This document shows positions 1 to 64,000 of a DNA stretch of 64,000 nt, piece after piece. Below the pieces are notes generated by a model. It was not told the DNA's origin. It ran no database searches and was given only the letters and a program-made list of their open reading frames with translations. The position numbers were made by a program, and so were the translations under genes. Source of the DNA: Sphaerodactylus townsendi (Eukaryota); assembly GCF_021028975.2 (NCBI RefSeq), contig NC_059439.1:22568001-22632000 (forward strand), in the 5' to 3' direction. Every line of letters starts with the position of its first letter. Position 1 is the first letter of the stretch.

Positions 1-254
1 GATAGGGTTAGGGAATATTTTGCTTTGTAAAAGAGGGAATATTTTCCTCCTTCCATATCTGTGCTACTTTTCTCCACAATGAGGATCCAAAGCAACATAC
101 AGCATTCTCCCATAAGTCAGGGAAGGTAATAAATCCTGTTGTTTTGTCATGGAGCAGATTTGTTCCCCCTTCCTGGTAGTCTAGTCTGGACTGTTAGTGC
201 TTCTACAGTGATGTATGGTGTAAATTGAAAAAAAAAAGGAAAGGAAAGCAGCAT

Positions 255-1140
255 GATATAGTCCAATTCCATCAGATCGCAGAAAATTAAGCAGGGTCAG
301 TAATTGGATAAGAGACCACCAAGGAAGACTCTGCAGAGGAAGAAGAAGAGTTTGGATTTATATCCCCCCTTTCTCTCCTGAAGAGACTCAAAGGGGCTTA
401 CAATCTCCTTGCCCTTCCCCCTCACAACAAAGAAGAAGAAGAAGAAGAGTTTGGATTTATATCCCCCCTTTCTCTCCTGAAGAGACTCAAAGGGGCTTAC
501 AATCTCCTTGCCCTTCCCCCTCACAACAAAGAAGAAGAAGAAGAAGAGTTTGGATTTATATCCCCCCTTTCTCTCCTGCAGGAGACTCAAAGGGGCTTAC
601 AATCTCCTTGCCCTTCCCCCTTCACAACAAACACCCTGTGAGGTGGGTGGGGCTGAGAGAGCTCCGAGAAGCTGTGACTAGCCCAAGGTCACCCAGCTGG
701 CATGTGTGGGAGTGTACAGGCTAATCTGAATTCCCCAGATAAGCCTCCACAGCTCAGGCGGCAGAGCTGGGAATCAAACCCGGTTCCTCCAGATTAGATA
801 CACGAGCTCTTAACCTCTTACGCCACTGCTGCTCCTTTGAGGTAGGTGGGGCTGAGAGAGCTCCGAGAAGCTGTGACTAGCCCAGGGTCACCCAGCTGGC
901 ATGTGTGGGAGTGCCCAGGCTAATCTGAATTTCCCAGATAAGCCTTCACAACTCAAGCGGCAGAGCTGGGAATCAAACCCGGTTCCTCCAGATCAGAGTG
1001 CCCCTGCTCTTAGCCACTACACCTCTGCTGCTTAAATACAGGAAGGCAATGGCAAATCACCTCTGTTTCTCACTTGCATTGAAAACCCCTTGCTGGAGTT
1101 GTCATAAGTTGGCTGCAACATTATGGCACTTTACACAGAT
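255..1140 (+). mobile_element. 5S rRNA-derived SINE with Sauria/Bov-B-type 3' end, split by an inserted Squam3 array
   Basis: 255-335 resembles the 5S rRNA core (atcagatcgcagaaaattaagcagggtcag...ggataagagacc). The body resumes at ~1040 (ggaaggcaatggcaaatcacctctg...ggcactttacac), as in the copies at 34465 and 36629. Confidence 0.7.
338..1031 (-). mobile_element. Squam3-like tRNA-derived SINE array: one 3'-truncated copy, one full copy and two extra ~99-bp 3' ends
   Basis: Reverse complement of the copy at 53728-54053. The unit agaagaagagtttggatttatatcccccc...ctcacaaca occurs three times in 338-630; tRNA-like heads at ~832 and ~1030. Confidence 0.85.
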
Positions 1141-1185
1141 ACATTAAAGAAAATCCCAAAAGTGCTGATCTATTACATCATACAC

Positions 1186-1268
1186 CAGGGGTAGGGAACC
1201 TGCGGCTCTCCGGATGTTCAGGAACTACAATTCCCATCAGCCCCTACCAGCATGGCCAATTGGCCATG
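1186..1268. mobile_element. Truncated hAT-type palindromic MITE
   Basis: CAGGGGTAGGGAACC terminus; the internal ggaactacaattcccatcagccc is shared with the palindromic copy at 23623-23748. Confidence 0.55.
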
Positions 1269-1869
1269 AACAATTTAAATACAGCATGTCATTAGATTTT
1301 ATTTTTGGCCAAAATAAGCATTTTAACAGGAGGGAATTTTGTTTTTCAATTTTGCCCTCTCAGTCCTTTTAAAGACATCACACAAGTAAATTGCATACCC
1401 AAAATTAATCAAACAAAACTTCACATAAAGGCAATGAGACTTTCCAGAAGACTTTCCAAAAGGCAATGAGACTTTCCCAAAGGAGGCCATGCCCTCCTGC
1501 CCTGCAGATGAGAGCAACAGAAACCTAAGTCTTTTTTTTTACAAGCACAAACACATTTTGGAGAAAAGCAAGGAATTACAATTCGTCTTCTTCAGGATCT
1601 TCTCTCTCTGTGTACATCAAACCTTGCTTACCCCAACTAAACAGACAACTTTTCTTTCCATTGGAAATAACAGGAAGGTTGTCCCAATAACCTGGACAAC
1701 AGTGTTCTAATTCCCTTCATGCTACGCACTGCAGCTCCCATGATTATCTTGAATCACAGTGTGAGTGCAGCAGTATCTGGTGGTTGGGAACTATGGTAAA
1801 ATGTTTGTTTCAGCAACGATCACCCCATCCCTGACTAAACTACTTTAACTCGCTCTGTGAAGGGCTACC

Positions 1870-2230
1870 CTTAAGGGCTACCCTGGAGACTTTAGCTTGT
1901 CTGAAATGCAGCTGCACAGGTCCTTATGAGAACAACATCAGTTGCACTGGTTACAGGTTCAAGGTTTTGGTACTAACCTTTATAGCTCTAAATGATCTGG
2001 GACCTTCAAACCTTCAGGACTGCCTTGCCCAATGCACCCACAAAGAGCATTATGTTCAGCAAGTAACAAACTTATCGGTGATTCCTAGTCTGAAAAAAAA
2101 TTCCAACTGGCTTAACAAGAGCCAGACCCTTTTTGGCTTTGTCCCTAGCCTGGTGGAATACTCTGTCCAGTGGGACAGGGTCCCTGAAGTATTTATCTCA
2201 GTTCTGCAGCACTTGCAAGGCAAAGATGTT
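1870..2230 (+). mobile_element. Degenerate L2 LINE ORF2 3' fragment
   Basis: Remnants of LHWLP / FKVLVLTF.AL..LGP motifs (gttgcactggttac, ttcaaggttttggtactaaccttt). Confidence 0.55.
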
Positions 2231-2569
2231 CTGCCAGACCTATGATTCATGGCAGCAAAAGTGTCCATCTTGGCTGGCCTTCCTTCCTGTCCTTTTTTCT
2301 TTCTTTTCTTCCTTTTTTCCTTCTTGGATTGTTCCTCCCCTCGGTGGATACCTAGTTGGTTGAGGTGCCATAGTATTGGTACTATGGCACCTCAATGCAG
2401 TACTATGGTACTGCAATGCAAGAATGAACTTCCTGTTCAAATCCAAAAGCATCTTTTCCAACTACCATTGTGAGACACAGAAGAACATATCCATCATTGA
2501 GCAACTTGATTCTGAAACCTCCCCAAACATGGCCAACACCTTCAGTGCTTATGCAATTCAACAGGCAGA

Positions 2570-2727
2570 GGCTCATTCCGCACATGCAGAATAATGCACT
2601 TTCAAACTGCTTTCAGTGCTCTTTGAAGCTGTGTGGAATGGCAAAATCCACTTGCAATCAGTGGAATGGCAAAATCCACTTGCAATCAGGTTTGAAAATG
2701 TGTTATTTTGCGTGTGCGGAAGGGGCC
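2570..2727 (+). mobile_element. PIF/Harbinger-like MITE (~140-bp family) with an internal 28-bp duplication
   Basis: Imperfect TIRs GGCTCATTCCGCACATGCAGAATAATGC / GCGTGTGCGGAAGGGGCC, 3-bp flanks aga/aga; about nine related copies in the window. Confidence 0.75.
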
Positions 2728-3183
2728 AGAGATATGTATGTTTGCTAAGTGGTTATTTTACAACTTTTATGTATCTATATGCATGCACAGAATTGACAGA
2801 AGGAACAGTTCATACTAGATCTGCTAAGTGAGCCCCTAGTTATCCAATTGAGCTTACTGAGTAACCAAGAAAGGCATTCTTAGATAAATTACAGAAAGAG
2901 AAGATAAATCCATAAAAAGCTATTTTAAAAAAAATAAGATGTACCATGAGCAAGTCATACGCATTTGTTTGAAGTGTCAGAGCAAGAAATCATTGCGGGG
3001 AGAGTCACAGGGAAAAAGTTAAATATTGGCCTTTTTGTCTTTCTAAACTGTACAGTACTGCTGCTAGTGAGGAAGTGGTTTATAAATAGTTTCAATAAAT
3101 AATAAGTTTGGAAATATTTCAGTGTGGATGTGTCAACATTCACAGTGGTAGACCTGAGTAGTTCACAGTGGTATCAACTGGGT

Positions 3184-4125
3184 TCAATTCATCACCCACT
3201 GAAATCCAAACAGTTTCTTTGCCACTTTCTGCATGGCCATTTGGATTTCTTTATTTCTCAGGCTATAGATGATGGGATTCATCAGAGGGGGCAATTCCGT
3301 ATATAGAAAAGCAGCCAATAAATCCACAGGTGGAGAGGACAAGGCCTTGGGCTTCAGGTATGAAAATGTACACGTGAAAAAAAACAAAGTAAAGACAATC
3401 AGGTGTGGCGTGCAGGTGGAAAGGGCCTTTTTCCTACCCTGAGCTGACTGGATCTTTAACACAGCAGAGAAGATACATTTATAATAAACAAATATACACA
3501 TAAAGCAAAATAAGCCTACAGTAAACACAGTTCCAATCAGAAGCCATTCATTGACTCTTGTATCTGTGCAAGATATCAGCAGTAATGGAGGGATATCACA
3601 GAAAAATTGCTTGATGCTGGACCTACAAAAAGATAATCGAAAGGTACTTGCTGTTTGTATTATTGCATAGATGATACTGCTCATCCAAGATGTACTTGCC
3701 AATTGGAGGCAAGTGTTCCAGCTCATGATCATCTGGTACTGCAGAGGATGGCAGATTGCTACATAGCGGTCATAAGCCATTATAGTAAGGAAGGTCAGCT
3801 CAGCAAATAAAAATGTGACTACTAGGAAAACCTGTGTGACACATCCAGAGAATGAAATCCATTTTTTGTTCCGGAAGGAATTGACCAGGGAGTTAGGAAT
3901 CGTAGTTGAAATGAAGCAGGCATCTACAATGGATAGGTTGACCAAGAAGAAATACATAGGTTTGTGAAGGTGAGGATTCTGGGCTACTGTCAGAATGAGA
4001 AGGAAGTTCCCAGTCATGGTTGCCAAATAAATGGAGAGAAATATCACAAAGTGTAAAATCTGCAATTCTCGGAGGTTGGAAAATCCCAGGAGGAAGAATT
4101 CTGTCGCCGCTGTTTGATTTATCAT
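3184..4125 (-). CDS. Olfactory receptor, family 14-like, intact (313 aa)
   Basis: N-glycosylation site NQT; motifs LHKPMYFFLVNLS, MAYDRYVAICHPLQY, FFCD, KALSTCTPHL, PLMNPIIYSLRN. Acceptor-like tttctcctcttgtctctccag ~25 nt upstream of the ATG. Confidence 0.95.
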   Translation of the reverse strand: MINQTAATEFFLLGFSNLRELQILHFVIFLSIYLATMTGNFLLILTVAQNPHLHKPMYFFLVNLSIVDACFISTTIPNSLVNSFRNKKWISFSGCVTQVFLVVTFLFAELTFLTIMAYDRYVAICHPLQYQMIMSWNTCLQLASTSWMSSIIYAIIQTASTFRLSFCRSSIKQFFCDIPPLLLISCTDTRVNEWLLIGTVFTVGLFCFMCIFVYYKCIFSAVLKIQSAQGRKKALSTCTPHLIVFTLFFFTCTFSYLKPKALSSPPVDLLAAFLYTELPPLMNPIIYSLRNKEIQMAMQKVAKKLFGFQWVMN

Positions 4126-5306
4126 TTTCGTGTGGGAAACATAAAAACTGGAGAGACAAGAGGAGAAATGATCTGTGGTAGGATTTCAGAAATATCCCCC
4201 ACACACACACACACTGTAAATTAAGCAAAGCAGTCTGCAAGTCTATTTTAATGTTAGGACTATTCTATTATTATTATTGCCTTACTTTTTGATATTCCTT
4301 TGCACATTTTTGTGACTCAGTTGAATATTCTTCATGTCAAGTCCCCATTTCAAACAGAGCTGCAAAGGGCTGGATCCAACCAACTTTTCTGCCGGAGGAA
4401 AGGGAAGTCAGGGATCCCCTTGACCACCCAAAATGCAATGGTGGGGCTCATGGTTCCTGCATAGTCAAAAGCCAGATGAAACTGCACTGTAATGGTGTGT
4501 GTGTTGGAGGGGGGTGGGATGGAGCACAAAAAAAGATGGCTCCAACCACCCAATTTCATTTTCAAATAAAATATATAAAATGTACGTGTATTATGAAATG
4601 ATTATAAAATTTATAATAAGTCTGATGGGCTTATTTCAGAATTTAATGGGAAGTAATCCAATAGACTGAGTTCAAGAGACTTTGTAGGACCAGAACTGGG
4701 ATGGTTATAGTAAGCAAAGATGGTAAGGCAATATGGTAGAAGTTCAGAAGGCAACTGGGCAAGCAATCCTAAGCATGTCTACTCAGCAAAGATGAGAAGA
4801 GGGTGAAGTTGAATAAAAAAGCTGAGCGGATTCAGCTCATTATATCTTTCCTGAATTAGAAACATTCCTCTGATAACCTAATATTTTTTTCCCATCCCCA
4901 TTTGAAGTTTTCCCTAAAACCTCACAAGCATTAAAACTAGGACATCCATAACTGTGTCTCACAAGCCTGCTCTCTCACTGTAATGTGTCCCGGTTTCATT
5001 GCTGCTTTTCCCTTTATATCACAACTTCACATCTCACTCCAACCATACGTCATTTATAAAGGATGGGTGATGCTATCTAAAGACAAAACAACAAAATCCT
5101 TGTTCTTCTTCAGACAAAATAATGATATAAAATGTTCACCTTGTCTAGTTTTCTCAGATGTGGTCCTCCAGGAAGAGAGAGCTCTGTGAAACAGATTTAC
5201 TATCTCTTCTTTTTATTTTTTTAACCACTCATCCCTCTGGGTTTTTATTGCTGAGAGATGCTCTAGAGAGCAAATTTTTTTTAATTTTCTTATCAGCCTT
5301 TTTATT

Positions 5307-5791
5307 CAATACAACAACCTTTATTAGGCATATTAAAATAGGCTCCAGAGCATTACAGACATTTCTGAAGTACAAATCAAAAGTACATTCAAAACACAGA
5401 CAGATAAACTGTATCTAGCATTGGACGTTACTTAGAAAATTCTGCCACTTGTAAAATAAATTTTGCTACTTTTTCCAAGAGTGTTATTTCCAAGAGCCTC
5501 TGTGTTATTTAACAAAAGCTTCACAACAGAGTTGTCAGAGTCTCTTTCAGATTTGTCTAAGACCCACCCAGGAGAGAAATTCCTAATACCCACATATCTC
5601 GGACAGTCAAGTATAATGTGAGCAAGAGTCTCCACTTGGTTTTTACAGTGTGGACAGAGCCGATCCTGGAGAGGAATAGATAGGTAGCGACCCTTTGTAA
5701 TGGCCGATGGGAAAGTATTGCATCTGGCCCTTGTAATAATCCATCTCTGTTGGGGTTCAGTTAATAGTTCAAGATATTTGGCTATGTGCCA
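5307..5791 (-). mobile_element. RTE-X-like LINE 3' fragment with 15-bp TSD
   Basis: GRY...RLC..C...ETLAHIILDC zinc-knuckle region and an aataaaggttgttg tail. TSD atcagcctttttatt at 5292-5306 and 5792-5806. Confidence 0.75.
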
Positions 5792-6713
5792 ATCAGCCTT
5801 TTTATTAAGCTAAAGAAAGAACTAGAAAAGGCCACTGACATGAGCCATGGGGTTGAAAAAATTGGCTTCATAATCTCATTGGGGCAATGGGACATTTTAC
5901 CCAATTTCCTCACAAAGGGAGGGAAGACTAAACAGAATAGTCTAGCCCAGTCAGATCTTGATCACTGCATTACACATGTAGTAAACACATTCTTCATTAT
6001 ACCTGTAAGGCTGGACTTACTCAAATAAAGCCGACTTTATGGAAAGGAACAAACTTTATTGATTCATGTCGCCCTAAATACAGGGTGCTGGAACTGAGGG
6101 TTCTTGCCCTCAGTTCCAGTATATGTAGGGTGTGCAGTGGGCAGTCCTAGCTAGTGGCAAGAACGAGGGTTGTTGGGGAAAACTAACTGAAACTTACTGG
6201 GGGTTACAGGAAATGAAACCTGGTCCTGACAATACCAATCAAGTGAAGTGGGTAAGGTTCAGCAAATTAACTACATTAAAGAACACTGTAAACTTCACAG
6301 TGTAAATATCACAAGATCAAAGGGACACACACACACACACACACACACACGCTTTTTTTCTCCCTCTCTCAGTAAATAAAAAACAGAGAGTGGTGGGAAA
6401 CAGATATTTAGGCTTGGGTTTTATTAATTGGCTGCCATCTATGTATGAATTCTTTTAAAGAATTTATATAGAAACTGTTCTAAAATTGTTTCTACATGTA
6501 GTGCTTTGTACTTGACATTGTATTGGGTTTTGACCTTTGACTGTATATCACTCTGAGCCCAACTTTTGCCAGGAATTGGGTGGGGTATAAATTTAATAAA
6601 ATAAAATAAATAGTGAAGGGCGCAATATTTTAGCTATTCAGGAAAAACCCACTGCTAAAAGAGACAAATTAGCAGGTAACTTGTATGCATCTTTGTCAGC
6701 AGAGGCCAATTTG

Positions 6714-7195
6714 TTGGTGGTCCCCGGCCCCTCAATGATGCGGCTGGCCTCCACATGGGCCAGGACTTTCACAGCACTGGTGGAAAACCCTTCCTCCAGC
6801 TGTCCAGGCCCTGTGGGACCTTGGCGAGTTCTGCAGGGCCTGTAAGACTGTGTTGTTCCACCGGGCCTTTGGAGTGCCCAGCCGCTGATATGGTGCTCCT
6901 TGCTCGGGCACTGGTACATCAGAGCCCCTCACATTGAGGGGTCAGCCATCCCCCTCCTCTCTTGGGGTGGGTTGAAATTGAGGCTGGACGCCTTTGTTTA
7001 CATGTTAATTATTAACCGCTGGTTTTAAGTATTTTAAGACGTTTTATTGATGGAGCCTATGTATTGTGTATTGGATTTGCTCCTGTTTAATGCTTTATGT
7101 TTTATATTATGTTGTTCACCGCCCGGAGCCCGGAGCCCTTCGGGGATCGGGCGGTATAGAAATTGAAATAATAAATAAATAAATAAATAAATAAA
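6714..7195 (+). mobile_element. L2 LINE 3' end with (AAAT)n tail
   Basis: ORF2-end remnant, ttccaccgggcctttggag, terminal stem-loop ccgccc...gggcggtata, then (aaat)n. Confidence 0.7.
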
Positions 7196-7361
7196 ATCAT
7201 TTATAGTACATTTTTTACAACATCACTAACGAATTGGTAAGCCTATTACATGAATTATCTATACTATGTTACTGTAATGCCTGTTCAGTTTCTACTTATG
7301 CCTCTCTTCGATGATCCCTCTGTAAAAACATGAAGACATTGTACAAGAATTCCTTGCTGGC

Positions 7362-8354
7362 TCAGGGTTTTTTGTGTCCTGATTGGATTCGATGCTGCAG
7401 TGATAGAGAGCTTTGTTTTTGGTTGATGGGCTCTCTCCAGAACTTGCAATAGAGCTTCCACAGCCCTGCTTTGATCTCCTTGTTCCTCATGCTATAAATG
7501 ATGGGATTCATCACTGGAGGGAGAATACAATAAGCCATAGTAATGATCCGGTTCAGACCTACCACGGAGCTGGATGTTGGATTTAGGTTGGCAAAGGTAC
7601 CAGTGAAAAGAAACAAGAAGACCACAGTAAGATGAGGGATGCATGTAGAGAAGGCTTTCTCTCTACCCTGCACAGAGGGGATCCTGAACACTGTTTTGAA
7701 GATTTCCACGTAAGATACCACTATAAAACTAAAGCAACCTAGTCCTAAACATGCACTCAAGCCAAGCGCCACAACTTCAACAAGATACAGATCATTGCAG
7801 GAGAGCTTGAGCAGTTGGGGGATCTCACAGAAGAACTGATTGATGATGTTGGAGCAGAAAGGCACTGCGAAGGTGGCTCCGGTGTGGACAGTTGCATAGA
7901 AAAGACCACTGATCCATGTGATGGCTGCCATTTGTACAGCTGCTTCCTTGTTGACCACTGTTTCATAATGCAGTGGGTCACATATGGCAACATATCGGTC
8001 GTAGGCCATGACTGTGAGGAGGAAGTAGTCTGATGCCATGAAGAAGAAGAGGAAGAAGACCTGGATAATACATTCTGAGTAAGAAATCAACCTGCTGTTC
8101 ATTAAACAGTTAGCCATGGCTTTGAGCATAGTTACTGAGATGTAGCCAAGGTCCATGACAGACAAATTTGCCAGGAAGAAGTACATAGAGTTACCGAGAC
8201 TGGAATCAGCGGCTACAGTTGTGATGATAAGAATATTCCCAATTAGTGCTGCCAGATAAATCAGCAGAAAGATCACAAACTGCATGAGCTGTATCTCCCG
8301 AACCTCAGAGAAACCCAAGAGCAGGAATTCAGTAATGTAGCTTCCGTTGGTCAT
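7362..8354 (-). CDS. Olfactory receptor, family 14-like, open frame (330 aa) with several altered consensus motifs
   Basis: MAYDRYVAICDPLHY, QFFCEIPQLLKLSC, KAFSTCIPHL, PVMNPIIYSMRN present; LHTPMY appears as LGNSMY. Confidence 0.92.
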   Translation of the reverse strand: MTNGSYITEFLLLGFSEVREIQLMQFVIFLLIYLAALIGNILIITTVAADSSLGNSMYFFLANLSVMDLGYISVTMLKAMANCLMNSRLISYSECIIQVFFLFFFMASDYFLLTVMAYDRYVAICDPLHYETVVNKEAAVQMAAITWISGLFYATVHTGATFAVPFCSNIINQFFCEIPQLLKLSCNDLYLVEVVALGLSACLGLGCFSFIVVSYVEIFKTVFRIPSVQGREKAFSTCIPHLTVVFLFLFTGTFANLNPTSSSVVGLNRIITMAYCILPPVMNPIIYSMRNKEIKAGLWKLYCKFWREPINQKQSSLSLQHRIQSGHKKP

Positions 8355-9268
8355 TTTAGACTTAAGCCATGACCTGCATGAAAACAGAGGTATACATAAG
8401 ATTAGTAAGATGAAACATATTTTTCCTTATACAGTTCTCACATTTTTTTGAAAGAATCATCGTCTCCTTTTCAATAAAATAATTTGGCGGAGAGATGCCA
8501 TAGGTTCTTGGTACACATTTTGCATGCTTTGACATGGGTCCAGGCGGCAATGCCTGTCACCTCTTATGATGACAATGGGTGGGAGGTAGTCAGGTCCCTG
8601 TGATGTATTGGCACCCTTCTCACAGTGAAGTCAATTAAGTGGCTTGGCAGAAGAAGTGATTCAAGATAGATACAGCATGACCTCTATGTGAATATTACCT
8701 GTTGTCATATGAATGATCAGCTGCTAAGGAGAGGGAGGGAAAAGAAATCTTTGCCTAGAAGATATCACTCTCTTCTTTATTAAGCGTCAAACAGGAGGTA
8801 CTTTGCAGGAAAGGCAATGGCAATGGTGCAGGTTAGTAATGTACATAAAAACAAAAAGAATTGGACACAGATACTGTCACCAGACACATCATTTTTGCAA
8901 ATAGTATTCCTATTCACATCTACAGAAACTGTGCAGTCACATTCTGAAACACACCTACTGAGAAGAATAAGACAAATAGGGAAATGGCCTGTGTGGGAGT
9001 TGACTGCGTTGGGAATACACAGTATGAAAGAATTACTTTAAAAGATTGGGAAAGCTCTGAACCAACCTTTGCCCCAGGTACTCTCCCTTCTGATGGAGAA
9101 GGTAATGAGAAGAAGAGCAGAGCAGAGTAGAAAAGAGAAGATTCAAATGCGATATAGCAGTTAGTCATCTGATGGGTACCCAAAAAGGATGAAAAAGATG
9201 TGGACAATTTTAGAGGCCAACTAAATAAAAAACTAAATAAAGAAAAGGAAGGAAAGCATGAATAAGAT

Positions 9269-9412
9269 AAGAACATAAGAACAAGCCAGCTGGATCAATC
9301 CAGAGTCCATCTAGTCCAGTACTCTGCTACTCGCAGTGGCCCACCAGATGCCTTTGGGAGCTCACATGCAAGATGTGAAAGCAATGGCCTTCTGCTGCTG
9401 CTGCTCCTGAGA
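9269..9412 (-). mobile_element. CR1 LINE 3' end
   Basis: aagaacataagaac tail followed by gctggatca...gtccatctagtccag, a typical CR1 3' terminus in antisense. Confidence 0.65.
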
Positions 9413-9999
9413 TGTTACTTTTCACTATGCCAAAATAAGGCTGCAAGAATGGACAGCTTCAGAATACAGAGAGATCTTCAGGATAGTATCCTGAAATCTT
9501 GATGTCTTCCATTTTTGCTATGGAGTACTGTGTTTCTGCCACTAGCCATAAACAAATGCAATCCCCTCTACATATGACTTCATATATTCTCATTTTTTGT
9601 CCCAGTAGTCAACAAGATGGCTGTGTTCTGGGGAAAGATATAGCTAAACTTACTCCCAGTGGACATGGAGGTGTTCATTCCCTAAAGGGTGCAGAATTCA
9701 ATGACAAACAACTGGAGGTACAAGTGCTATATTCTTCTTTCTGTGTACTTCTATAGTATGACACATTTTAAACTTGAAAATGAGTGCATTTTAATGTCTC
9801 CATGTCAGAGTGTCTCAAATGAGAGGCAGCCAGAACAATTGATGGATAGATGCTAAACTTGCCAACTATTTAAATGAAAAAATCCTTTTCCAAGTGTACA
9901 AAATTTGGCAACCAATCTAGACCAGTTTGGATTTTTGTCTTCCAGGAGATTCCTTACACATACATTTTCTGGATAACCCCTGAAGTTATTTAATATTGG

Positions 10000-10270
10000 G
10001 TCTAATATTTTGGCTCTAACATTTCTCTGAAGTGAGGGCAGCGGAGGAGGATGTGGCCTGTAGTGTCCATTTCTTCTAAATTACAGGAACAGATCCTCCT
10101 TTCTTTAGGTATCTTCTTATATCTCCCTTCTAGGATCGCAGACAGGAGCGATGCACATCTCACCAGGGTAAATGCCCTTCTAAGTGTGTGTATTTCAATG
10201 TTAGATACATATGGGGCTGGTGACAAGATGCTTCTAGCGTAAAATCCGGATACTTGTGCAAATCTTGTTG
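10000..10270 (-). mobile_element. RTE-X-like LINE C-terminal fragment
   Basis: RRAFTLVRC...LEGRYKKIPKERRICSC...DTTGHILLRC, homologous to 58051-58500. Confidence 0.7.
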
Positions 10271-10274
10271 TTAC

Positions 10275-10644
10275 CTCCTGTCTCCTATCACATTGTGGAG
10301 GCCAGGGGACATGCGCCCCTAGCCAGAGCGATGACCCTGGAGTCGGAGGCCAGGAGGCTTGTCTCCTGGCCTCCACAACACAACGGAAGGAGACTAGAGG
10401 TAAGCAATGTTTGGAAGGGCCGGGGGAGAAACACCGGCTGCCACCCGATGCCGTTTGCATGGCACTGAATGGAAGTCGCCGTTTGCTAAAAAACCTGCTC
10501 CCCAAGCGAGGTTTGAAAACACTGTTTTGACAGAAACAGAGCACCACTGCATCAGTTTGGCAGTGGCACCTGTTCGAAGGGTCCCAGCCAAAACGGTGTT
10601 TTACCGGTCTGAAATTGTCGATTTTGGCCCGTTCAGAAAGGGCC
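10275..10644. mobile_element. Fragment of GC-rich Harbinger-like non-autonomous element
   Basis: Similar to 32923-33421 and 51283-51829; ends in TIR-like cagaaagggcc. Confidence 0.55.
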
Positions 10645-11239
10645 ATAGTTTCAGTCACTTCCTGCTTGCCTGTGTAAACTATGGTAAACAGGAAGAATTC
10701 TATTTCCACCTCCCTTCTGTCCACCATGATGGTGGAATCCCCAGGTGACCTATATTTGAGTGGATTCTCTAGGTGGCCACCATGTTGTGCTGGTAAGTTG
10801 TGGGGGGGGGGGATTCTCGGGTGGGGATTCTTGAGTGGGGAGATTCTTGGTAGAGGATTCTAAGATGTGTGGTTCTCAGGAAAGCACAGTGTTTCCTGTG
10901 CAAACCATGCCTAGTGATCACACATGGCTCCTGCTCGCACCGTGCAAAGTCAACATGGTTTCATTAAACCTGTCGATGTTGCCTGTGAAGAATCAACCAG
11001 TGTGTGACTGCAGGGAACCCAAATGGGTCAAGGAAACCCAGACACAATTTGTGAAAAAAATATAACATCTAGTTGGCCACCAATAGTGCTTTTGCCATTG
11101 CACAGGCAGCCATATGCTTCTTACCATTTCTTCTTTCTTTTGCATACATGCTACATCAACATAGCACAAAAAATGTTAGGTAGTGTTCCCAGAACAACAG
11201 AGAGTTACACCTTTTTTAGATCTGAGGCTGTGTTTTTAT

Positions 11240-12060
11240 TTATTTATGGATTTTAAAAATTTTCAATAATAAAAAAGCAGAAAGATAATAATAATAATAT
11301 AGTAATAGTAAAAAGGATCTCTTTGTTACAGTTCTGGGCACTGAGAAAGCTAATATAATTATGTTAAATAATTCTCTATCAAATCATAAAATGATCAAAG
11401 TATTTTATAATGATTTTGTAAAGATAAGAATACATGACATGTTAAAAACAGATTCTGTAAAGATGAGGAAAATGAAAAAAAATCTATTATTGTTTTCAAA
11501 GATTTATCTTATTTAATAGAATTATCTATTCAATTTTGGCCCTTTTCCTTTTTGACACACAGTGTCAGCAAATTATCAATAATGTACATATCCTTCAATA
11601 ATAGGCATCTCATTTCATAAGTGTTTTCATGTCTGAAAGTAATATGCAAAATTTGTTTTCCATTTGTCTTGAAATTCTTGGTAAGGTCTCCCATTCACAG
11701 AGTTTGTTAATTGTGCCATTATTGGATATTCTTGTGTCTTATTTTCCCAATTTCCTAAGCTTAAACATTTTTCTGCTTTCCATTTTATTGTGATTAATAC
11801 TCATTAAATATTGAAAGTTTTCTGAAATTTTTGGAATGTTCTTTGGACATATGCCTAATAACAGAGTCTTGACTTCCATAGTAAATTTAATTTGGAAATC
11901 AGTGGGTGGATATTTCTGTATGTATCTCCGGATTCCCCCCCCCCCTTTTTACTACACGGCCACCATATAGGATAGGGAAAAAACACACATTGGTTTCTTT
12001 GCCTGGCCTACATTTGTAATTCTTGTTCATCTGCTCAGTATCTCCTGAAATGATACTGAG
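11240..12060 (-). mobile_element. Old L1-like LINE 3' fragment
   Basis: A-rich on the minus strand with degenerate C-terminal CCHC/WW remnants near 11960-12020; weak. Confidence 0.4.
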
Positions 12061-12644
12061 ACTGTGTTTTTCAACAGTCTAGCCTCTCACCCCGCCCCCC
12101 CCAAAATAAGCAAACCTGTGCAGCTTACTTAGACCCCTATTAAAGGTATCCTGTAACCACAGTCACTGACATTTTGTGGTTGGCTCTGCCTCTTGTGGCA
12201 ATAATGTCGTAGCTGGCTGCATCTCCTTCAGCAGCTACTCACTCACTTGGGTCAGAATTCCCAAAGAGCCTGAAGGGTGGAAAAAGCTGGGAATCCCTGA
12301 TGTATATACTATCGCAGGATCCACTGGTCCTTTCCTGCCAATTAAGGATTTTTCTTTTGAAGTTGCCATGAAATTTTATCAGACTACAACGAATAATGCT
12401 GTTATGTTAAGAATGGGGAATAAAGCCTCTAGAGGAAAGAGTAATGTACAGTCTCTATCTAAGAAGTCTTAATTGGGTGAATGTAAACATTTCGTTCACT
12501 TCACCACCTGAAAGATGGATTCATGAATTAACAGAAAACAAATGGATTGCAATAGCTTTGTCCAAAATAGCACTGCACTGATAGGTATTGTATCAACTTA
12601 TGTTTTAGTGTATTTTTCGTCTTACTCTGCTAGTAGCCCACATG

Positions 12645-12812
12645 GACATTGGTAGTGGTGGACTTTCAGTAGCATTTTCTCCTGGTATTTCACCTGCATC
12701 TGTGGCTGGCATCTTCACCTCTGAAGAGGCCAGCCACAAATGCAGTTGGAACATCAGGAGAAAATGCTACTGGAATCTGGTCATACAACCTGGAAACCCC
12801 ACAACACCCCAG
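12645..12812. mobile_element. Penelope-derived palindrome with two decayed hammerhead-like cores
   Basis: Inverted arms 12667-12717 and 12722-12772; core ctgaagaggccagccacaaatgcagttggaacatcagg. Confidence 0.7.
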
Positions 12813-12878
12813 TGACTAAAGGAATTTTCCATTTTTCCAGAACTTATGATCACTGACTTTTTATTCCAAAATTTATTT

Positions 12879-13880
12879 TCAGTGAAGTCTAGAGACAAAG
12901 GATTTTTCCCCAATAAAGATTCTGCTTTTCGAAGACACCATTTTGACTTTGAGTTTCCTAATAGCATTTTTCATTTCTGTATTTCTTAGAGTGAAGATCA
13001 TTGGGTTCAGCATTGGGGTGATGAGAGTATACATTGCAGAAACAAACTTGTCTCCTGGAAATACCGTGAAAGGCCGGTTATACATAAATATTGCAGGGAC
13101 AAAATTTAAGCTCAGTACCACCATATGTGCTGTACAAGTAGAAAGAGCCTTGTGTTTTCCCTCTGTGACATGAGTTCGAATTTTCACCAAAATGACAGAA
13201 TATGACACAAGTAAGACCAAGAACATAGCTGTAACAATTAATCCACTATTAGAAACCATCAGCAGTTCAGTGATGTACGTGTCAGTACAAGCCAGCTTGA
13301 CAACTTGAGGGATGTCACAGTAGAAATTGTCCAGTATGTTGGGTCCACAGAAGGGCAGCTGAATGATGATCCCAATCTGGACAATGGAGTGAACAAAGCC
13401 ACCCAACCAAGAACTTGCTACCAAACTAATACAAACCGTTTGATTCATAATCATTACATACTTCAGTGGCTTGTAGATAGCTATGTACCGATCCACAGCC
13501 ATGACGGTGAGCAAGAAATCCACAGAAGCACCAGTAAAGTGGAAAAAGAAAATCTGAGCAATGCACCAGTTGTAAGAAATGGTATTGGAATGGGATAGCA
13601 GGCCTGCCAGCAGCTTCAGAGAAGTGACCGTAGAATCACTGATATCTAAAGCAGCAAGATTGGCCAATAGGAAATACATTGGTGTATGGAGCTGAGGCAT
13701 GAATATCACAGTGAAAATAATGGTGAGGTTTCCAAGCCACGTTGTTACATAGATAGTGAGAAAAATCAGGAAGAGGATGAAATTCCACCTTGGATTCTGT
13801 GAAAGACCTATTGTCTGCACCCTTGGACTCACAGAGAAGCCCAAGAGAACAAATTCGGTTACTGTTGTATTTGTCACCAT
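12879..13880 (-). CDS. Olfactory receptor, family 4-like, intact chimeric gene (333 aa)
   Basis: LHTPMYFLLANL, MAVDRYIAIYKPLKY, LDNFYCDIPQVVKLAC, KALSTCTAH, PMLNPMIFTLRN. About 10 extra residues before TM1 (GLSQNPRWNF). Confidence 0.93.
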   Translation of the reverse strand: MVTNTTVTEFVLLGFSVSPRVQTIGLSQNPRWNFILFLIFLTIYVTTWLGNLTIIFTVIFMPQLHTPMYFLLANLAALDISDSTVTSLKLLAGLLSHSNTISYNWCIAQIFFFHFTGASVDFLLTVMAVDRYIAIYKPLKYVMIMNQTVCISLVASSWLGGFVHSIVQIGIIIQLPFCGPNILDNFYCDIPQVVKLACTDTYITELLMVSNSGLIVTAMFLVLLVSYSVILVKIRTHVTEGKHKALSTCTAHMVVLSLNFVPAIFMYNRPFTVFPGDKFVSAMYTLITPMLNPMIFTLRNTEMKNAIRKLKVKMVSSKSRIFIGEKSFVSRLH

Positions 13881-15371
13881 TTTCGGGGGAAAATATTTGA
13901 AAGGGAGGATTTTGTTTGTGTGTATTATTCCGTTTGATTCACTGTTTTAGAATATCCATTATTTCAATATTTTATTTTGTGAGAGAATTGAATTTCTACT
14001 CATTGCATCAGCTGAGCATATTCTCCATTAATCTCAAAGGTAACTTGTCAAAGGTATTCACAAACAAGAGAATTCATCTTATTTGTAGCCACAAGTTGCA
14101 CCTGAAAGAAATTTAATCATAAAATAAAATTAGTTGATTCAAAAGCATAAATAATGCTGTGATTCTGTGGAGAGGCTATTGGTCAATGGATTAAAAACCT
14201 ATTATTCTACCCATATCATATGGCTTTTTTCTTTCTTGTTTGGAAGATTCATTAATTAACAGATTAACCAGAGATCATCTTGGTTTGTTGAACAAAATCA
14301 TACACTCCCTAATGAACAGGTACATCCTTTTAAAGTGGGGTCAAGGTAGTCACTGCAGTTGGAGCATAGAATCTGGAAGAATCTGGAAGAATCACCCTCT
14401 TCCTATTTTGTGAACGGAACTGGCTTCCATGATCAGAGAAGAAATAAATTATTCAAGCCATATTAGAAACATCAATAAATTGTATCCCAAGTATCTGTAG
14501 CTTTGTAATTTTCACACGGATCAAATGATCTCACAGGTTCCTGTGTCTACCACCATCATTGACAAAGATAGCGTGATTTAATACTTGTTATCATCTTACC
14601 TGTTGAGTACTACAATCCTATATTATGAGTGTTGTGGGTGTATTGTCTTCTTCATTTCTATTTGATTTCATTTCTTGGAGATGTGAACTTTTTCATTCCA
14701 CCATGTGCACTGGTCGTGTTTTTCTTTTATACCTTATGGATTATTTCTGTGTCATTCGCCATTTATATAGTATAAACAGAATCATTTAATTGGGAAAACA
14801 TAAAGACAGTTGAATAGAAAAGAGTGCAGATTTGAACATTGTCATGTTTGATCAATACAAGGAAGAAACACTCTGAAGTAAGTTTTAAATAAAATTGTGG
14901 TCTTCAGTATTTCCAAGAACAGCAATAAAAACCTAGCAGAATTGTTAATATCTACCAGAATTCTGATCTCATTGAATTCTTTCACTTTACAGCTTCTAAT
15001 ATTCTGCAATTGTCCAGTATATTATATGTTCAACATTCTACAAAACTTTAAGCTTCCAAACACAGGTAGCTCAAAACAGAACATGTTTGATAGTACAAGA
15101 GGTAACAATGCATGGTTGTCAAGAACCAAACCCTTGCCTGAGCGAAGACACAGTGGGCTTACAAACTTCTGTTGATGAAACTCATTGTCACCTTTTAAGA
15201 ATTTAGAAATAATTCTAACTGTAATTTTCCAGTACGTGAGAATATTTTTCCAATGAAAGATATTCAAAACATCTTCTACATAAGAATAATACTTGAGCTT
15301 GTGCAACTAACAATATAACATTATATTTTTAACAATTTGGAAAGTTCAACATCCCCAAACAACATCTAGGG

Positions 15372-15895
15372 CAGTGGTGGCAAACCTATGGCACAGGTGC
15401 CAGAGGTGGCACTCAGAGCCCTCTCTGTGGGCACACTCAAATAGAGTGCCCCTGCATACATCTAGGCTGGCCTGGGCTGCTGGGCTCGATTATTATCATT
15501 AAACCTAAGACCTAGTTTTGGGAAAGCAGTGTAGGTAACACTGTTAAGTACTGTTAAACCCCACTGATTAAACCCCACTGATTTTCATGTGAAGAAGTAA
15601 AGCATGATCCTTTACCTGGGAGTAAGCTTGGTTGCTGGCAATTGGGCTTGCTTCTGAGTAAACCCTCCTAGGGTCGTGATTCACCTGTTGGAAAAGTTGC
15701 AAAGTTGCTTCAAAGCAAAGTCACCGACTACCACCAAGCTTACTCCCAAGTAATGCACGCTTCAGAGCCAACAATTTTTTTCTAAACTAAAACCTAAATA
15801 GTCAGGTTAAATTGCCGTGTTGGCACTTTGCGATAAATAAGAGGGTTTTGGGTTGCAATTTCGGCACTCGGTCTCGAAAAGGTTTGCCATCACTG
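15372..15895. mobile_element. hAT non-autonomous DNA transposon
   Basis: TIRs CAGTGGTGGCAAACC / GGTTTGCCATCACTG; 8-bp TSD atctaggg/atctgggg. The paralogous site near 30710 has a single atctaggg. Confidence 0.88.
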
Positions 15896-16364
15896 ATCTG
15901 GGGGTGGTGGGGGAGAATGGATTCAAATGATGATTGTTTTTGTTTCAGAGACGGATTTAAGGCTCTATAAGTGCTTCTTTCTTTATGAAGATTTGAATAT
16001 GAATTAGGCACACAATAGAGCAGTTCCTGGATACTAACCTAAGCCCTTGTTTCCTACTGGAGAAACTGAATGATTCATAGTAATAATTGCCTTGCTTTAG
16101 GTATTGCCTTGCACAGGTGTTGCCACTGCAATAATCAAGCAATCCACAGTCATTTCTCATGTCATACCTGGAATTGCCATGTCCACATATTCAGGGAGGT
16201 AAAAAAATACATCTTCAACCCCCAAGGAAAATCCACAGACATGTAAGAACAGCATGTCAAGGTTTGAATTGGTACAGCTGTGTTCCTTGTTGTCACACAA
16301 GAACTCTGCCTTACTCTCACACAGTGGAAGATAATCAAGATATTTCAATGATATGGGGATGAGA

Positions 16365-16389
16365 CCACAAGGGATATCATTAAAAAGTA
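16365..16389 (-). promoter_or_regulatory. Putative homeodomain (Lhx2) + O/E (Ebf) composite site upstream of the chimeric OR4
   Basis: Minus strand TACTTTTTAATGA-TA-TCCCTTGTGG; 12/13 match to the AACTTTTTAATGA motif of mouse OR H/P elements. Confidence 0.55.
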
Positions 16390-16439
16390 TATGCATAATA
16401 GAAGTCTTGTTTTTATTCTGATATGCTGTTTGTGTATCC

Positions 16440-16840
16440 TTAAAGGTCAAGATAGTCCCCTGAGCAATCAGCAGATCATTACTGACCCGTGGAGTGACAT
16501 CACATCACAACATTTACTAGGTAGCTCTAATCAGTTAGCTCTAGACTATTTGTATCCCATGTTTCTGTAGCTTTGTAATTTTCACGCATTTTTCATTGTG
16601 TAATGATAGTCCCTCGGCTTGTTTGATTCAAGGGGCAATTGGGGTAAGGCCATGGCCCAGAGGCAGAGCATCTGCTTTCCATGTAGAACGTCCCTGGTTC
16701 AATGCCCAGCATCTCCAGGATCAGATATGAGATGATGTGGAGGACCTCCATCTGAGGGTCCAGGGAAACACTGCCAGTCAAAGAAAAGAGTAATGACCTG
16801 GATAGACCAATGGTCTTGCATAATAAAGGGCAGTTTCACA
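16440..16840. mobile_element. Sauria SINE 3' fragment (antisense) and a tRNA-derived SINE with CR1-type tail (sense); both also in the paralog at 31250-31610
   Basis: aaaggtcaagatagtcccctg tail; A/B-box-like ggcccagaggcagagc...ggttcaatgccc. Confidence 0.6.
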
Positions 16841-17802
16841 TATTCAGTTATGGCTCTACCTAAGGATCTGCACCCTGTCAACAAATCATTTGCCCATTTC
16901 GGTACCACAAGATCCTGTAGCCAAATCATTTGCATATCTCCAGATCTGATGTACTCACTGATCAAATGTAAAATGTGCTGATTCAGCACCCCATACTCAA
17001 TGTCAATGAGCCCCTCTCACAAGCTGATTTGTTTATTGTCTTATCACAAGTTTATTTGTTCATTGACTTTATCCATAGTCCATCCTTTTTCAAAAAGACT
17101 CAGAACAGGTTTCCCACGGGAATGAGAAACAGAGATTATTTTAGCAAGAAGCAATATAAGTGTTTCACCATTTCAGTTCTAAGCAGGCTCAGAAGAAGTC
17201 AGCTTTGGGAAAACATATGTATTATAAAAAGGACTAATTTAATTCTTAGAAATGCATAACAATGAATGAAAGCATGAATGAATTGATGTGATCAGCCAGA
17301 CAAGAGCAGAGAAGGCACACTCACTGGACAGATGTCTGGGATGTCATAGGCACTGCATGTAGGCCCTCAAAGCTTCACAAATAATTTGGCCTGAGAAACA
17401 ATACTATGATAACCTCCTGGGTCTCTGATCACACTTGTACAGGCAAAGGAGCTATCATTATATTTAGTTAATTAATTAATTATTTTCCTCCCTCTCACAA
17501 AGTAGAAAATCACAATAAGAATTGCTTATAGATTCTCAAGCACTGCCAGTGATTTTATCAACAAATGATATTTTAGCACAGACTGTAGGCTTAGTGCCCA
17601 CAAATTACTTCAGTAGCCACCTCTTGTGCTTAGAAAGTGACTTTGCTTTCATCTTTGGGGGGGGGGTCTCTGAGATTGGGAGCCAGGTGTGATTGTGCAT
17701 AATGCAGGTGTACCTTTGGGAACCCAGTCATTCAGACTGTTACCTGAATTGGTGAGGACTGTTCCCTTTCAGTAGGGAAATTAGCAGGAATGGACCTACC
17801 AT

Positions 17803-18769
17803 TGTGAGGGGCCAGGTGATCTACACCAGTTTAAAATGGGGGGGGGGTCCTTCAAAAATCCACAGGAAACCAGAATTTAAGAGTTGTTTGACAATTTTAT
17901 TAAAGAACAAAAACCATAAAAGGTTCATACACAGTTTGGAAACACACACACACACACAAAGTTTCAAGGGGCCTAGCATTTAGACAGATGGGAAAATAAA
18001 GGTTTTGAATAGAGAAGTTATTGTGAGGAGGTCAATATTTACCAGTTCTACAAGAAGAAGGTCTGAGGAAGCAGAGTCCAGCACCTACATTGGATGCAGA
18101 GATAGGGGCAATGTTGGATGCAATGGAACCAAACTAAACAAAGTTCAGGGACCAATGGTGGAGGGGCCCACATTTGAGAGGGCTAGATACAGTATAGGAA
18201 AATTTGATCTTCTGGCAATGCTTAAAGGGAGGCAATCTTCTTGGACAAAGCAAGATTGCTACTGTGGAAAATAGTTTGAATTAGTCAGAGCTGGGGAGAG
18301 TCTAGCTTTTCATTACATTTTAGGAAGAATACATCTCTGGGCATTCCAATTCAAAGTACGGTTTGACAGCTGTCTGATAGAAGGGCAGGAAAAGTTATGA
18401 TTGAACCAGCTAGGGAACGCTACTTGTGTTGAAACTGAGTAGCACTTGCATACTGTTTGTAAGGATGAGGACAGGTACGGCTTTTCCAAGATTGTGACTT
18501 TTGTTATCCAGATAGAAACTGCTAAGGCTTCAGGAAAGGTGTTTGCTGCTATGAATACTTGATAAGGGAATGGGGTTGAGAGAATTGCGGCAAGCAGAGC
18601 CTCCCCTATTAGTGTCAAAGTCCAAAATGTAGTTTTGGCATCCATCTTAATCTGAACTGTCTTTGACACAAAGAGAGATGATTGGTAGGGGCTTGGCATG
18701 GGCTTCATGCCAACAAGGGGTTGGGGTATAATTAATTACATTTTTTTGGTTGAATCTACTTCCTTGTCA
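17803..18769 (-). mobile_element. LTR-like segment (tentative)
   Basis: TG...CA boundaries, partial resemblance to 24876-25975, TGG immediately after the 3' end on the minus strand; no TSD found. Confidence 0.3.
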
Positions 18770-20175
18770 GTATCTTCATTTCTCAGGATGAGGATGGCAA
18801 AGCTCTAACAATAGATGAATCCAGATAACCCAACAATCAAGTGGCAGAAAAGAGGACAATGAACAGAGAAATTTAAAACAAATCCACATAGCTCTACACC
18901 AGCATTGTATAATTGCACTTACCATGCTAGCATCAGCCCTCATAATTATATGACCAAGGTTGTAATTTGCATCATGGAAAAAGTGTCACTATTAGTTGAA
19001 GTAAGTCAACCTAGCTTTAAAGAAATTGTAATTCCTTATGACACCACAAAAGCCATTTTCACAATGTTTCACGATACGTTTTTGTTTGCATTTTCCCTTC
19101 CCTTCCAACAAGGTTGTCAGGGGGTGAAAGGGTGCACAAAACTGTTAAATGTTGGTTTCAGTTTTCAAGAATTTTGAATGAAAGCTTAGACTAGACTTGT
19201 GCATGAGGACTTGGTTTATTTACTTTTGGGGGGCCCCCTTTTTTATTAGTTCCAAAAAGGACTGTTTTGTTATTGTTTTGTTTTGTTATTGTCCCTTTTC
19301 TTATTGGTTTTTTCATATTCATAATTCTATTTTGTTATTATTTTCCACTCCTTCCATGGAAATCCTCTCCCCACCCTCTACCCTCCTTCCTCAAGTCTGT
19401 GCCTTCAAGGTTTTCCATCCAAACTGGACTAAACTCAGAGGAACAGTACTTTGCTCCTAGGACAGCTGTGTTGCTAAATTTCAGACTCATGGATTACCTA
19501 AGGAAAGGCATGTTTAATATTAAAGCCTGTGGCAGAATTGATAGGAAAGATTTCAACCAGTAATGTAGACAGCTCTGCAGTCACTTAGATTGAAGAACAG
19601 AGACACAAGAAATAGGCAGATTGATAAAGTAAGGACATTTGGAGTTAGAAGGAAGGTAACACATCTGGTCAGGCAGGTAGCAGGAAGTGATTCCTGAGGA
19701 AGATTTGCTTAGATTTGGGGGGGGGGGTTAGCAAGCAACAAAGAAGCGAAGGAGTACTGACTGCAAGGAAAAAAAATTGGCATTGCAAGGTACGGGCATT
19801 CGAAACAGACATGAATGCTAAGTAAGCTGCTCTTAATATCCTTCAGGACTGGAATGAATAGCTTGTATGGATATGTAATTCTAGTGACTATAGCTTGCAG
19901 TCAGTCAGGAAAGCCAAGAGCCTCTCTCTCCCACCTCCACCTAAGTAACACTGTACACTCTCTATGATCTTATTAAAAAACACACTGGCTACCTTGTAAA
20001 AGTAATACGCAATCAAAGCGAAGACTGGAATAATGAAAGAAATCCCAACAAAATAAAAGAAAATCATGGTTGGTTGTTTTTTCTCTCCCCTCCCCCCTTT
20101 ACAGGTGGTTCAAATGGGGAATTTGTATGGTTTGTATATTAATTGCAAGCATTAAGAAACACTCAATTTTCGTAA

Positions 20176-21507
20176 TTATTTTTTTCCAGTCCTTCTGTAA
20201 TGAAATTGCTTTTCCCTGAAGAAAACAATTGAAGATTGGACTTCGACTTTGAGTTTCCTAATAGCATTTTTCATTTCTGTATTTCTTAGAGTGAAGATCA
20301 TTGGGTTCAACAGAGGGGTGATGAGAGTATACATTACAGCAACAAACTTGTCTCCTGGAAATACTTTGAAGGGACGGTTATACATGAATATTGCAGGTCC
20401 AAAATTTAAGCTAAGTACCATAATCTGTGTTGTACATGTAGTAAGGGCTTTGTTCTTTCCTTCTGCAACATGGGTCCTAATCTTGATCAATATAACGGAG
20501 TATGACACAAGTAAAGCAGGGAAGATTATTATGAGGAGTACTCCACTATTAGAAACCATCAGTAGTTCGATAACGTATGTGTCAGTACAAGCCAATTTGA
20601 GGACTTGTGGAACATCACAGAAGAAGTTGTCCAATACATTTGGTCCACAGAAGGGCAGCTGAGCAAGGATGCCAATCTGGACAATGGAGTGAACAAAACC
20701 GCCCAACAACATTCCTGATACCAAACCTATGCAAACGTGGTGATTCATGATAAGAGGATACTCCAATGGTCTGATAATTGCTATGTATCTGTCAACAGCC
20801 ATCAAAACTAATAAACCATCTGATGCACCTGCAGTGAAATGGAAAAAGAAAATTTGAGTGATACAACATTCATAGGAGATGGTATTGTGGTTTGATAGAA
20901 GGCCTTCCAGCATTCTGAGAGCAGTCACTGTAGAATCACTGATGTCTGTGGCTGCAAGACTATTTATTTTATTTATTTATTTTATTTATTTTTTAAGCTT
21001 ATATACCGCCCCATCCCCAAGGGGCTCTGGGCGGTGTACAACATTAAAAGACAATATAAGCAATTAAAACATGTAAAAGCAGCGAAAACCATAAGATATT
21101 TCCAATAATATAATAAGCTACAGTAAAATAGATGGCGTTGTAATCTGCTATTATAATTCTGTCCCTTCCCTAAAGGGGGAAACAGCATCCCACATTCCGA
21201 TCTAAAAATCCCTCCCCCTTCCAAAAGGGAGGAGTGGCGAGTCTGAGATGACAGCTGGCCCTGGTATCAGAGCCGGGGGCAAAGGGCACCATTAACGGCT
21301 GGTTCCTCCAAAGGCCAGTAGGAAGTACATAGATGTGTGGAGTTGATGCACAAAAATCACAGTGAAGATAATTGTGAGGTTCCCAAGCCATGTTGTTACA
21401 TAGACAGAAAGAAAAATCAGGAAAAGAATGAAATTCCATTTTGGGTTCTGTGTGAGACCTAGCAGAACAAAGTCTGAGACTTTTGTAGTCTGGTTGTCCT
21501 GAGACAT
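20176..21507 (-). pseudogene. Olfactory receptor, family 4-like, disrupted by a 351-bp L2 insertion
   Basis: The 5' part MSQDNQTT...MYFLLA (21507-21313) and the 3' part SLAATDISDST...PLLNPMIFTLRN (20961-20176) rejoin into a 326-aa open frame. Confidence 0.92.
20962..21312 (-). mobile_element. 5'-truncated L2 3' end inserted in OR coding sequence
   Basis: (AAAT)n tail and stem-loop ccgccc...gggcggt; 5' end tttggaggaaccagccg resembles the L2 at ~6865. Confidence 0.8.
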
Positions 21508-21609
21508 CTTTGTCACTCACAATTTACCTGGGAAAGAAAACAAGAAGACAATGATCATGTGAAAGGAATTTCTATCTGGACTTTATTCACTCATACATTA
21601 TTTCATTGA

Positions 21610-21927
21610 CTAAAAAGGCTAAAAGATTGTGCCCATGTAACGATGGCTCAGTTGAATCTCTGGCCCACCAATTACTTTACTGTCTCAGATTCAAGGAAAT
21701 CAGATCCAAGTTTACATTTACCCGATCTCCCCGATTTAATTAGTTTACACTACTTGTTGGACAACTCTGATCCTTCTCTCTGTATGATAGTGGCAGACTT
21801 TCTCCTGGAAATTACTAAATGCCAGTAGATTTACTTCGTCCTAACAGGTTTATCCTGTATTGTATATGCTTTTTAATCTGTTTTTATTATTGTTGTACTG
21901 CTGTCTATGCCAATAAAGGCTTGCTTC
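21610..21927 (+). mobile_element. RTE-X-like LINE 3' fragment
   Basis: RLCPCNDGSVESLAHQLLYC knuckle, atgccaataaaggcttgctt tail, imperfect TSD ttatttcattga/ttatttccttga. Confidence 0.7.
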
Positions 21928-22863
21928 TTATTTCCTTGAGCTTTGTAATGACAGGCTTTAATCACTTCTGGATATTGAAATCATGACTTAATACCATTGC
22001 TGATACATTTGTGTTAAGGCAAATTACAAATTTATTTTTTTCTCTTTTTTCCCACAGACCCGCACACACAAACTACCCAGAGATTGCTCTCCCAACAACA
22101 AATTACACTGTTTTATAAGTTAGTATATAAATTGGAGCATATTAGTTTTCCTCAAGATTGCAATTGCAATAACTAAACCAAATTCATATCACACTATAAT
22201 AATTTGGCCCCATGCATTTGTTCATTATATCTTTCATAACACTTTTATTCCAGTTCTCAGTTTGGCACATTGTGTCATGTCAACATTCTGATGAATAAGA
22301 TGCTCTACGGCTATTTTGGGACTTTCAGACGTTTACAGTTCCAGTTCTTACTGGAGTAATCTCAATTGAACCATTTCTTTTGAAATGCTCATGTTTATTG
22401 TGCTTTGAATGCTCATGGCGAAAAATGTGACTAAGGATCTTACCGTGCTGTAACTTTACCTTTATTTTTATTTCCATCCCAATAAAATGAGGCACCATAC
22501 CAAGCAAGAAACGTCTGGAAGCCTGGTTTGCATTATCACCAAAGGATTCTCCAACAATTATTGGTTCTTCATTTTCTACTGAGACACACGTCATTCTTGC
22601 AGTGGTGTAATTTAGAAAGACGTTTCAACTTTCTCTCTCATGGTTCTCTGAGACAGAGTAAGATGGGGTTAGTTGTTTCAGAACCAGAATCATGACTTGC
22701 TGAATGTGCCTGATGAAACCTTGGTAATAATAATAGCAAAAATCCGCACAACAACCTTTATCTGTAAACCTTTTCAATTGCTACAATACAGCTTTATTAG
22801 AATAAGAAGAATGCTGTCTCTTATGTAACTTACTATCTGTGGGAATGAAAATGGGGAATCAAA

Positions 22864-22886
22864 TCACAAGGGAGCCTATTAAAAAT
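22864..22886 (-). promoter_or_regulatory. Putative homeodomain + O/E composite site upstream of the L2-disrupted OR4
   Basis: Minus strand ATTTTTAATAG-GC-TCCCTTGTGA, same spacing as the sites at 16365 and 31174. Confidence 0.5.
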
Positions 22887-23159
22887 ACATCCTAGATTTA
22901 GAAATCAAAACTACTGTGAAAATTCATTCCGAATTTACTGATGAGTGCTATTTTTTTAACGTACATTTTGAGCACACATTAAATATACCAAAAGAATTAA
23001 GTCAATGTCTGAATGACGAAGAGATGTAAGATGACAACAGTACCTGGAAATGTGAGGCATCAACTTGAAAATATTAGTTGGCTTTACTGAAATTCACATT
23101 CCTTCCCCCAAACTTTTCAGGAATATCTAAATATCTCATTTTTATTTTAGGCAGAAATT

Positions 23160-23380
23160 GTAGTATGGTGTATTCATTGGAGTGTCAAACTGTAGATCTT
23201 GCAAACCGAGTTTTGAACACCCTTTGTAACATGATCCCTTGCTAGGTGACCTTGGGCTAGTCACACACACTCAGCCTAACCTTCCTCACAGTGTTGTTGT
23301 GAAAATAAAATGGAGGAAAATGATGTAATCAGCTTTGCTTTCCCACTAGGAGAAAGGTGGGGGTATCAATAAATAAATAA
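23160..23380 (+). mobile_element. Older Squam3-family SINE
   Basis: ggtgaccttgggctagtcac...ctcagcctaaccttcctcacagtgttgttgtg core with (aaat)n tail. Confidence 0.6.
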
Positions 23381-23622
23381 AATAATGCATAAACCTTTTT
23401 GCTTTGCAGAGTTTTTCTCCCTTCTTAACAAAATATAGATAAGGATCAAACTAGTATATCTAGGGCTATTACATTCTTTGTTCTGACCACATATCCCCGG
23501 TCTGTTTTGTAGTGATTGAATCTCTCAAGCCTTAATCCAACCCTCTGACCAATACATTCAGAAGAGGGCAACCAAGATGATTAGTGGCTTGGAGACCTTT
23601 TCCTGTGAAGAAAGACTAATGC

Positions 23623-23748
23623 AGCAGTGTGAAACTCTGGCCATCCAGATGTTCATGAATTATATTTCCCATCAGCCCCTGTCAGCATTATGCTGATTGG
23701 AATTGTAGTCCATTAACATCTGGAGGGCCAGAGTTTCACACCCTCTGG
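23623..23748. mobile_element. hAT-type palindromic MITE inserted in a CR1 fragment
   Basis: gtgtgaaactctggccatccagatgtt ... aacatctggagggccagagtttcacac inverted arms; preceded by CR1-like cagaagagggcaaccaagatgatt. Confidence 0.6.
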
Positions 23749-24399
23749 ATGAAAAAGTTGAAAAAAGACAACTGGGGGGGGGGGGAAATAAAGCTTCCTG
23801 AGTCAGAGTCCTCCTCCCATAATACTTTATTTTCTTCCAATTCCACCAGGTTCAGCTAGCATTGCCAACCTCCAGGTAGGAGCTGGAATTTTTCCAGAAT
23901 CAAAAGTGATCTCCAGATTACAGAGATCAGTTCTCCTGGAGAAAATGGCAGTTTTGAAGGTCGATCCTATGGCATCATATTTCCATTGAGTTCAGTCCCC
24001 CCCTCCCCAATTCTCTTTTGAGGCACTACCACTAAATCTCCAGGAAGCTCCCAAAGCAGAGTTCATAACCTAACCTGTAATCAGTACCATGGGAGTATAT
24101 TAGTCTTGCTTTTAATGGTGTACAATGCCTTTTACAGACTTTGGGTGCTTAGTGACTCACAAGGAGGCCTGTCCACCAAATAGTGCATGCCTCATTGATT
24201 GTATTATCCTGCCCAATCTCAAGTTTGCTCTCTGGAATGTACTGGCAACTCCTTGGGAAATTCCTGGAGATTTTGTGGCAGAGCTTGGGAAAAGCAGAGT
24301 TTGGGGAACAGTGGGAACTCAGCAGGATGTGATACCATCCATAACATCCACACTCCAAAGATTCCATATTCCCAAGGGGAAGCAATCTCATTTATCTGG

Positions 24400-24472
24400 A
24401 CATCAGTAATAATTATGGGAGAATAACATCAGTAATAATTATGGGAGAATAACATCAGTAATAATTATGGGT
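24400..24472. repeat. 26-bp tandem repeat, ~2.8 copies
   Basis: acatcagtaataattatgggagaata repeated. Confidence 0.85.
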
Positions 24473-24875
24473 TCCACCTGATGGCTGGAAACTCTATCGT
24501 CTCTTTTGGAGCCTCTTAGATGCAGTCACGGGTAGTTGCACCCTTATTTCAATGTGCAGCCCTTAAGTAGCAATGCCTCCTGTATTCCTGTGGGAACAGA
24601 CTTCAAATGTCCATTTCACCTAACCAGAAATGTTTCTACCCTCACCCCAGTGGGAATACTCCGTCTCTTCAAACTGCAGAAACTTCATCCTGCTAGTACT
24701 ATGGACCTTCAGACTACAACTATCAGTTCTCCTGGGGAAGAATTCCTGGTTGCGGGTGTTGGCACCAGGACTCCCACAAATAGCCACTTTCCACAAACTG
24801 TCATATCAAGAGTGTGTTACTGGCCTAACAGGGGTAAGGGCTTTATTAAAGGGAATCTCCACCAGCTGCTAAAAG

Positions 24876-25975
24876 TGTAACAGCACACATATGTTTTTTT
24901 AAAAGTAGCAAAGGGGAATGAACACTCACGTTGGCAGCAAGAGGGGCCAAGAGGAGATCTTTTAAACTGTATAATACGGGGAAGGAATTCTGGCAATGAA
25001 TATTCCACAGAGTAATGCAAGAGTCCAAATTGAGTTTAAATGTTTTATATAAATTTGGTTCAAAAATGCATACACACAGTAAGACACAAAAGCACATACA
25101 TTCAAGTTTCCTAGGATATAAGCAGGTTTGAAAGATAGATTGGATGATAGAGAAGGAGGGGGGTTTTCAGGGTAATACGTTACCTAACGATTCTTAGAAG
25201 GGTAGAAGTAGAAGGCAGGGATTCCATGCCAGCACAGAAAACCAATGAAGGACGAATTCATGTGTCTCAACATACCAACAAGAACATGTACAGGGCAAAT
25301 GAGCAAAACTGTTGCAGGTGAACTAAACTTTTATAAGGTGGGTCATTCCTTGGTGGGAAAGGAACCAATCACACTAAGTTTCACATCTGTGCTGGGTTTG
25401 GGGGTGCTGAGGTAAATAGTCAGCTCATCTACTGCTAAACCTGGGACAATGGGGCCAAAATTGCTTTGTTAAGCTAAATCCCAGGAAACAGCTGACTGAA
25501 GGCTTCCATGCAGATTAAACTCTTGAGAGCTCTCACTGCCCAGGATATTCAGATTTTACTGCAGAGAACATTTAGATCAGGATAAAAGGTGAGTGGTTTT
25601 AGGAGAGTCATGCAGACAAAGTGTGGAAGGAAATGCAAAAGGAACAACTATTTGTTAGCTGAATCTGGGTTCCCCAGAAGAGATAGGGGAAATGACAGTA
25701 TCTGCTAGCAAGTTTGCTTTCCATATTCTTTGTCTTTAACATTATCTTTCGCAAGGTGAGGAGTAATCAAGCTCATGCCCACAAAACAAAATGAGACCTC
25801 CCAGGTTATGCAGGAGTAACTCATCCTCTTGATTAGATTTTGTAAAGCAGACCTGTGACCTTTGGACATGCTGCTACCTGCATAGAGAAGTGTATGACAA
25901 CTGGCTTCTGCCAATATGATTTTTGAAGCAGAAATATATATAAATAATATTCTGGGGGTCCTTTGGGTTGTTACA
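24876..25975 (-). mobile_element. LTR with adjacent degenerate primer-binding site
   Basis: Inverted termini TGTAACAGC / GTTGTTACA; TATA-like cttataaaag at ~25335 (minus). Followed on the minus strand by TAGCAGCTGGTGGAGAT, resembling a tRNA-Leu PBS (TGGCAGCGGTGGGAT). Confidence 0.45.
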
Positions 25976-26346
25976 AGTGGGAGGAAAATAGTGGTGGTGC
26001 TTTATGGTTAGTCTCTAAGTTAATCATAGAGTAGAATAAAAAAAATCAGACTGTTGCCCATGCTACACAAAATTAACAGTTGGTCATATGGAGTTTTACA
26101 GGAAGGATGATGTTGGTTTAGCAGTAGGTCTGTCATCATTGTGTATCCCATGCCAGCAGACACACTCTTTTCCAGCTTTTCCATGAATGCAGGCAGAAGG
26201 AGACAATCATTGTTGGCCATCAAATTGCCATGGGGGTTCATGGGACCTGCTAAAATAAAACTCACGTGTGATGGAGAATGTAATAAGAGAAACTGGGAAG
26301 ATTTAGCACACACAAAAAAAAGCTGGCTGGAGCAAACCCATCGTTT

Positions 26347-27279
26347 TTATTCTTTGATTACAAAAGTAATCATTTTTCTAATCATTTTTTTAATAGTATC
26401 TTTCATTTCTCTGTTTCGCAGAGTAAAGATCATCGGATTTAACATTGGAGTGATAAGAGTATAAAAGACAGAGGCAATCTTGTCTGCTGGAAACACCTGG
26501 AAAGGACGATCATAAATGAACATTCCTGGGACAAAATTGAAGCTCATGACTATGATTTGTGCAGCACAGGTCGACAGGGCTTTGTGTTTCCCATCTGTGA
26601 CATGTGTTCGGATCTTCACCAAAATGACAGTGTACGATGCAAGTAAGATACAGAAGATTAGTGTGAGAAGCAATCCACTGTTTGAAACCATCAGCAGCTC
26701 TGTGACGTAAGTGTCTGTGCATGCCAGTTTGATGAGTTGAGGGACATCACAGTAGAAATTGTCCAGTATATTGGGCTCACAGAAAGGCAGCTGAAGTATC
26801 AGTGCTACCTGGACAATAGAGTGGGCAAAGCCACCCAGCCAAGCACCTGCAACCAACCCAATGCAAACACCTTGATGCATAATGAGTACGTATTGCAGTG
26901 GTTTGTAGATTGCTATGTATCTGTCAACAGCCATTATTACGAGGAAGAAAACCACTGCGCCTCCAGTAAAGTGGAAGAAGAAAATCTGGGCTGTACACCA
27001 ATGATAGGAGATTGAATTTGTATGGGAGATGAGACCCCACAGCATTTTGACTGTAGTCACTGTAGAGTCACTGATGTCCATGACAGCAAGGTTGGCCAAA
27101 AAGAAGTACATGGGTGTGTGGAACTGAGGCATTACAATCACAATGACAATAATTGTCAAATTCCCCAACCAGGTTGTGATGTAAATGGTGAGAAAAATGA
27201 AGAAAAGGATGGTCTGCACCCTTGGACTCTCAGAGAAGCCCAAGAGAACAAATTCGGTTACTGTTGCATTTGTCACCAT
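26347..27279 (-). CDS. Olfactory receptor, family 4-like, intact (310 aa from MVTNAT)
   Basis: FHTPMYFFLANL, MAVDRYIAIYKPLQY, LDNFYCDVPQLIKLAC, KALSTCAAQ, PMLNPMIFTLRN. The ATG at 27279 aligns with the paralog start at 13880. Confidence 0.95.
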   Translation of the reverse strand: MVTNATVTEFVLLGFSESPRVQTILFFIFLTIYITTWLGNLTIIVIVIVMPQFHTPMYFFLANLAVMDISDSTVTTVKMLWGLISHTNSISYHWCTAQIFFFHFTGGAVVFFLVIMAVDRYIAIYKPLQYVLIMHQGVCIGLVAGAWLGGFAHSIVQVALILQLPFCEPNILDNFYCDVPQLIKLACTDTYVTELLMVSNSGLLLTLIFCILLASYTVILVKIRTHVTDGKHKALSTCAAQIIVMSFNFVPGMFIYDRPFQVFPADKIASVFYTLITPMLNPMIFTLRNREMKDTIKKMIRKMITFVIKE

Positions 27280-27724
27280 TTTTCCCCTTCGGAGAAAAAA
27301 TATTTGAAAGGGAGGATTTTGTTTCTGTATATTACTCAATTTGATTCAATGTTCTCCAGTTTCCATTATTTCAATATTTTGTATTGTATGGGAATTGCAT
27401 TTCTTCCATTGATCTCCAAGATAACTTGTCATAAGTAGACATAACACAGTGTTTGGAGCCAGAAATTGCACCTGAAACAAATTTTAAAAATAAAGCAAAA
27501 TTAGTGGATTCAAAATCATAAATAATGCTGTGGTGCTGTGTCGAGTGAGGCTCCTGGTCACTCTAACATGAAATGGATTCAAAGCAAAATAGGTTGCTAT
27601 CTTAAGTACACTGCTTTCCTTGTGGTAAGCCTCATGAAATAAATTAAGATTTACTTATTATTAGACCAGCTTAAGATTGCTCTTTGAATTGTATAATATA
27701 CAACAGTCATCTCTCATCTCAATA

Positions 27725-27905
27725 TATTTTTGTTCTTATTTTGTTTATTCGTTGGGCTTCTATACCGCCCCATCCCCAAAGGGCTCTGGGCGGTGTACAA
27801 CAAATAATCACATATAAAATAAAACAACTAAAACCTTTAAAAGCAGCGATAAAATGAGCACTATAGTAACTAGAATGACTAAAAGTGGCGTCCAGCTACC
27901 CCATC
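27725..27905 (-). mobile_element. L2 3' end, same family as the insertion at 20962-21312
   Basis: tataccgccccatccccaaagggctctgggcggtgtacaaca near-identical to 21002-21043. Confidence 0.75.
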
Positions 27906-27919
27906 TCTAGAGAATCATA

Positions 27920-29472
27920 TTGGTCGGCCCTGTTTCGGCCTGGTTGACCCTGTTTCAGCCTATTGGTCAGCCCTGTTTCAGCCCTATTTCAGCCTATTGG
28001 TCGAGCCCTATTTCAGCCCTGTTTCAGCCCTGTTTCAGCCTATTGGTCGGCCCTGTTTCAGCCCTGTTTCCGGCCCTATTGGGTCAATCCTGTTTCAGCC
28101 TAATTTCAGCTATTTCAGCCCTGTTTGGATTCGGCCTATTTTCAGCCTGATGGTCAGCCCTGTTTCAGCCCTATTTCAGCCTGATGAGGGTCAGCCCTGT
28201 TTCAGCCCTATTTCGGCCTATTGATTAGCCTGTTTCAGCCTATTTCAACCCACAATGGTCAGCCTATTTCCGAAGCCTGTTTCAGCTGTTTCAGCCCTAT
28301 TTGGTCCAGCCTGTTCAGCCAGTAGGTCAGCCTATTTCAGCCTATTTCAGCCCTGTTCGGCCTATTGGTCAGCCTCAATTTCAGCCCTGTTGGTCAGCCC
28401 TGTTTCAGCTGTGGTCAGCCGTATTTCAGCCCTATTTCAGCCTATTGAGATTCGGCCCTGTTTCCAGCCCTATTTCAGCCTAATGAGGGTCGAAGCCCTA
28501 TTTCAGCCCTATTTCAGCCTGTTGAGATGGCTATTTCCAGCCTATTTGAGGTCGAGCCTATTTCAGCCTAATGGTCAGCCTATTTCAACCCTATTTCAAC
28601 CCTATTTCAACCCTATTTGGTCAACCCTATTTCAACCTAATGGTCAACCCTATTTCAACCCTATTTCAACCTAATGGTCAACCCTATTTCAACCCTATTT
28701 CAACCCTATTTCAACCTAATGGTCAACCCTATTTCAACCCTATTTCAACCTAATGGTCAATCCTATTTCAACCCTATTTCAACCCTATTTCAGGTCAGCC
28801 CTATTTCAGCCAATGGTCAGCCATTATTTCAGGCTATTTCAGCCTGGTGGTTAGGCCCTATTTCAACCCTATTTCAACCTAATGGTCAACCCTATTTCAA
28901 CCCTATTTCAACCTAATGGTCAACCCTATTTCAACCCTATTTCAACCTAATGGTCAACCCTATTTCAACCCTATTTCAACCTAATGGTCAACCCTATTTC
29001 AACCCTATTTCAACCCTATTTCAACCTAATGGTCAACCCTATTTCAACCCTATTTGGTCAACCCTATTTCAACCTAATGGTCAACCGTATTTCAACCCTA
29101 TTTCAACCTAATGGTCAACCCTATTTCAACCCTATTTCAACCTAATGGTCAACCCTATTTCAACCCTATTTCAACCTAATGGTCAACCCTATTTCAACCC
29201 TATTTCAACCCTATTTCAACCCTATTTGGTCAACCCTATTTCAACCTAATGGTCAACCCTATTTCAACCCTATTTCAACCTAATGGTCAACCCTATTTCA
29301 ACCCTATTTCAACCCTATTTCAACCCCATTTGGTCAACCCTATTTCAACCTAATGGTCAACCCTATTTCAACCCTATTTCAACCTAATGGTCAACCCTAT
29401 TTCAACCCTATTTCAACCCTATTTGGTCAACCCTATTTCAACCTAATGGTCAACCCTATTTCAACCCTATTT
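27920..29472. repeat. Minisatellite of 11/12/14-bp units (tcaaccctatt, tcaacctaatgg, tcaaccctatttgg)
   Basis: Directly visible; the left ~650 bp uses degenerate tcagccctgtt / tcagcctattgg variants. Confidence 0.95.
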
Positions 29473-29750
29473 TATCACAGTCATGCCAACCCTCTGTTGG
29501 CATCACAGCCATGCCACATACCTGTTGAGTACTGCAATCCTATGCTTATGAGGAATATGGGCATATTGTCATCTTCATTTCTAGTTGTTTTCATTTCTTG
29601 GAGATGTGAGCTTTTTAGTTAATGCCTAGTGCACTATTTCTGTGTCGTTCAGCATTTCTGTGTCATTCAGCATTTACATACTATAATCAGAATCACTTAA
29701 TCAGGATAATTGAATAGAAAAGAATGCAGATTTGAACACTGTCATGTTTG

Positions 29751-30044
29751 GTTCTGGAGGGTTTTCCGGGCTGTGCGGCCGTGGTCTGGTGGATTTTGTT
29801 CCTAACATTTTGCCTGCATCTGTGGCTGGCATCTTCAGAGGTGTATAGCAGAGAAAAGTCTGTTTCTGACAAACTTTTCTCTGTTTTACAGAGAAAAGAA
29901 ACAGACTTTTCTCTGTGATACACCTCTGAAGATGCCACTTCCACAAATACAGCTGAAACGTCAAGGAACAAAATCCTGAATACGACTTTCATAGCCTAAA
30001 CCCTCCAGAACCAGTTGAATCCGGCTGTGAAAGCCTTCAGCAAT
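29751..30044 (+). mobile_element. Penelope-derived inverted-repeat element with hammerhead-ribozyme-like motifs and 15-bp TSD
   Basis: Arms ~29751-29865 and ~29898-30011; terminus ccggctgtgaaagccttcagcaataca. TSD acactgtcatgtttg/acattgtcatgtttg; empty site at 14836-14850. Confidence 0.8.
29923..29966 (+). ncRNA. Minimal type I hammerhead ribozyme-like motif (probably decayed)
   Basis: cct-CTGAAGA-tgcc...agct-GAAA-cg-TC-aagg; core boxes intact, stem II mismatched. Confidence 0.5.
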
Positions 30045-30492
30045 ACATTGTCATGTTTGATAAGCACAAGAGTGAAACACTCTGAGGTAAGTTCTCATAG
30101 AACTGTGGTCTTCAGTGTCTTAAAGAACAGCTGTTAAAACCAAGCAAAATTGTTTAAATCTAGCAGAATTCTGATTCCATTGAATTCTTTCACTTCACAG
30201 CTTCTAATATTCTGCAGTTGCCCAATATACGATATGTTCAGCATACTACACAACTTTAAGCTTCCAAACCAAAGGTAGCCCATGTTTTGATAGTACAAGC
30301 GGTAACAATGTACAGTTATCAAGAACCAAATCCTTGTCTGAGAGAAGAAAGTTACAGCGAGCTTACAAATCTCTGTTGATGAAACTCACTGTCACCTTTT
30401 AAGACTTTAGAAGTAATTCTTACTGTGATTTTCCAGTATGTGATTTTTTTTTTCAATGCAAGATATTCAAAACATCCTGTAGATAAGTCTAA

Positions 30493-30633
30493 GGCCCCTT
30501 CCACACACGCAAAATAATGCATTTTCAAACCACTTTTGCAACTGTTTGCAAGTGGATTTTGCCATTCCGCACAGCTTCAAAGAGCACTGAAAGCAGTTTG
30601 AAAGTGCATTATTCTGCATGTGCGGAATGAGCC
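30493..30633 (-). mobile_element. PIF/Harbinger-like MITE
   Basis: TIRs plus TAA/TAA TSD; absent from the paralogous site near 15290. Confidence 0.85.
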
Positions 30634-31173
30634 TAAGCTTGTGCAACTAACTGAGCTTTGTGCAACGAACAATATAAGGTTATATTTTTACCAGTTTGGA
30701 AAGTTCAGCATCTAGGGAAAAAATGAATTCAAATGATGATTGTTTTTGTTTCAGAGACGGATTTAGGACTCTGTAGTATTAATTTCCTTATGAAGATTTG
30801 AATATGAATTAGGCGCACAATGGAGCAATTCCTGGATACTAACCTGAGTCCTTGTTTCCTACTGAAGGAACTGAATGATTCACAGTGATCCTTGCCTGGT
30901 TTTAAGTATTTATTTGCACAGGTGAGGCCAGTGCAATAATCAGGCAATCCACAATCCTTCCTTGTGTCATAGCTGAAATTGCCATGTCCCCTTATTCAGG
31001 GATGTAAAAAAAATACATCTTCAACCCTCAAGGGAAATCCAGAGACAAGTTGTAAGAATGGCATGTCATGATTTGAACTGTTACAGCTGTATTCTTCGTT
31101 GTCATACAACAATTCTGCCTTACTCTCACGCAGTGGAAGATAATCTAGATATTTCAATGATATGGGGATTAGC

Positions 31174-31198
31174 CCACAAGGGACACCATTAAAAAGTA
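31174..31198 (-). promoter_or_regulatory. Putative homeodomain + O/E composite site upstream of the OR4 at 27279
   Basis: Minus strand TACTTTTTAATGG-TG-TCCCTTGTGG. Confidence 0.5.
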
Positions 31199-32922
31199 TA
31201 TGCATAACTGCAGTCTTGTTTTTTTCTAATAGGCTGTTTGTGTATCCTTAAAGGTCAAGATAGTCCCCTGAGCAATCAGCAGATCATTACGGACCCATGG
31301 AGTGACACCACATCACTACATTTACTTGGTAGCTCTGATCAATTCTGATTAGCTCTAGACTATTGTGCAATGATACTCCTTTGGCTTGCTTGATTTCAAG
31401 GGGCAAGGGTAAGGCCATGGCCCAGTGGCAGAGCTTTCCATGTAGAACATCCCTGGTTCAATGCCGAGCATCTCCATTTACAAAGATCAGACATGAGAGG
31501 ATATGGAGGACCTCCATCTGAGGGTCTAGAGAAACACTGCCAGTCAAAGAAAAGAATAATGACCCAGATAGAACAACGGTCTTACATAGTAAAGGGTAGC
31601 TTCACATGTTCAGTTATGGTTATACCTAAGGATCTGCTCCCTATCAACAAATAATTTGCACTTTTCCAGATCTGATACACTCACCAACCAGATGTAAAAT
31701 GTGCTGAGTCAATGCTTTTATACCTAACACAAGCAGTTTTGCAGTTGCAAATATATGTTATTAAGAATGTGGTGATGAAAACACTATTTCAGAAAAAAAG
31801 ATCAGTCTCCCAATTATTTTTAGCCATTTTAGTTAAATGTAACAGCAAAATTTAGGGGCATTCAAGATTTGTAACATGCCGAAACCTTTGGATGCTTAAA
31901 TCCAGAGGTTGGAGCCAGGAACAGAAAAAGCAGATTTTTTTACAAGCCTGATAAAAACCCTAGGTTGGGAGAGAAATCTGAATTCTTAAAAAGGGTGGGA
32001 AGGAGAGAAGAAGAGAGGCTTTGGGGGCTTTCAGGGAAGGGAAAGAGGAAATATTGGGGGGGGGGATTAAGATGCTTCCTTCATGTCCTTGTGCCCCCAT
32101 TATTTATATCAACTGCTTAAGAAACAAGACACTGCCACTAGCCAATTACTAAATAATACCAGAATGTTTGAAATATGGGGGGGGGGGGGAATTCTGACAA
32201 TTATCCATGTAACTGTGGGAAACAGTGACATATATCAACAGAATACTGCCTAGTGTATTGAATGTTGTAAGCTTCTCAGAGCCCATTGTGAATTGGCAGC
32301 CTAAAAAATCTAACAAATAATAATAATAACAATAAAATGTGGGGCCTAGAAATTCAAGGAGAAACAATCATAATTATGAGCTGATGACATGGCCTGAAGA
32401 AGAAATAGTTTCGTTTCCCCCCCAATTCATTTTAGGTTTAATGGGAGAAATGTTTCTCTCACACATTGTTGTTTTCTTCTTTGTGATTGATTTTCATTTC
32501 TACTGGGTTCAGTAACCTATTTCAGATGAGGTTCCTCCCTTGTCCATCAAACTGGGATGAGATTCTCCCAGATTATGTCTCCTGCTGTCCAAAGGCACCC
32601 CTTGACTAAGCAAAACTGCTGAGTTAATTGACATAATGAGATTGAAATTACAGATCATTCTCCAGGTGGCCACTGTGGTACACTAGTTTTGAAACTACTG
32701 ACAGACACAATCTATTAAAGGTGTGATAGTAATACATGTATTTCACTTCATTTCAAGCTAGAAGCTGACTTTGGGCATATGAAGTGAGAACCCCTTTGGG
32801 CATGTAAAGTGAGAGCCACCCCACCATTGCTCACATAGTGGAACATAGGGTTGTTCCTAACCAGCTTTTTTTGCTCTATCTCATCTAATTCTCCATTCTG
32901 TAACCCCCAACCCAATGACTAA

Positions 32923-33421
32923 GGCCATTTCTGCATGGCCACGATGAGGGTTGGGTCGGCATACATAACACCGACCCAACCCCCCCAGGACCGTTCACAT
33001 GAATGGTCCCGGTTGTGATGGGGAGGACAGTGCAGCATCAGTACAGGCTGCACTGTCCCCCAATGCCTCACTGTGTCCTCCGGCCTCCGGCGCATTGCAG
33101 CTCGGAAGTCGCAGGGCAGGGGGGCATGTCCCCTGGCCTGTGCGACGTGCCGGAGGCTGGAGGACATGGTGAGGTGTTTGGGAAAGGGGAGGGGGAATGG
33201 TGCCTTCCAGCTGCTGCCGTTTGCACGGCAGCGGCTGGAAGCCCCTTTTCCCCAAAAACCTCGCTGGGGAAGCGAGGTCGGGAAACAGCGGCTTTGCGCC
33301 ACTCGGGAGGCACGAGGGCGGCATGGCTGCGATGCAGCTGCGCCCCCCATGCGAACAGCTCCCTGGGGACGGCGTTTTTGCCATCCTCAGGGCGCTGTTT
33401 ATGGCCTGTGTGGAAAGGGCC
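32923..33421. mobile_element. GC/CpG-rich Harbinger-like non-autonomous element (~500 bp)
   Basis: Imperfect TIRs GGCCATTTCTGCA / TGTGGAAAGGGCC, flanks taa/tta; related to 51283-51829. Confidence 0.7.
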
Positions 33422-33958
33422 TTAGATTCAATGATGTCCAACATAGAATTTGTAGTTGTCAAATGGGACCTCTCTGTCTTTTTTTTTCAGCAGAAAGACT
33501 GATTGGATACAACTCAGAGTCATTTGATCCAACAAACAGTGAAGCAATTTGATTTGACCCATCATGATTACTGTGCTTAATTCATTAAAATGGAATCCAA
33601 CATTTAATAATAAAAAATATTAATTGAAACAAAGCCAAGATGAAAGGAGGGAAGACACAAAGACACAACACTTTTAGAATCTTTTTAATGAAATTATAAA
33701 AATTTGGGCTACATTACAAAATTGGTATGTAATTAGTTGCTTTAAAAATGTTGAACATGCTCCTGTTTAGCTACTAAGCATGCAGTCCTGCTAAACTCAA
33801 ATATTTGTAAGTGGCATTAAAGCATGGGATTTATGTTACATTTGTAACCTTTTTTTACATTTTTATCCCACTATGTTTGTTACATTTTATCCAACTATGA
33901 CTTCAAGAATTGGTATATTTGGGATTGGATGCAGTCAACTCTTTTTTTCTCAATCAGA

Positions 33959-34099
33959 GACCCCTTCCGCACACACAAAATAATGCATTTTCAAACCATT
34001 TTCACAACTGTTTGCAAGTGGATTTTGCTATTCCGCACAGCTTCAAAGGGCACTGAAAGCAGTTTGAAAGTGCATTATTCCGCATGTGCGGAATGAGCC
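33959..34099 (-). mobile_element. PIF/Harbinger-like MITE
   Basis: Near-identical to 30493-30633. Confidence 0.85.
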
Positions 34100-34464
34100 T
34101 AATATTCCTTCTTATTACAGTTCTGTCCTACGTGATTTGTTTTTGCAAGTCCCATTATCCCCGGTATAGTCATTTTGGTGATCAACGAGTTATCACCTGT
34201 TCCTTTCTTATCTTCAGAAGAGCTTGTCATATCCACTCTATGGTTTCTACCAAAAAACAATCCACCCTCCTGATGCATGATACAAACACATAATATGACA
34301 TTATGCAAAAGGTTACTCTTAATAATGCAAAACACATGGATGGTTTCCGAAAGAACTATAAGCATATCCTCAAGGAGAACTTTAATTTTATGTGTGTCAG
34401 TTCCTTTTGAAGTTGACCGAATTCACAACACACAATAACCATGGTTTTCTTGGTGATGTAGGAT

Positions 34465-34624
34465 GGCATAGTAGAGCATCAGATCTGTGAAACTAAGCAG
34501 AGTTGATACTTCAATCTACAAAGGGGTAGAAAAGTCAATGTCAAACCACCTCTGCTTGTAACTTGTCTTAAAAACCCTATGGGGTTGCCATAATTCAGCT
34601 GTGACTTGACACTTTACACATATG
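34465..34624 (+). mobile_element. Degenerate 5S-derived SINE overlapping the 3' end of an OR CDS
   Basis: atcagatctgtgaaactaagcag...aaaccacctctg...aaaccctatggggttgccataattcagctgtgacttgacactttacaca matches 255-1140 and 37165-37218. Confidence 0.7.
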
Positions 34625-35551
34625 TATGATCTTGTTGAGGATACTTCTCAAGGAATCTTTTACTTTCTCATTTCTGAGACCATATATGAAAGGATTGAGC
34701 ATGGGAGTCATCATTGTATTCATCACAGAGCCTACTTTGTTGAAATCCAGAACATTTCCTTTGGTAGGACGGACATAAATGAAGATACAGCTCCCATAAT
34801 ACAGTGTAACCACAGTCAAATGAGATATGCATGTTGAAAAGGCCTTCTTTTGGCCCTTTGCTGATGGTATCCTCAAGACAGCAATAATAATGTAGACATA
34901 GGACACAAATGTTATAAGAAGAGAGCCCAGTAGCAGTATGCAGGAGGTTCCAAAGTCAATCAATTCAGCCAGTGATGTGTCAGCACAGACAAGTTTAAGT
35001 AAAGGGGCACTGTCACAGAAGAAGTGATCAACTATGTTTGGGCCACAGAATGGCAAGCCAGCTGTCACAATGCTGGGAACTAAAATAATCAAGAAGCCAC
35101 CAATCCATGACCCCAAAAGAAGCTGGAAACAGACCTTGCCATTCATGATGGATGTATAACGTAGTGGGTAACATATTGCCAGGTAGCGGTCAACGGACAT
35201 AACAGCCAAGATGAAGAATTCAGTAGAGCCCATGAGGAAATAGAAGAATGACTGTGTAAGGCAGCCGACAAAAGAGATGATCTTCTTCCCTGTAATAATA
35301 TTTACTAGCATCTTAGGCACAACAGTAGAAGTGATCATGAGTTCCAAGAATGAGAGGTTACTCAAGAAAAAATACATGGGTGATTGGAGGTGGTGACTGA
35401 TTAGTACTAATGCAATTATCATTGCATTACCTACAACGGTCAATACATACACCAAGAAGAAGGCAACAAAAAGTAGAATTTCTAGTGAGTGAGTGCTCTG
35501 AAATCCCAGAAGGATGAATTCAGTCACAATTGTTTTATTACTTTCCTCCAT
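34595..35551 (-). CDS. Olfactory receptor, family 6-like, intact (likely start MEESNKT; in-frame ATGs extend to 35566)
   Basis: LQSPMYFFLSNLS, GSTEFFILAVMSVDRYLAICYPLRY, HFFCDSAPLL, KAFSTCISHL, PMLNPFIYGLRN. Confidence 0.95.
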   Translation of the reverse strand: MEESNKTIVTEFILLGFQSTHSLEILLFVAFFLVYVLTVVGNAMIIALVLISHHLQSPMYFFLSNLSFLELMITSTVVPKMLVNIITGKKIISFVGCLTQSFFYFLMGSTEFFILAVMSVDRYLAICYPLRYTSIMNGKVCFQLLLGSWIGGFLIILVPSIVTAGLPFCGPNIVDHFFCDSAPLLKLVCADTSLAELIDFGTSCILLLGSLLITFVSYVYIIIAVLRIPSAKGQKKAFSTCISHLTVVTLYYGSCIFIYVRPTKGNVLDFNKVGSVMNTMMTPMLNPFIYGLRNEKVKDSLRSILNKIIHMCKVSSHS

Positions 35552-36466
35552 ATTTGAGTGCATCATATTTCCTGGGGAAAAATGGGATTGGGGAAGGAGA
35601 ATGAAAATAAATTATTCTGGGAGGGAGAAAGAGCTAGCCTTTATTGGCCATTTGTTGGATCCATTCAACAGGCATTGAAAGTTTTGTTTGGCATAAGTTT
35701 CTGTTGGTGCAAGAGATCTTCCACTGATGGAATGAACTGCTTCCACTGGAGAAATGTTCCACTGTTAGAAGAATGAAACTTTTGGATCCAACACCTTAAT
35801 ACCATACTGTTGTGCTTGGAGATTCCACATACAGAAGAATAACAGTAATACTTTTTTCCTGGGATCTCCTACTTCAAGCTGAAGGTAAGGACTGGCTGCT
35901 GTGTGGTTTCCAGTAAGGAATGGTGAGAAACAAATCTTACCATGACATGCCTCTGAACATGCCAGCCATACATGTGTCATAAATATTAGGACAAAAACTA
36001 CTAGTCCACAGCTACATGGTCCAAAAAATCCACCACAGCCAGTGATTCCAGCCATGAAAACCTTTGGTAATACACTGAAGGTGAGAAGTTTTCATATTTG
36101 AGTGCTTAATGAGAATAAAAACCTCTGTGCACCCTAAAATCTAGGCAGAAGAGTTGGATGAACTCTTTGACACACTAGTACATTAAAAACATATTCTCTC
36201 TTTCTGTGTGTGTGCGCACGTGCGCATGTGCACGTGCCTGCGTATTTCACAGCAGTGAAACATTCCCTCATGTGGTTACTTACTTGCAACCTGAACTTAT
36301 GCCATCCAGAAAAAAACAAAAAACAAAAACACTCGGTTTTGCTTTATGTCTAAACAAACTGAGTTTCTTCTCATGCTATAATTATGATTTTTGATTTGAA
36401 AGATGCATTCTTAGGTTTCCATGGAGGTATATTTATACACAACTGAATTAACATTGCCCTGACTTA

Positions 36467-36607
36467 GGCTCATTCCGCACATGCAGAATAATGCACTTTC
36501 AAACTGCTTTCAATGCTCTTTGAAGCTGTGCGGAATGGCAACATTCACTTGCAAACAGTTGTGAAAGTGGTTTGAAAACGCATTATTTTGGGTGTGCGGA
36601 AGGGGCC
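36467..36607 (+). mobile_element. PIF/Harbinger-like MITE
   Basis: Same family; flanks tta/cta. Confidence 0.85.
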
Positions 36608-36628
36608 CTACATTGCTCAAGGTAGCTG

Positions 36629-37218
36629 GCCCAATCTTGTCAGATCTCTGAAACTAAGCAGGGTCAGCCCTGGTTAGTACTTGGATGGGAGACCACCCAA
36701 AAATAGAAGAGTTGTTTTGCAGGAAGAAGACAATGGTTGTTACAGTCCAATCTGGGGAGGTGGGGAGCTGAATCTGCCTATGGAGGCAGCATGGAGCTAT
36801 GCTGGTAGATTTGCCCTTCCTGAAACACTTACCCTGGAGGAGGGGTAAATCTATTGGAGGGTATCACCATAACCCTCCTCAGTAAGCAGACACTGCTCAG
36901 AGTGCCCCATTGATACTCCTGTGCCCCCACTGCCTCTGCCAGTGTAGTGGGGGGCATGCCAGAGACATGGTTGGGGGTGGAGTCAACATTAGTCGGCTTT
37001 CTCCCAGCCTTTGCCTGATGGAACCCTGGAACCGGGGGCTTTTTTCTTATCTTCCAGCATTGCCAAGAAGCTTTCTTGGAGGCTGCAAGCCATTGCCACA
37101 GCAGCACTACATCCCACCACTGGGAGCTCTACAATGGGCTGCAAGTAACTTGCCTTGCAAACTTTGCAAGGGGTCACTGTAAGCCGGCTGCAACTTGACA
37201 GCACTTTACACACACACA
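36629..37218 (+). mobile_element. 5S rRNA-derived SINE interrupted by another repeat (~36740-37150)
   Basis: gcccaatcttgtcagatctctgaaactaagcagggtcagccctggttagtacttggatgggagacc matches the 5S core; tail gcaacttgacagcactttacacacacac. Confidence 0.75.
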
Positions 37219-38652
37219 TTAACATTAAGTCAATAAATTAGAATAGTTAAAATCTGCAACTGTCAAGATTAGGCCATCAATGTCTAAAATCTAAAACATC
37301 AATCACCTTTTAAAGAGCCGTAAAATAGGAAGCTTCTGAGTGCAACTTTTTTTTTTTCCAGTGTTAGTATCGAAGATAATGGAACTCACCTAAAGATGCT
37401 GTTCTTCCCTCTTGGTATCCAAATAAGTCTATGGGACCTTTGACATAATACTGAAACAGGAGATTATTTAAGCCCCAACACATACAAGGAAGTGGAATCT
37501 TCTATCCATTTCAACCAGTTTTATTTCTAAGAATTCTTTCTTTTAAAATGGAAAGTTATTGATGAAGTTTATTGCTGTCATTCATTCATATTTTCAAAAA
37601 ATCTGCCATATTATTGCCAGGTTCTCCAAGTAGATTTGGGGATACCTCAACCCTATCCTCTTGGTTCTGCATAAGTAGGAGACCAAATAGGTTATCTTCT
37701 GAGGAGCTGTCATTATCTGAATTTGAAATCAGTAGAGTTGATAAATCTAAGCGATTTGTGATTTATAATTTCTTGAAAGCACCCATGGGCATTTCCTGAA
37801 AACATCCAACCATCCTTTGAGAATCAATTACAGCTTTACTGGGCAGAATCCAAAAAATAAGACAATAAAGCAACAAAATATTCATAATAATTATTACTCT
37901 GTTGCATTTACTAAATCAGCACAGAACGTTATTATTACTACTGTGGTCAAGGAAGGATTTGAACATGGGTCTCATTGATCTGTGTTAGACACTTTAAATA
38001 TTGCACCATAGTAGCTATGATCACTCATGGCAGTCCTGGTCAGTCCAATCAAGGGCAGGCCCACTTCTGAAACTGGTGCAGTGCAGTCCTGAACTGGAAC
38101 AGGTTTTCACCCCACTGGGGCTAGGTGCAAATGTGCTGGTGGAGGGATGACTTATTGAGCAAACTGACATTTTGGGGCTCCATGGTACCCAACCTGGAAG
38201 CCTCCATCCTTCCCTAGGCCTGCCAGCACAGAAAGTTGTGCCTGCGTTTCAGAGATGGGCCAGAGGGTGGAGATGACCATACTTGGTTTTCGCAGCCCTC
38301 GCAGCCTCACATGCCACCTGAAGCAGTCTTGGTGATATGCCATGTTTTTTCCGTGTGTGTCTGTTATCCCCTATGGAGAATTTTTGCTGGTGTTTTTTTT
38401 TTGTAGACCACAAGGAAGCCCATTGGAGGGGGCAGGGCAGTGTGGAGTGGAGTGGAACAGTCCCTGACCCCTCAATCTGCATTGGACTGAAACCCACTTT
38501 TTTAAAAATGGGGGAAATCCATTCTGTCACCCTTATATGGACTGTTTTCTCCCTAATTTATTCCCCCAAAGCCTTCTCACTTGTGGCACCAAAACTTGGG
38601 AACTCACTGCCCAGGAAGGTTCTTCTGTCTCCCTCTTTATTATTATCATCAT

Positions 38653-38826
38653 NNNNNNNNNNNNNNNNNNNNNNNNNNNNNNNNNNNNNNNNNNNNNNNN
38701 NNNNNNNNNNNNNNNNNNNNNNNNNNNNNNNNNNNNNNNNNNNNNNNNNNNNNNNNNNNNNNNNNNNNNNNNNNNNNNNNNNNNNNNNNNNNNNNNNNNN
38801 NNNNNNNNNNNNNNNNNNNNNNNNNN
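38653..38826. other. Assembly gap (N run)
   Basis: Ns in sequence. Confidence 1.
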
Positions 38827-39011
38827 TCTTTAGCTGGTTGTGTGGCCTTCATTATAATTAGAGCCCCACCCAGAAGCCTAGGAAGTTGTAATGTATCAGC
38901 GTAGTATTGTTGCGGATCCCAGCAGGGCTGCCTTCTGAATTTGACAGATGTTAATTTTGTCAATTCAAAGATGTTTCAAGAGCTGCCCTAGTGTTTTCAG
39001 GATGGCACCTA

Positions 39012-39156
39012 NNNNNNNNNNNNNNNNNNNNNNNNNNNNNNNNNNNNNNNNNNNNNNNNNNNNNNNNNNNNNNNNNNNNNNNNNNNNNNNNNNNNNNNNN
39101 NNNNNNNNNNNNNNNNNNNNNNNNNNNNNNNNNNNNNNNNNNNNNNNNNNNNNNNN
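39012..39156. other. Assembly gap (N run)
   Basis: Ns in sequence. Confidence 1.
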
Positions 39157-39476
39157 AGGGTTCAGGGCGGTGAACAACAGAAGGAAACAAAACTATAAAA
39201 ATAATGACAATATAACAATTAAAACAATTTCAGCATATATACAATAAAACCATCAACCATAAAGGACCTTATGCTGGCAATTGAAGACTTTTTGTTTGTT
39301 TCAAAGGAAGGTGTAATGTATACAAGCACTGAGACTTATACATTAAATGGCATTTTCAGAGCCCAAAGGGTTAATTTAGATCTCCATAGGATTGGCTGTG
39401 AGAGCTGCACAGCATTTTAAAGCCTGAGGACATGGAGTTCTGAAAAAAGGAGTTTTCCTTAATAAAACTAGAGATT

Positions 39477-39550
39477 GTCAAAGGCTTTCACAGCCGGAAT
39501 CACAGGGGTGTTGTGTGGTTTCCGGCCATACATCCCAGAAATCACACAAC
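39477..39550 (-). mobile_element. Minimal Penelope-derived terminus with 13-bp TSD
   Basis: gtcaaaggctttcacagccggaatcac is the antisense of the 30020-30047 terminus; TSD aaaactagagatt at 39464-39476 and 39551-39563. Confidence 0.7.
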
Positions 39551-40653
39551 AAAACTAGAGATTTTTAAAAACAAGACTGTGGGAATAGCTTTTGGGTGGA
39601 TTTCTTCATATGATAAAGTAAATAATTTTATTGTTGAAATAACATGGTCATGACAAGCATAAAATCAAAATCAAAACATAACCATAGACTACAAATAATC
39701 TGTGACTATAAAATGCAAAATGACTAGCTGTGAACTGATATCAAACTTCTGATATCAAACAATCTGATGAAGGTTTTTTTTAAAAAAAAAAGAATACAAC
39801 CTTATTCTGAATCTTTTTTCCCTCTCTCACTTCAAAATTTATGACTGATTTCTTGAAAAAGATGGAGATATGTTAATTTCTTGGTGCGTTATCAATAGCG
39901 TACCTTGAAAAGATAAAACACTGAAGAAAAATGTCATCCTTAGTCAGAGTTGTATGAGTCTACTTCCATGCCAGTTACACTCAAGTTGAGTTCATTCTAG
40001 TTTCCAGGAGGGGAAAAATGCATCTATTGAAAACATTGTGTATTTATGTCTTCTTTCATTTAATGCTCCACAGCTATATAATGTACATTAAAAGCAACGA
40101 CACATGTCCACTAAGTGATAAGAATTCCACTGACAGAAGGAGATCTGCATCATAAGAAGAGATCTCACAAACTCTAAAATGTTGATTTTTCAGCCCTTCA
40201 AAAGAGTTAGTGGTTATGAGTTGGATGTGCATTTTCAACTTGCATGCACAGCCCCCTGGTTTAATACATAGGGGGAAGAACTCCCTGAGCCTCCCTTATA
40301 GTTCTCATATCAGACCACCTTTCTCCACTGCCCCTTTGTCATTCCTGTGCTGATGTCACTACATTTATAAGCTCTTTGCAGTCATAAGCAGAAAAGCCTC
40401 TGCTCCTAAAGGGTATATTATAAACAGGCAATGAATAGGATTAATCAGGCCCATGTCTGCAGTCCGTTCCCCCTTTCTGGTTGGCTAATGATGTCGAAAT
40501 TTTAACTTTGGATTCCTTTGCTCCACAAGCTGAGTCAGTGAGAGCCTCAAGCCATGTATGATTTAACTAACAAGGGAAATTGGGCAGTTTAACTTGTGAG
40601 TTGGGGTTGTAATATTGCTAGCCATTCTTAAGGGCCAGTATTGTACACTGTTT

Positions 40654-40715
40654 GGCTCATTCCGCATATGCAGAATAATGCACTTTCAAACTGCTTTCAG
40701 TGCTCTTTGAAGCTG
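40654..40715 (+). mobile_element. Truncated PIF/Harbinger-like MITE
   Basis: Left half of the family only. Confidence 0.75.
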
Positions 40716-40732
40716 AAAACATTCTTAGGGAA

Positions 40733-41670
40733 TCAGGCATCTTTTATTTTTGAAGCTATTCGTCTTAGGACATGTCTCAGGGCCTCTTTCATTTGTTCAT
40801 TTCTCAGACTGAAGATGAAAGGGTTCAGTAAGGGTGTCAATATGCCAGAAAATGTGGCTAATGCTTTGTTCATGCTCATGCTATCAGTCTGGGATGGCCT
40901 GACGTACACAAAAATTGAGATTCCATAGCCCATGGACACAACAGTCAAGTGAGAGACACAGGTGCCAAAGGCCTTCTTTCTTCCTTGAGCAGAAGGAATC
41001 TTAAGAATGGTTGTAATTATGTAGACATAAGAAGTAGCAGTAAACGAAAGGGAACCAAGCAACAGAAGTAAAGAATCAATGAAGTCAATCAATTCAATAA
41101 GGCTTATGTCTGTACAGGCAAGATGTAGCAAAGGGGCACTATCACAGAAGAAATGGTTGATGATGTGAGGTCCACAGTCACCTTCAGCACTGTTGACAAG
41201 AACACAGACAGGAAACCACCAATCCAAGAGCCAATCACCATCTTGACACAAACAGTCCCAGTCATGAGGGTGGGGTACCTAAGTGGGTAACAGATGGCCA
41301 TGTAGCGGTCAAAGGACATAGCAGCAAATAGGATGAACTCAGTGGAACCCATGAAGAAATAGAAGTATGATTGAGCAAAGCAACCACCAAATGAAATGGT
41401 TTTTTTCCTGGTCAAGAAATTGGCCAGCATTTTCGGCACTACGCAGGTTGTCATGAATATCTCGATCAAGGACAAATTGCTGAGGAAGAAATACATGGGA
41501 GAGTGGAGGTGAGAATCAATGATGATGAGTACAATAATGAGGGCATTCCCAAGCACTGTCACTATATACACAAAAAGAAAAACCAGAAAAAGAACAATCT
41601 CCACAGCAGGGTCATATACAAATCCAAGCAAAAGGATTTCAGTGATAGAGGTCACGTTGTCAGTTTCCAT
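40733..41670 (-). pseudogene. Olfactory receptor, family 6-like, frameshifted by a ~10-bp deletion near 41179
   Basis: One frame runs METDNVT...MSFDRYMAICYPLRY...STVLKV; a second frame continues CGPHIINHFFCD...PLLNPFIFSLRN. The xLP(F/Y) segment is missing. Confidence 0.92.
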
Positions 41671-42769
41671 GCTGTTGCATCTGGAATGTATGAGGGAAAG
41701 GAAAAGTTGTTAAAGGGGAGATGGGAAACCTATTCAAACTTGCAATCTTAATTACATTTCCTTAAGACTGGAGCGGAGAGCTATTTCACCCAACAGGTAA
41801 TTAAATGCCGTGCTTGTAACATAAATATTCACCAAGACAGGATAAATGTATAATATACAGTCTAAAAAAATAGAATACAATATCAGTAACAAAACCACTT
41901 GTTAACTGTGTTAAATAAATACAATATTTATTTACATTTGACTTTGGGTGGGATTCAACCATTTTTTCTGCTTGTGAAAAAGGTTAAGGGGGACAAAAAC
42001 TACATGGGATGCGGGCTGTAGATAGGGGAAACATTAGACAAGATGGAGTGAAAAAGCTGTCTGGAACACCCTCTTAGGTTGTTTAAAGGGGCTATGGCTA
42101 TGTAGTTCACCATTTCCTATTTTTGTAAATGAGAGAAGAAAACCAGAGAAGAATTATAGCCAAGTGTTCTGAGTAATCACCCCTAATAGCCTCCACATTT
42201 AACTAGTTTATTCACTAATTGAACTGTGTATGGAGAAAAGGATTTATTGAAAGGAAGAAATTTCTATGACTGAAATTAAATAGAAGGGAGATACAAATTC
42301 TGTACTAATTAGTAGAATTAGCTGTTGCCACAAAAAAGAACAGGAATCTAGTGGACAGAGTTTTATTTCACCATAAATTTTCCAAGAGTGATACTCTGCT
42401 CTTGAGATGCATTGAGTGGATGTCAGACATTAATGCGTAAGGCATGCATTAAAAACCACCCTGTTCAGAAACCAATAGACAAATATTTAAGTCTCCCCGA
42501 AAATCATCATTCATAATAAATAGAACTTCAAAGGGACACTCCAGCAAGATATTCTTCCTCACTATGACTGTTAATGAAAACCTGAAAATCCCCAACCATC
42601 CCATCCACTACAGATGTTAACTAGTGTAGGATTATTAGTGAATGGTTTTGGAGCTTTCCTGATCAGATTTGAATTTTATGTAAGGACATTTCACAGTGTA
42701 CTTCTGAGTTTTCATGGCTTCTTGGCATTGCTGTTTTCTTGCTATTTTTCATACAATCTACATATACTT

Positions 42770-43030
42770 TGTGGTACTTAGAGTGTTTAGCTTGGATGTG
42801 GGATACCCAATTTCAACTCTCCACCCTGCCACAGAAGTGTGTTGGGTGACATTGGATCTCACACTCTCAGCCGAATTTACTTCAAATCTCCACCCTGCCA
42901 CAGAAGTGTGTTGGGTGATATTGGATCTCACACTCTCAGCCGAATTTACTTCACAGAGTTGTTCTGTGAATAAAACGGTGGAGAGGAGAATGGGAATAAG
43001 CTGTTTTAGGCCCCCACTAGAGATAGCAGC
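42770..43030 (+). mobile_element. Old Squam3-family SINE with internal 69-bp tandem duplication
   Basis: tctccaccctgccacagaagtg...gaatttacttca at 42818 and 42887. Confidence 0.6.
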
Positions 43031-44144
43031 AGAATATAAAACGTACATTGAAATACATTTCAGTTAGTTTTCAGGCTAGAAGCAGGTACATTATCTGAGT
43101 TTGATACCGTGTTACTTAGTGACTTCACTAGAAATAACAAAGAATACATTGTGATACAATCAGTAGATAAAAAAGGCTTTTTTTCATATCGTCACCTAAA
43201 TGTTCTGAATATTCATAAACCTTTTAAAATGGCTGAAACACTTCAGTTGGTAAATGAATTATCTAAGTATGTGTGTGAGTACTTTCAAATGACATTTTGT
43301 ATCCCTATATTACCTTATTCATGTTCACCTTGTTTCCCTCAGGCAGGTAGAAGATTACTTGAAAAATTCTGGGACTTTTTGAACACATTTCTTCATATAC
43401 TGTTTTCTGGAATAGCATGTTTTGGAGCCCGTTATTGTGACTGTAGAATTACACGTGATTCCCAATTGAAACTCCATACCTATAATTATCAATATCAGGT
43501 TAATATTTCCAGTTCTAGACTTCAAAGAATAAAAGCCATTAATAGCTATCAATTCTAAATACAGACAATAATCTAACTCTAGTGAAGCTGGAGCACTTTC
43601 CCTCTTATAGTTTTGTATAAGTACTAGTGAATTTTACTATTTCATTGTGCCATATCTCCTGTTAAATTTGCCAAAGAACTTAATTGCACCCTTGGGAAAA
43701 AAAGATAACAAAGGAACAATTAACATCATACTTTTATTCACATACAATCATACAACCTATGCATACATGAACTCTATGAACCTGTCAAGGGGGAAATCCC
43801 CATATTCAGATCAAAAGGCAGAGGACGTTTCTGTTAACTATGCCTTGGATCCCAGCAAAAAGTCCTGTGGGCTGAAGGAAGCTATTTTAGCCAAACTTCC
43901 TTTCCCAGGACTAATCTCTAACTTCCCCCAAGTACTCCTTGTAGGGCTTCATATCCTTTCCAGAAGTGTTACAGGGGGGCATTTTGTCACAGCAGCAGAG
44001 TTGGGAGCTGAGAGGCCACTCCCCAAAGATGGAAATCCTTCCATCCGTAGACATTTTGATTGGGATCCAATCCCAATTCTTTGCAGTAAAAGTCGCACAC
44101 TTTCACATTTTTCATTATTTTTCATATGTTGGTTTTCTATTCAT

Positions 44145-44147
<3 letters not shown>

Positions 44148-44206
<59 letters not shown>
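44148..44206. repeat. (GA)n microsatellite
   Basis: Directly visible. Confidence 0.98.
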
Positions 44207-44209
<3 letters not shown>

Positions 44210-44487
44210 GGAAACCTGCAAGTACTTCACCAGAGTAGAGTCCACCACTCATATGGAAGAGTGGAGAATCGAAGCTGTTTCTCCAAATTACAGTGAACCA
44301 CTCAACCACTATGCCACACTGGCTCTGCGATCCATGCTGTTGTATTTAGCTTACTGATCCTAGTATGTAATTTTTGTATAATTTCAAATCAGGATAGATT
44401 TTGTGCTCCACCTGGAGTCAATAAGTTGAAATGCAAATTGGCCAATACAATACAAACGCTTTGGCTTCAGTCCAATCCCAGACTACA

Positions 44488-44840
44488 TGTGTGTGTTAAA
44501 TGCTGTCAAGTCATTTCCAACTCATGACGATCCTATGGATCAAAGTTCTCTAAAACATTCTATTGTTAACAGCCTTGCTCTGAACTTGCAAGCTAAAGGC
44601 CCTTCCGCACACACAAAATAATGCGTTTTCAAACCACTTTCATAACTGTTTGCAAGTGGATTTTGCTATTCCGCACAGCTTTAAAGAGCACTGAAAGCAG
44701 TTTGAAAGTACATTATTCTGCATGTGTGGAATGAGCCTAAGGGCCATGGCTTTCTTTATAGAGCCAACCTGTCTCATGTTCCAACTATTGCTTTTCCTGC
44801 TGCCTTCAACCTTTCCTGGCATTATTTTTTTTCAGTGATT
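44488..44840 (-). mobile_element. Bov-B/RTE-type 3' fragment interrupted by a Harbinger-like MITE (44597-44737, TAA TSD)
   Basis: gtgtgtgttaaatgctgtcaagtc tail in antisense; ttcctgctgccttcaacctttcctggcattatt follows the MITE. Confidence 0.6.
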
Positions 44841-44876
44841 CTTTACTTCTTTTGAACCATCAACCTACTGGCTCTA

Positions 44877-45028
44877 TGCCCCCTTCTGCACATGCAGAAT
44901 AATGCACTTTCAATCCACTTTCAATGCACTTTGCAGTTGGATTTTATTGTGCGGAATAGCAAAATCCACTTGCAAACAATGGTGAAAGTGGATTGAAAGT
45001 GCATTATTCTGCATGTGCAGAAAGGGCC
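44877..45028. mobile_element. PIF/Harbinger-like MITE, second subfamily with long TIRs
   Basis: ttctgcacatgcagaataatgcactttcaatccactttca / tgaaagtggattgaaagtgcattattctgcatgtgcagaa inverted arms. Confidence 0.8.
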
Positions 45029-45184
45029 TACGATGAATCATAGGAAGCCTTGAAGACTTAGAACCTGCCTCAGACTTTGCCTTGCTTTCTTTTCTCTTTT
45101 CCATTGATCACGGTTTGAAGTTGCTGTACATAACACTGCTGTTGTATGTCCTTCTTCTCATCACTGGGCCCCCATAACTCCCTC

Positions 45185-45465
45185 TAAATTGGCCACCATC
45201 CTCTGGATCCATTCCAGATTGTCAATATCCTTCTTGAATTGTGGTGCCAAGAACTGGATACAGATGAGGTCTGACCAATACAAAATAGAGTGGCAGTATT
45301 ACATCCTTCAGTCTAGACATTACACTCCTATTGATGCAGGCCAGAATCACATTGGCTTTCTTGGCTGCCACATCACACTGCTGACTCATGTTCAGTTTGT
45401 AGTCTACTAAGACTTCCAGGTCCCTTTCACATGTACTGTTGTCAATCCACATGTCACCCATTATA
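45185..45465 (-). mobile_element. CR1 LINE ORF2 fragment
   Basis: ERDLEVLVDYKLNMSQQCDVAAKKANVILACINRS...ILPLY..LVRPHL. Confidence 0.88.
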
Positions 45466-47206
45466 GATTTGAATCTATAGCACACAACTGTCTGATTTAA
45501 ACAGAACAAAAGTCTGCTACATTGTACTATATTTTAGCGCTCTTTAGTTAATTTAGTCCCTGAAGTAGTTATCACAGTTTCATGGGAATTGTTGTATGAA
45601 ATATATTTCTCTTTCATAAAAGCCACCAGAAGAATACATTCTTCTCAAAGAATTTTTGATCTCGCTCTGTTTTCTAAAAGTAATCCAATGTTACTACCAC
45701 AGGAAGCTTCATTTAAAAATAAGTGAAGAAAATGGCATCTATGGATGGGGGATCAACAGGGTTTCTGAGAGAACTCATTATAAAGGTTCCGAGCAAACAA
45801 AACCAGTTCATTGAAAGTGTCTTTGAAGTCTGTCAAATGACCAAGAGAGATGATGCCCATTGTACAATGAATGCAAGTTTGGAATAATTAAGAAGAAACA
45901 ACTTCATTAAGAAGAAGAAATATATTTTGATGAAAGTTGAGGTCTGGAATTGTGGGAAATAATTTAGCCAAAGATTTCCATGCATCACAGAGGAACCAGC
46001 CCAAAGCATGATTCAAGTAGGTCATAAATTGCCTTTTACCAATTAAAAGAAATAATTTGCATCTACTCAAATGAATCATTTTAAGTAATGGGGTTGTGCC
46101 AACTCCGAAGCATTAGAGGAAAAAAAAGTGGTTTGGACATTTTTTCTGTACTTATTATTGTTGGGTAGAGTATAGAGATCCCTAACTTGTATATCCTTAC
46201 AAAAGAAAAATCTTCCCCTCTCTTTACCCCTCATAATACAGCTTCTCATCAGGAGAAATTCTATCCTGTTTTAATCATTGAAATCAATAGAAGATGTCAG
46301 TTGAAAATCTTTAAATTCTATCCATTTTAAGGCTGCTGAACTGTATTTCACTCTCTCTGCATGTGAAGTTGAACGACAGTTTAGCTGACTGTCTGCCATG
46401 CATGATATCTATATTCTATTTTCCTGAAAAGTAATGTATTTTCCATATATGCCAACTGTTGGATTGTATCTCAAGCAGCCACCATTCTGTCTACATGATT
46501 AAGAGTTAAAGAACCAGGTATGTGACAATCTAGATGTTGTGCAAAAAATTCTTTTTTACACTGATTCCTTTTCCAATTCTCCCAGCCTCTACCTTTTATT
46601 TGCATATTCTATTCCTTTCTTCTCCTTTCTCTTCTTCCCTTTTGTCTTTAGAAGACAAAAGAGTTCAATAGACATGAACTTTTAAAAAACAAGCTATTCC
46701 CTCATAAAAATGTTTTTAACAACTATCAAATCATCAGAATTATCCATTACAAAAAAATAGAGGGTTAAAGTACATAATAAAAGTATTGTCAAAGCTTTGA
46801 AACTTGCTAAGGTCAAAGAGCATTGGCATTTGTTGGAATTGACAATTTAATTGTGGCTGTATAGTTTTGTATAACCACAGTGGCTATGTTGCTCTGCTAT
46901 GAACCTTGAATTAGTTTTTAAAGTGATACATTTCTAGTTTTAAACAGAAAAGCTGGGGTGTTAAATCAAATAAATAATAACAACAAATAAATAGAAATAT
47001 TGTGGAGGTTGTGTTAAATACTCACGGGGTTGAAATATTCACCTGCATTTATTATTTCCCTCACCATTGGGTATAATATTGACAATACTGTTAAGCCTAG
47101 TTCCTCAGTGTTTTGCTGCTATCCATTAACATTTTTATTCTTCTCATGTACTTCCTGATGGGCTATGAATTATTTCGACCACATTAGTGCGAGAACTCCT
47201 GAAACC

Positions 47207-48166
47207 ATGATGGAGAACAAATCTTTTACCACTGAATTCATCCTACTTGGTTTTCCTCAATTTCACCAGCAGGAACATTTCCTGGGTATGTTTCTCCTTG
47301 CTTCCTACTTGCTCACCTTAGCAGGGAACACCATGATCATCATTGTGATCATTCATGACCATCACCTTCACACTCCCATGTACTTCTTCTTGTGGAGCCT
47401 GTCCTGCTTAGAGATCCTTATTACAACTTCGATAGTGCCTAAAGTCCTGGTGAGTCTTTTACTAGGTTACAAAACCATCTCCTACTCAGGCTGCATGGCC
47501 CAGTGCTATTTCTTTTTCTTCTTGGGGAGCAGTGACTTTGTCCTGTTGGCTGTCATGGCGTTTGACCGGTACCTGGCCATTTGCAACCCACTGCGCTATG
47601 CGTCAGTTATGACGACTCAGCTTTGCCTGTGGCTAGTAGTGGGATCTTGCACTGCTGGCTTTGTGGCTACAATCCTCCCCACCATCCTGGTTTTACAGCT
47701 CCCTTTCTGCCATGACAACAGTATTGACCACTTTTTCTGTGACAGCGTGGCCTTGATGAAGCTAGCTTGTACAGATACCAGCCTGGTGGAGCTGGCAAGC
47801 TTCTTCTCCTCCACAGCCACACTGTTGGGATCTTTGATTTTCACAGTGATGTCCTACACCTACATTGTCAGAACCATTCTCAAGATCCCATCTGCCCCAG
47901 GGCGTCACAAGGCATTCTCTACCTGCTCCTCTCATTTCATCATTGTCAGCCTTGGATTTGGCAGCTGCATCTTCATGTATGTACGACCATAAGGAAGTAA
48001 CCCTTCCATTAACAAGATGGTTTCTTTGATCAATACAATCCTGACCCCTTTACTGAGCCCATTCATCTTCACTTTGAGGAACCAGCAGGTGAAAGATGCC
48101 ATAAAGGCAATTTTTGTCAGACATGCCAACTATTCAAAGAACAATCTAAAGCTGGAATATGGATAA
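47207..48166 (+). pseudogene. Olfactory receptor, family 6-like, single in-frame TAA at 47990-47992
   Basis: LHTPMYFFL, MAFDRYLAICNPLRY, KAFSTCSSH, MYVRP*; the same frame continues GSNPSINKMVSLINTILTPLLSPFIFTLRNQQVK...EYG*. Confidence 0.92.
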
Positions 48167-48510
48167 CAAAGGGGTGTGTGTGAAATAAATGCCAGCAATG
48201 GATGAGAATGATGTGACTTTTCCATTTATTGAAATATCTGTCTGCATTTCAATAACAGAGGATACTAAGCTACTAGTGAAAAAAATGAGGTGTGATCCTG
48301 GAAATTAAATCTTCCTTTAGCCACCAACTCATCAACTATCTCTAGCAATCTTCCTTCTAATTTGAAACGGGGATAGTAACTGACCCATTTCTTTGCACTG
48401 TTGTAAGAATGTTATCGTGATAATATGAATAGCTTTGAACCATGATAGCACTATTTAAATGCTAATTGTTATTGCTGTAATCTCCAATATGATATTGTTG
48501 TATTATCCAA

Positions 48511-48651
48511 GGCCCCTTCCGCACATGCAAAATAATGCATTTTCAAACCACTTTCACAACTGTTTGCAAGTGGATTTTGCCATTCCGCACAGCTTCAAAG
48601 ATTGTTGAAAGCAGTTTGAAAGTGCATTATTCTGCAAGTGCGGAATGAGCC
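48511..48651 (-). mobile_element. PIF/Harbinger-like MITE
   Basis: Same family as 30493-30633. Confidence 0.85.
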
Positions 48652-48711
48652 TATGACAATCTTGGAATGCCTGTAAATATCCCATAAGAAAATCATTTTT
48701 TGTTGTGGTAA

Positions 48712-48840
48712 GATGTGTTGTGGGTTGTGTGGTGAGCTGGGGGTTATGGTTTTTTCAGGCTGTGTGGCCATGGGCTGACAGTTTTTGCTTCTAACATTTC
48801 ACCTGCATCTATAGATGGCATCTTCAGACACATATCACTG
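48712..48840 (-). mobile_element. Penelope-derived fragment with decayed hammerhead-like core
   Basis: ctaacatttcacctgcatctatagatggcatcttcag resembles 29801-29838. Confidence 0.6.
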
Positions 48841-48899
48841 TGAGATGCATTTCTTTCCATGGCACATTGAATGAAATAGCCAACTGGTTCCAAACTTCT

Positions 48900-50520
48900 T
48901 TCTTGGACAATGATCAGGTTAAGGTACAGATAAGGTACAGATCAAGATCGCCATCTTTCCAACCAACATTTTTCTTGTCTATTCAGACTTTCATTTCAGT
49001 TACTTTGCTCATTTCCAATTTATCACTGAGAGTAGTGATTTCGGACCTCTGCCACTTTACCAAGAAACTTGGATAAGGATATATAGCGCTGGATATCTCC
49101 TATGTATTGATGACAACCAACTCCAAAGCTATGAATGATTTGTCCTAAGGGCTTTACACAGAGATTGAAAGGCATAGGGATAGAATTGTGTGTTGTGGAA
49201 TACCAAAAGTTAGGTCCCACACTGATGATAATTAGTTTCCAGTAGCAACCATTTGAGTCCAGTCTGTGAGGAATGATTTGAACCAGTTCAGCACACATCC
49301 CCTGATACTTACTTCCGACTCCATGTGGCTATACACTGTATCAAAGGTTGCAGTTAAATTCAATAAGAACAACAAAGAGGCATGGTCTTCATCAACACAG
49401 AGGTGGAAGTAATCCACTAAACTTAGCAGGATTATCTCTGTCCCAAAGTGTTGGTATTTTTGCAAGAGTCTGTCACACTCCAATCATGAAATGGTTAACT
49501 GTGTATATATTAACTAGTTACTGAGATCACAGTTTTATGGCCAGTCTATTGATTAAGCTATTGGTTGGACAGTCTGACATTGTTTACATGCCAGTGGTCA
49601 CATAATCAGAAGTTATAAAGTTAAGTATGCAACCATGATGCAGATGCCATGTGTATGGCTATGATGTAACCAAACGAGGTAGCAGCATGAAAGTTAGTTT
49701 AGAGCTATAGAAAAGTATGGCATTTCTTGTTTTCTCCATGTAACCTTCCTTAATAGTTAGTAAACTCATTTATATAAAAGCAACTGTGAATCTGTCTCTT
49801 TTGCGCTACTCTGCTAATACTCTGCTAGTATATGCTAAAATTAATCCTACACATAGCCTGACATGAAGCAAGACTGAACATGGTTTAGAGCAGATGACTT
49901 ATCTAAGAAGACCAGAGTTTATCTGCTAACTGCTCTGCCAATCATTTTGACCAGAAAGGCCAGATAAGAGACTGGATGATAGCCCACATCATTCGCTGCA
50001 TAAAATAATGCGTTCAAAACCACTTTCACAACTGTTTGCAAGTGGATGTTGCCATTCATAGCTTCAAAGGCACTGAAAGCAGTTTGAAAGTGCATTATTC
50101 TGCGATAATGTGAATGAGCACTCAATTGATACTCACAGGGCCCCATCATTTTTCTGCATGGATGGTTTTTACAGTTGTGGATGAATGATTCCTTCTTTAA
50201 GTGACCAGGGAAAAATGTCTAGAGTTAGTGGCTGATTTATAATTGATACTAACGGTTTGTTGATGTGGCCCTTACATTTAAGATACCAGGGTGGGCAAAA
50301 ATCCAGAGTATGAGTAGTAATCTGCACCAATCCCAGGATTTTGTTAACATCCACCATGGAAACTGGGTCAAAATGATCCAAAAATGGACTAGGTGGTGCA
50401 TTAAGTCTTTCTCCTGTTGTACCTGTGTTACAACTGATACCCAGACAAAGGTGAATGAAACTATGGAGAAAAGCTGCTTATTGTGAGCTGAAAATAGTCA
50501 AATTTGCAATCAAAGGATTT
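48900..50520 (-). mobile_element. Degenerate L2 reverse-transcriptase region, interrupted (includes a diverged MITE at ~49985-50121)
   Basis: LLNLTATFDTV, WFKSFLTD, CHQYIGDIQRYIS (YADD region), LDFCPPW...IINQPL. Confidence 0.75.
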
Positions 50521-51069
50521 CAATGATAGGAACAGGACCACAGTTCCAAAGTTCAATTGAAGCAAAATATTGTAACTTCAGTCTTACTGTGTTCTTCTTG
50601 TATGAAAACTCTGCTCCATGTCTAAGGGAAAGAACAAAACTGCACAATTTAATATCTCAGTGTAGGAATAAATGATGGCAGCATGTGAATGGAACAGTGT
50701 TTGAGCACCCAGCCCCAATAACTCTATGTGAATGAGGGTCTATTATTAAAGAGGATGGGTTACCATTTCTGCAGATGTCTCTGCAAGTGAGATGACTTGA
50801 GGTGTGAAATGGTCATGGCTCTCCATATATCTTTTAAAAAGGGACAAGTAAGGTAGCTTGTGACATCCTGCCCTACATGTACCATGAACGTAAGAGAGAG
50901 AGGTGTAGAGGGTGGTAGGCATCCTCTGTATGTCCAGACAGGGCATCATGCCATGCTTCCGATCAAAGCGTTCACCCTGACACCAGGATTTATCTCAGTT
51001 ACTCAGTGCAAAAATTAAATCTGATGTGTGACCTCTTTCATGTCTTGGGCCCATCATGATCTGTTTGAG

Positions 51070-51149
51070 ACCTTGAGGACTCAAACCTTGAGGACATTCA
51101 GGTCTCAAACCTTGAGGACATTCAGGTCTCAAACCTTGAGGACATTCAG
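51070..51149. repeat. 24-bp tandem repeat
   Basis: ccttgaggacattcaggtctcaaa, about three copies. Confidence 0.85.
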
Positions 51150-51282
51150 TTCTGGGTCAGTCCTGGCGAGGTATCCTCTGGATGGATATGCAAGTCTCTC
51201 AGAATGATCACTCAGGAGCCTCCAATGCCGCATCTCACAATACCCTTTGTCAACTCATGAAGAGTGCCCACTGGGGAATTAG

Positions 51283-51829
51283 GGCCCTTTCTGCACTGTG
51301 GAAAGGGCGCCCCTGCACTGGCAGGAATTCTGCCGGTGGAGGGGTGGGGACTGTTCGCACAGAAGCGTGCGAGCGGCCCCCGCAGAGGCCGGCGCGGGAG
51401 AGGCGGCTCCGCATGGAGCCGCCTCTTCCCCGTCCCCCCCACACACCTTGTCGCCTTTGTCACCCTGCTGGACTCCTAAGACCCGCCCACGCTGCCCTCT
51501 GACCTCCAGGGGTCGGAGGACAGCGAGGGAGGGTCTCAGCAGTCCAGTAGAGCGATGAAGGTGACGAGGTGAGTGTGAGAGGGATGGAGAAAACAGCGTG
51601 TTCCCGGCAGTGCCGTTCGCACTGCGCCGGCGGGAACGCACTGTTTTCCAAAAACCTCCCTCCAGGAGGCATGTTTTTTTGGAGGTGGCCTGACGCCGCC
51701 CTGGGGGTGGTGGAGGGGAGCCAGGTCGGCACTGCTTCGTTTTAGCAGCGCCGCCTGTGCAAACGGCTCCCTGGGGATGGCGTTTTTGCCGTCCCCAGGG
51801 CGCCGTATATGGCCCATGCAGAAAAAGCC
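51283..51829. mobile_element. GC/CpG-rich Harbinger-like non-autonomous element
   Basis: TIRs GGCCCTTTCTGCA / TGCAGAAAAAGCC, TSD TAG/TAG. Confidence 0.75.
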
Positions 51830-52104
51830 TAGGTGACTGTGGCTATAAAGAAAGCAAACAATTATTTGAGTGTTTGTATAAGACGATGAAATGTTGTTCT
51901 GATAGTAGTTGTGAACCATGGACATGTGCTTGAGAAGGACCAAAAAAATAAGAGGGGTGGAAGATTTTCATTTTGTGGTGTGTTTCATATGAATACCTTC
52001 TGTCAATCAGGTTCATATGTTTCATGACTGCATTTTATGCCTAATAAAGGTTTTGGATTTGATTTGGACAGCAAGTGCTAATTGGTTATTCTGATTGATA
52101 TTCA

Positions 52105-52195
52105 TATTTATTTATTTTTATTTTATTTATAGTTAAACTTATAGACCGCCCTCCCCCGAAGGGCTCAGGGCGGTTTACAATGACAACAAAACAAA
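52105..52195 (-). mobile_element. Short L2 3' end
   Basis: A-rich tail plus ccgccctcccccgaagggctcagggcggt stem-loop. Confidence 0.65.
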
Positions 52196-53727
52196 TTTAT
52201 TTACTTTCAGTTATACTGGCACTTTGGAATATGGATAATATGCCAAGTGATCTCACACTAAATTAAACATTCCCAGAGGAATTTCCACAGGCCCTTTCAA
52301 TAATAATCCCAAAAGGAAAACTCTTGATGTGTAATCCATATATATACATACACACATATATGAGTGTCCTATAAATTAGGTCCCATGAGTTAGCGTGTGA
52401 TCTCTATGGACATTTCCTACATTTTAAAAAAGTGGTATTGTAAGCACAGATTTTATACTTAGGAGGGAGAAGAACATCAACACTGCTTCATGCAGTAGAA
52501 TTTCATTCTCATCTCACAGAATTTTTTTTCCAGAAACGTAAAAAATTGATGTCAATTAATATTAATGGATCTCAAACTTGAACATGTATTGCCTGTCTTT
52601 AGAATGGGAATTGTCTTCCTTTATACTTCTCTTAATTTAATTCTTAATTCTTAATCATTTTTCAAATCAGCTTCTACTGCATTTTGCTTACTGCAAATGT
52701 GTACTCCTCCTTCTCTAAAATTAAATGTTATTTCAGGTTCCTACACAGTTAGTATAAGTAGCATAGATAATTTAAGCAAGCCACTATGGAAGATGGAGAG
52801 AGAAGATTATTGTAGTCCGTTTTTCAAGAACCGAAGTATACCTTTTTTATACTTTATTTCAAGGCCAATGGAAAATGATAACTGACCAATCTTGCAATAA
52901 CCCGTCTCCAATCAAACAAATGTGTTTGTACAAAAGACGATAGAAGTATTAGCTTAAGCTTGAAAGCACATGAAATCATCAAGTGTTCCAGTCAAGCTTG
53001 AAGATCTTTCTCTTTTCATGAATCTCAGACTCATGATGCTGAGCATCATAGCCACCAGTGGCAGGAAGACCTTCATGAAGAGCACTAGTAATCCTGTTTA
53101 AAGATGAAAAAAACTAGGTTTTCATTTGTGAAAAGACTTTAACAGAGCAAACCAAATCGGATCTCCTCAGAAGTAAGTATGTTATTTAATGGGACTTATT
53201 CCTAAGAAGATGTCTTTAGGATATTTGAGTTTAGGAATGCAACTTTTCTATTTCAGACCCTCAAATGGCTTAGGCCCATCCTATGTTCATTAGGGGTGAG
53301 CACTTTAAACCTCTCTAAATTTCAGGTTTGAGTTTTAAAAACGTGGACATTTTCTGTAAAGTCAAATAAAGGCAAAAAGTAGAAGAGAATGTATTTGTAG
53401 TCTCTCTTTTTTTTCATTGTACTCCTCCATATGTACTTACAGGTGCATGGGAGCTATTTTTAAGAGTTAGCCTCACACAATTGAAAGACCTTTGAGCATA
53501 GTGTCACCATGTGCATAGAGCAAACTGTCTGAATTTAAAACAAAAAAAAATTGGTACTGCAGAAACAGTAGGGGAAAATGACCGCAGCAGAATTATTGTC
53601 AAATTCTCATGCACGTAGATAAAAATGATCACCTTATAAATTATCACATGGACAGCCCAATCCAGATTGGAGGGGATATAACAGCCACAGAGGCAGTGCA
53701 GACACACATCAATAAACTTGCTGTCTC

Positions 53728-54053
53728 AGCAGCAGTGGTGTAGAGGTGTAGTGGTTAAGAGCAGGCGTACTCTAATCTAAAGGAACTGGGTTTGATTCCC
53801 TGTTCTGCCACTTGAGCTGTGGAGTCTTATCTGGGGGATTCAGATTAGCCTGTGCACTCCCACACACGCCAGCTGGGTGACCTCGGAGTTCTTCTGAAGT
53901 CTCTCAGCCCCACCTACCTCACAGGGTGTTTGTTGTGAGGAGGGAAGGGAAAGAAGTTTGTAAGCCCCTTTGAGTCTTCTTACAGAAGAGAAAGGGGGGA
54001 TATAAATCCAACTCTTCTTCGTCTTCTTCCTCTTCTTCGTCTTTGTCTTCTTC
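53728..54053 (+). mobile_element. Squam3-like SINE, near full length, (CTT)n tail
   Basis: gtagtggttaagagc (A box), gggtttgattccc (B box); ends ggatataaatccaactcttcttc. Confidence 0.88.
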
Positions 54054-55286
54054 TGGCATAAGTGGCAGTTACGCCCACCAAGAAGGCAAATAGGGAGATT
54101 GGCAGGAGGTGCAGAACTTCACAGTGCCTGACTTTAATTGGCTTCCACTGCCTGCCCATCCCAAATGCCAGCCTTGGAGGTATGCCACATTTTTCATGCT
54201 TTCCCCATGGGGGATTTTTGAAGGATTTTTTTCTTACATTTCGGCTTCTTGCACTATGGAAAAGTCCTGAGTTGGGGGCAGTGCAGTGCCCAAGCAGTGC
54301 TGGCTTTGCTCTGTTAAATCCACCTTGTGCTCTGTTAAAATCACAAACATCATTAGACCGAGTAGCCCTCCCATAGAGACTGCAATCTCCATTCTACAGG
54401 TTCTTTGTATTACTCTTAAGGTGTGAAAGTATTTCAGCAAGTTGCTTTAAAAGATGGACAAAATATCAAATTCAGTAACATAAATTAATAGAAGTAACCT
54501 ACCGGTATTTGAAATGGTGTAGTGTGGTATGGAGTTAGGATTTCAATATTAATGTTTGATTTACTAATATTAACTAATTATTAATATAATGTTCCAAAGT
54601 TAGTGGGAAAAGATGCTGGACATGGATAACGCATCAACACTATCTCACAGCGTCTGCATCCTGCAGACTGTAAACTTTCACCAGGGTATTCCAACTCTTT
54701 GAAGTTTGAAGATATACATACATTTGAAGATTGCATTACTACAGCATCTATGTTAAGCTGTTTACAAGCTCCAAAAACTTCTGAAGTGTGAGAGATGATT
54801 AAAGCTGAACAGCAATAATTTTCTTCCAACTGCAGTTCAGCTGTAGTTCAGATTTTACTCATAAATTTGTCCTGCCAGGATTCCATCAAAATTGTATGAA
54901 ATGAGATCCCAGCACAGCACCCCAGTGATTCTGGCCATGAAAGCCTTCGACAATACATTGTCATTCATATTGATTGAATTGACCCTCAATCTTTCAGTAC
55001 ATCATGTTTCAAATTTTATATTTCATTGATTTACAAAAGTGGCTTTTTGATTACATGTATTGAATTCACACTCTCACCATTTCTTGGTAGATTTGGTTTT
55101 ATTGCATTAAAATGTTGTGGTGAAATTTATAATCTCTTTTTGAATGCTGTACTATAGACTATTAGTTTCCAGAATTAGCATTCAGCCTTCTTGTTGGAAC
55201 AGCTGTATAGGGCTTGCTTAAATTATTAATCAATAACCTACCCAATTCCCCATTTTCTCTACATTTTAATTTCATAAAATACAGGA

Positions 55287-56225
55287 ATGCTATCAGAAAA
55301 CCAGTCTTCTATACATGAATTCATTCTTATGGGTTTCTCTAACCCTCCAGAAGTCCAGGTTTTTCTCCTCACTCTCTTCCTGCTGACCTACATCGTGACC
55401 ATTTATGGAAACATGATGATCATCACTATTGTTCAACTCCACCAGCAGCTTCACACCCCCATGTACTTATTCCTCAGCCACTTGGCCTTGATTGAGATTG
55501 GACATATGACCAACACCATTCCCAAAATGCTGGCGGACTTCTTAAAAGAGAAAAAGATCATCAGCATTGTGGGTTGCTTCACGCAGCTTTACTTCAACCT
55601 CTTCCTGGGACTGACCGAAAACTTCTTGCTGGTACTCATGGCTTATGACCGCTACTTAGCCATCTGTAAACCTCTGAATTACACCACTCTAATGAATGCT
55701 AGAGTTTGCAGATATTTTACCACTGGGTGCTGGGTTGGTGGGTTGCTTGCACCCTTATTTCCAGTAATTATGCTCTGTAGGCTGCCATTCTGTGGACCTA
55801 ATAGAATCAACCATTTCTTCTGTGATCTAGCTCCAGTGCTGATTCTTCCATGTAGGAACAAGTCGTTCATTGAACTGATTTTCTTTATGTGCATCTCTTC
55901 AATGGGGTTGGGTTGCTTCTCTTTGATAGTGCTATCTTATGTTAACATTATTGTTACCATATTGAGGATGCCATCTGCTAAAGGAAGGCAAAAAGCATTT
56001 TCCACCTGCAGTGCCCATCTTATTGTTGTGTCCATATATTATGGCTCAGTCTTGTATATGTATGTTAGGCCTTCAGAGAAGGACATCCGTGACACCGATA
56101 AGATTGTGTCTGTCTTCTATTGTGTGGTGACACCATTTATGAACCCTTTCATCTACACCCTGAGGAACAAACAAGTTCATGAAGCATTCAAAATAATGAT
56201 TACTAAGAAAAGAGCCATTTTGTAA
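55287..56225 (+). CDS. Olfactory receptor, family 6/11-like, intact (312 aa)
   Basis: NQS glycosylation site, LHTPMYLFLSHL, MAYDRYLAICKPLNY, HFFCDLAP, KAFSTCSAHL, PFMNPFIYTLRN; acceptor-like aaaatacag 2 nt before the ATG. Confidence 0.95.
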   Translation: MLSENQSSIHEFILMGFSNPPEVQVFLLTLFLLTYIVTIYGNMMIITIVQLHQQLHTPMYLFLSHLALIEIGHMTNTIPKMLADFLKEKKIISIVGCFTQLYFNLFLGLTENFLLVLMAYDRYLAICKPLNYTTLMNARVCRYFTTGCWVGGLLAPLFPVIMLCRLPFCGPNRINHFFCDLAPVLILPCRNKSFIELIFFMCISSMGLGCFSLIVLSYVNIIVTILRMPSAKGRQKAFSTCSAHLIVVSIYYGSVLYMYVRPSEKDIRDTDKIVSVFYCVVTPFMNPFIYTLRNKQVHEAFKIMITKKRAIL

Positions 56226-57557
56226 TTAATACTTTTTTAAAAAATTTACTTTTTCTTAACTCTCTGCTTCTAAGGATCTCATGGTGAGATTGCATACTAT
56301 TTCACAGCTATAACAATCTCACAAGGCTGTTGTGAATGAGACAATGTAACTGGCACAATCTTACTTACAGTCCCATCCAAAGTGATGGGGAGCAAAACAC
56401 CCTCTGGCTGCAGCGCAGGCTCACGCTGGTGGACTTGCCCTCTCCAGGGCTCTTACCTTGGTGGAGGGATGAAAACATCAGTGAGCAGATGCTGCAGCCC
56501 TCTGGGACAACTGGACATGATGGTACTGATTACTGTGTTAGCATTCCCACACCACTGCTGGCCCCATTGGCACAGTGAGGGCATACTGGGCCATAGTCAG
56601 TTCCCACCTGGGCTTTTGCACTGGTGCCCCGGACTTACACCACCCAAAATGATGGCATGAGTCCATTTTGCCCCAGGTGGCTGGGGAGGTTTCTTTTTCT
56701 GTCTTCCTGCACCACCTGAAAGCCCTCTGGAGGTGGAAGGGTGGTACGTCAGTGAAGCCAACTCCTTATGCCTTGGGCTTTGTATGGGGCTACCTGTGAG
56801 ATTCCTGGCAGAGTATGGGTTTCAACCTGGTCATAGTCTGGCATATTAACTACTCCACCACACAGGTTCTCAAACTCTTGGCACAGTCCAATAAACCAGA
56901 AAGCTTATTGTGTGAATGCCTTCATTAAAATTATATATTAATTGATCATAGATTTAAATCTGCTTTTAGACAATCCTGTCAGCTGAAAGCAGTAGTGTAG
57001 CTGAGTTGAGAACTAGAAATCCTGAAACTCCAAATAGTTTGGCTCATATCCTGTTCACAAGTATCAATAATCAGTTTGACTGTTGGGCCTGTTGCTTTAC
57101 TGTTTTCCTTCCTAACTACACAGTACATCATAGTTGGCTTTTGGCAGTTTTGCATTATCACTCAGCCTGTTTGAGTTCTATTACCCATCTTTGCTGCATA
57201 ACTTTTCAACTCCGCCAGCAATTGTTTTAACAGACAATTAAATTAGTCTCAAACTGTATGTATTAGTTATAAATAAATGGTAAAGGTTAATTACATTCTA
57301 TCCTTTTGTGTCCATTTCAATAGCCTTGAGCGACACTAATGGCTGCCAGTTGCTTAGAATCGGCAGCCTGTTTATACATTCTTGGTTTTGCAAAAACCTG
57401 ATCCAAACCTTTTCAACAGACATTAGTGGCTGTTCAGCACTAACCACACAGGGTGATTGGTTCATGTCCTTCCAATACCTCTCGAGGTGCAAAGTTCAAT
57501 AGTCAAACATATTTATGGCAAAACTTGCAGCATCCCTCTTAGAAGGATCCAAGACAA

Positions 57558-57725
57558 GGGTAAAAAGATAAAGGTAAAGATATCCTCTGTTCAAGCATGG
57601 AAGTATTACTGATCCACAGGGTTGTTTGTCATTGTCATACACTTCAACCCCAGCAAGCTGGGTACTCATTTTACCAATCTTGGAAAGAGAGAAGGTTGAG
57701 TCAGCTTTAAACTGGCGACATGAAA
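57558..57725 (-). mobile_element. Sauria SINE fragment
   Basis: aaaggtaaag tail and ccccagcaagctgggtactcattttacc core. Confidence 0.65.
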
Positions 57726-57986
57726 CTGACTACAGACTGTTCTGGGGGGAAAAATGGTCAGCCTACAATTCCTCTCTCATGGAACATTAGGTGTCCCCTT
57801 CATCTTATTACAGAGCTAAAACGCTGAGTTGGGAAATTCATGGAGATCTTGGGATGGATCTTGGGCAAGGTGGGATTTGGGAAGGAGCAGGACCTCAGTG
57901 GGGTATAATACCATAGAGCAGAATCTCCATTTTCTGCATGAGAACTGTAGTCTGGGGATCAGGTATACTTCCAGGAGATGGTGAGT

Positions 57987-58544
57987 CAACAACAACGCAC
58001 GAGCCTTTATTGGCATATAAAACAGGACAAAATTTTAAAACAAAACAAGGTTAAGAAATACAGTTAAAATTGCTAAAATTACTAATTTCCAGTATAAAAT
58101 TTGCAACAGTTTCACAAAAGAGCACATCAGAGTTGTTCAGGAGATTGGGTATCTTATAACACTCATGCCACTGAGAACATTGCAAGAAAATGGAATTCAT
58201 GTATTTCATGCGTATCTTATTGTATTTAGAGCATAAAAACAAAGAATGGTCAAGTGTTTCAACCGTAGTCCTATCACATGAACAAACTCTTTTAGAACGT
58301 TCTATATTCTTAAATCTTCCTTTCAGCAGAGCTGATGGCAGCACATTACATCTTGCAGTAGCCAAGGCTCTCCTCTGGGTGGGATTAATCAGCAGACGAA
58401 GATATGCTGCCATAATTCCTCGCTCGCATGGGATTAATAATGTAGTCGGAGAACAGGTTGTCTTGGCAGCACGAGTCAAATTATGAAAATCAAGATCCAA
58501 GAGCCTATTCTTAACTAGTCTGAAGGCATGGGTAAGATGTAATT
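57987..58544 (-). mobile_element. RTE-X-like LINE A, 3' part (C-terminal knuckle and tail)
   Basis: RRALATARCNVLPSALLKGRF...RVCSC...ETLDHSLFLC; atgccaataaaggc and (gtt)n tail. Confidence 0.8.
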
Positions 58545-61500
58545 ACAATACAAATACAAATACAAAACCTTTAATGGCATATAAAGAGTGGTAAAATACA
58601 GATTATGTTAAAACCAATTGACTAAAATTTACACAAAGGTTTCACTCTTGATCCAAGTGCCTTTGTTAAAAACCTGGCAACTGATTCAGTAGTGTGGGGA
58701 TGATGGTCACTAAGCAGGTGTGAAACTATTTCCTTGTCTGATCTCACTGAAAATTTCTTCAAGATGGCCTCGAGAAAAAGCAACCGATAGACTGCCAAAT
58801 CTTTGCAATGAAGGAGCACGTGTTCAGTTGTTTCGGGTAGGCCCGCTGCACAGGAACAAGTCCTGTTCTCCTGTGGGATGCAATGATACTTTCTGCCTCC
58901 CTTTGTTTGGGCAGTCGGTAACACATTTTAGCCGAGCAAAGCATAAAATATCTGGCTTGAGGAGATGTGGATTGATTAAATTACTCCGGTATATTTAGCC
59001 ATAAAACCCGGCAATGGTGGGTGAAAATGCCATAAAATGTGGGAGAACAAGTTCTGCAGGCTCCAGCTGTGAGAAGCTGCCTCTTCAATGTCAGAAGCAC
59101 GTTGTTTCAAAACTCCGAGAAAGCCTGTCTTTCGTCCATCAGTAGGAGTTGGTCAAAAGATACACCTATGTTGTTTATTTGCTTGATAATTTTGGTGTGC
59201 CAGTTGGAGTGGAAGTGGTTACGGCTAACAGAAAATATGTTGACGACTGCCGGGGAGGGCTCTCTATAATGAAGGCTTTGAAGCCAGTATTTAAACAAAG
59301 AGAGCCAAACCTGGGAAAAAAATTGTCTTGGCTCCGGTTTCTACAAAACAAAAGAACTTGATACGTGACTGAGTTTGGAAGACCCAATAATGAACCTAAT
59401 TTAAGAAACAAAGATTGAACACTCTCCTAATTTCTCAGCGGTTTTGCTCCCCAGATTGGAGCTCCATTAAAGTAATTCGTGGCAGTAGTTTTTTAACTGA
59501 AAAACTTCCATTCGCGGCAGGAAAAAATTGACCGCCTCTGGTGTGAAAAAATCTGGATATTGCCAACACTTTGATTTTACTCTTGGTATTGAGAGTCTGG
59601 TGGATATAAGGAGAGGTCCAGAGTTAAGGAATCGATGGAAAAGTGATTCCTAAATATATCTGTATGAATATGGACCTGTTCAATCAATGTACCGTTTATT
59701 TTCCACGTGCTGAGTTCTTTTTTGAATCTCGAAAAGATCCAGCACTTTGGATTTGTTATAATTAATCGACAGGTGGGCACTGTTTGTGCAGTACTTGTCT
59801 GAAAAGGCTTGGAAGTAGTCTTTGCAGGCCCACCTATGGACCGAGACAGTAACACAGTGTCGTCTGCGATAGAGAAGTGCACATGTGGGTCTTTGTCCCA
59901 AATATGGGTGCGTGACTTTCAGTCTGAGATAAATGAGGAGCAAGGTCGTTTAAATGGGGGCAAAGATTTGAAATCAGGAGAGGAGCAAAGAATACAACCC
60001 TGCTTGACTCCCTTGTTAGAAACTATAGGTGAAGTTAAAGTGACCCTTACGATCACAACGAACCTTGGATACAGGTAGTTGAGGAATACAACTGGCCGAA
60101 TAAGAAAACAGTAATCTCTGGTCTATTCCCTTCAACACAGTCAATTTTTTCCCTAGCAGCTGATTCCTGGGGATAGAGTCGAATGCGCATTTCAAATCCT
60201 AGGAAAGCCAAGAAGGAGTTTCCCACCCTTGGGAATTGGCAATATTTCTCCGCCTAAAATGGTTTTAAAACCAGACACCATGGTCAAAGGGTGGATTTTA
60301 CCTGTGGCATATCCTATCTGTTCCGGGCCTAGCGCACTGGAAGAGGACCAGGCAGTGAGACGTATCATAAGGTACCTTAGCGTAAAGCTTCACTAGCCAC
60401 TGAAAGCAAGCTTTATGGGAGGCTGATAGTTAGATGGATTTGATGGATCATGCCTTTTTTATGTAGAGAGGTACAATGATAGCTTCAGTCCAATGCTTAG
60501 GGATACAGCCACTGTTGTTAATTTTTTAGTGAAACAGGGTGGAAGCTAAAATAGGGGCCCAGAACTCCGGGAATCTTCTAAAGAGAGTTCAGGGTGGCAG
60601 GCCATCAGGGCCTGGCAGCTTTCCCTTGTTCTTAGGTCAGATATATGTAAGTGATCACCCTCATCGCAGCTGACAGGAGGCCATTCAGGTAAAATGCTTT
60701 GCTGCTCCAGTTGCACATGGAGTATCCAAAAGTTGTGGATTGCAGAAAATGGCTGTAAAATGTGTCCTCCATGCTTCCACTGGAAATCTGAGAACTGATG
60801 GCTGTATGGGGCTGCCCGGCACTTTGAATTAATTATGCGCCAAAAGCTTTTGCTGTCTCTGGAGTTAAAGGCTTGATGGAGATTGTTCCAAATCTTTGTA
60901 AGATGTAATTTCTTTTTTGGTCTTTAAAAGATCATGATAGGACTTTCTAGCTGCTTAGGTACTCTTTTGATAAGCGACATCTTTTCCTCTAAGTTCACAA
61001 TGATGAAATAACTTCCTCGGAGTTGGGACTTTGCTGCTCATTACATTCTCCGTCAATAAACCAGGGTTGGAGGGATTCTCACTGGAATGCTGAAAATTTA
61101 TGATGTGATTGATTACTGGAACCCTGAATGGTTAGATAGGAAACCAGTTCATTATAGATTTCCAGACAAAACCTCCTCTGCTGTCCTTGCAGCAGTTAAC
61201 TGTTGAAGAAAGTTAGCCATCCGATCATCAGAAATAGAATGAGCGACGTTTAGTTCAGTTTCTTGCGTCCAGCGAAGCCAGACATGACAGGAAGACCCTT
61301 CTTCCTGAGCTGATTTGCTTTGAAGGGATTTGTTTATTAGTCTAAGAAGAAGGGGAGAGTGCTCACTTTCCGTTCGAGCCATAATTGCAAAGTGATCAAT
61401 GTGGTTTGTTAGTTCAGGCGATATTATTACATAATCAATCACACTCACCACACGTGCAGATCTAAACGTGAACTTTCCAGGGTAATCAAAGGGAGGAAGA

Positions 61501-61677
61501 CCATTTAAAATTACCCTATTTGCTGATAGGCAAAGGTCTATCAAATGGGGAGCTGCTTGATTTATGGTGTGATCGCTGGACAACCTGCATTGAGATATGG
61601 TGTCAGATTGAATTTCATCCAAATTTAAGCCACATCTTTGACTTAGGGCTGAATCATTTTCTCCGATCCTGGTGTTT
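58545..61677 (-). mobile_element. RTE-X-like LINE B, 5'-truncated, nested in LINE A
   Basis: Endonuclease end (TRIG...SVIDY...SEHSPL), RT (GVKQGCIL, ADDTVLLS), CCHC knuckle, (tttgta)n tail. 13-bp TSD gtaagatgtaatt at 58532-58544 and 61678-61690. Confidence 0.85.
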
Positions 61678-63310
61678 GTAAGATGTAATTTAGGACTATT
61701 CCCATTCACAGACACCAAAGCATGAGGTAAATCATTGAGGAATAAATTGAATAAAGTAGGAGCCAGTATGCAACCTTGTTTAACCCCACGAGGAGTACTA
61801 ATTCTGCTGGTTAACTGACCTTCCCCAGAGCATCTAACTTGACAAATAGTGTTGGTATGCAACTGTTTGATCAGGAATAGAAGTCTGGGGTCAACATTCA
61901 ATGACCTCATCTTGTCCCACAGGAGATTTCTTGTCACGGTATCAAAGGCTCCTTTTAGGTCAATAAAAGCAGCAAATAATTTAGAAGCCTTTGTAGTAGC
62001 ATACTTATTTACCAGAAGGGAGAGTACTAAACAGTGATCTGAGGTTGACTTATTTCTACAAAATCCTGCTTGCTCAGGTCCAATGATTTTAGTTTGATCC
62101 AGCCAAGTTTGCAATCTAATCAATAATAATTTTGAATAGAGCTTTCCAATTACTGATAGTAGACTAATTGGCCGGTAATTGGAAGGATCAGTAGGGTACT
62201 AATACGGCTAATCGCCAGCTGTTTGGGATAGCACCTGTGTTATTAATGATGGTAAACACTGCCTCCAGGAGAGGGGTCCACCACTCCAGATCTGATTTCA
62301 AAATCTCCGGGATAATTGAACCTGGACCAGCCGCTTTCCCATTCTTTAGACCACTTATCAGATCAGCAATTTCCTGTACTGAGACAGGGGTCCAGTCAGG
62401 CAATTCAAGAGGGTCTACCACTGGGCACGGGGTTTCCAACTCATCAGCATAAAAAAGGTTAGAAAAGTAGCTATGCCAATTAAGTGGGGAAATTGATGAG
62501 GATGATGTCAGGCCCACATTACACGGTCCATTAATTAGATACCAGAACTGCTTGGAATTATTTGTTGCGGTCGCATGTAAAAGTTGGTTCCATTTAAGTT
62601 GGTTCCATTTTGCTGCTTCTGTTGTATGCAATGTTGGAGACAGCGCTTTAGGTTCTGAAGACTAGCAAGATCCGTGTTGGAATTAGATCTTCTGAATCTC
62701 CTATATAGGGACCTTATTTGTTGGTTAATTTTAATACATTCCTTGTCAAACCAGGAATTTTTTGAATTTCTTGTATCTCCTCTGGGATGGTCTTTGCTTA
62801 TCAAAGAATTTGTCAATTGGGTAATTAAGTTGTCAAACAGCTCTATCCCCACTCCTGGACTGTTTGCTTTAATTATACCCGATTTTAAATGGGAAATAAA
62901 AGGCAATTTTATAAAAGCTTTAAAAGTGGCCTCAGTTTGTGATGACCACTTCAAACGAAAATGTAGATCATTGTTGATGGATTCAGGATTTGTGGTAGAC
63001 TCAACAGAAAGAGAAAACACTAAAGGGAGATGGTCACTCAAGGCATAATCATCGACAACAAACTGGGAAATTGAACCTAAAAGTTGAGGGGAAACAAGGA
63101 CATAATCTATCACACTACAACCATTGGCTGACATAAAAGTAAAGCCATCTGCATTAGAGAACTTTCTCAAACCATTCAACCAAAGTTTGTTGAAACGCAT
63201 AGCAAATTTGGCTAAATTAAGACCTGCAAAATTACTGATTTGATCTTTTGATTGCCGAACTGCAGGAGTAAATAAAAATTGTATTACTTCGGAGTCACAG
63301 GTCACACTGT
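61678..63310 (-). mobile_element. RTE-X-like LINE A, 5' part (endonuclease end, linker, RT up to just before YADD)
   Basis: SVIDYVLVS...SDHLPL, WFDKEC, PEQAGF, FIDLKGAFDTV, GVKQGCILAPTLFNLFLNDL. Confidence 0.85.
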
Positions 63311-64000
63311 CCAATAAAGAGTACACACAGTTCAACAGCAAGAAATTCTGGTCAATTGTAAATGGCACTAGTAATCAAAATCACACAACAACTATCACTG
63401 AACAGCAATGGATACAGCATTACTCAACCCTCTTAACCGAACCCAGTAATTTCATTGAAGCGCAAAGCAAACCACAATTAACGGATCTCCCAATGTGGAC
63501 CCCACCAGAGGCAAATGTACTATCGACTATTATAAAAAGTCTCAAGAAAAATAAGACGCCTGGACTGGACGGGATTCCCAGTGAAGTCCTGTCTGAGCAC
63601 ACTGAATGGTGGACCCCAATTTTGGTTAAATTGTTCACTTACATTGACCAATACGGTTCAATTCCGGAGACGTGGTTATCATCAATAATAATACCAATCC
63701 ACAAAAAAAGGACCTGCTTGATCCTGGAAACTTTCGACCAATTAGCCTCCTGTCCATTATTGGGAAGGTTTATACTAAATACCTCGAAAGTAAGTTAAAA
63801 ACATGGATGACTGAAAACAACATCACAGGCCCTGAATAAGCTGGGTTTAAATCTGGAAAATCTACCATGGATCATTGCCTAACCCTCTACACTTTGGCAA
63901 ACAAATATCAATCCAAGGGTCAAGGAAAATTATATGCAGCCTTTTTAGATCTGAGTAGCGCATTTGATACAATTTCCAGAAGTATCCTATGGTCAAAATT
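63311..64000 (+). mobile_element. RTE-X-like LINE C fragment (linker and RT start), runs off the window
   Basis: NSKKFWSIVNG, KTPGLDGIPSE, IIPIHKK, AGFKSGKSTMDH, AAFLDLSSAFD. Confidence 0.85.

Follow-up and report, generated by a model that had tools for sequence, protein, structure and literature searches.

Fusions between tandem olfactory receptor (OR) genes have been described in human. At OR51A2-OR51A4, according to the accessible parts of two studies, a deletion fusion has placed the protein of one gene under the upstream region of the other (PMC2570968, PMC2978733). The deletion has a frequency of about 32% there and unfused alleles coexist with it, as stated in the accessible part of PMC2978733. 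For OR8U1, the accessible part of PMC2570968 describes a fusion of OR8U8 and OR8U9 by NAHR in an identical interval of 119 bp. Here we describe a chimeric OR gene in a 64,000-nucleotide stretch of Sphaerodactylus townsendi DNA (the window). Our main reading, to which we give a probability of about 0.7, is that a recent deletion joined the 5′ end of one gene (D) to an old gene (A0), 33 nt out of register, placing the A0 receptor on D's promoter. No report of this gecko fusion was found in the literature outside subscription papers and supplements.

The window contains three OR4D-like genes, all on the minus strand and in the transcription order C, B, A. The features discussed below are as follows.

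12879 to 13880, minus strand: gene A, chimeric OR4D-like reading frame, 333 aa, intact, with OR motifs and consOR4 as best fold match
13813 to 13880, minus strand: first 68 nt of gene A (codons 1 to 23), probably from the lost gene D, with the N4 sequon and FxLxG; identical to C at 66/68
13809 to 13813, minus strand: the join, 33 nt out of homologous register, with 0-3 nt of microhomology, judged with C standing in for D
12879 to 13812, minus strand: body of gene A (A0 lineage), from ortholog residue I16 on, including all seven helices; clade support 97/95
13776 to 13841, minus strand: doubled pre-TM1 segment, C-like in 13841-13809 and A/B-like in 13808-13776, adding 11 aa between FxLxG and TM1
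12945 to 13064, minus strand: gene-conversion tract common to A and B (20245-20364 on the B side), covering TM7 to helix 8 and including 65 consecutive identical nt
13881 to 16985, minus strand: D-type upstream region, paralogous to C's upstream region at 27297-31711, pooled distance 0.15
20176 to 21507, minus strand: gene B, disrupted by an insertion; an old paralog of A and, by tree and AU test, not the donor of the body
20962 to 21311, minus strand: 350-bp 3′ end of a young LINE-like repeat in B, with a (TAAA)n-type tail; no target-site duplication was seen
26347 to 27279, minus strand: gene C, OR4D-like, 310 aa, intact, of the surviving genes the nearest paralog of the 5′ donor

The window also contains six OR genes from other subfamilies, at 3184-4185, 7362-8426, 34595-35611, 40733-41709, 47159-48049 and 55278-56225. 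In the gene at 40733-41709 the coding sequence is divided between two reading frames, and the gene at 47159 has an early stop.

The reading frame of gene A runs from 13880 to 12879 without an internal stop, and its parts come from two different paralogs, as had been proposed in the original prediction of an intact chimeric OR at this position. Class II ORs are recognised by the motifs GN, LHxPMY, MAxDRYxAI, KAxxTC and PxLNPxIF and by cysteines in TM3 and ECL2, and all of these are present in gene A. The precomputed annotation assigns Pfam family PF13853. By frame length, motifs and seven-helix fold, gene A is thus a class II, OR4D-like olfactory receptor. The N4 sequon and FxLxG are both there, though not at the usual distance of FxLxG from TM1.

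This distance is changed by the doubled pre-TM1 segment. The first copy resembles C at 30/33 nt and B at 15/33, and the second resembles B at 27/33 nt and C at 21/33; the two copies lie in tandem and in frame and are identical to each other at 18/33 positions. As a result, VQTIG occupies the usual place of FxLxG, and FxLxG itself sits 11 residues too far from TM1. In a survey of the 120 best protein hits (111 scored, 9 unscored), the spacing from FxLxG to PMY was 46 residues in 110 of the 111 scored hits and 57 in gene A alone. Since every other scored hit has a spacing of 46, the doubled segment does not belong to normal variation; it is a genuine feature of the assembly and not a product of chance. 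Among 20 loci fetched from the same genome, the spacing was 46 in 14, 48 in one and 57 in A, with four unscored. The orthologs of other geckos do not carry the insert, having a single pre-TM1 segment that starts with MAQEN. The segment had been predicted to occur twice in an open frame, which is correct, but its length is 11 aa (33 nt) and not 10 aa.

We place the break between 13813 and 13812, as contigs of three public sequencing runs match the body up to 13812. This nucleotide is the third base of codon 23. The orthologs read V-L-I-G-L-S at that point, so I24 is A0's own residue. An out-of-register junction had been anticipated at about 13810, which proved right in kind and off by 2 nt in position. 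The assembly has no N in the join region. An in-register crossover within a long identical stretch, as in NAHR, is not what we find: only 0-3 nt are common to both sides, and the two sides are 33 nt off register. Judged from these letters, the join would fit end joining or a template switch rather than in-register NAHR.

The upstream DNA of gene A is C-like as well, with 13890-16985 matching 27297-31711 upstream of C in six blocks (71-89%). A candidate splice acceptor AG at 14103-14102, recognised from the letters alone, is common to the upstream regions of A and C. The likeness of the N-terminus and about 3 kb of upstream DNA to the gene at 27279 had therefore been noted correctly, but C was probably not the donor, its own upstream region being 14% different from the D-type upstream. 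We infer that the 5′ donor was a fourth gene, D, a paralog of C that is absent from this assembly. In two of the public runs (X5 and X6), A's upstream region is present at ~98% beside a more divergent C-like upstream, which argues that D is neither C nor A0. The 66/68 match to C and the two to three C-like copies in Gekko and Paroedura suggest that D was a whole C-like gene. A body of D was not seen among the 32 of 24,132 contig pieces listed. Neither did the assembly yield a second close copy of the body of gene A (protein search, 121 scored of 614 candidates, the next best after A, C and B at 58%) or of its upstream region (DNA search, four matches, all within the window). One exact pattern for an ortholog-type start gave no match in the assembly, a weak result since the pattern presumes conserved residues. 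A scan for O/E-like motifs was uninformative: A, B and C each have a single upstream site, which lies outside the shared blocks. C's upstream region also holds a degenerate tandem repeat of ~1.5 kb (window 27921-29472) that is absent from the paralogous upstream of A.

On our main reading, the former gene order would have been C-B-D-A0. A single deletion, by end joining or template switch, would have taken the body of D and the 5′ end of A0 while keeping the frame, and receptor D would have been lost through it. The DNA between the stop of B and the start of A would then be D's upstream region, and a promoter located there would be D's. The seven helices and motifs of A0 would consequently be expressed from D's promoter, with an N-terminus longer by 11 residues.

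The contig sets of four public runs (X3 to X6) were compared with 12600-14600; the listing covered 32 of 24,132 pieces and, for differences, 40 of 148 rows. X3, X5 and X6 each have one contig that follows the body as far as 13812 (~98%) and then continues with 275, 205 and 199 unlike letters, respectively; in X3 the side of the unlike letters was inferred from the overlap with the next contig. X6 also contains 13853-14600, from which it differs by 15 letters and a gap of 7 nt (~98%), and X5 contains 13892-14279 with five other letters (~98%). A C-like upstream region is present in X6 too, at about twice the depth of the D-type upstream. The region 13873-14470 has no cover in X3 and X4 has holes, and neither is counted as evidence there. 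The unfused body is thus seen in three of the four runs compared and separate D-type upstream DNA in two of the four. Close relatives keep an unfused A0 gene and separate D-type upstream DNA. Directly upstream of the ATG of gene A (window 13881), 68 nt from the join, X5 and X6 have 7 nt that are missing from the window.

Beside the join, X3, X5 and X6 differ from the window at 8/441, 16/777 and 10/441 positions (1.8-2.3%), and therefore represent other haplotypes. At five sites all three differ from the window; four of these changes are synonymous and one is T/R. X4 is identical to the window at 934/934 nt, in four pieces from both sides of the join. It is silent on the join itself, because the piece nearest to it is cut off at a GANTC site and at a GATC site, a pattern seen in proximity-ligation libraries. 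Two further runs, X1 and X2, had the highest share of words (0.76), a measure that cannot tell the fused from the unfused state.

A contig across the join was found in none of the four runs compared, although contigs show presence and not absence, and the depth at 13739-13805 was that of a single non-bridging contig in each of the four. This leads to the alternative that D and A0 are separate genes in the animal, and that gap closing joined their contigs over paralogous sequence, dropping the middle. We consider such an assembly mis-join unlikely. It would account for the missing bridge and for the unfused body in three of the four runs, one of which (X3) comes from the organism label with the highest word share. 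Both breakpoints lie within 33 nt of homologous register, as gap closing could produce, and the protein cluster of gene A has one member, from this contig only. However, the parents are only ~75% alike with 0-3 nt common at the join, and hence too unlike to collapse. The relatives' contigs pass 13812 unbroken and there is no repeat that would end an assembly contig there. There is no N nearby and no leftover piece elsewhere in the assembly, and the frame is open, for which the chance is one in three. The runs with the unfused body are other haplotypes, and the clipped X4 does not speak on the join.

It is also quite improbable that no whole gene D was lost, and that a partial C-type duplicate, consisting of the upstream region and first codons, was put on the 5′ end of A0 by conversion or insertion. 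The body of D is missing from the pieces listed, and conversion does occur in this cluster, as seen in the tract common to A and B and in the mixed N-termini of P0013, P0029 and P0104. On the other hand, X5 and X6 have D-type upstream at ~98% while their A0 has another 5′ end, which indicates that the donor was a separate locus. The 14% divergence of C's upstream region from the D-type likewise speaks against a partial copy of C, as do the two or three whole C-like genes of other geckos.

The body of gene A belongs to a lineage of its own. A protein search returned four near relatives of A at 81-85% over the full length, including those of Heteronotia, Eublepharis and Paroedura, each of which has one ordinary N-terminus with the GLS-NP-WNF segment already in it. 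Over residues 36-312, A is 86-89% identical to these orthologs (P0002-P0005) and 77% to B; at the nucleotide level, the bodies of A and B are identical at 679/864 positions. In the tree, A groups with P0002-P0005 (97/95), B with P0011 and P0013 of Eublepharis and Euleptes (100/99), and C with P0016 and P0021. This careful tree comprises 21 of 41 rows, hand-chosen to cover each clade, and the 41-row tree was run in quick mode only. A clade of A and B alone was rejected (p-AU 7e-51). A grouping of A with B and B's two orthologs held together was not (p-AU 0.056), and even under this grouping the split of A and B is, by these trees, older than the gecko lineages compared.

According to the original prediction, the body of gene A came from the gene at 21507 (B), by tandem duplication of the C-B pair and a deletion that fused C′ to B′, the chimera replacing the broken B. 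B as body donor was ruled out by the ortholog tree, the AU test, dS and the unrelated 3′ flanks, and the duplicated pair as a recent event is refuted by the ortholog tree. The segment GLSQNP-WNFILF, taken as a 5′ signature of B, is the ancestral N-terminus of A's own orthologs, and the 3′ signature falls in the short conversion tract of A and B. As for the check proposed at the time, trees place the body with its own orthologs and not with the gene at 27279 (C). Synonymous distances are 0.86 for A and B and 1.23 for A and C, and the pooled distance of the non-coding upstream blocks of A and C is 0.15 (254 differences in 1859 columns). Had a C-B pair been duplicated, the DNA on either side of the join should be equally old and A's 3′ flank should resemble that of B, yet the values are 0.86 and 0.15, an about sixfold difference, which argues against a duplicated pair. 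The 3′ flank of A showed no homology to that of B or C (E 0.01, word size 7). Gene A therefore does not group with B, lacks B's 3′ flank and does not have the age of the upstream duplication, as a recent copy of B would. In its DNA the body of A is closer to B than it is to C, the 65-nt A-B run lies at its 3′ end and the p-AU of 0.056 for A with B and B's orthologs leaves that wider grouping standing; set against the rejection of A with B alone and the unfused A0 of relatives at 98%, they leave this history very improbable. That a C-like/A-B-like pair was duplicated in the very distant past is still conceivable. What stands of the earlier account is the involvement of two paralogs, the out-of-register join and a deletion as the likeliest cause, and what falls are its donors and its history.

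The conversion tract deserves a separate description. Its 65-nt identical run was reached in 0 of 10000 codon shuffles, and codons for the same residue differ between A and B at 2/31 positions within the tract and 58/142 elsewhere. The contigs of X3, X5 and X6 also break around it, so the tract likely predates the fusion. In-register mixtures of N-termini are found in other geckos as well: a C-like N-terminus on a P0042-type body (P0029 and P0104, Heteronotia) and an A-like N-terminus on a B body (P0013, Euleptes). Exchange of 5′ ends may thus be recurrent in this OR cluster.

A 33-nt tandem duplication within one gene, later diverged, is hardly credible in spite of copies that are tandem, in frame and 18/33 alike, since one copy goes with C (30/33) and the other with B (27/33), the upstream DNA switches ancestry over 3 kb at the same point, and the relatives' unfused contigs refute it.

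The predicted disruption of the gene at 21507 by an insertion was confirmed, with 350 bp inserted at 20962-21311. The inserted DNA, put down earlier as L2, is the 3′ end of a longer, LINE-like repeat. Among 40 scored matches of 1658 candidates in a repeat search, the best other copies were 98-99% alike, so the repeat is young; longer copies exist. Where the 5′ end of the repeat meets B (window 21305-21325), some twelve bases of B's coding sequence are similar to the sequence that lies upstream in the element itself. As read from this resemblance, the insertion appears as a microhomology-type truncation of the repeat. In the database, B is modelled as a complete protein of 326 aa (P0014) from which the 350-bp insertion is left out. 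The ends of the insertion are not GT-AG, and B is likely a pseudogene annotated as intact. The branch of B in the tree is no longer than those of its orthologs. We found no support for the chimera as a functional replacement of B. A and B have coexisted since before the gecko families split, and 23% of their residues are different, so there is no link between the fusion and the loss of B. The chimera did not arise from B as a spare copy, and on the main reading the fusion takes a gene away.

What the altered N-terminus does to the receptor was addressed by modelling. The model of gene A has seven helices (mean pLDDT 70, pTM 0.56), with consOR4 (PDB 8uyq) as the best match (E 4e-19, 59% identity). 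Residues 5-25 have a pLDDT below 50 and form no N-terminal strand, and a model of the Eublepharis ortholog built from a matched alignment (pTM 0.82) shows such a strand at residues 12-15. This comparison is a weak one, as the extra segment falls in gaps of gene A's alignment and the models, five per job, spread widely (61-70 and 58-85). It gives a weak hint that the 11 extra residues may loosen the N-terminal cap. FxLxG is conserved across the superfamily according to the accessible part of PMC4626375, and the accessible parts of PMC13486327 and PMC13025043 contain nothing on an FxLxG strand. The odds that the product of gene A is a working receptor seem about even.

How many neurons choose a given OR depends in mice chiefly on cis variation, independent of OR function, as given in the accessible part of PMC5404925. 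By analogy, the likely effect of the fusion would be that A's binding pocket is expressed at D's frequency, with receptor D gone. The full picture, in which a real and possibly still segregating dwarf-gecko deletion allele arose without homologous crossover and carries a conserved receptor on a lost gene's promoter, working despite its broken N-terminal spacing, is possible but doubtful. If real, it would mean that non-homologous, out-of-register deletion between paralogs 75% alike can re-wire OR repertoires, and not only NAHR of near-identical ones. Fused and unfused haplotypes in close relatives would then offer a test, in a reptile, of the share of upstream DNA in receptor choice, and a test of whether the fixed spacing of FxLxG to TM1 is needed. 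The OR family is known to turn over in this way, and with a single gene concerned the case is on the whole only mildly surprising.

In its canonical motifs and seven-helix fold, gene A is like the squamate OR4D1-like receptors (class II) and consOR4, with a body 86-89% identical to gecko orthologs. It is unlike the squamate receptors in having FxLxG 57 residues before PMY instead of 46 and the N-terminus of another paralog. Among the fusions, OR8U1, as described in the accessible text, is similarly an intact chimeric OR in a reference assembly with two genes on other haplotypes; however, its break is in register and mid-gene and mixes the binding pocket, whereas all seven helices of gene A come from one parent. 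As in OR deletion fusions generally, the 5′ part of gene A comes from an upstream same-strand paralog and the 3′ part from a downstream one. With OR51A2-OR51A4, going by the accessible parts of those papers, it shares tandem OR paralogs, breakpoints near the 5′ ends of the reading frames and the combination of one gene's upstream region with the other's receptor. The human break lies in extensive homology and leaves the OR51A4 protein, in contrast to gecko partners ~75% alike, joined 33 nt off register with 11 extra residues; the human alleles coexist in one species, while the unfused gecko state is seen in relatives' contigs. Out-of-register deletion fusion with a promoter swap is thus likely of a kind known from human ORs, with the out-of-register join as the variant.
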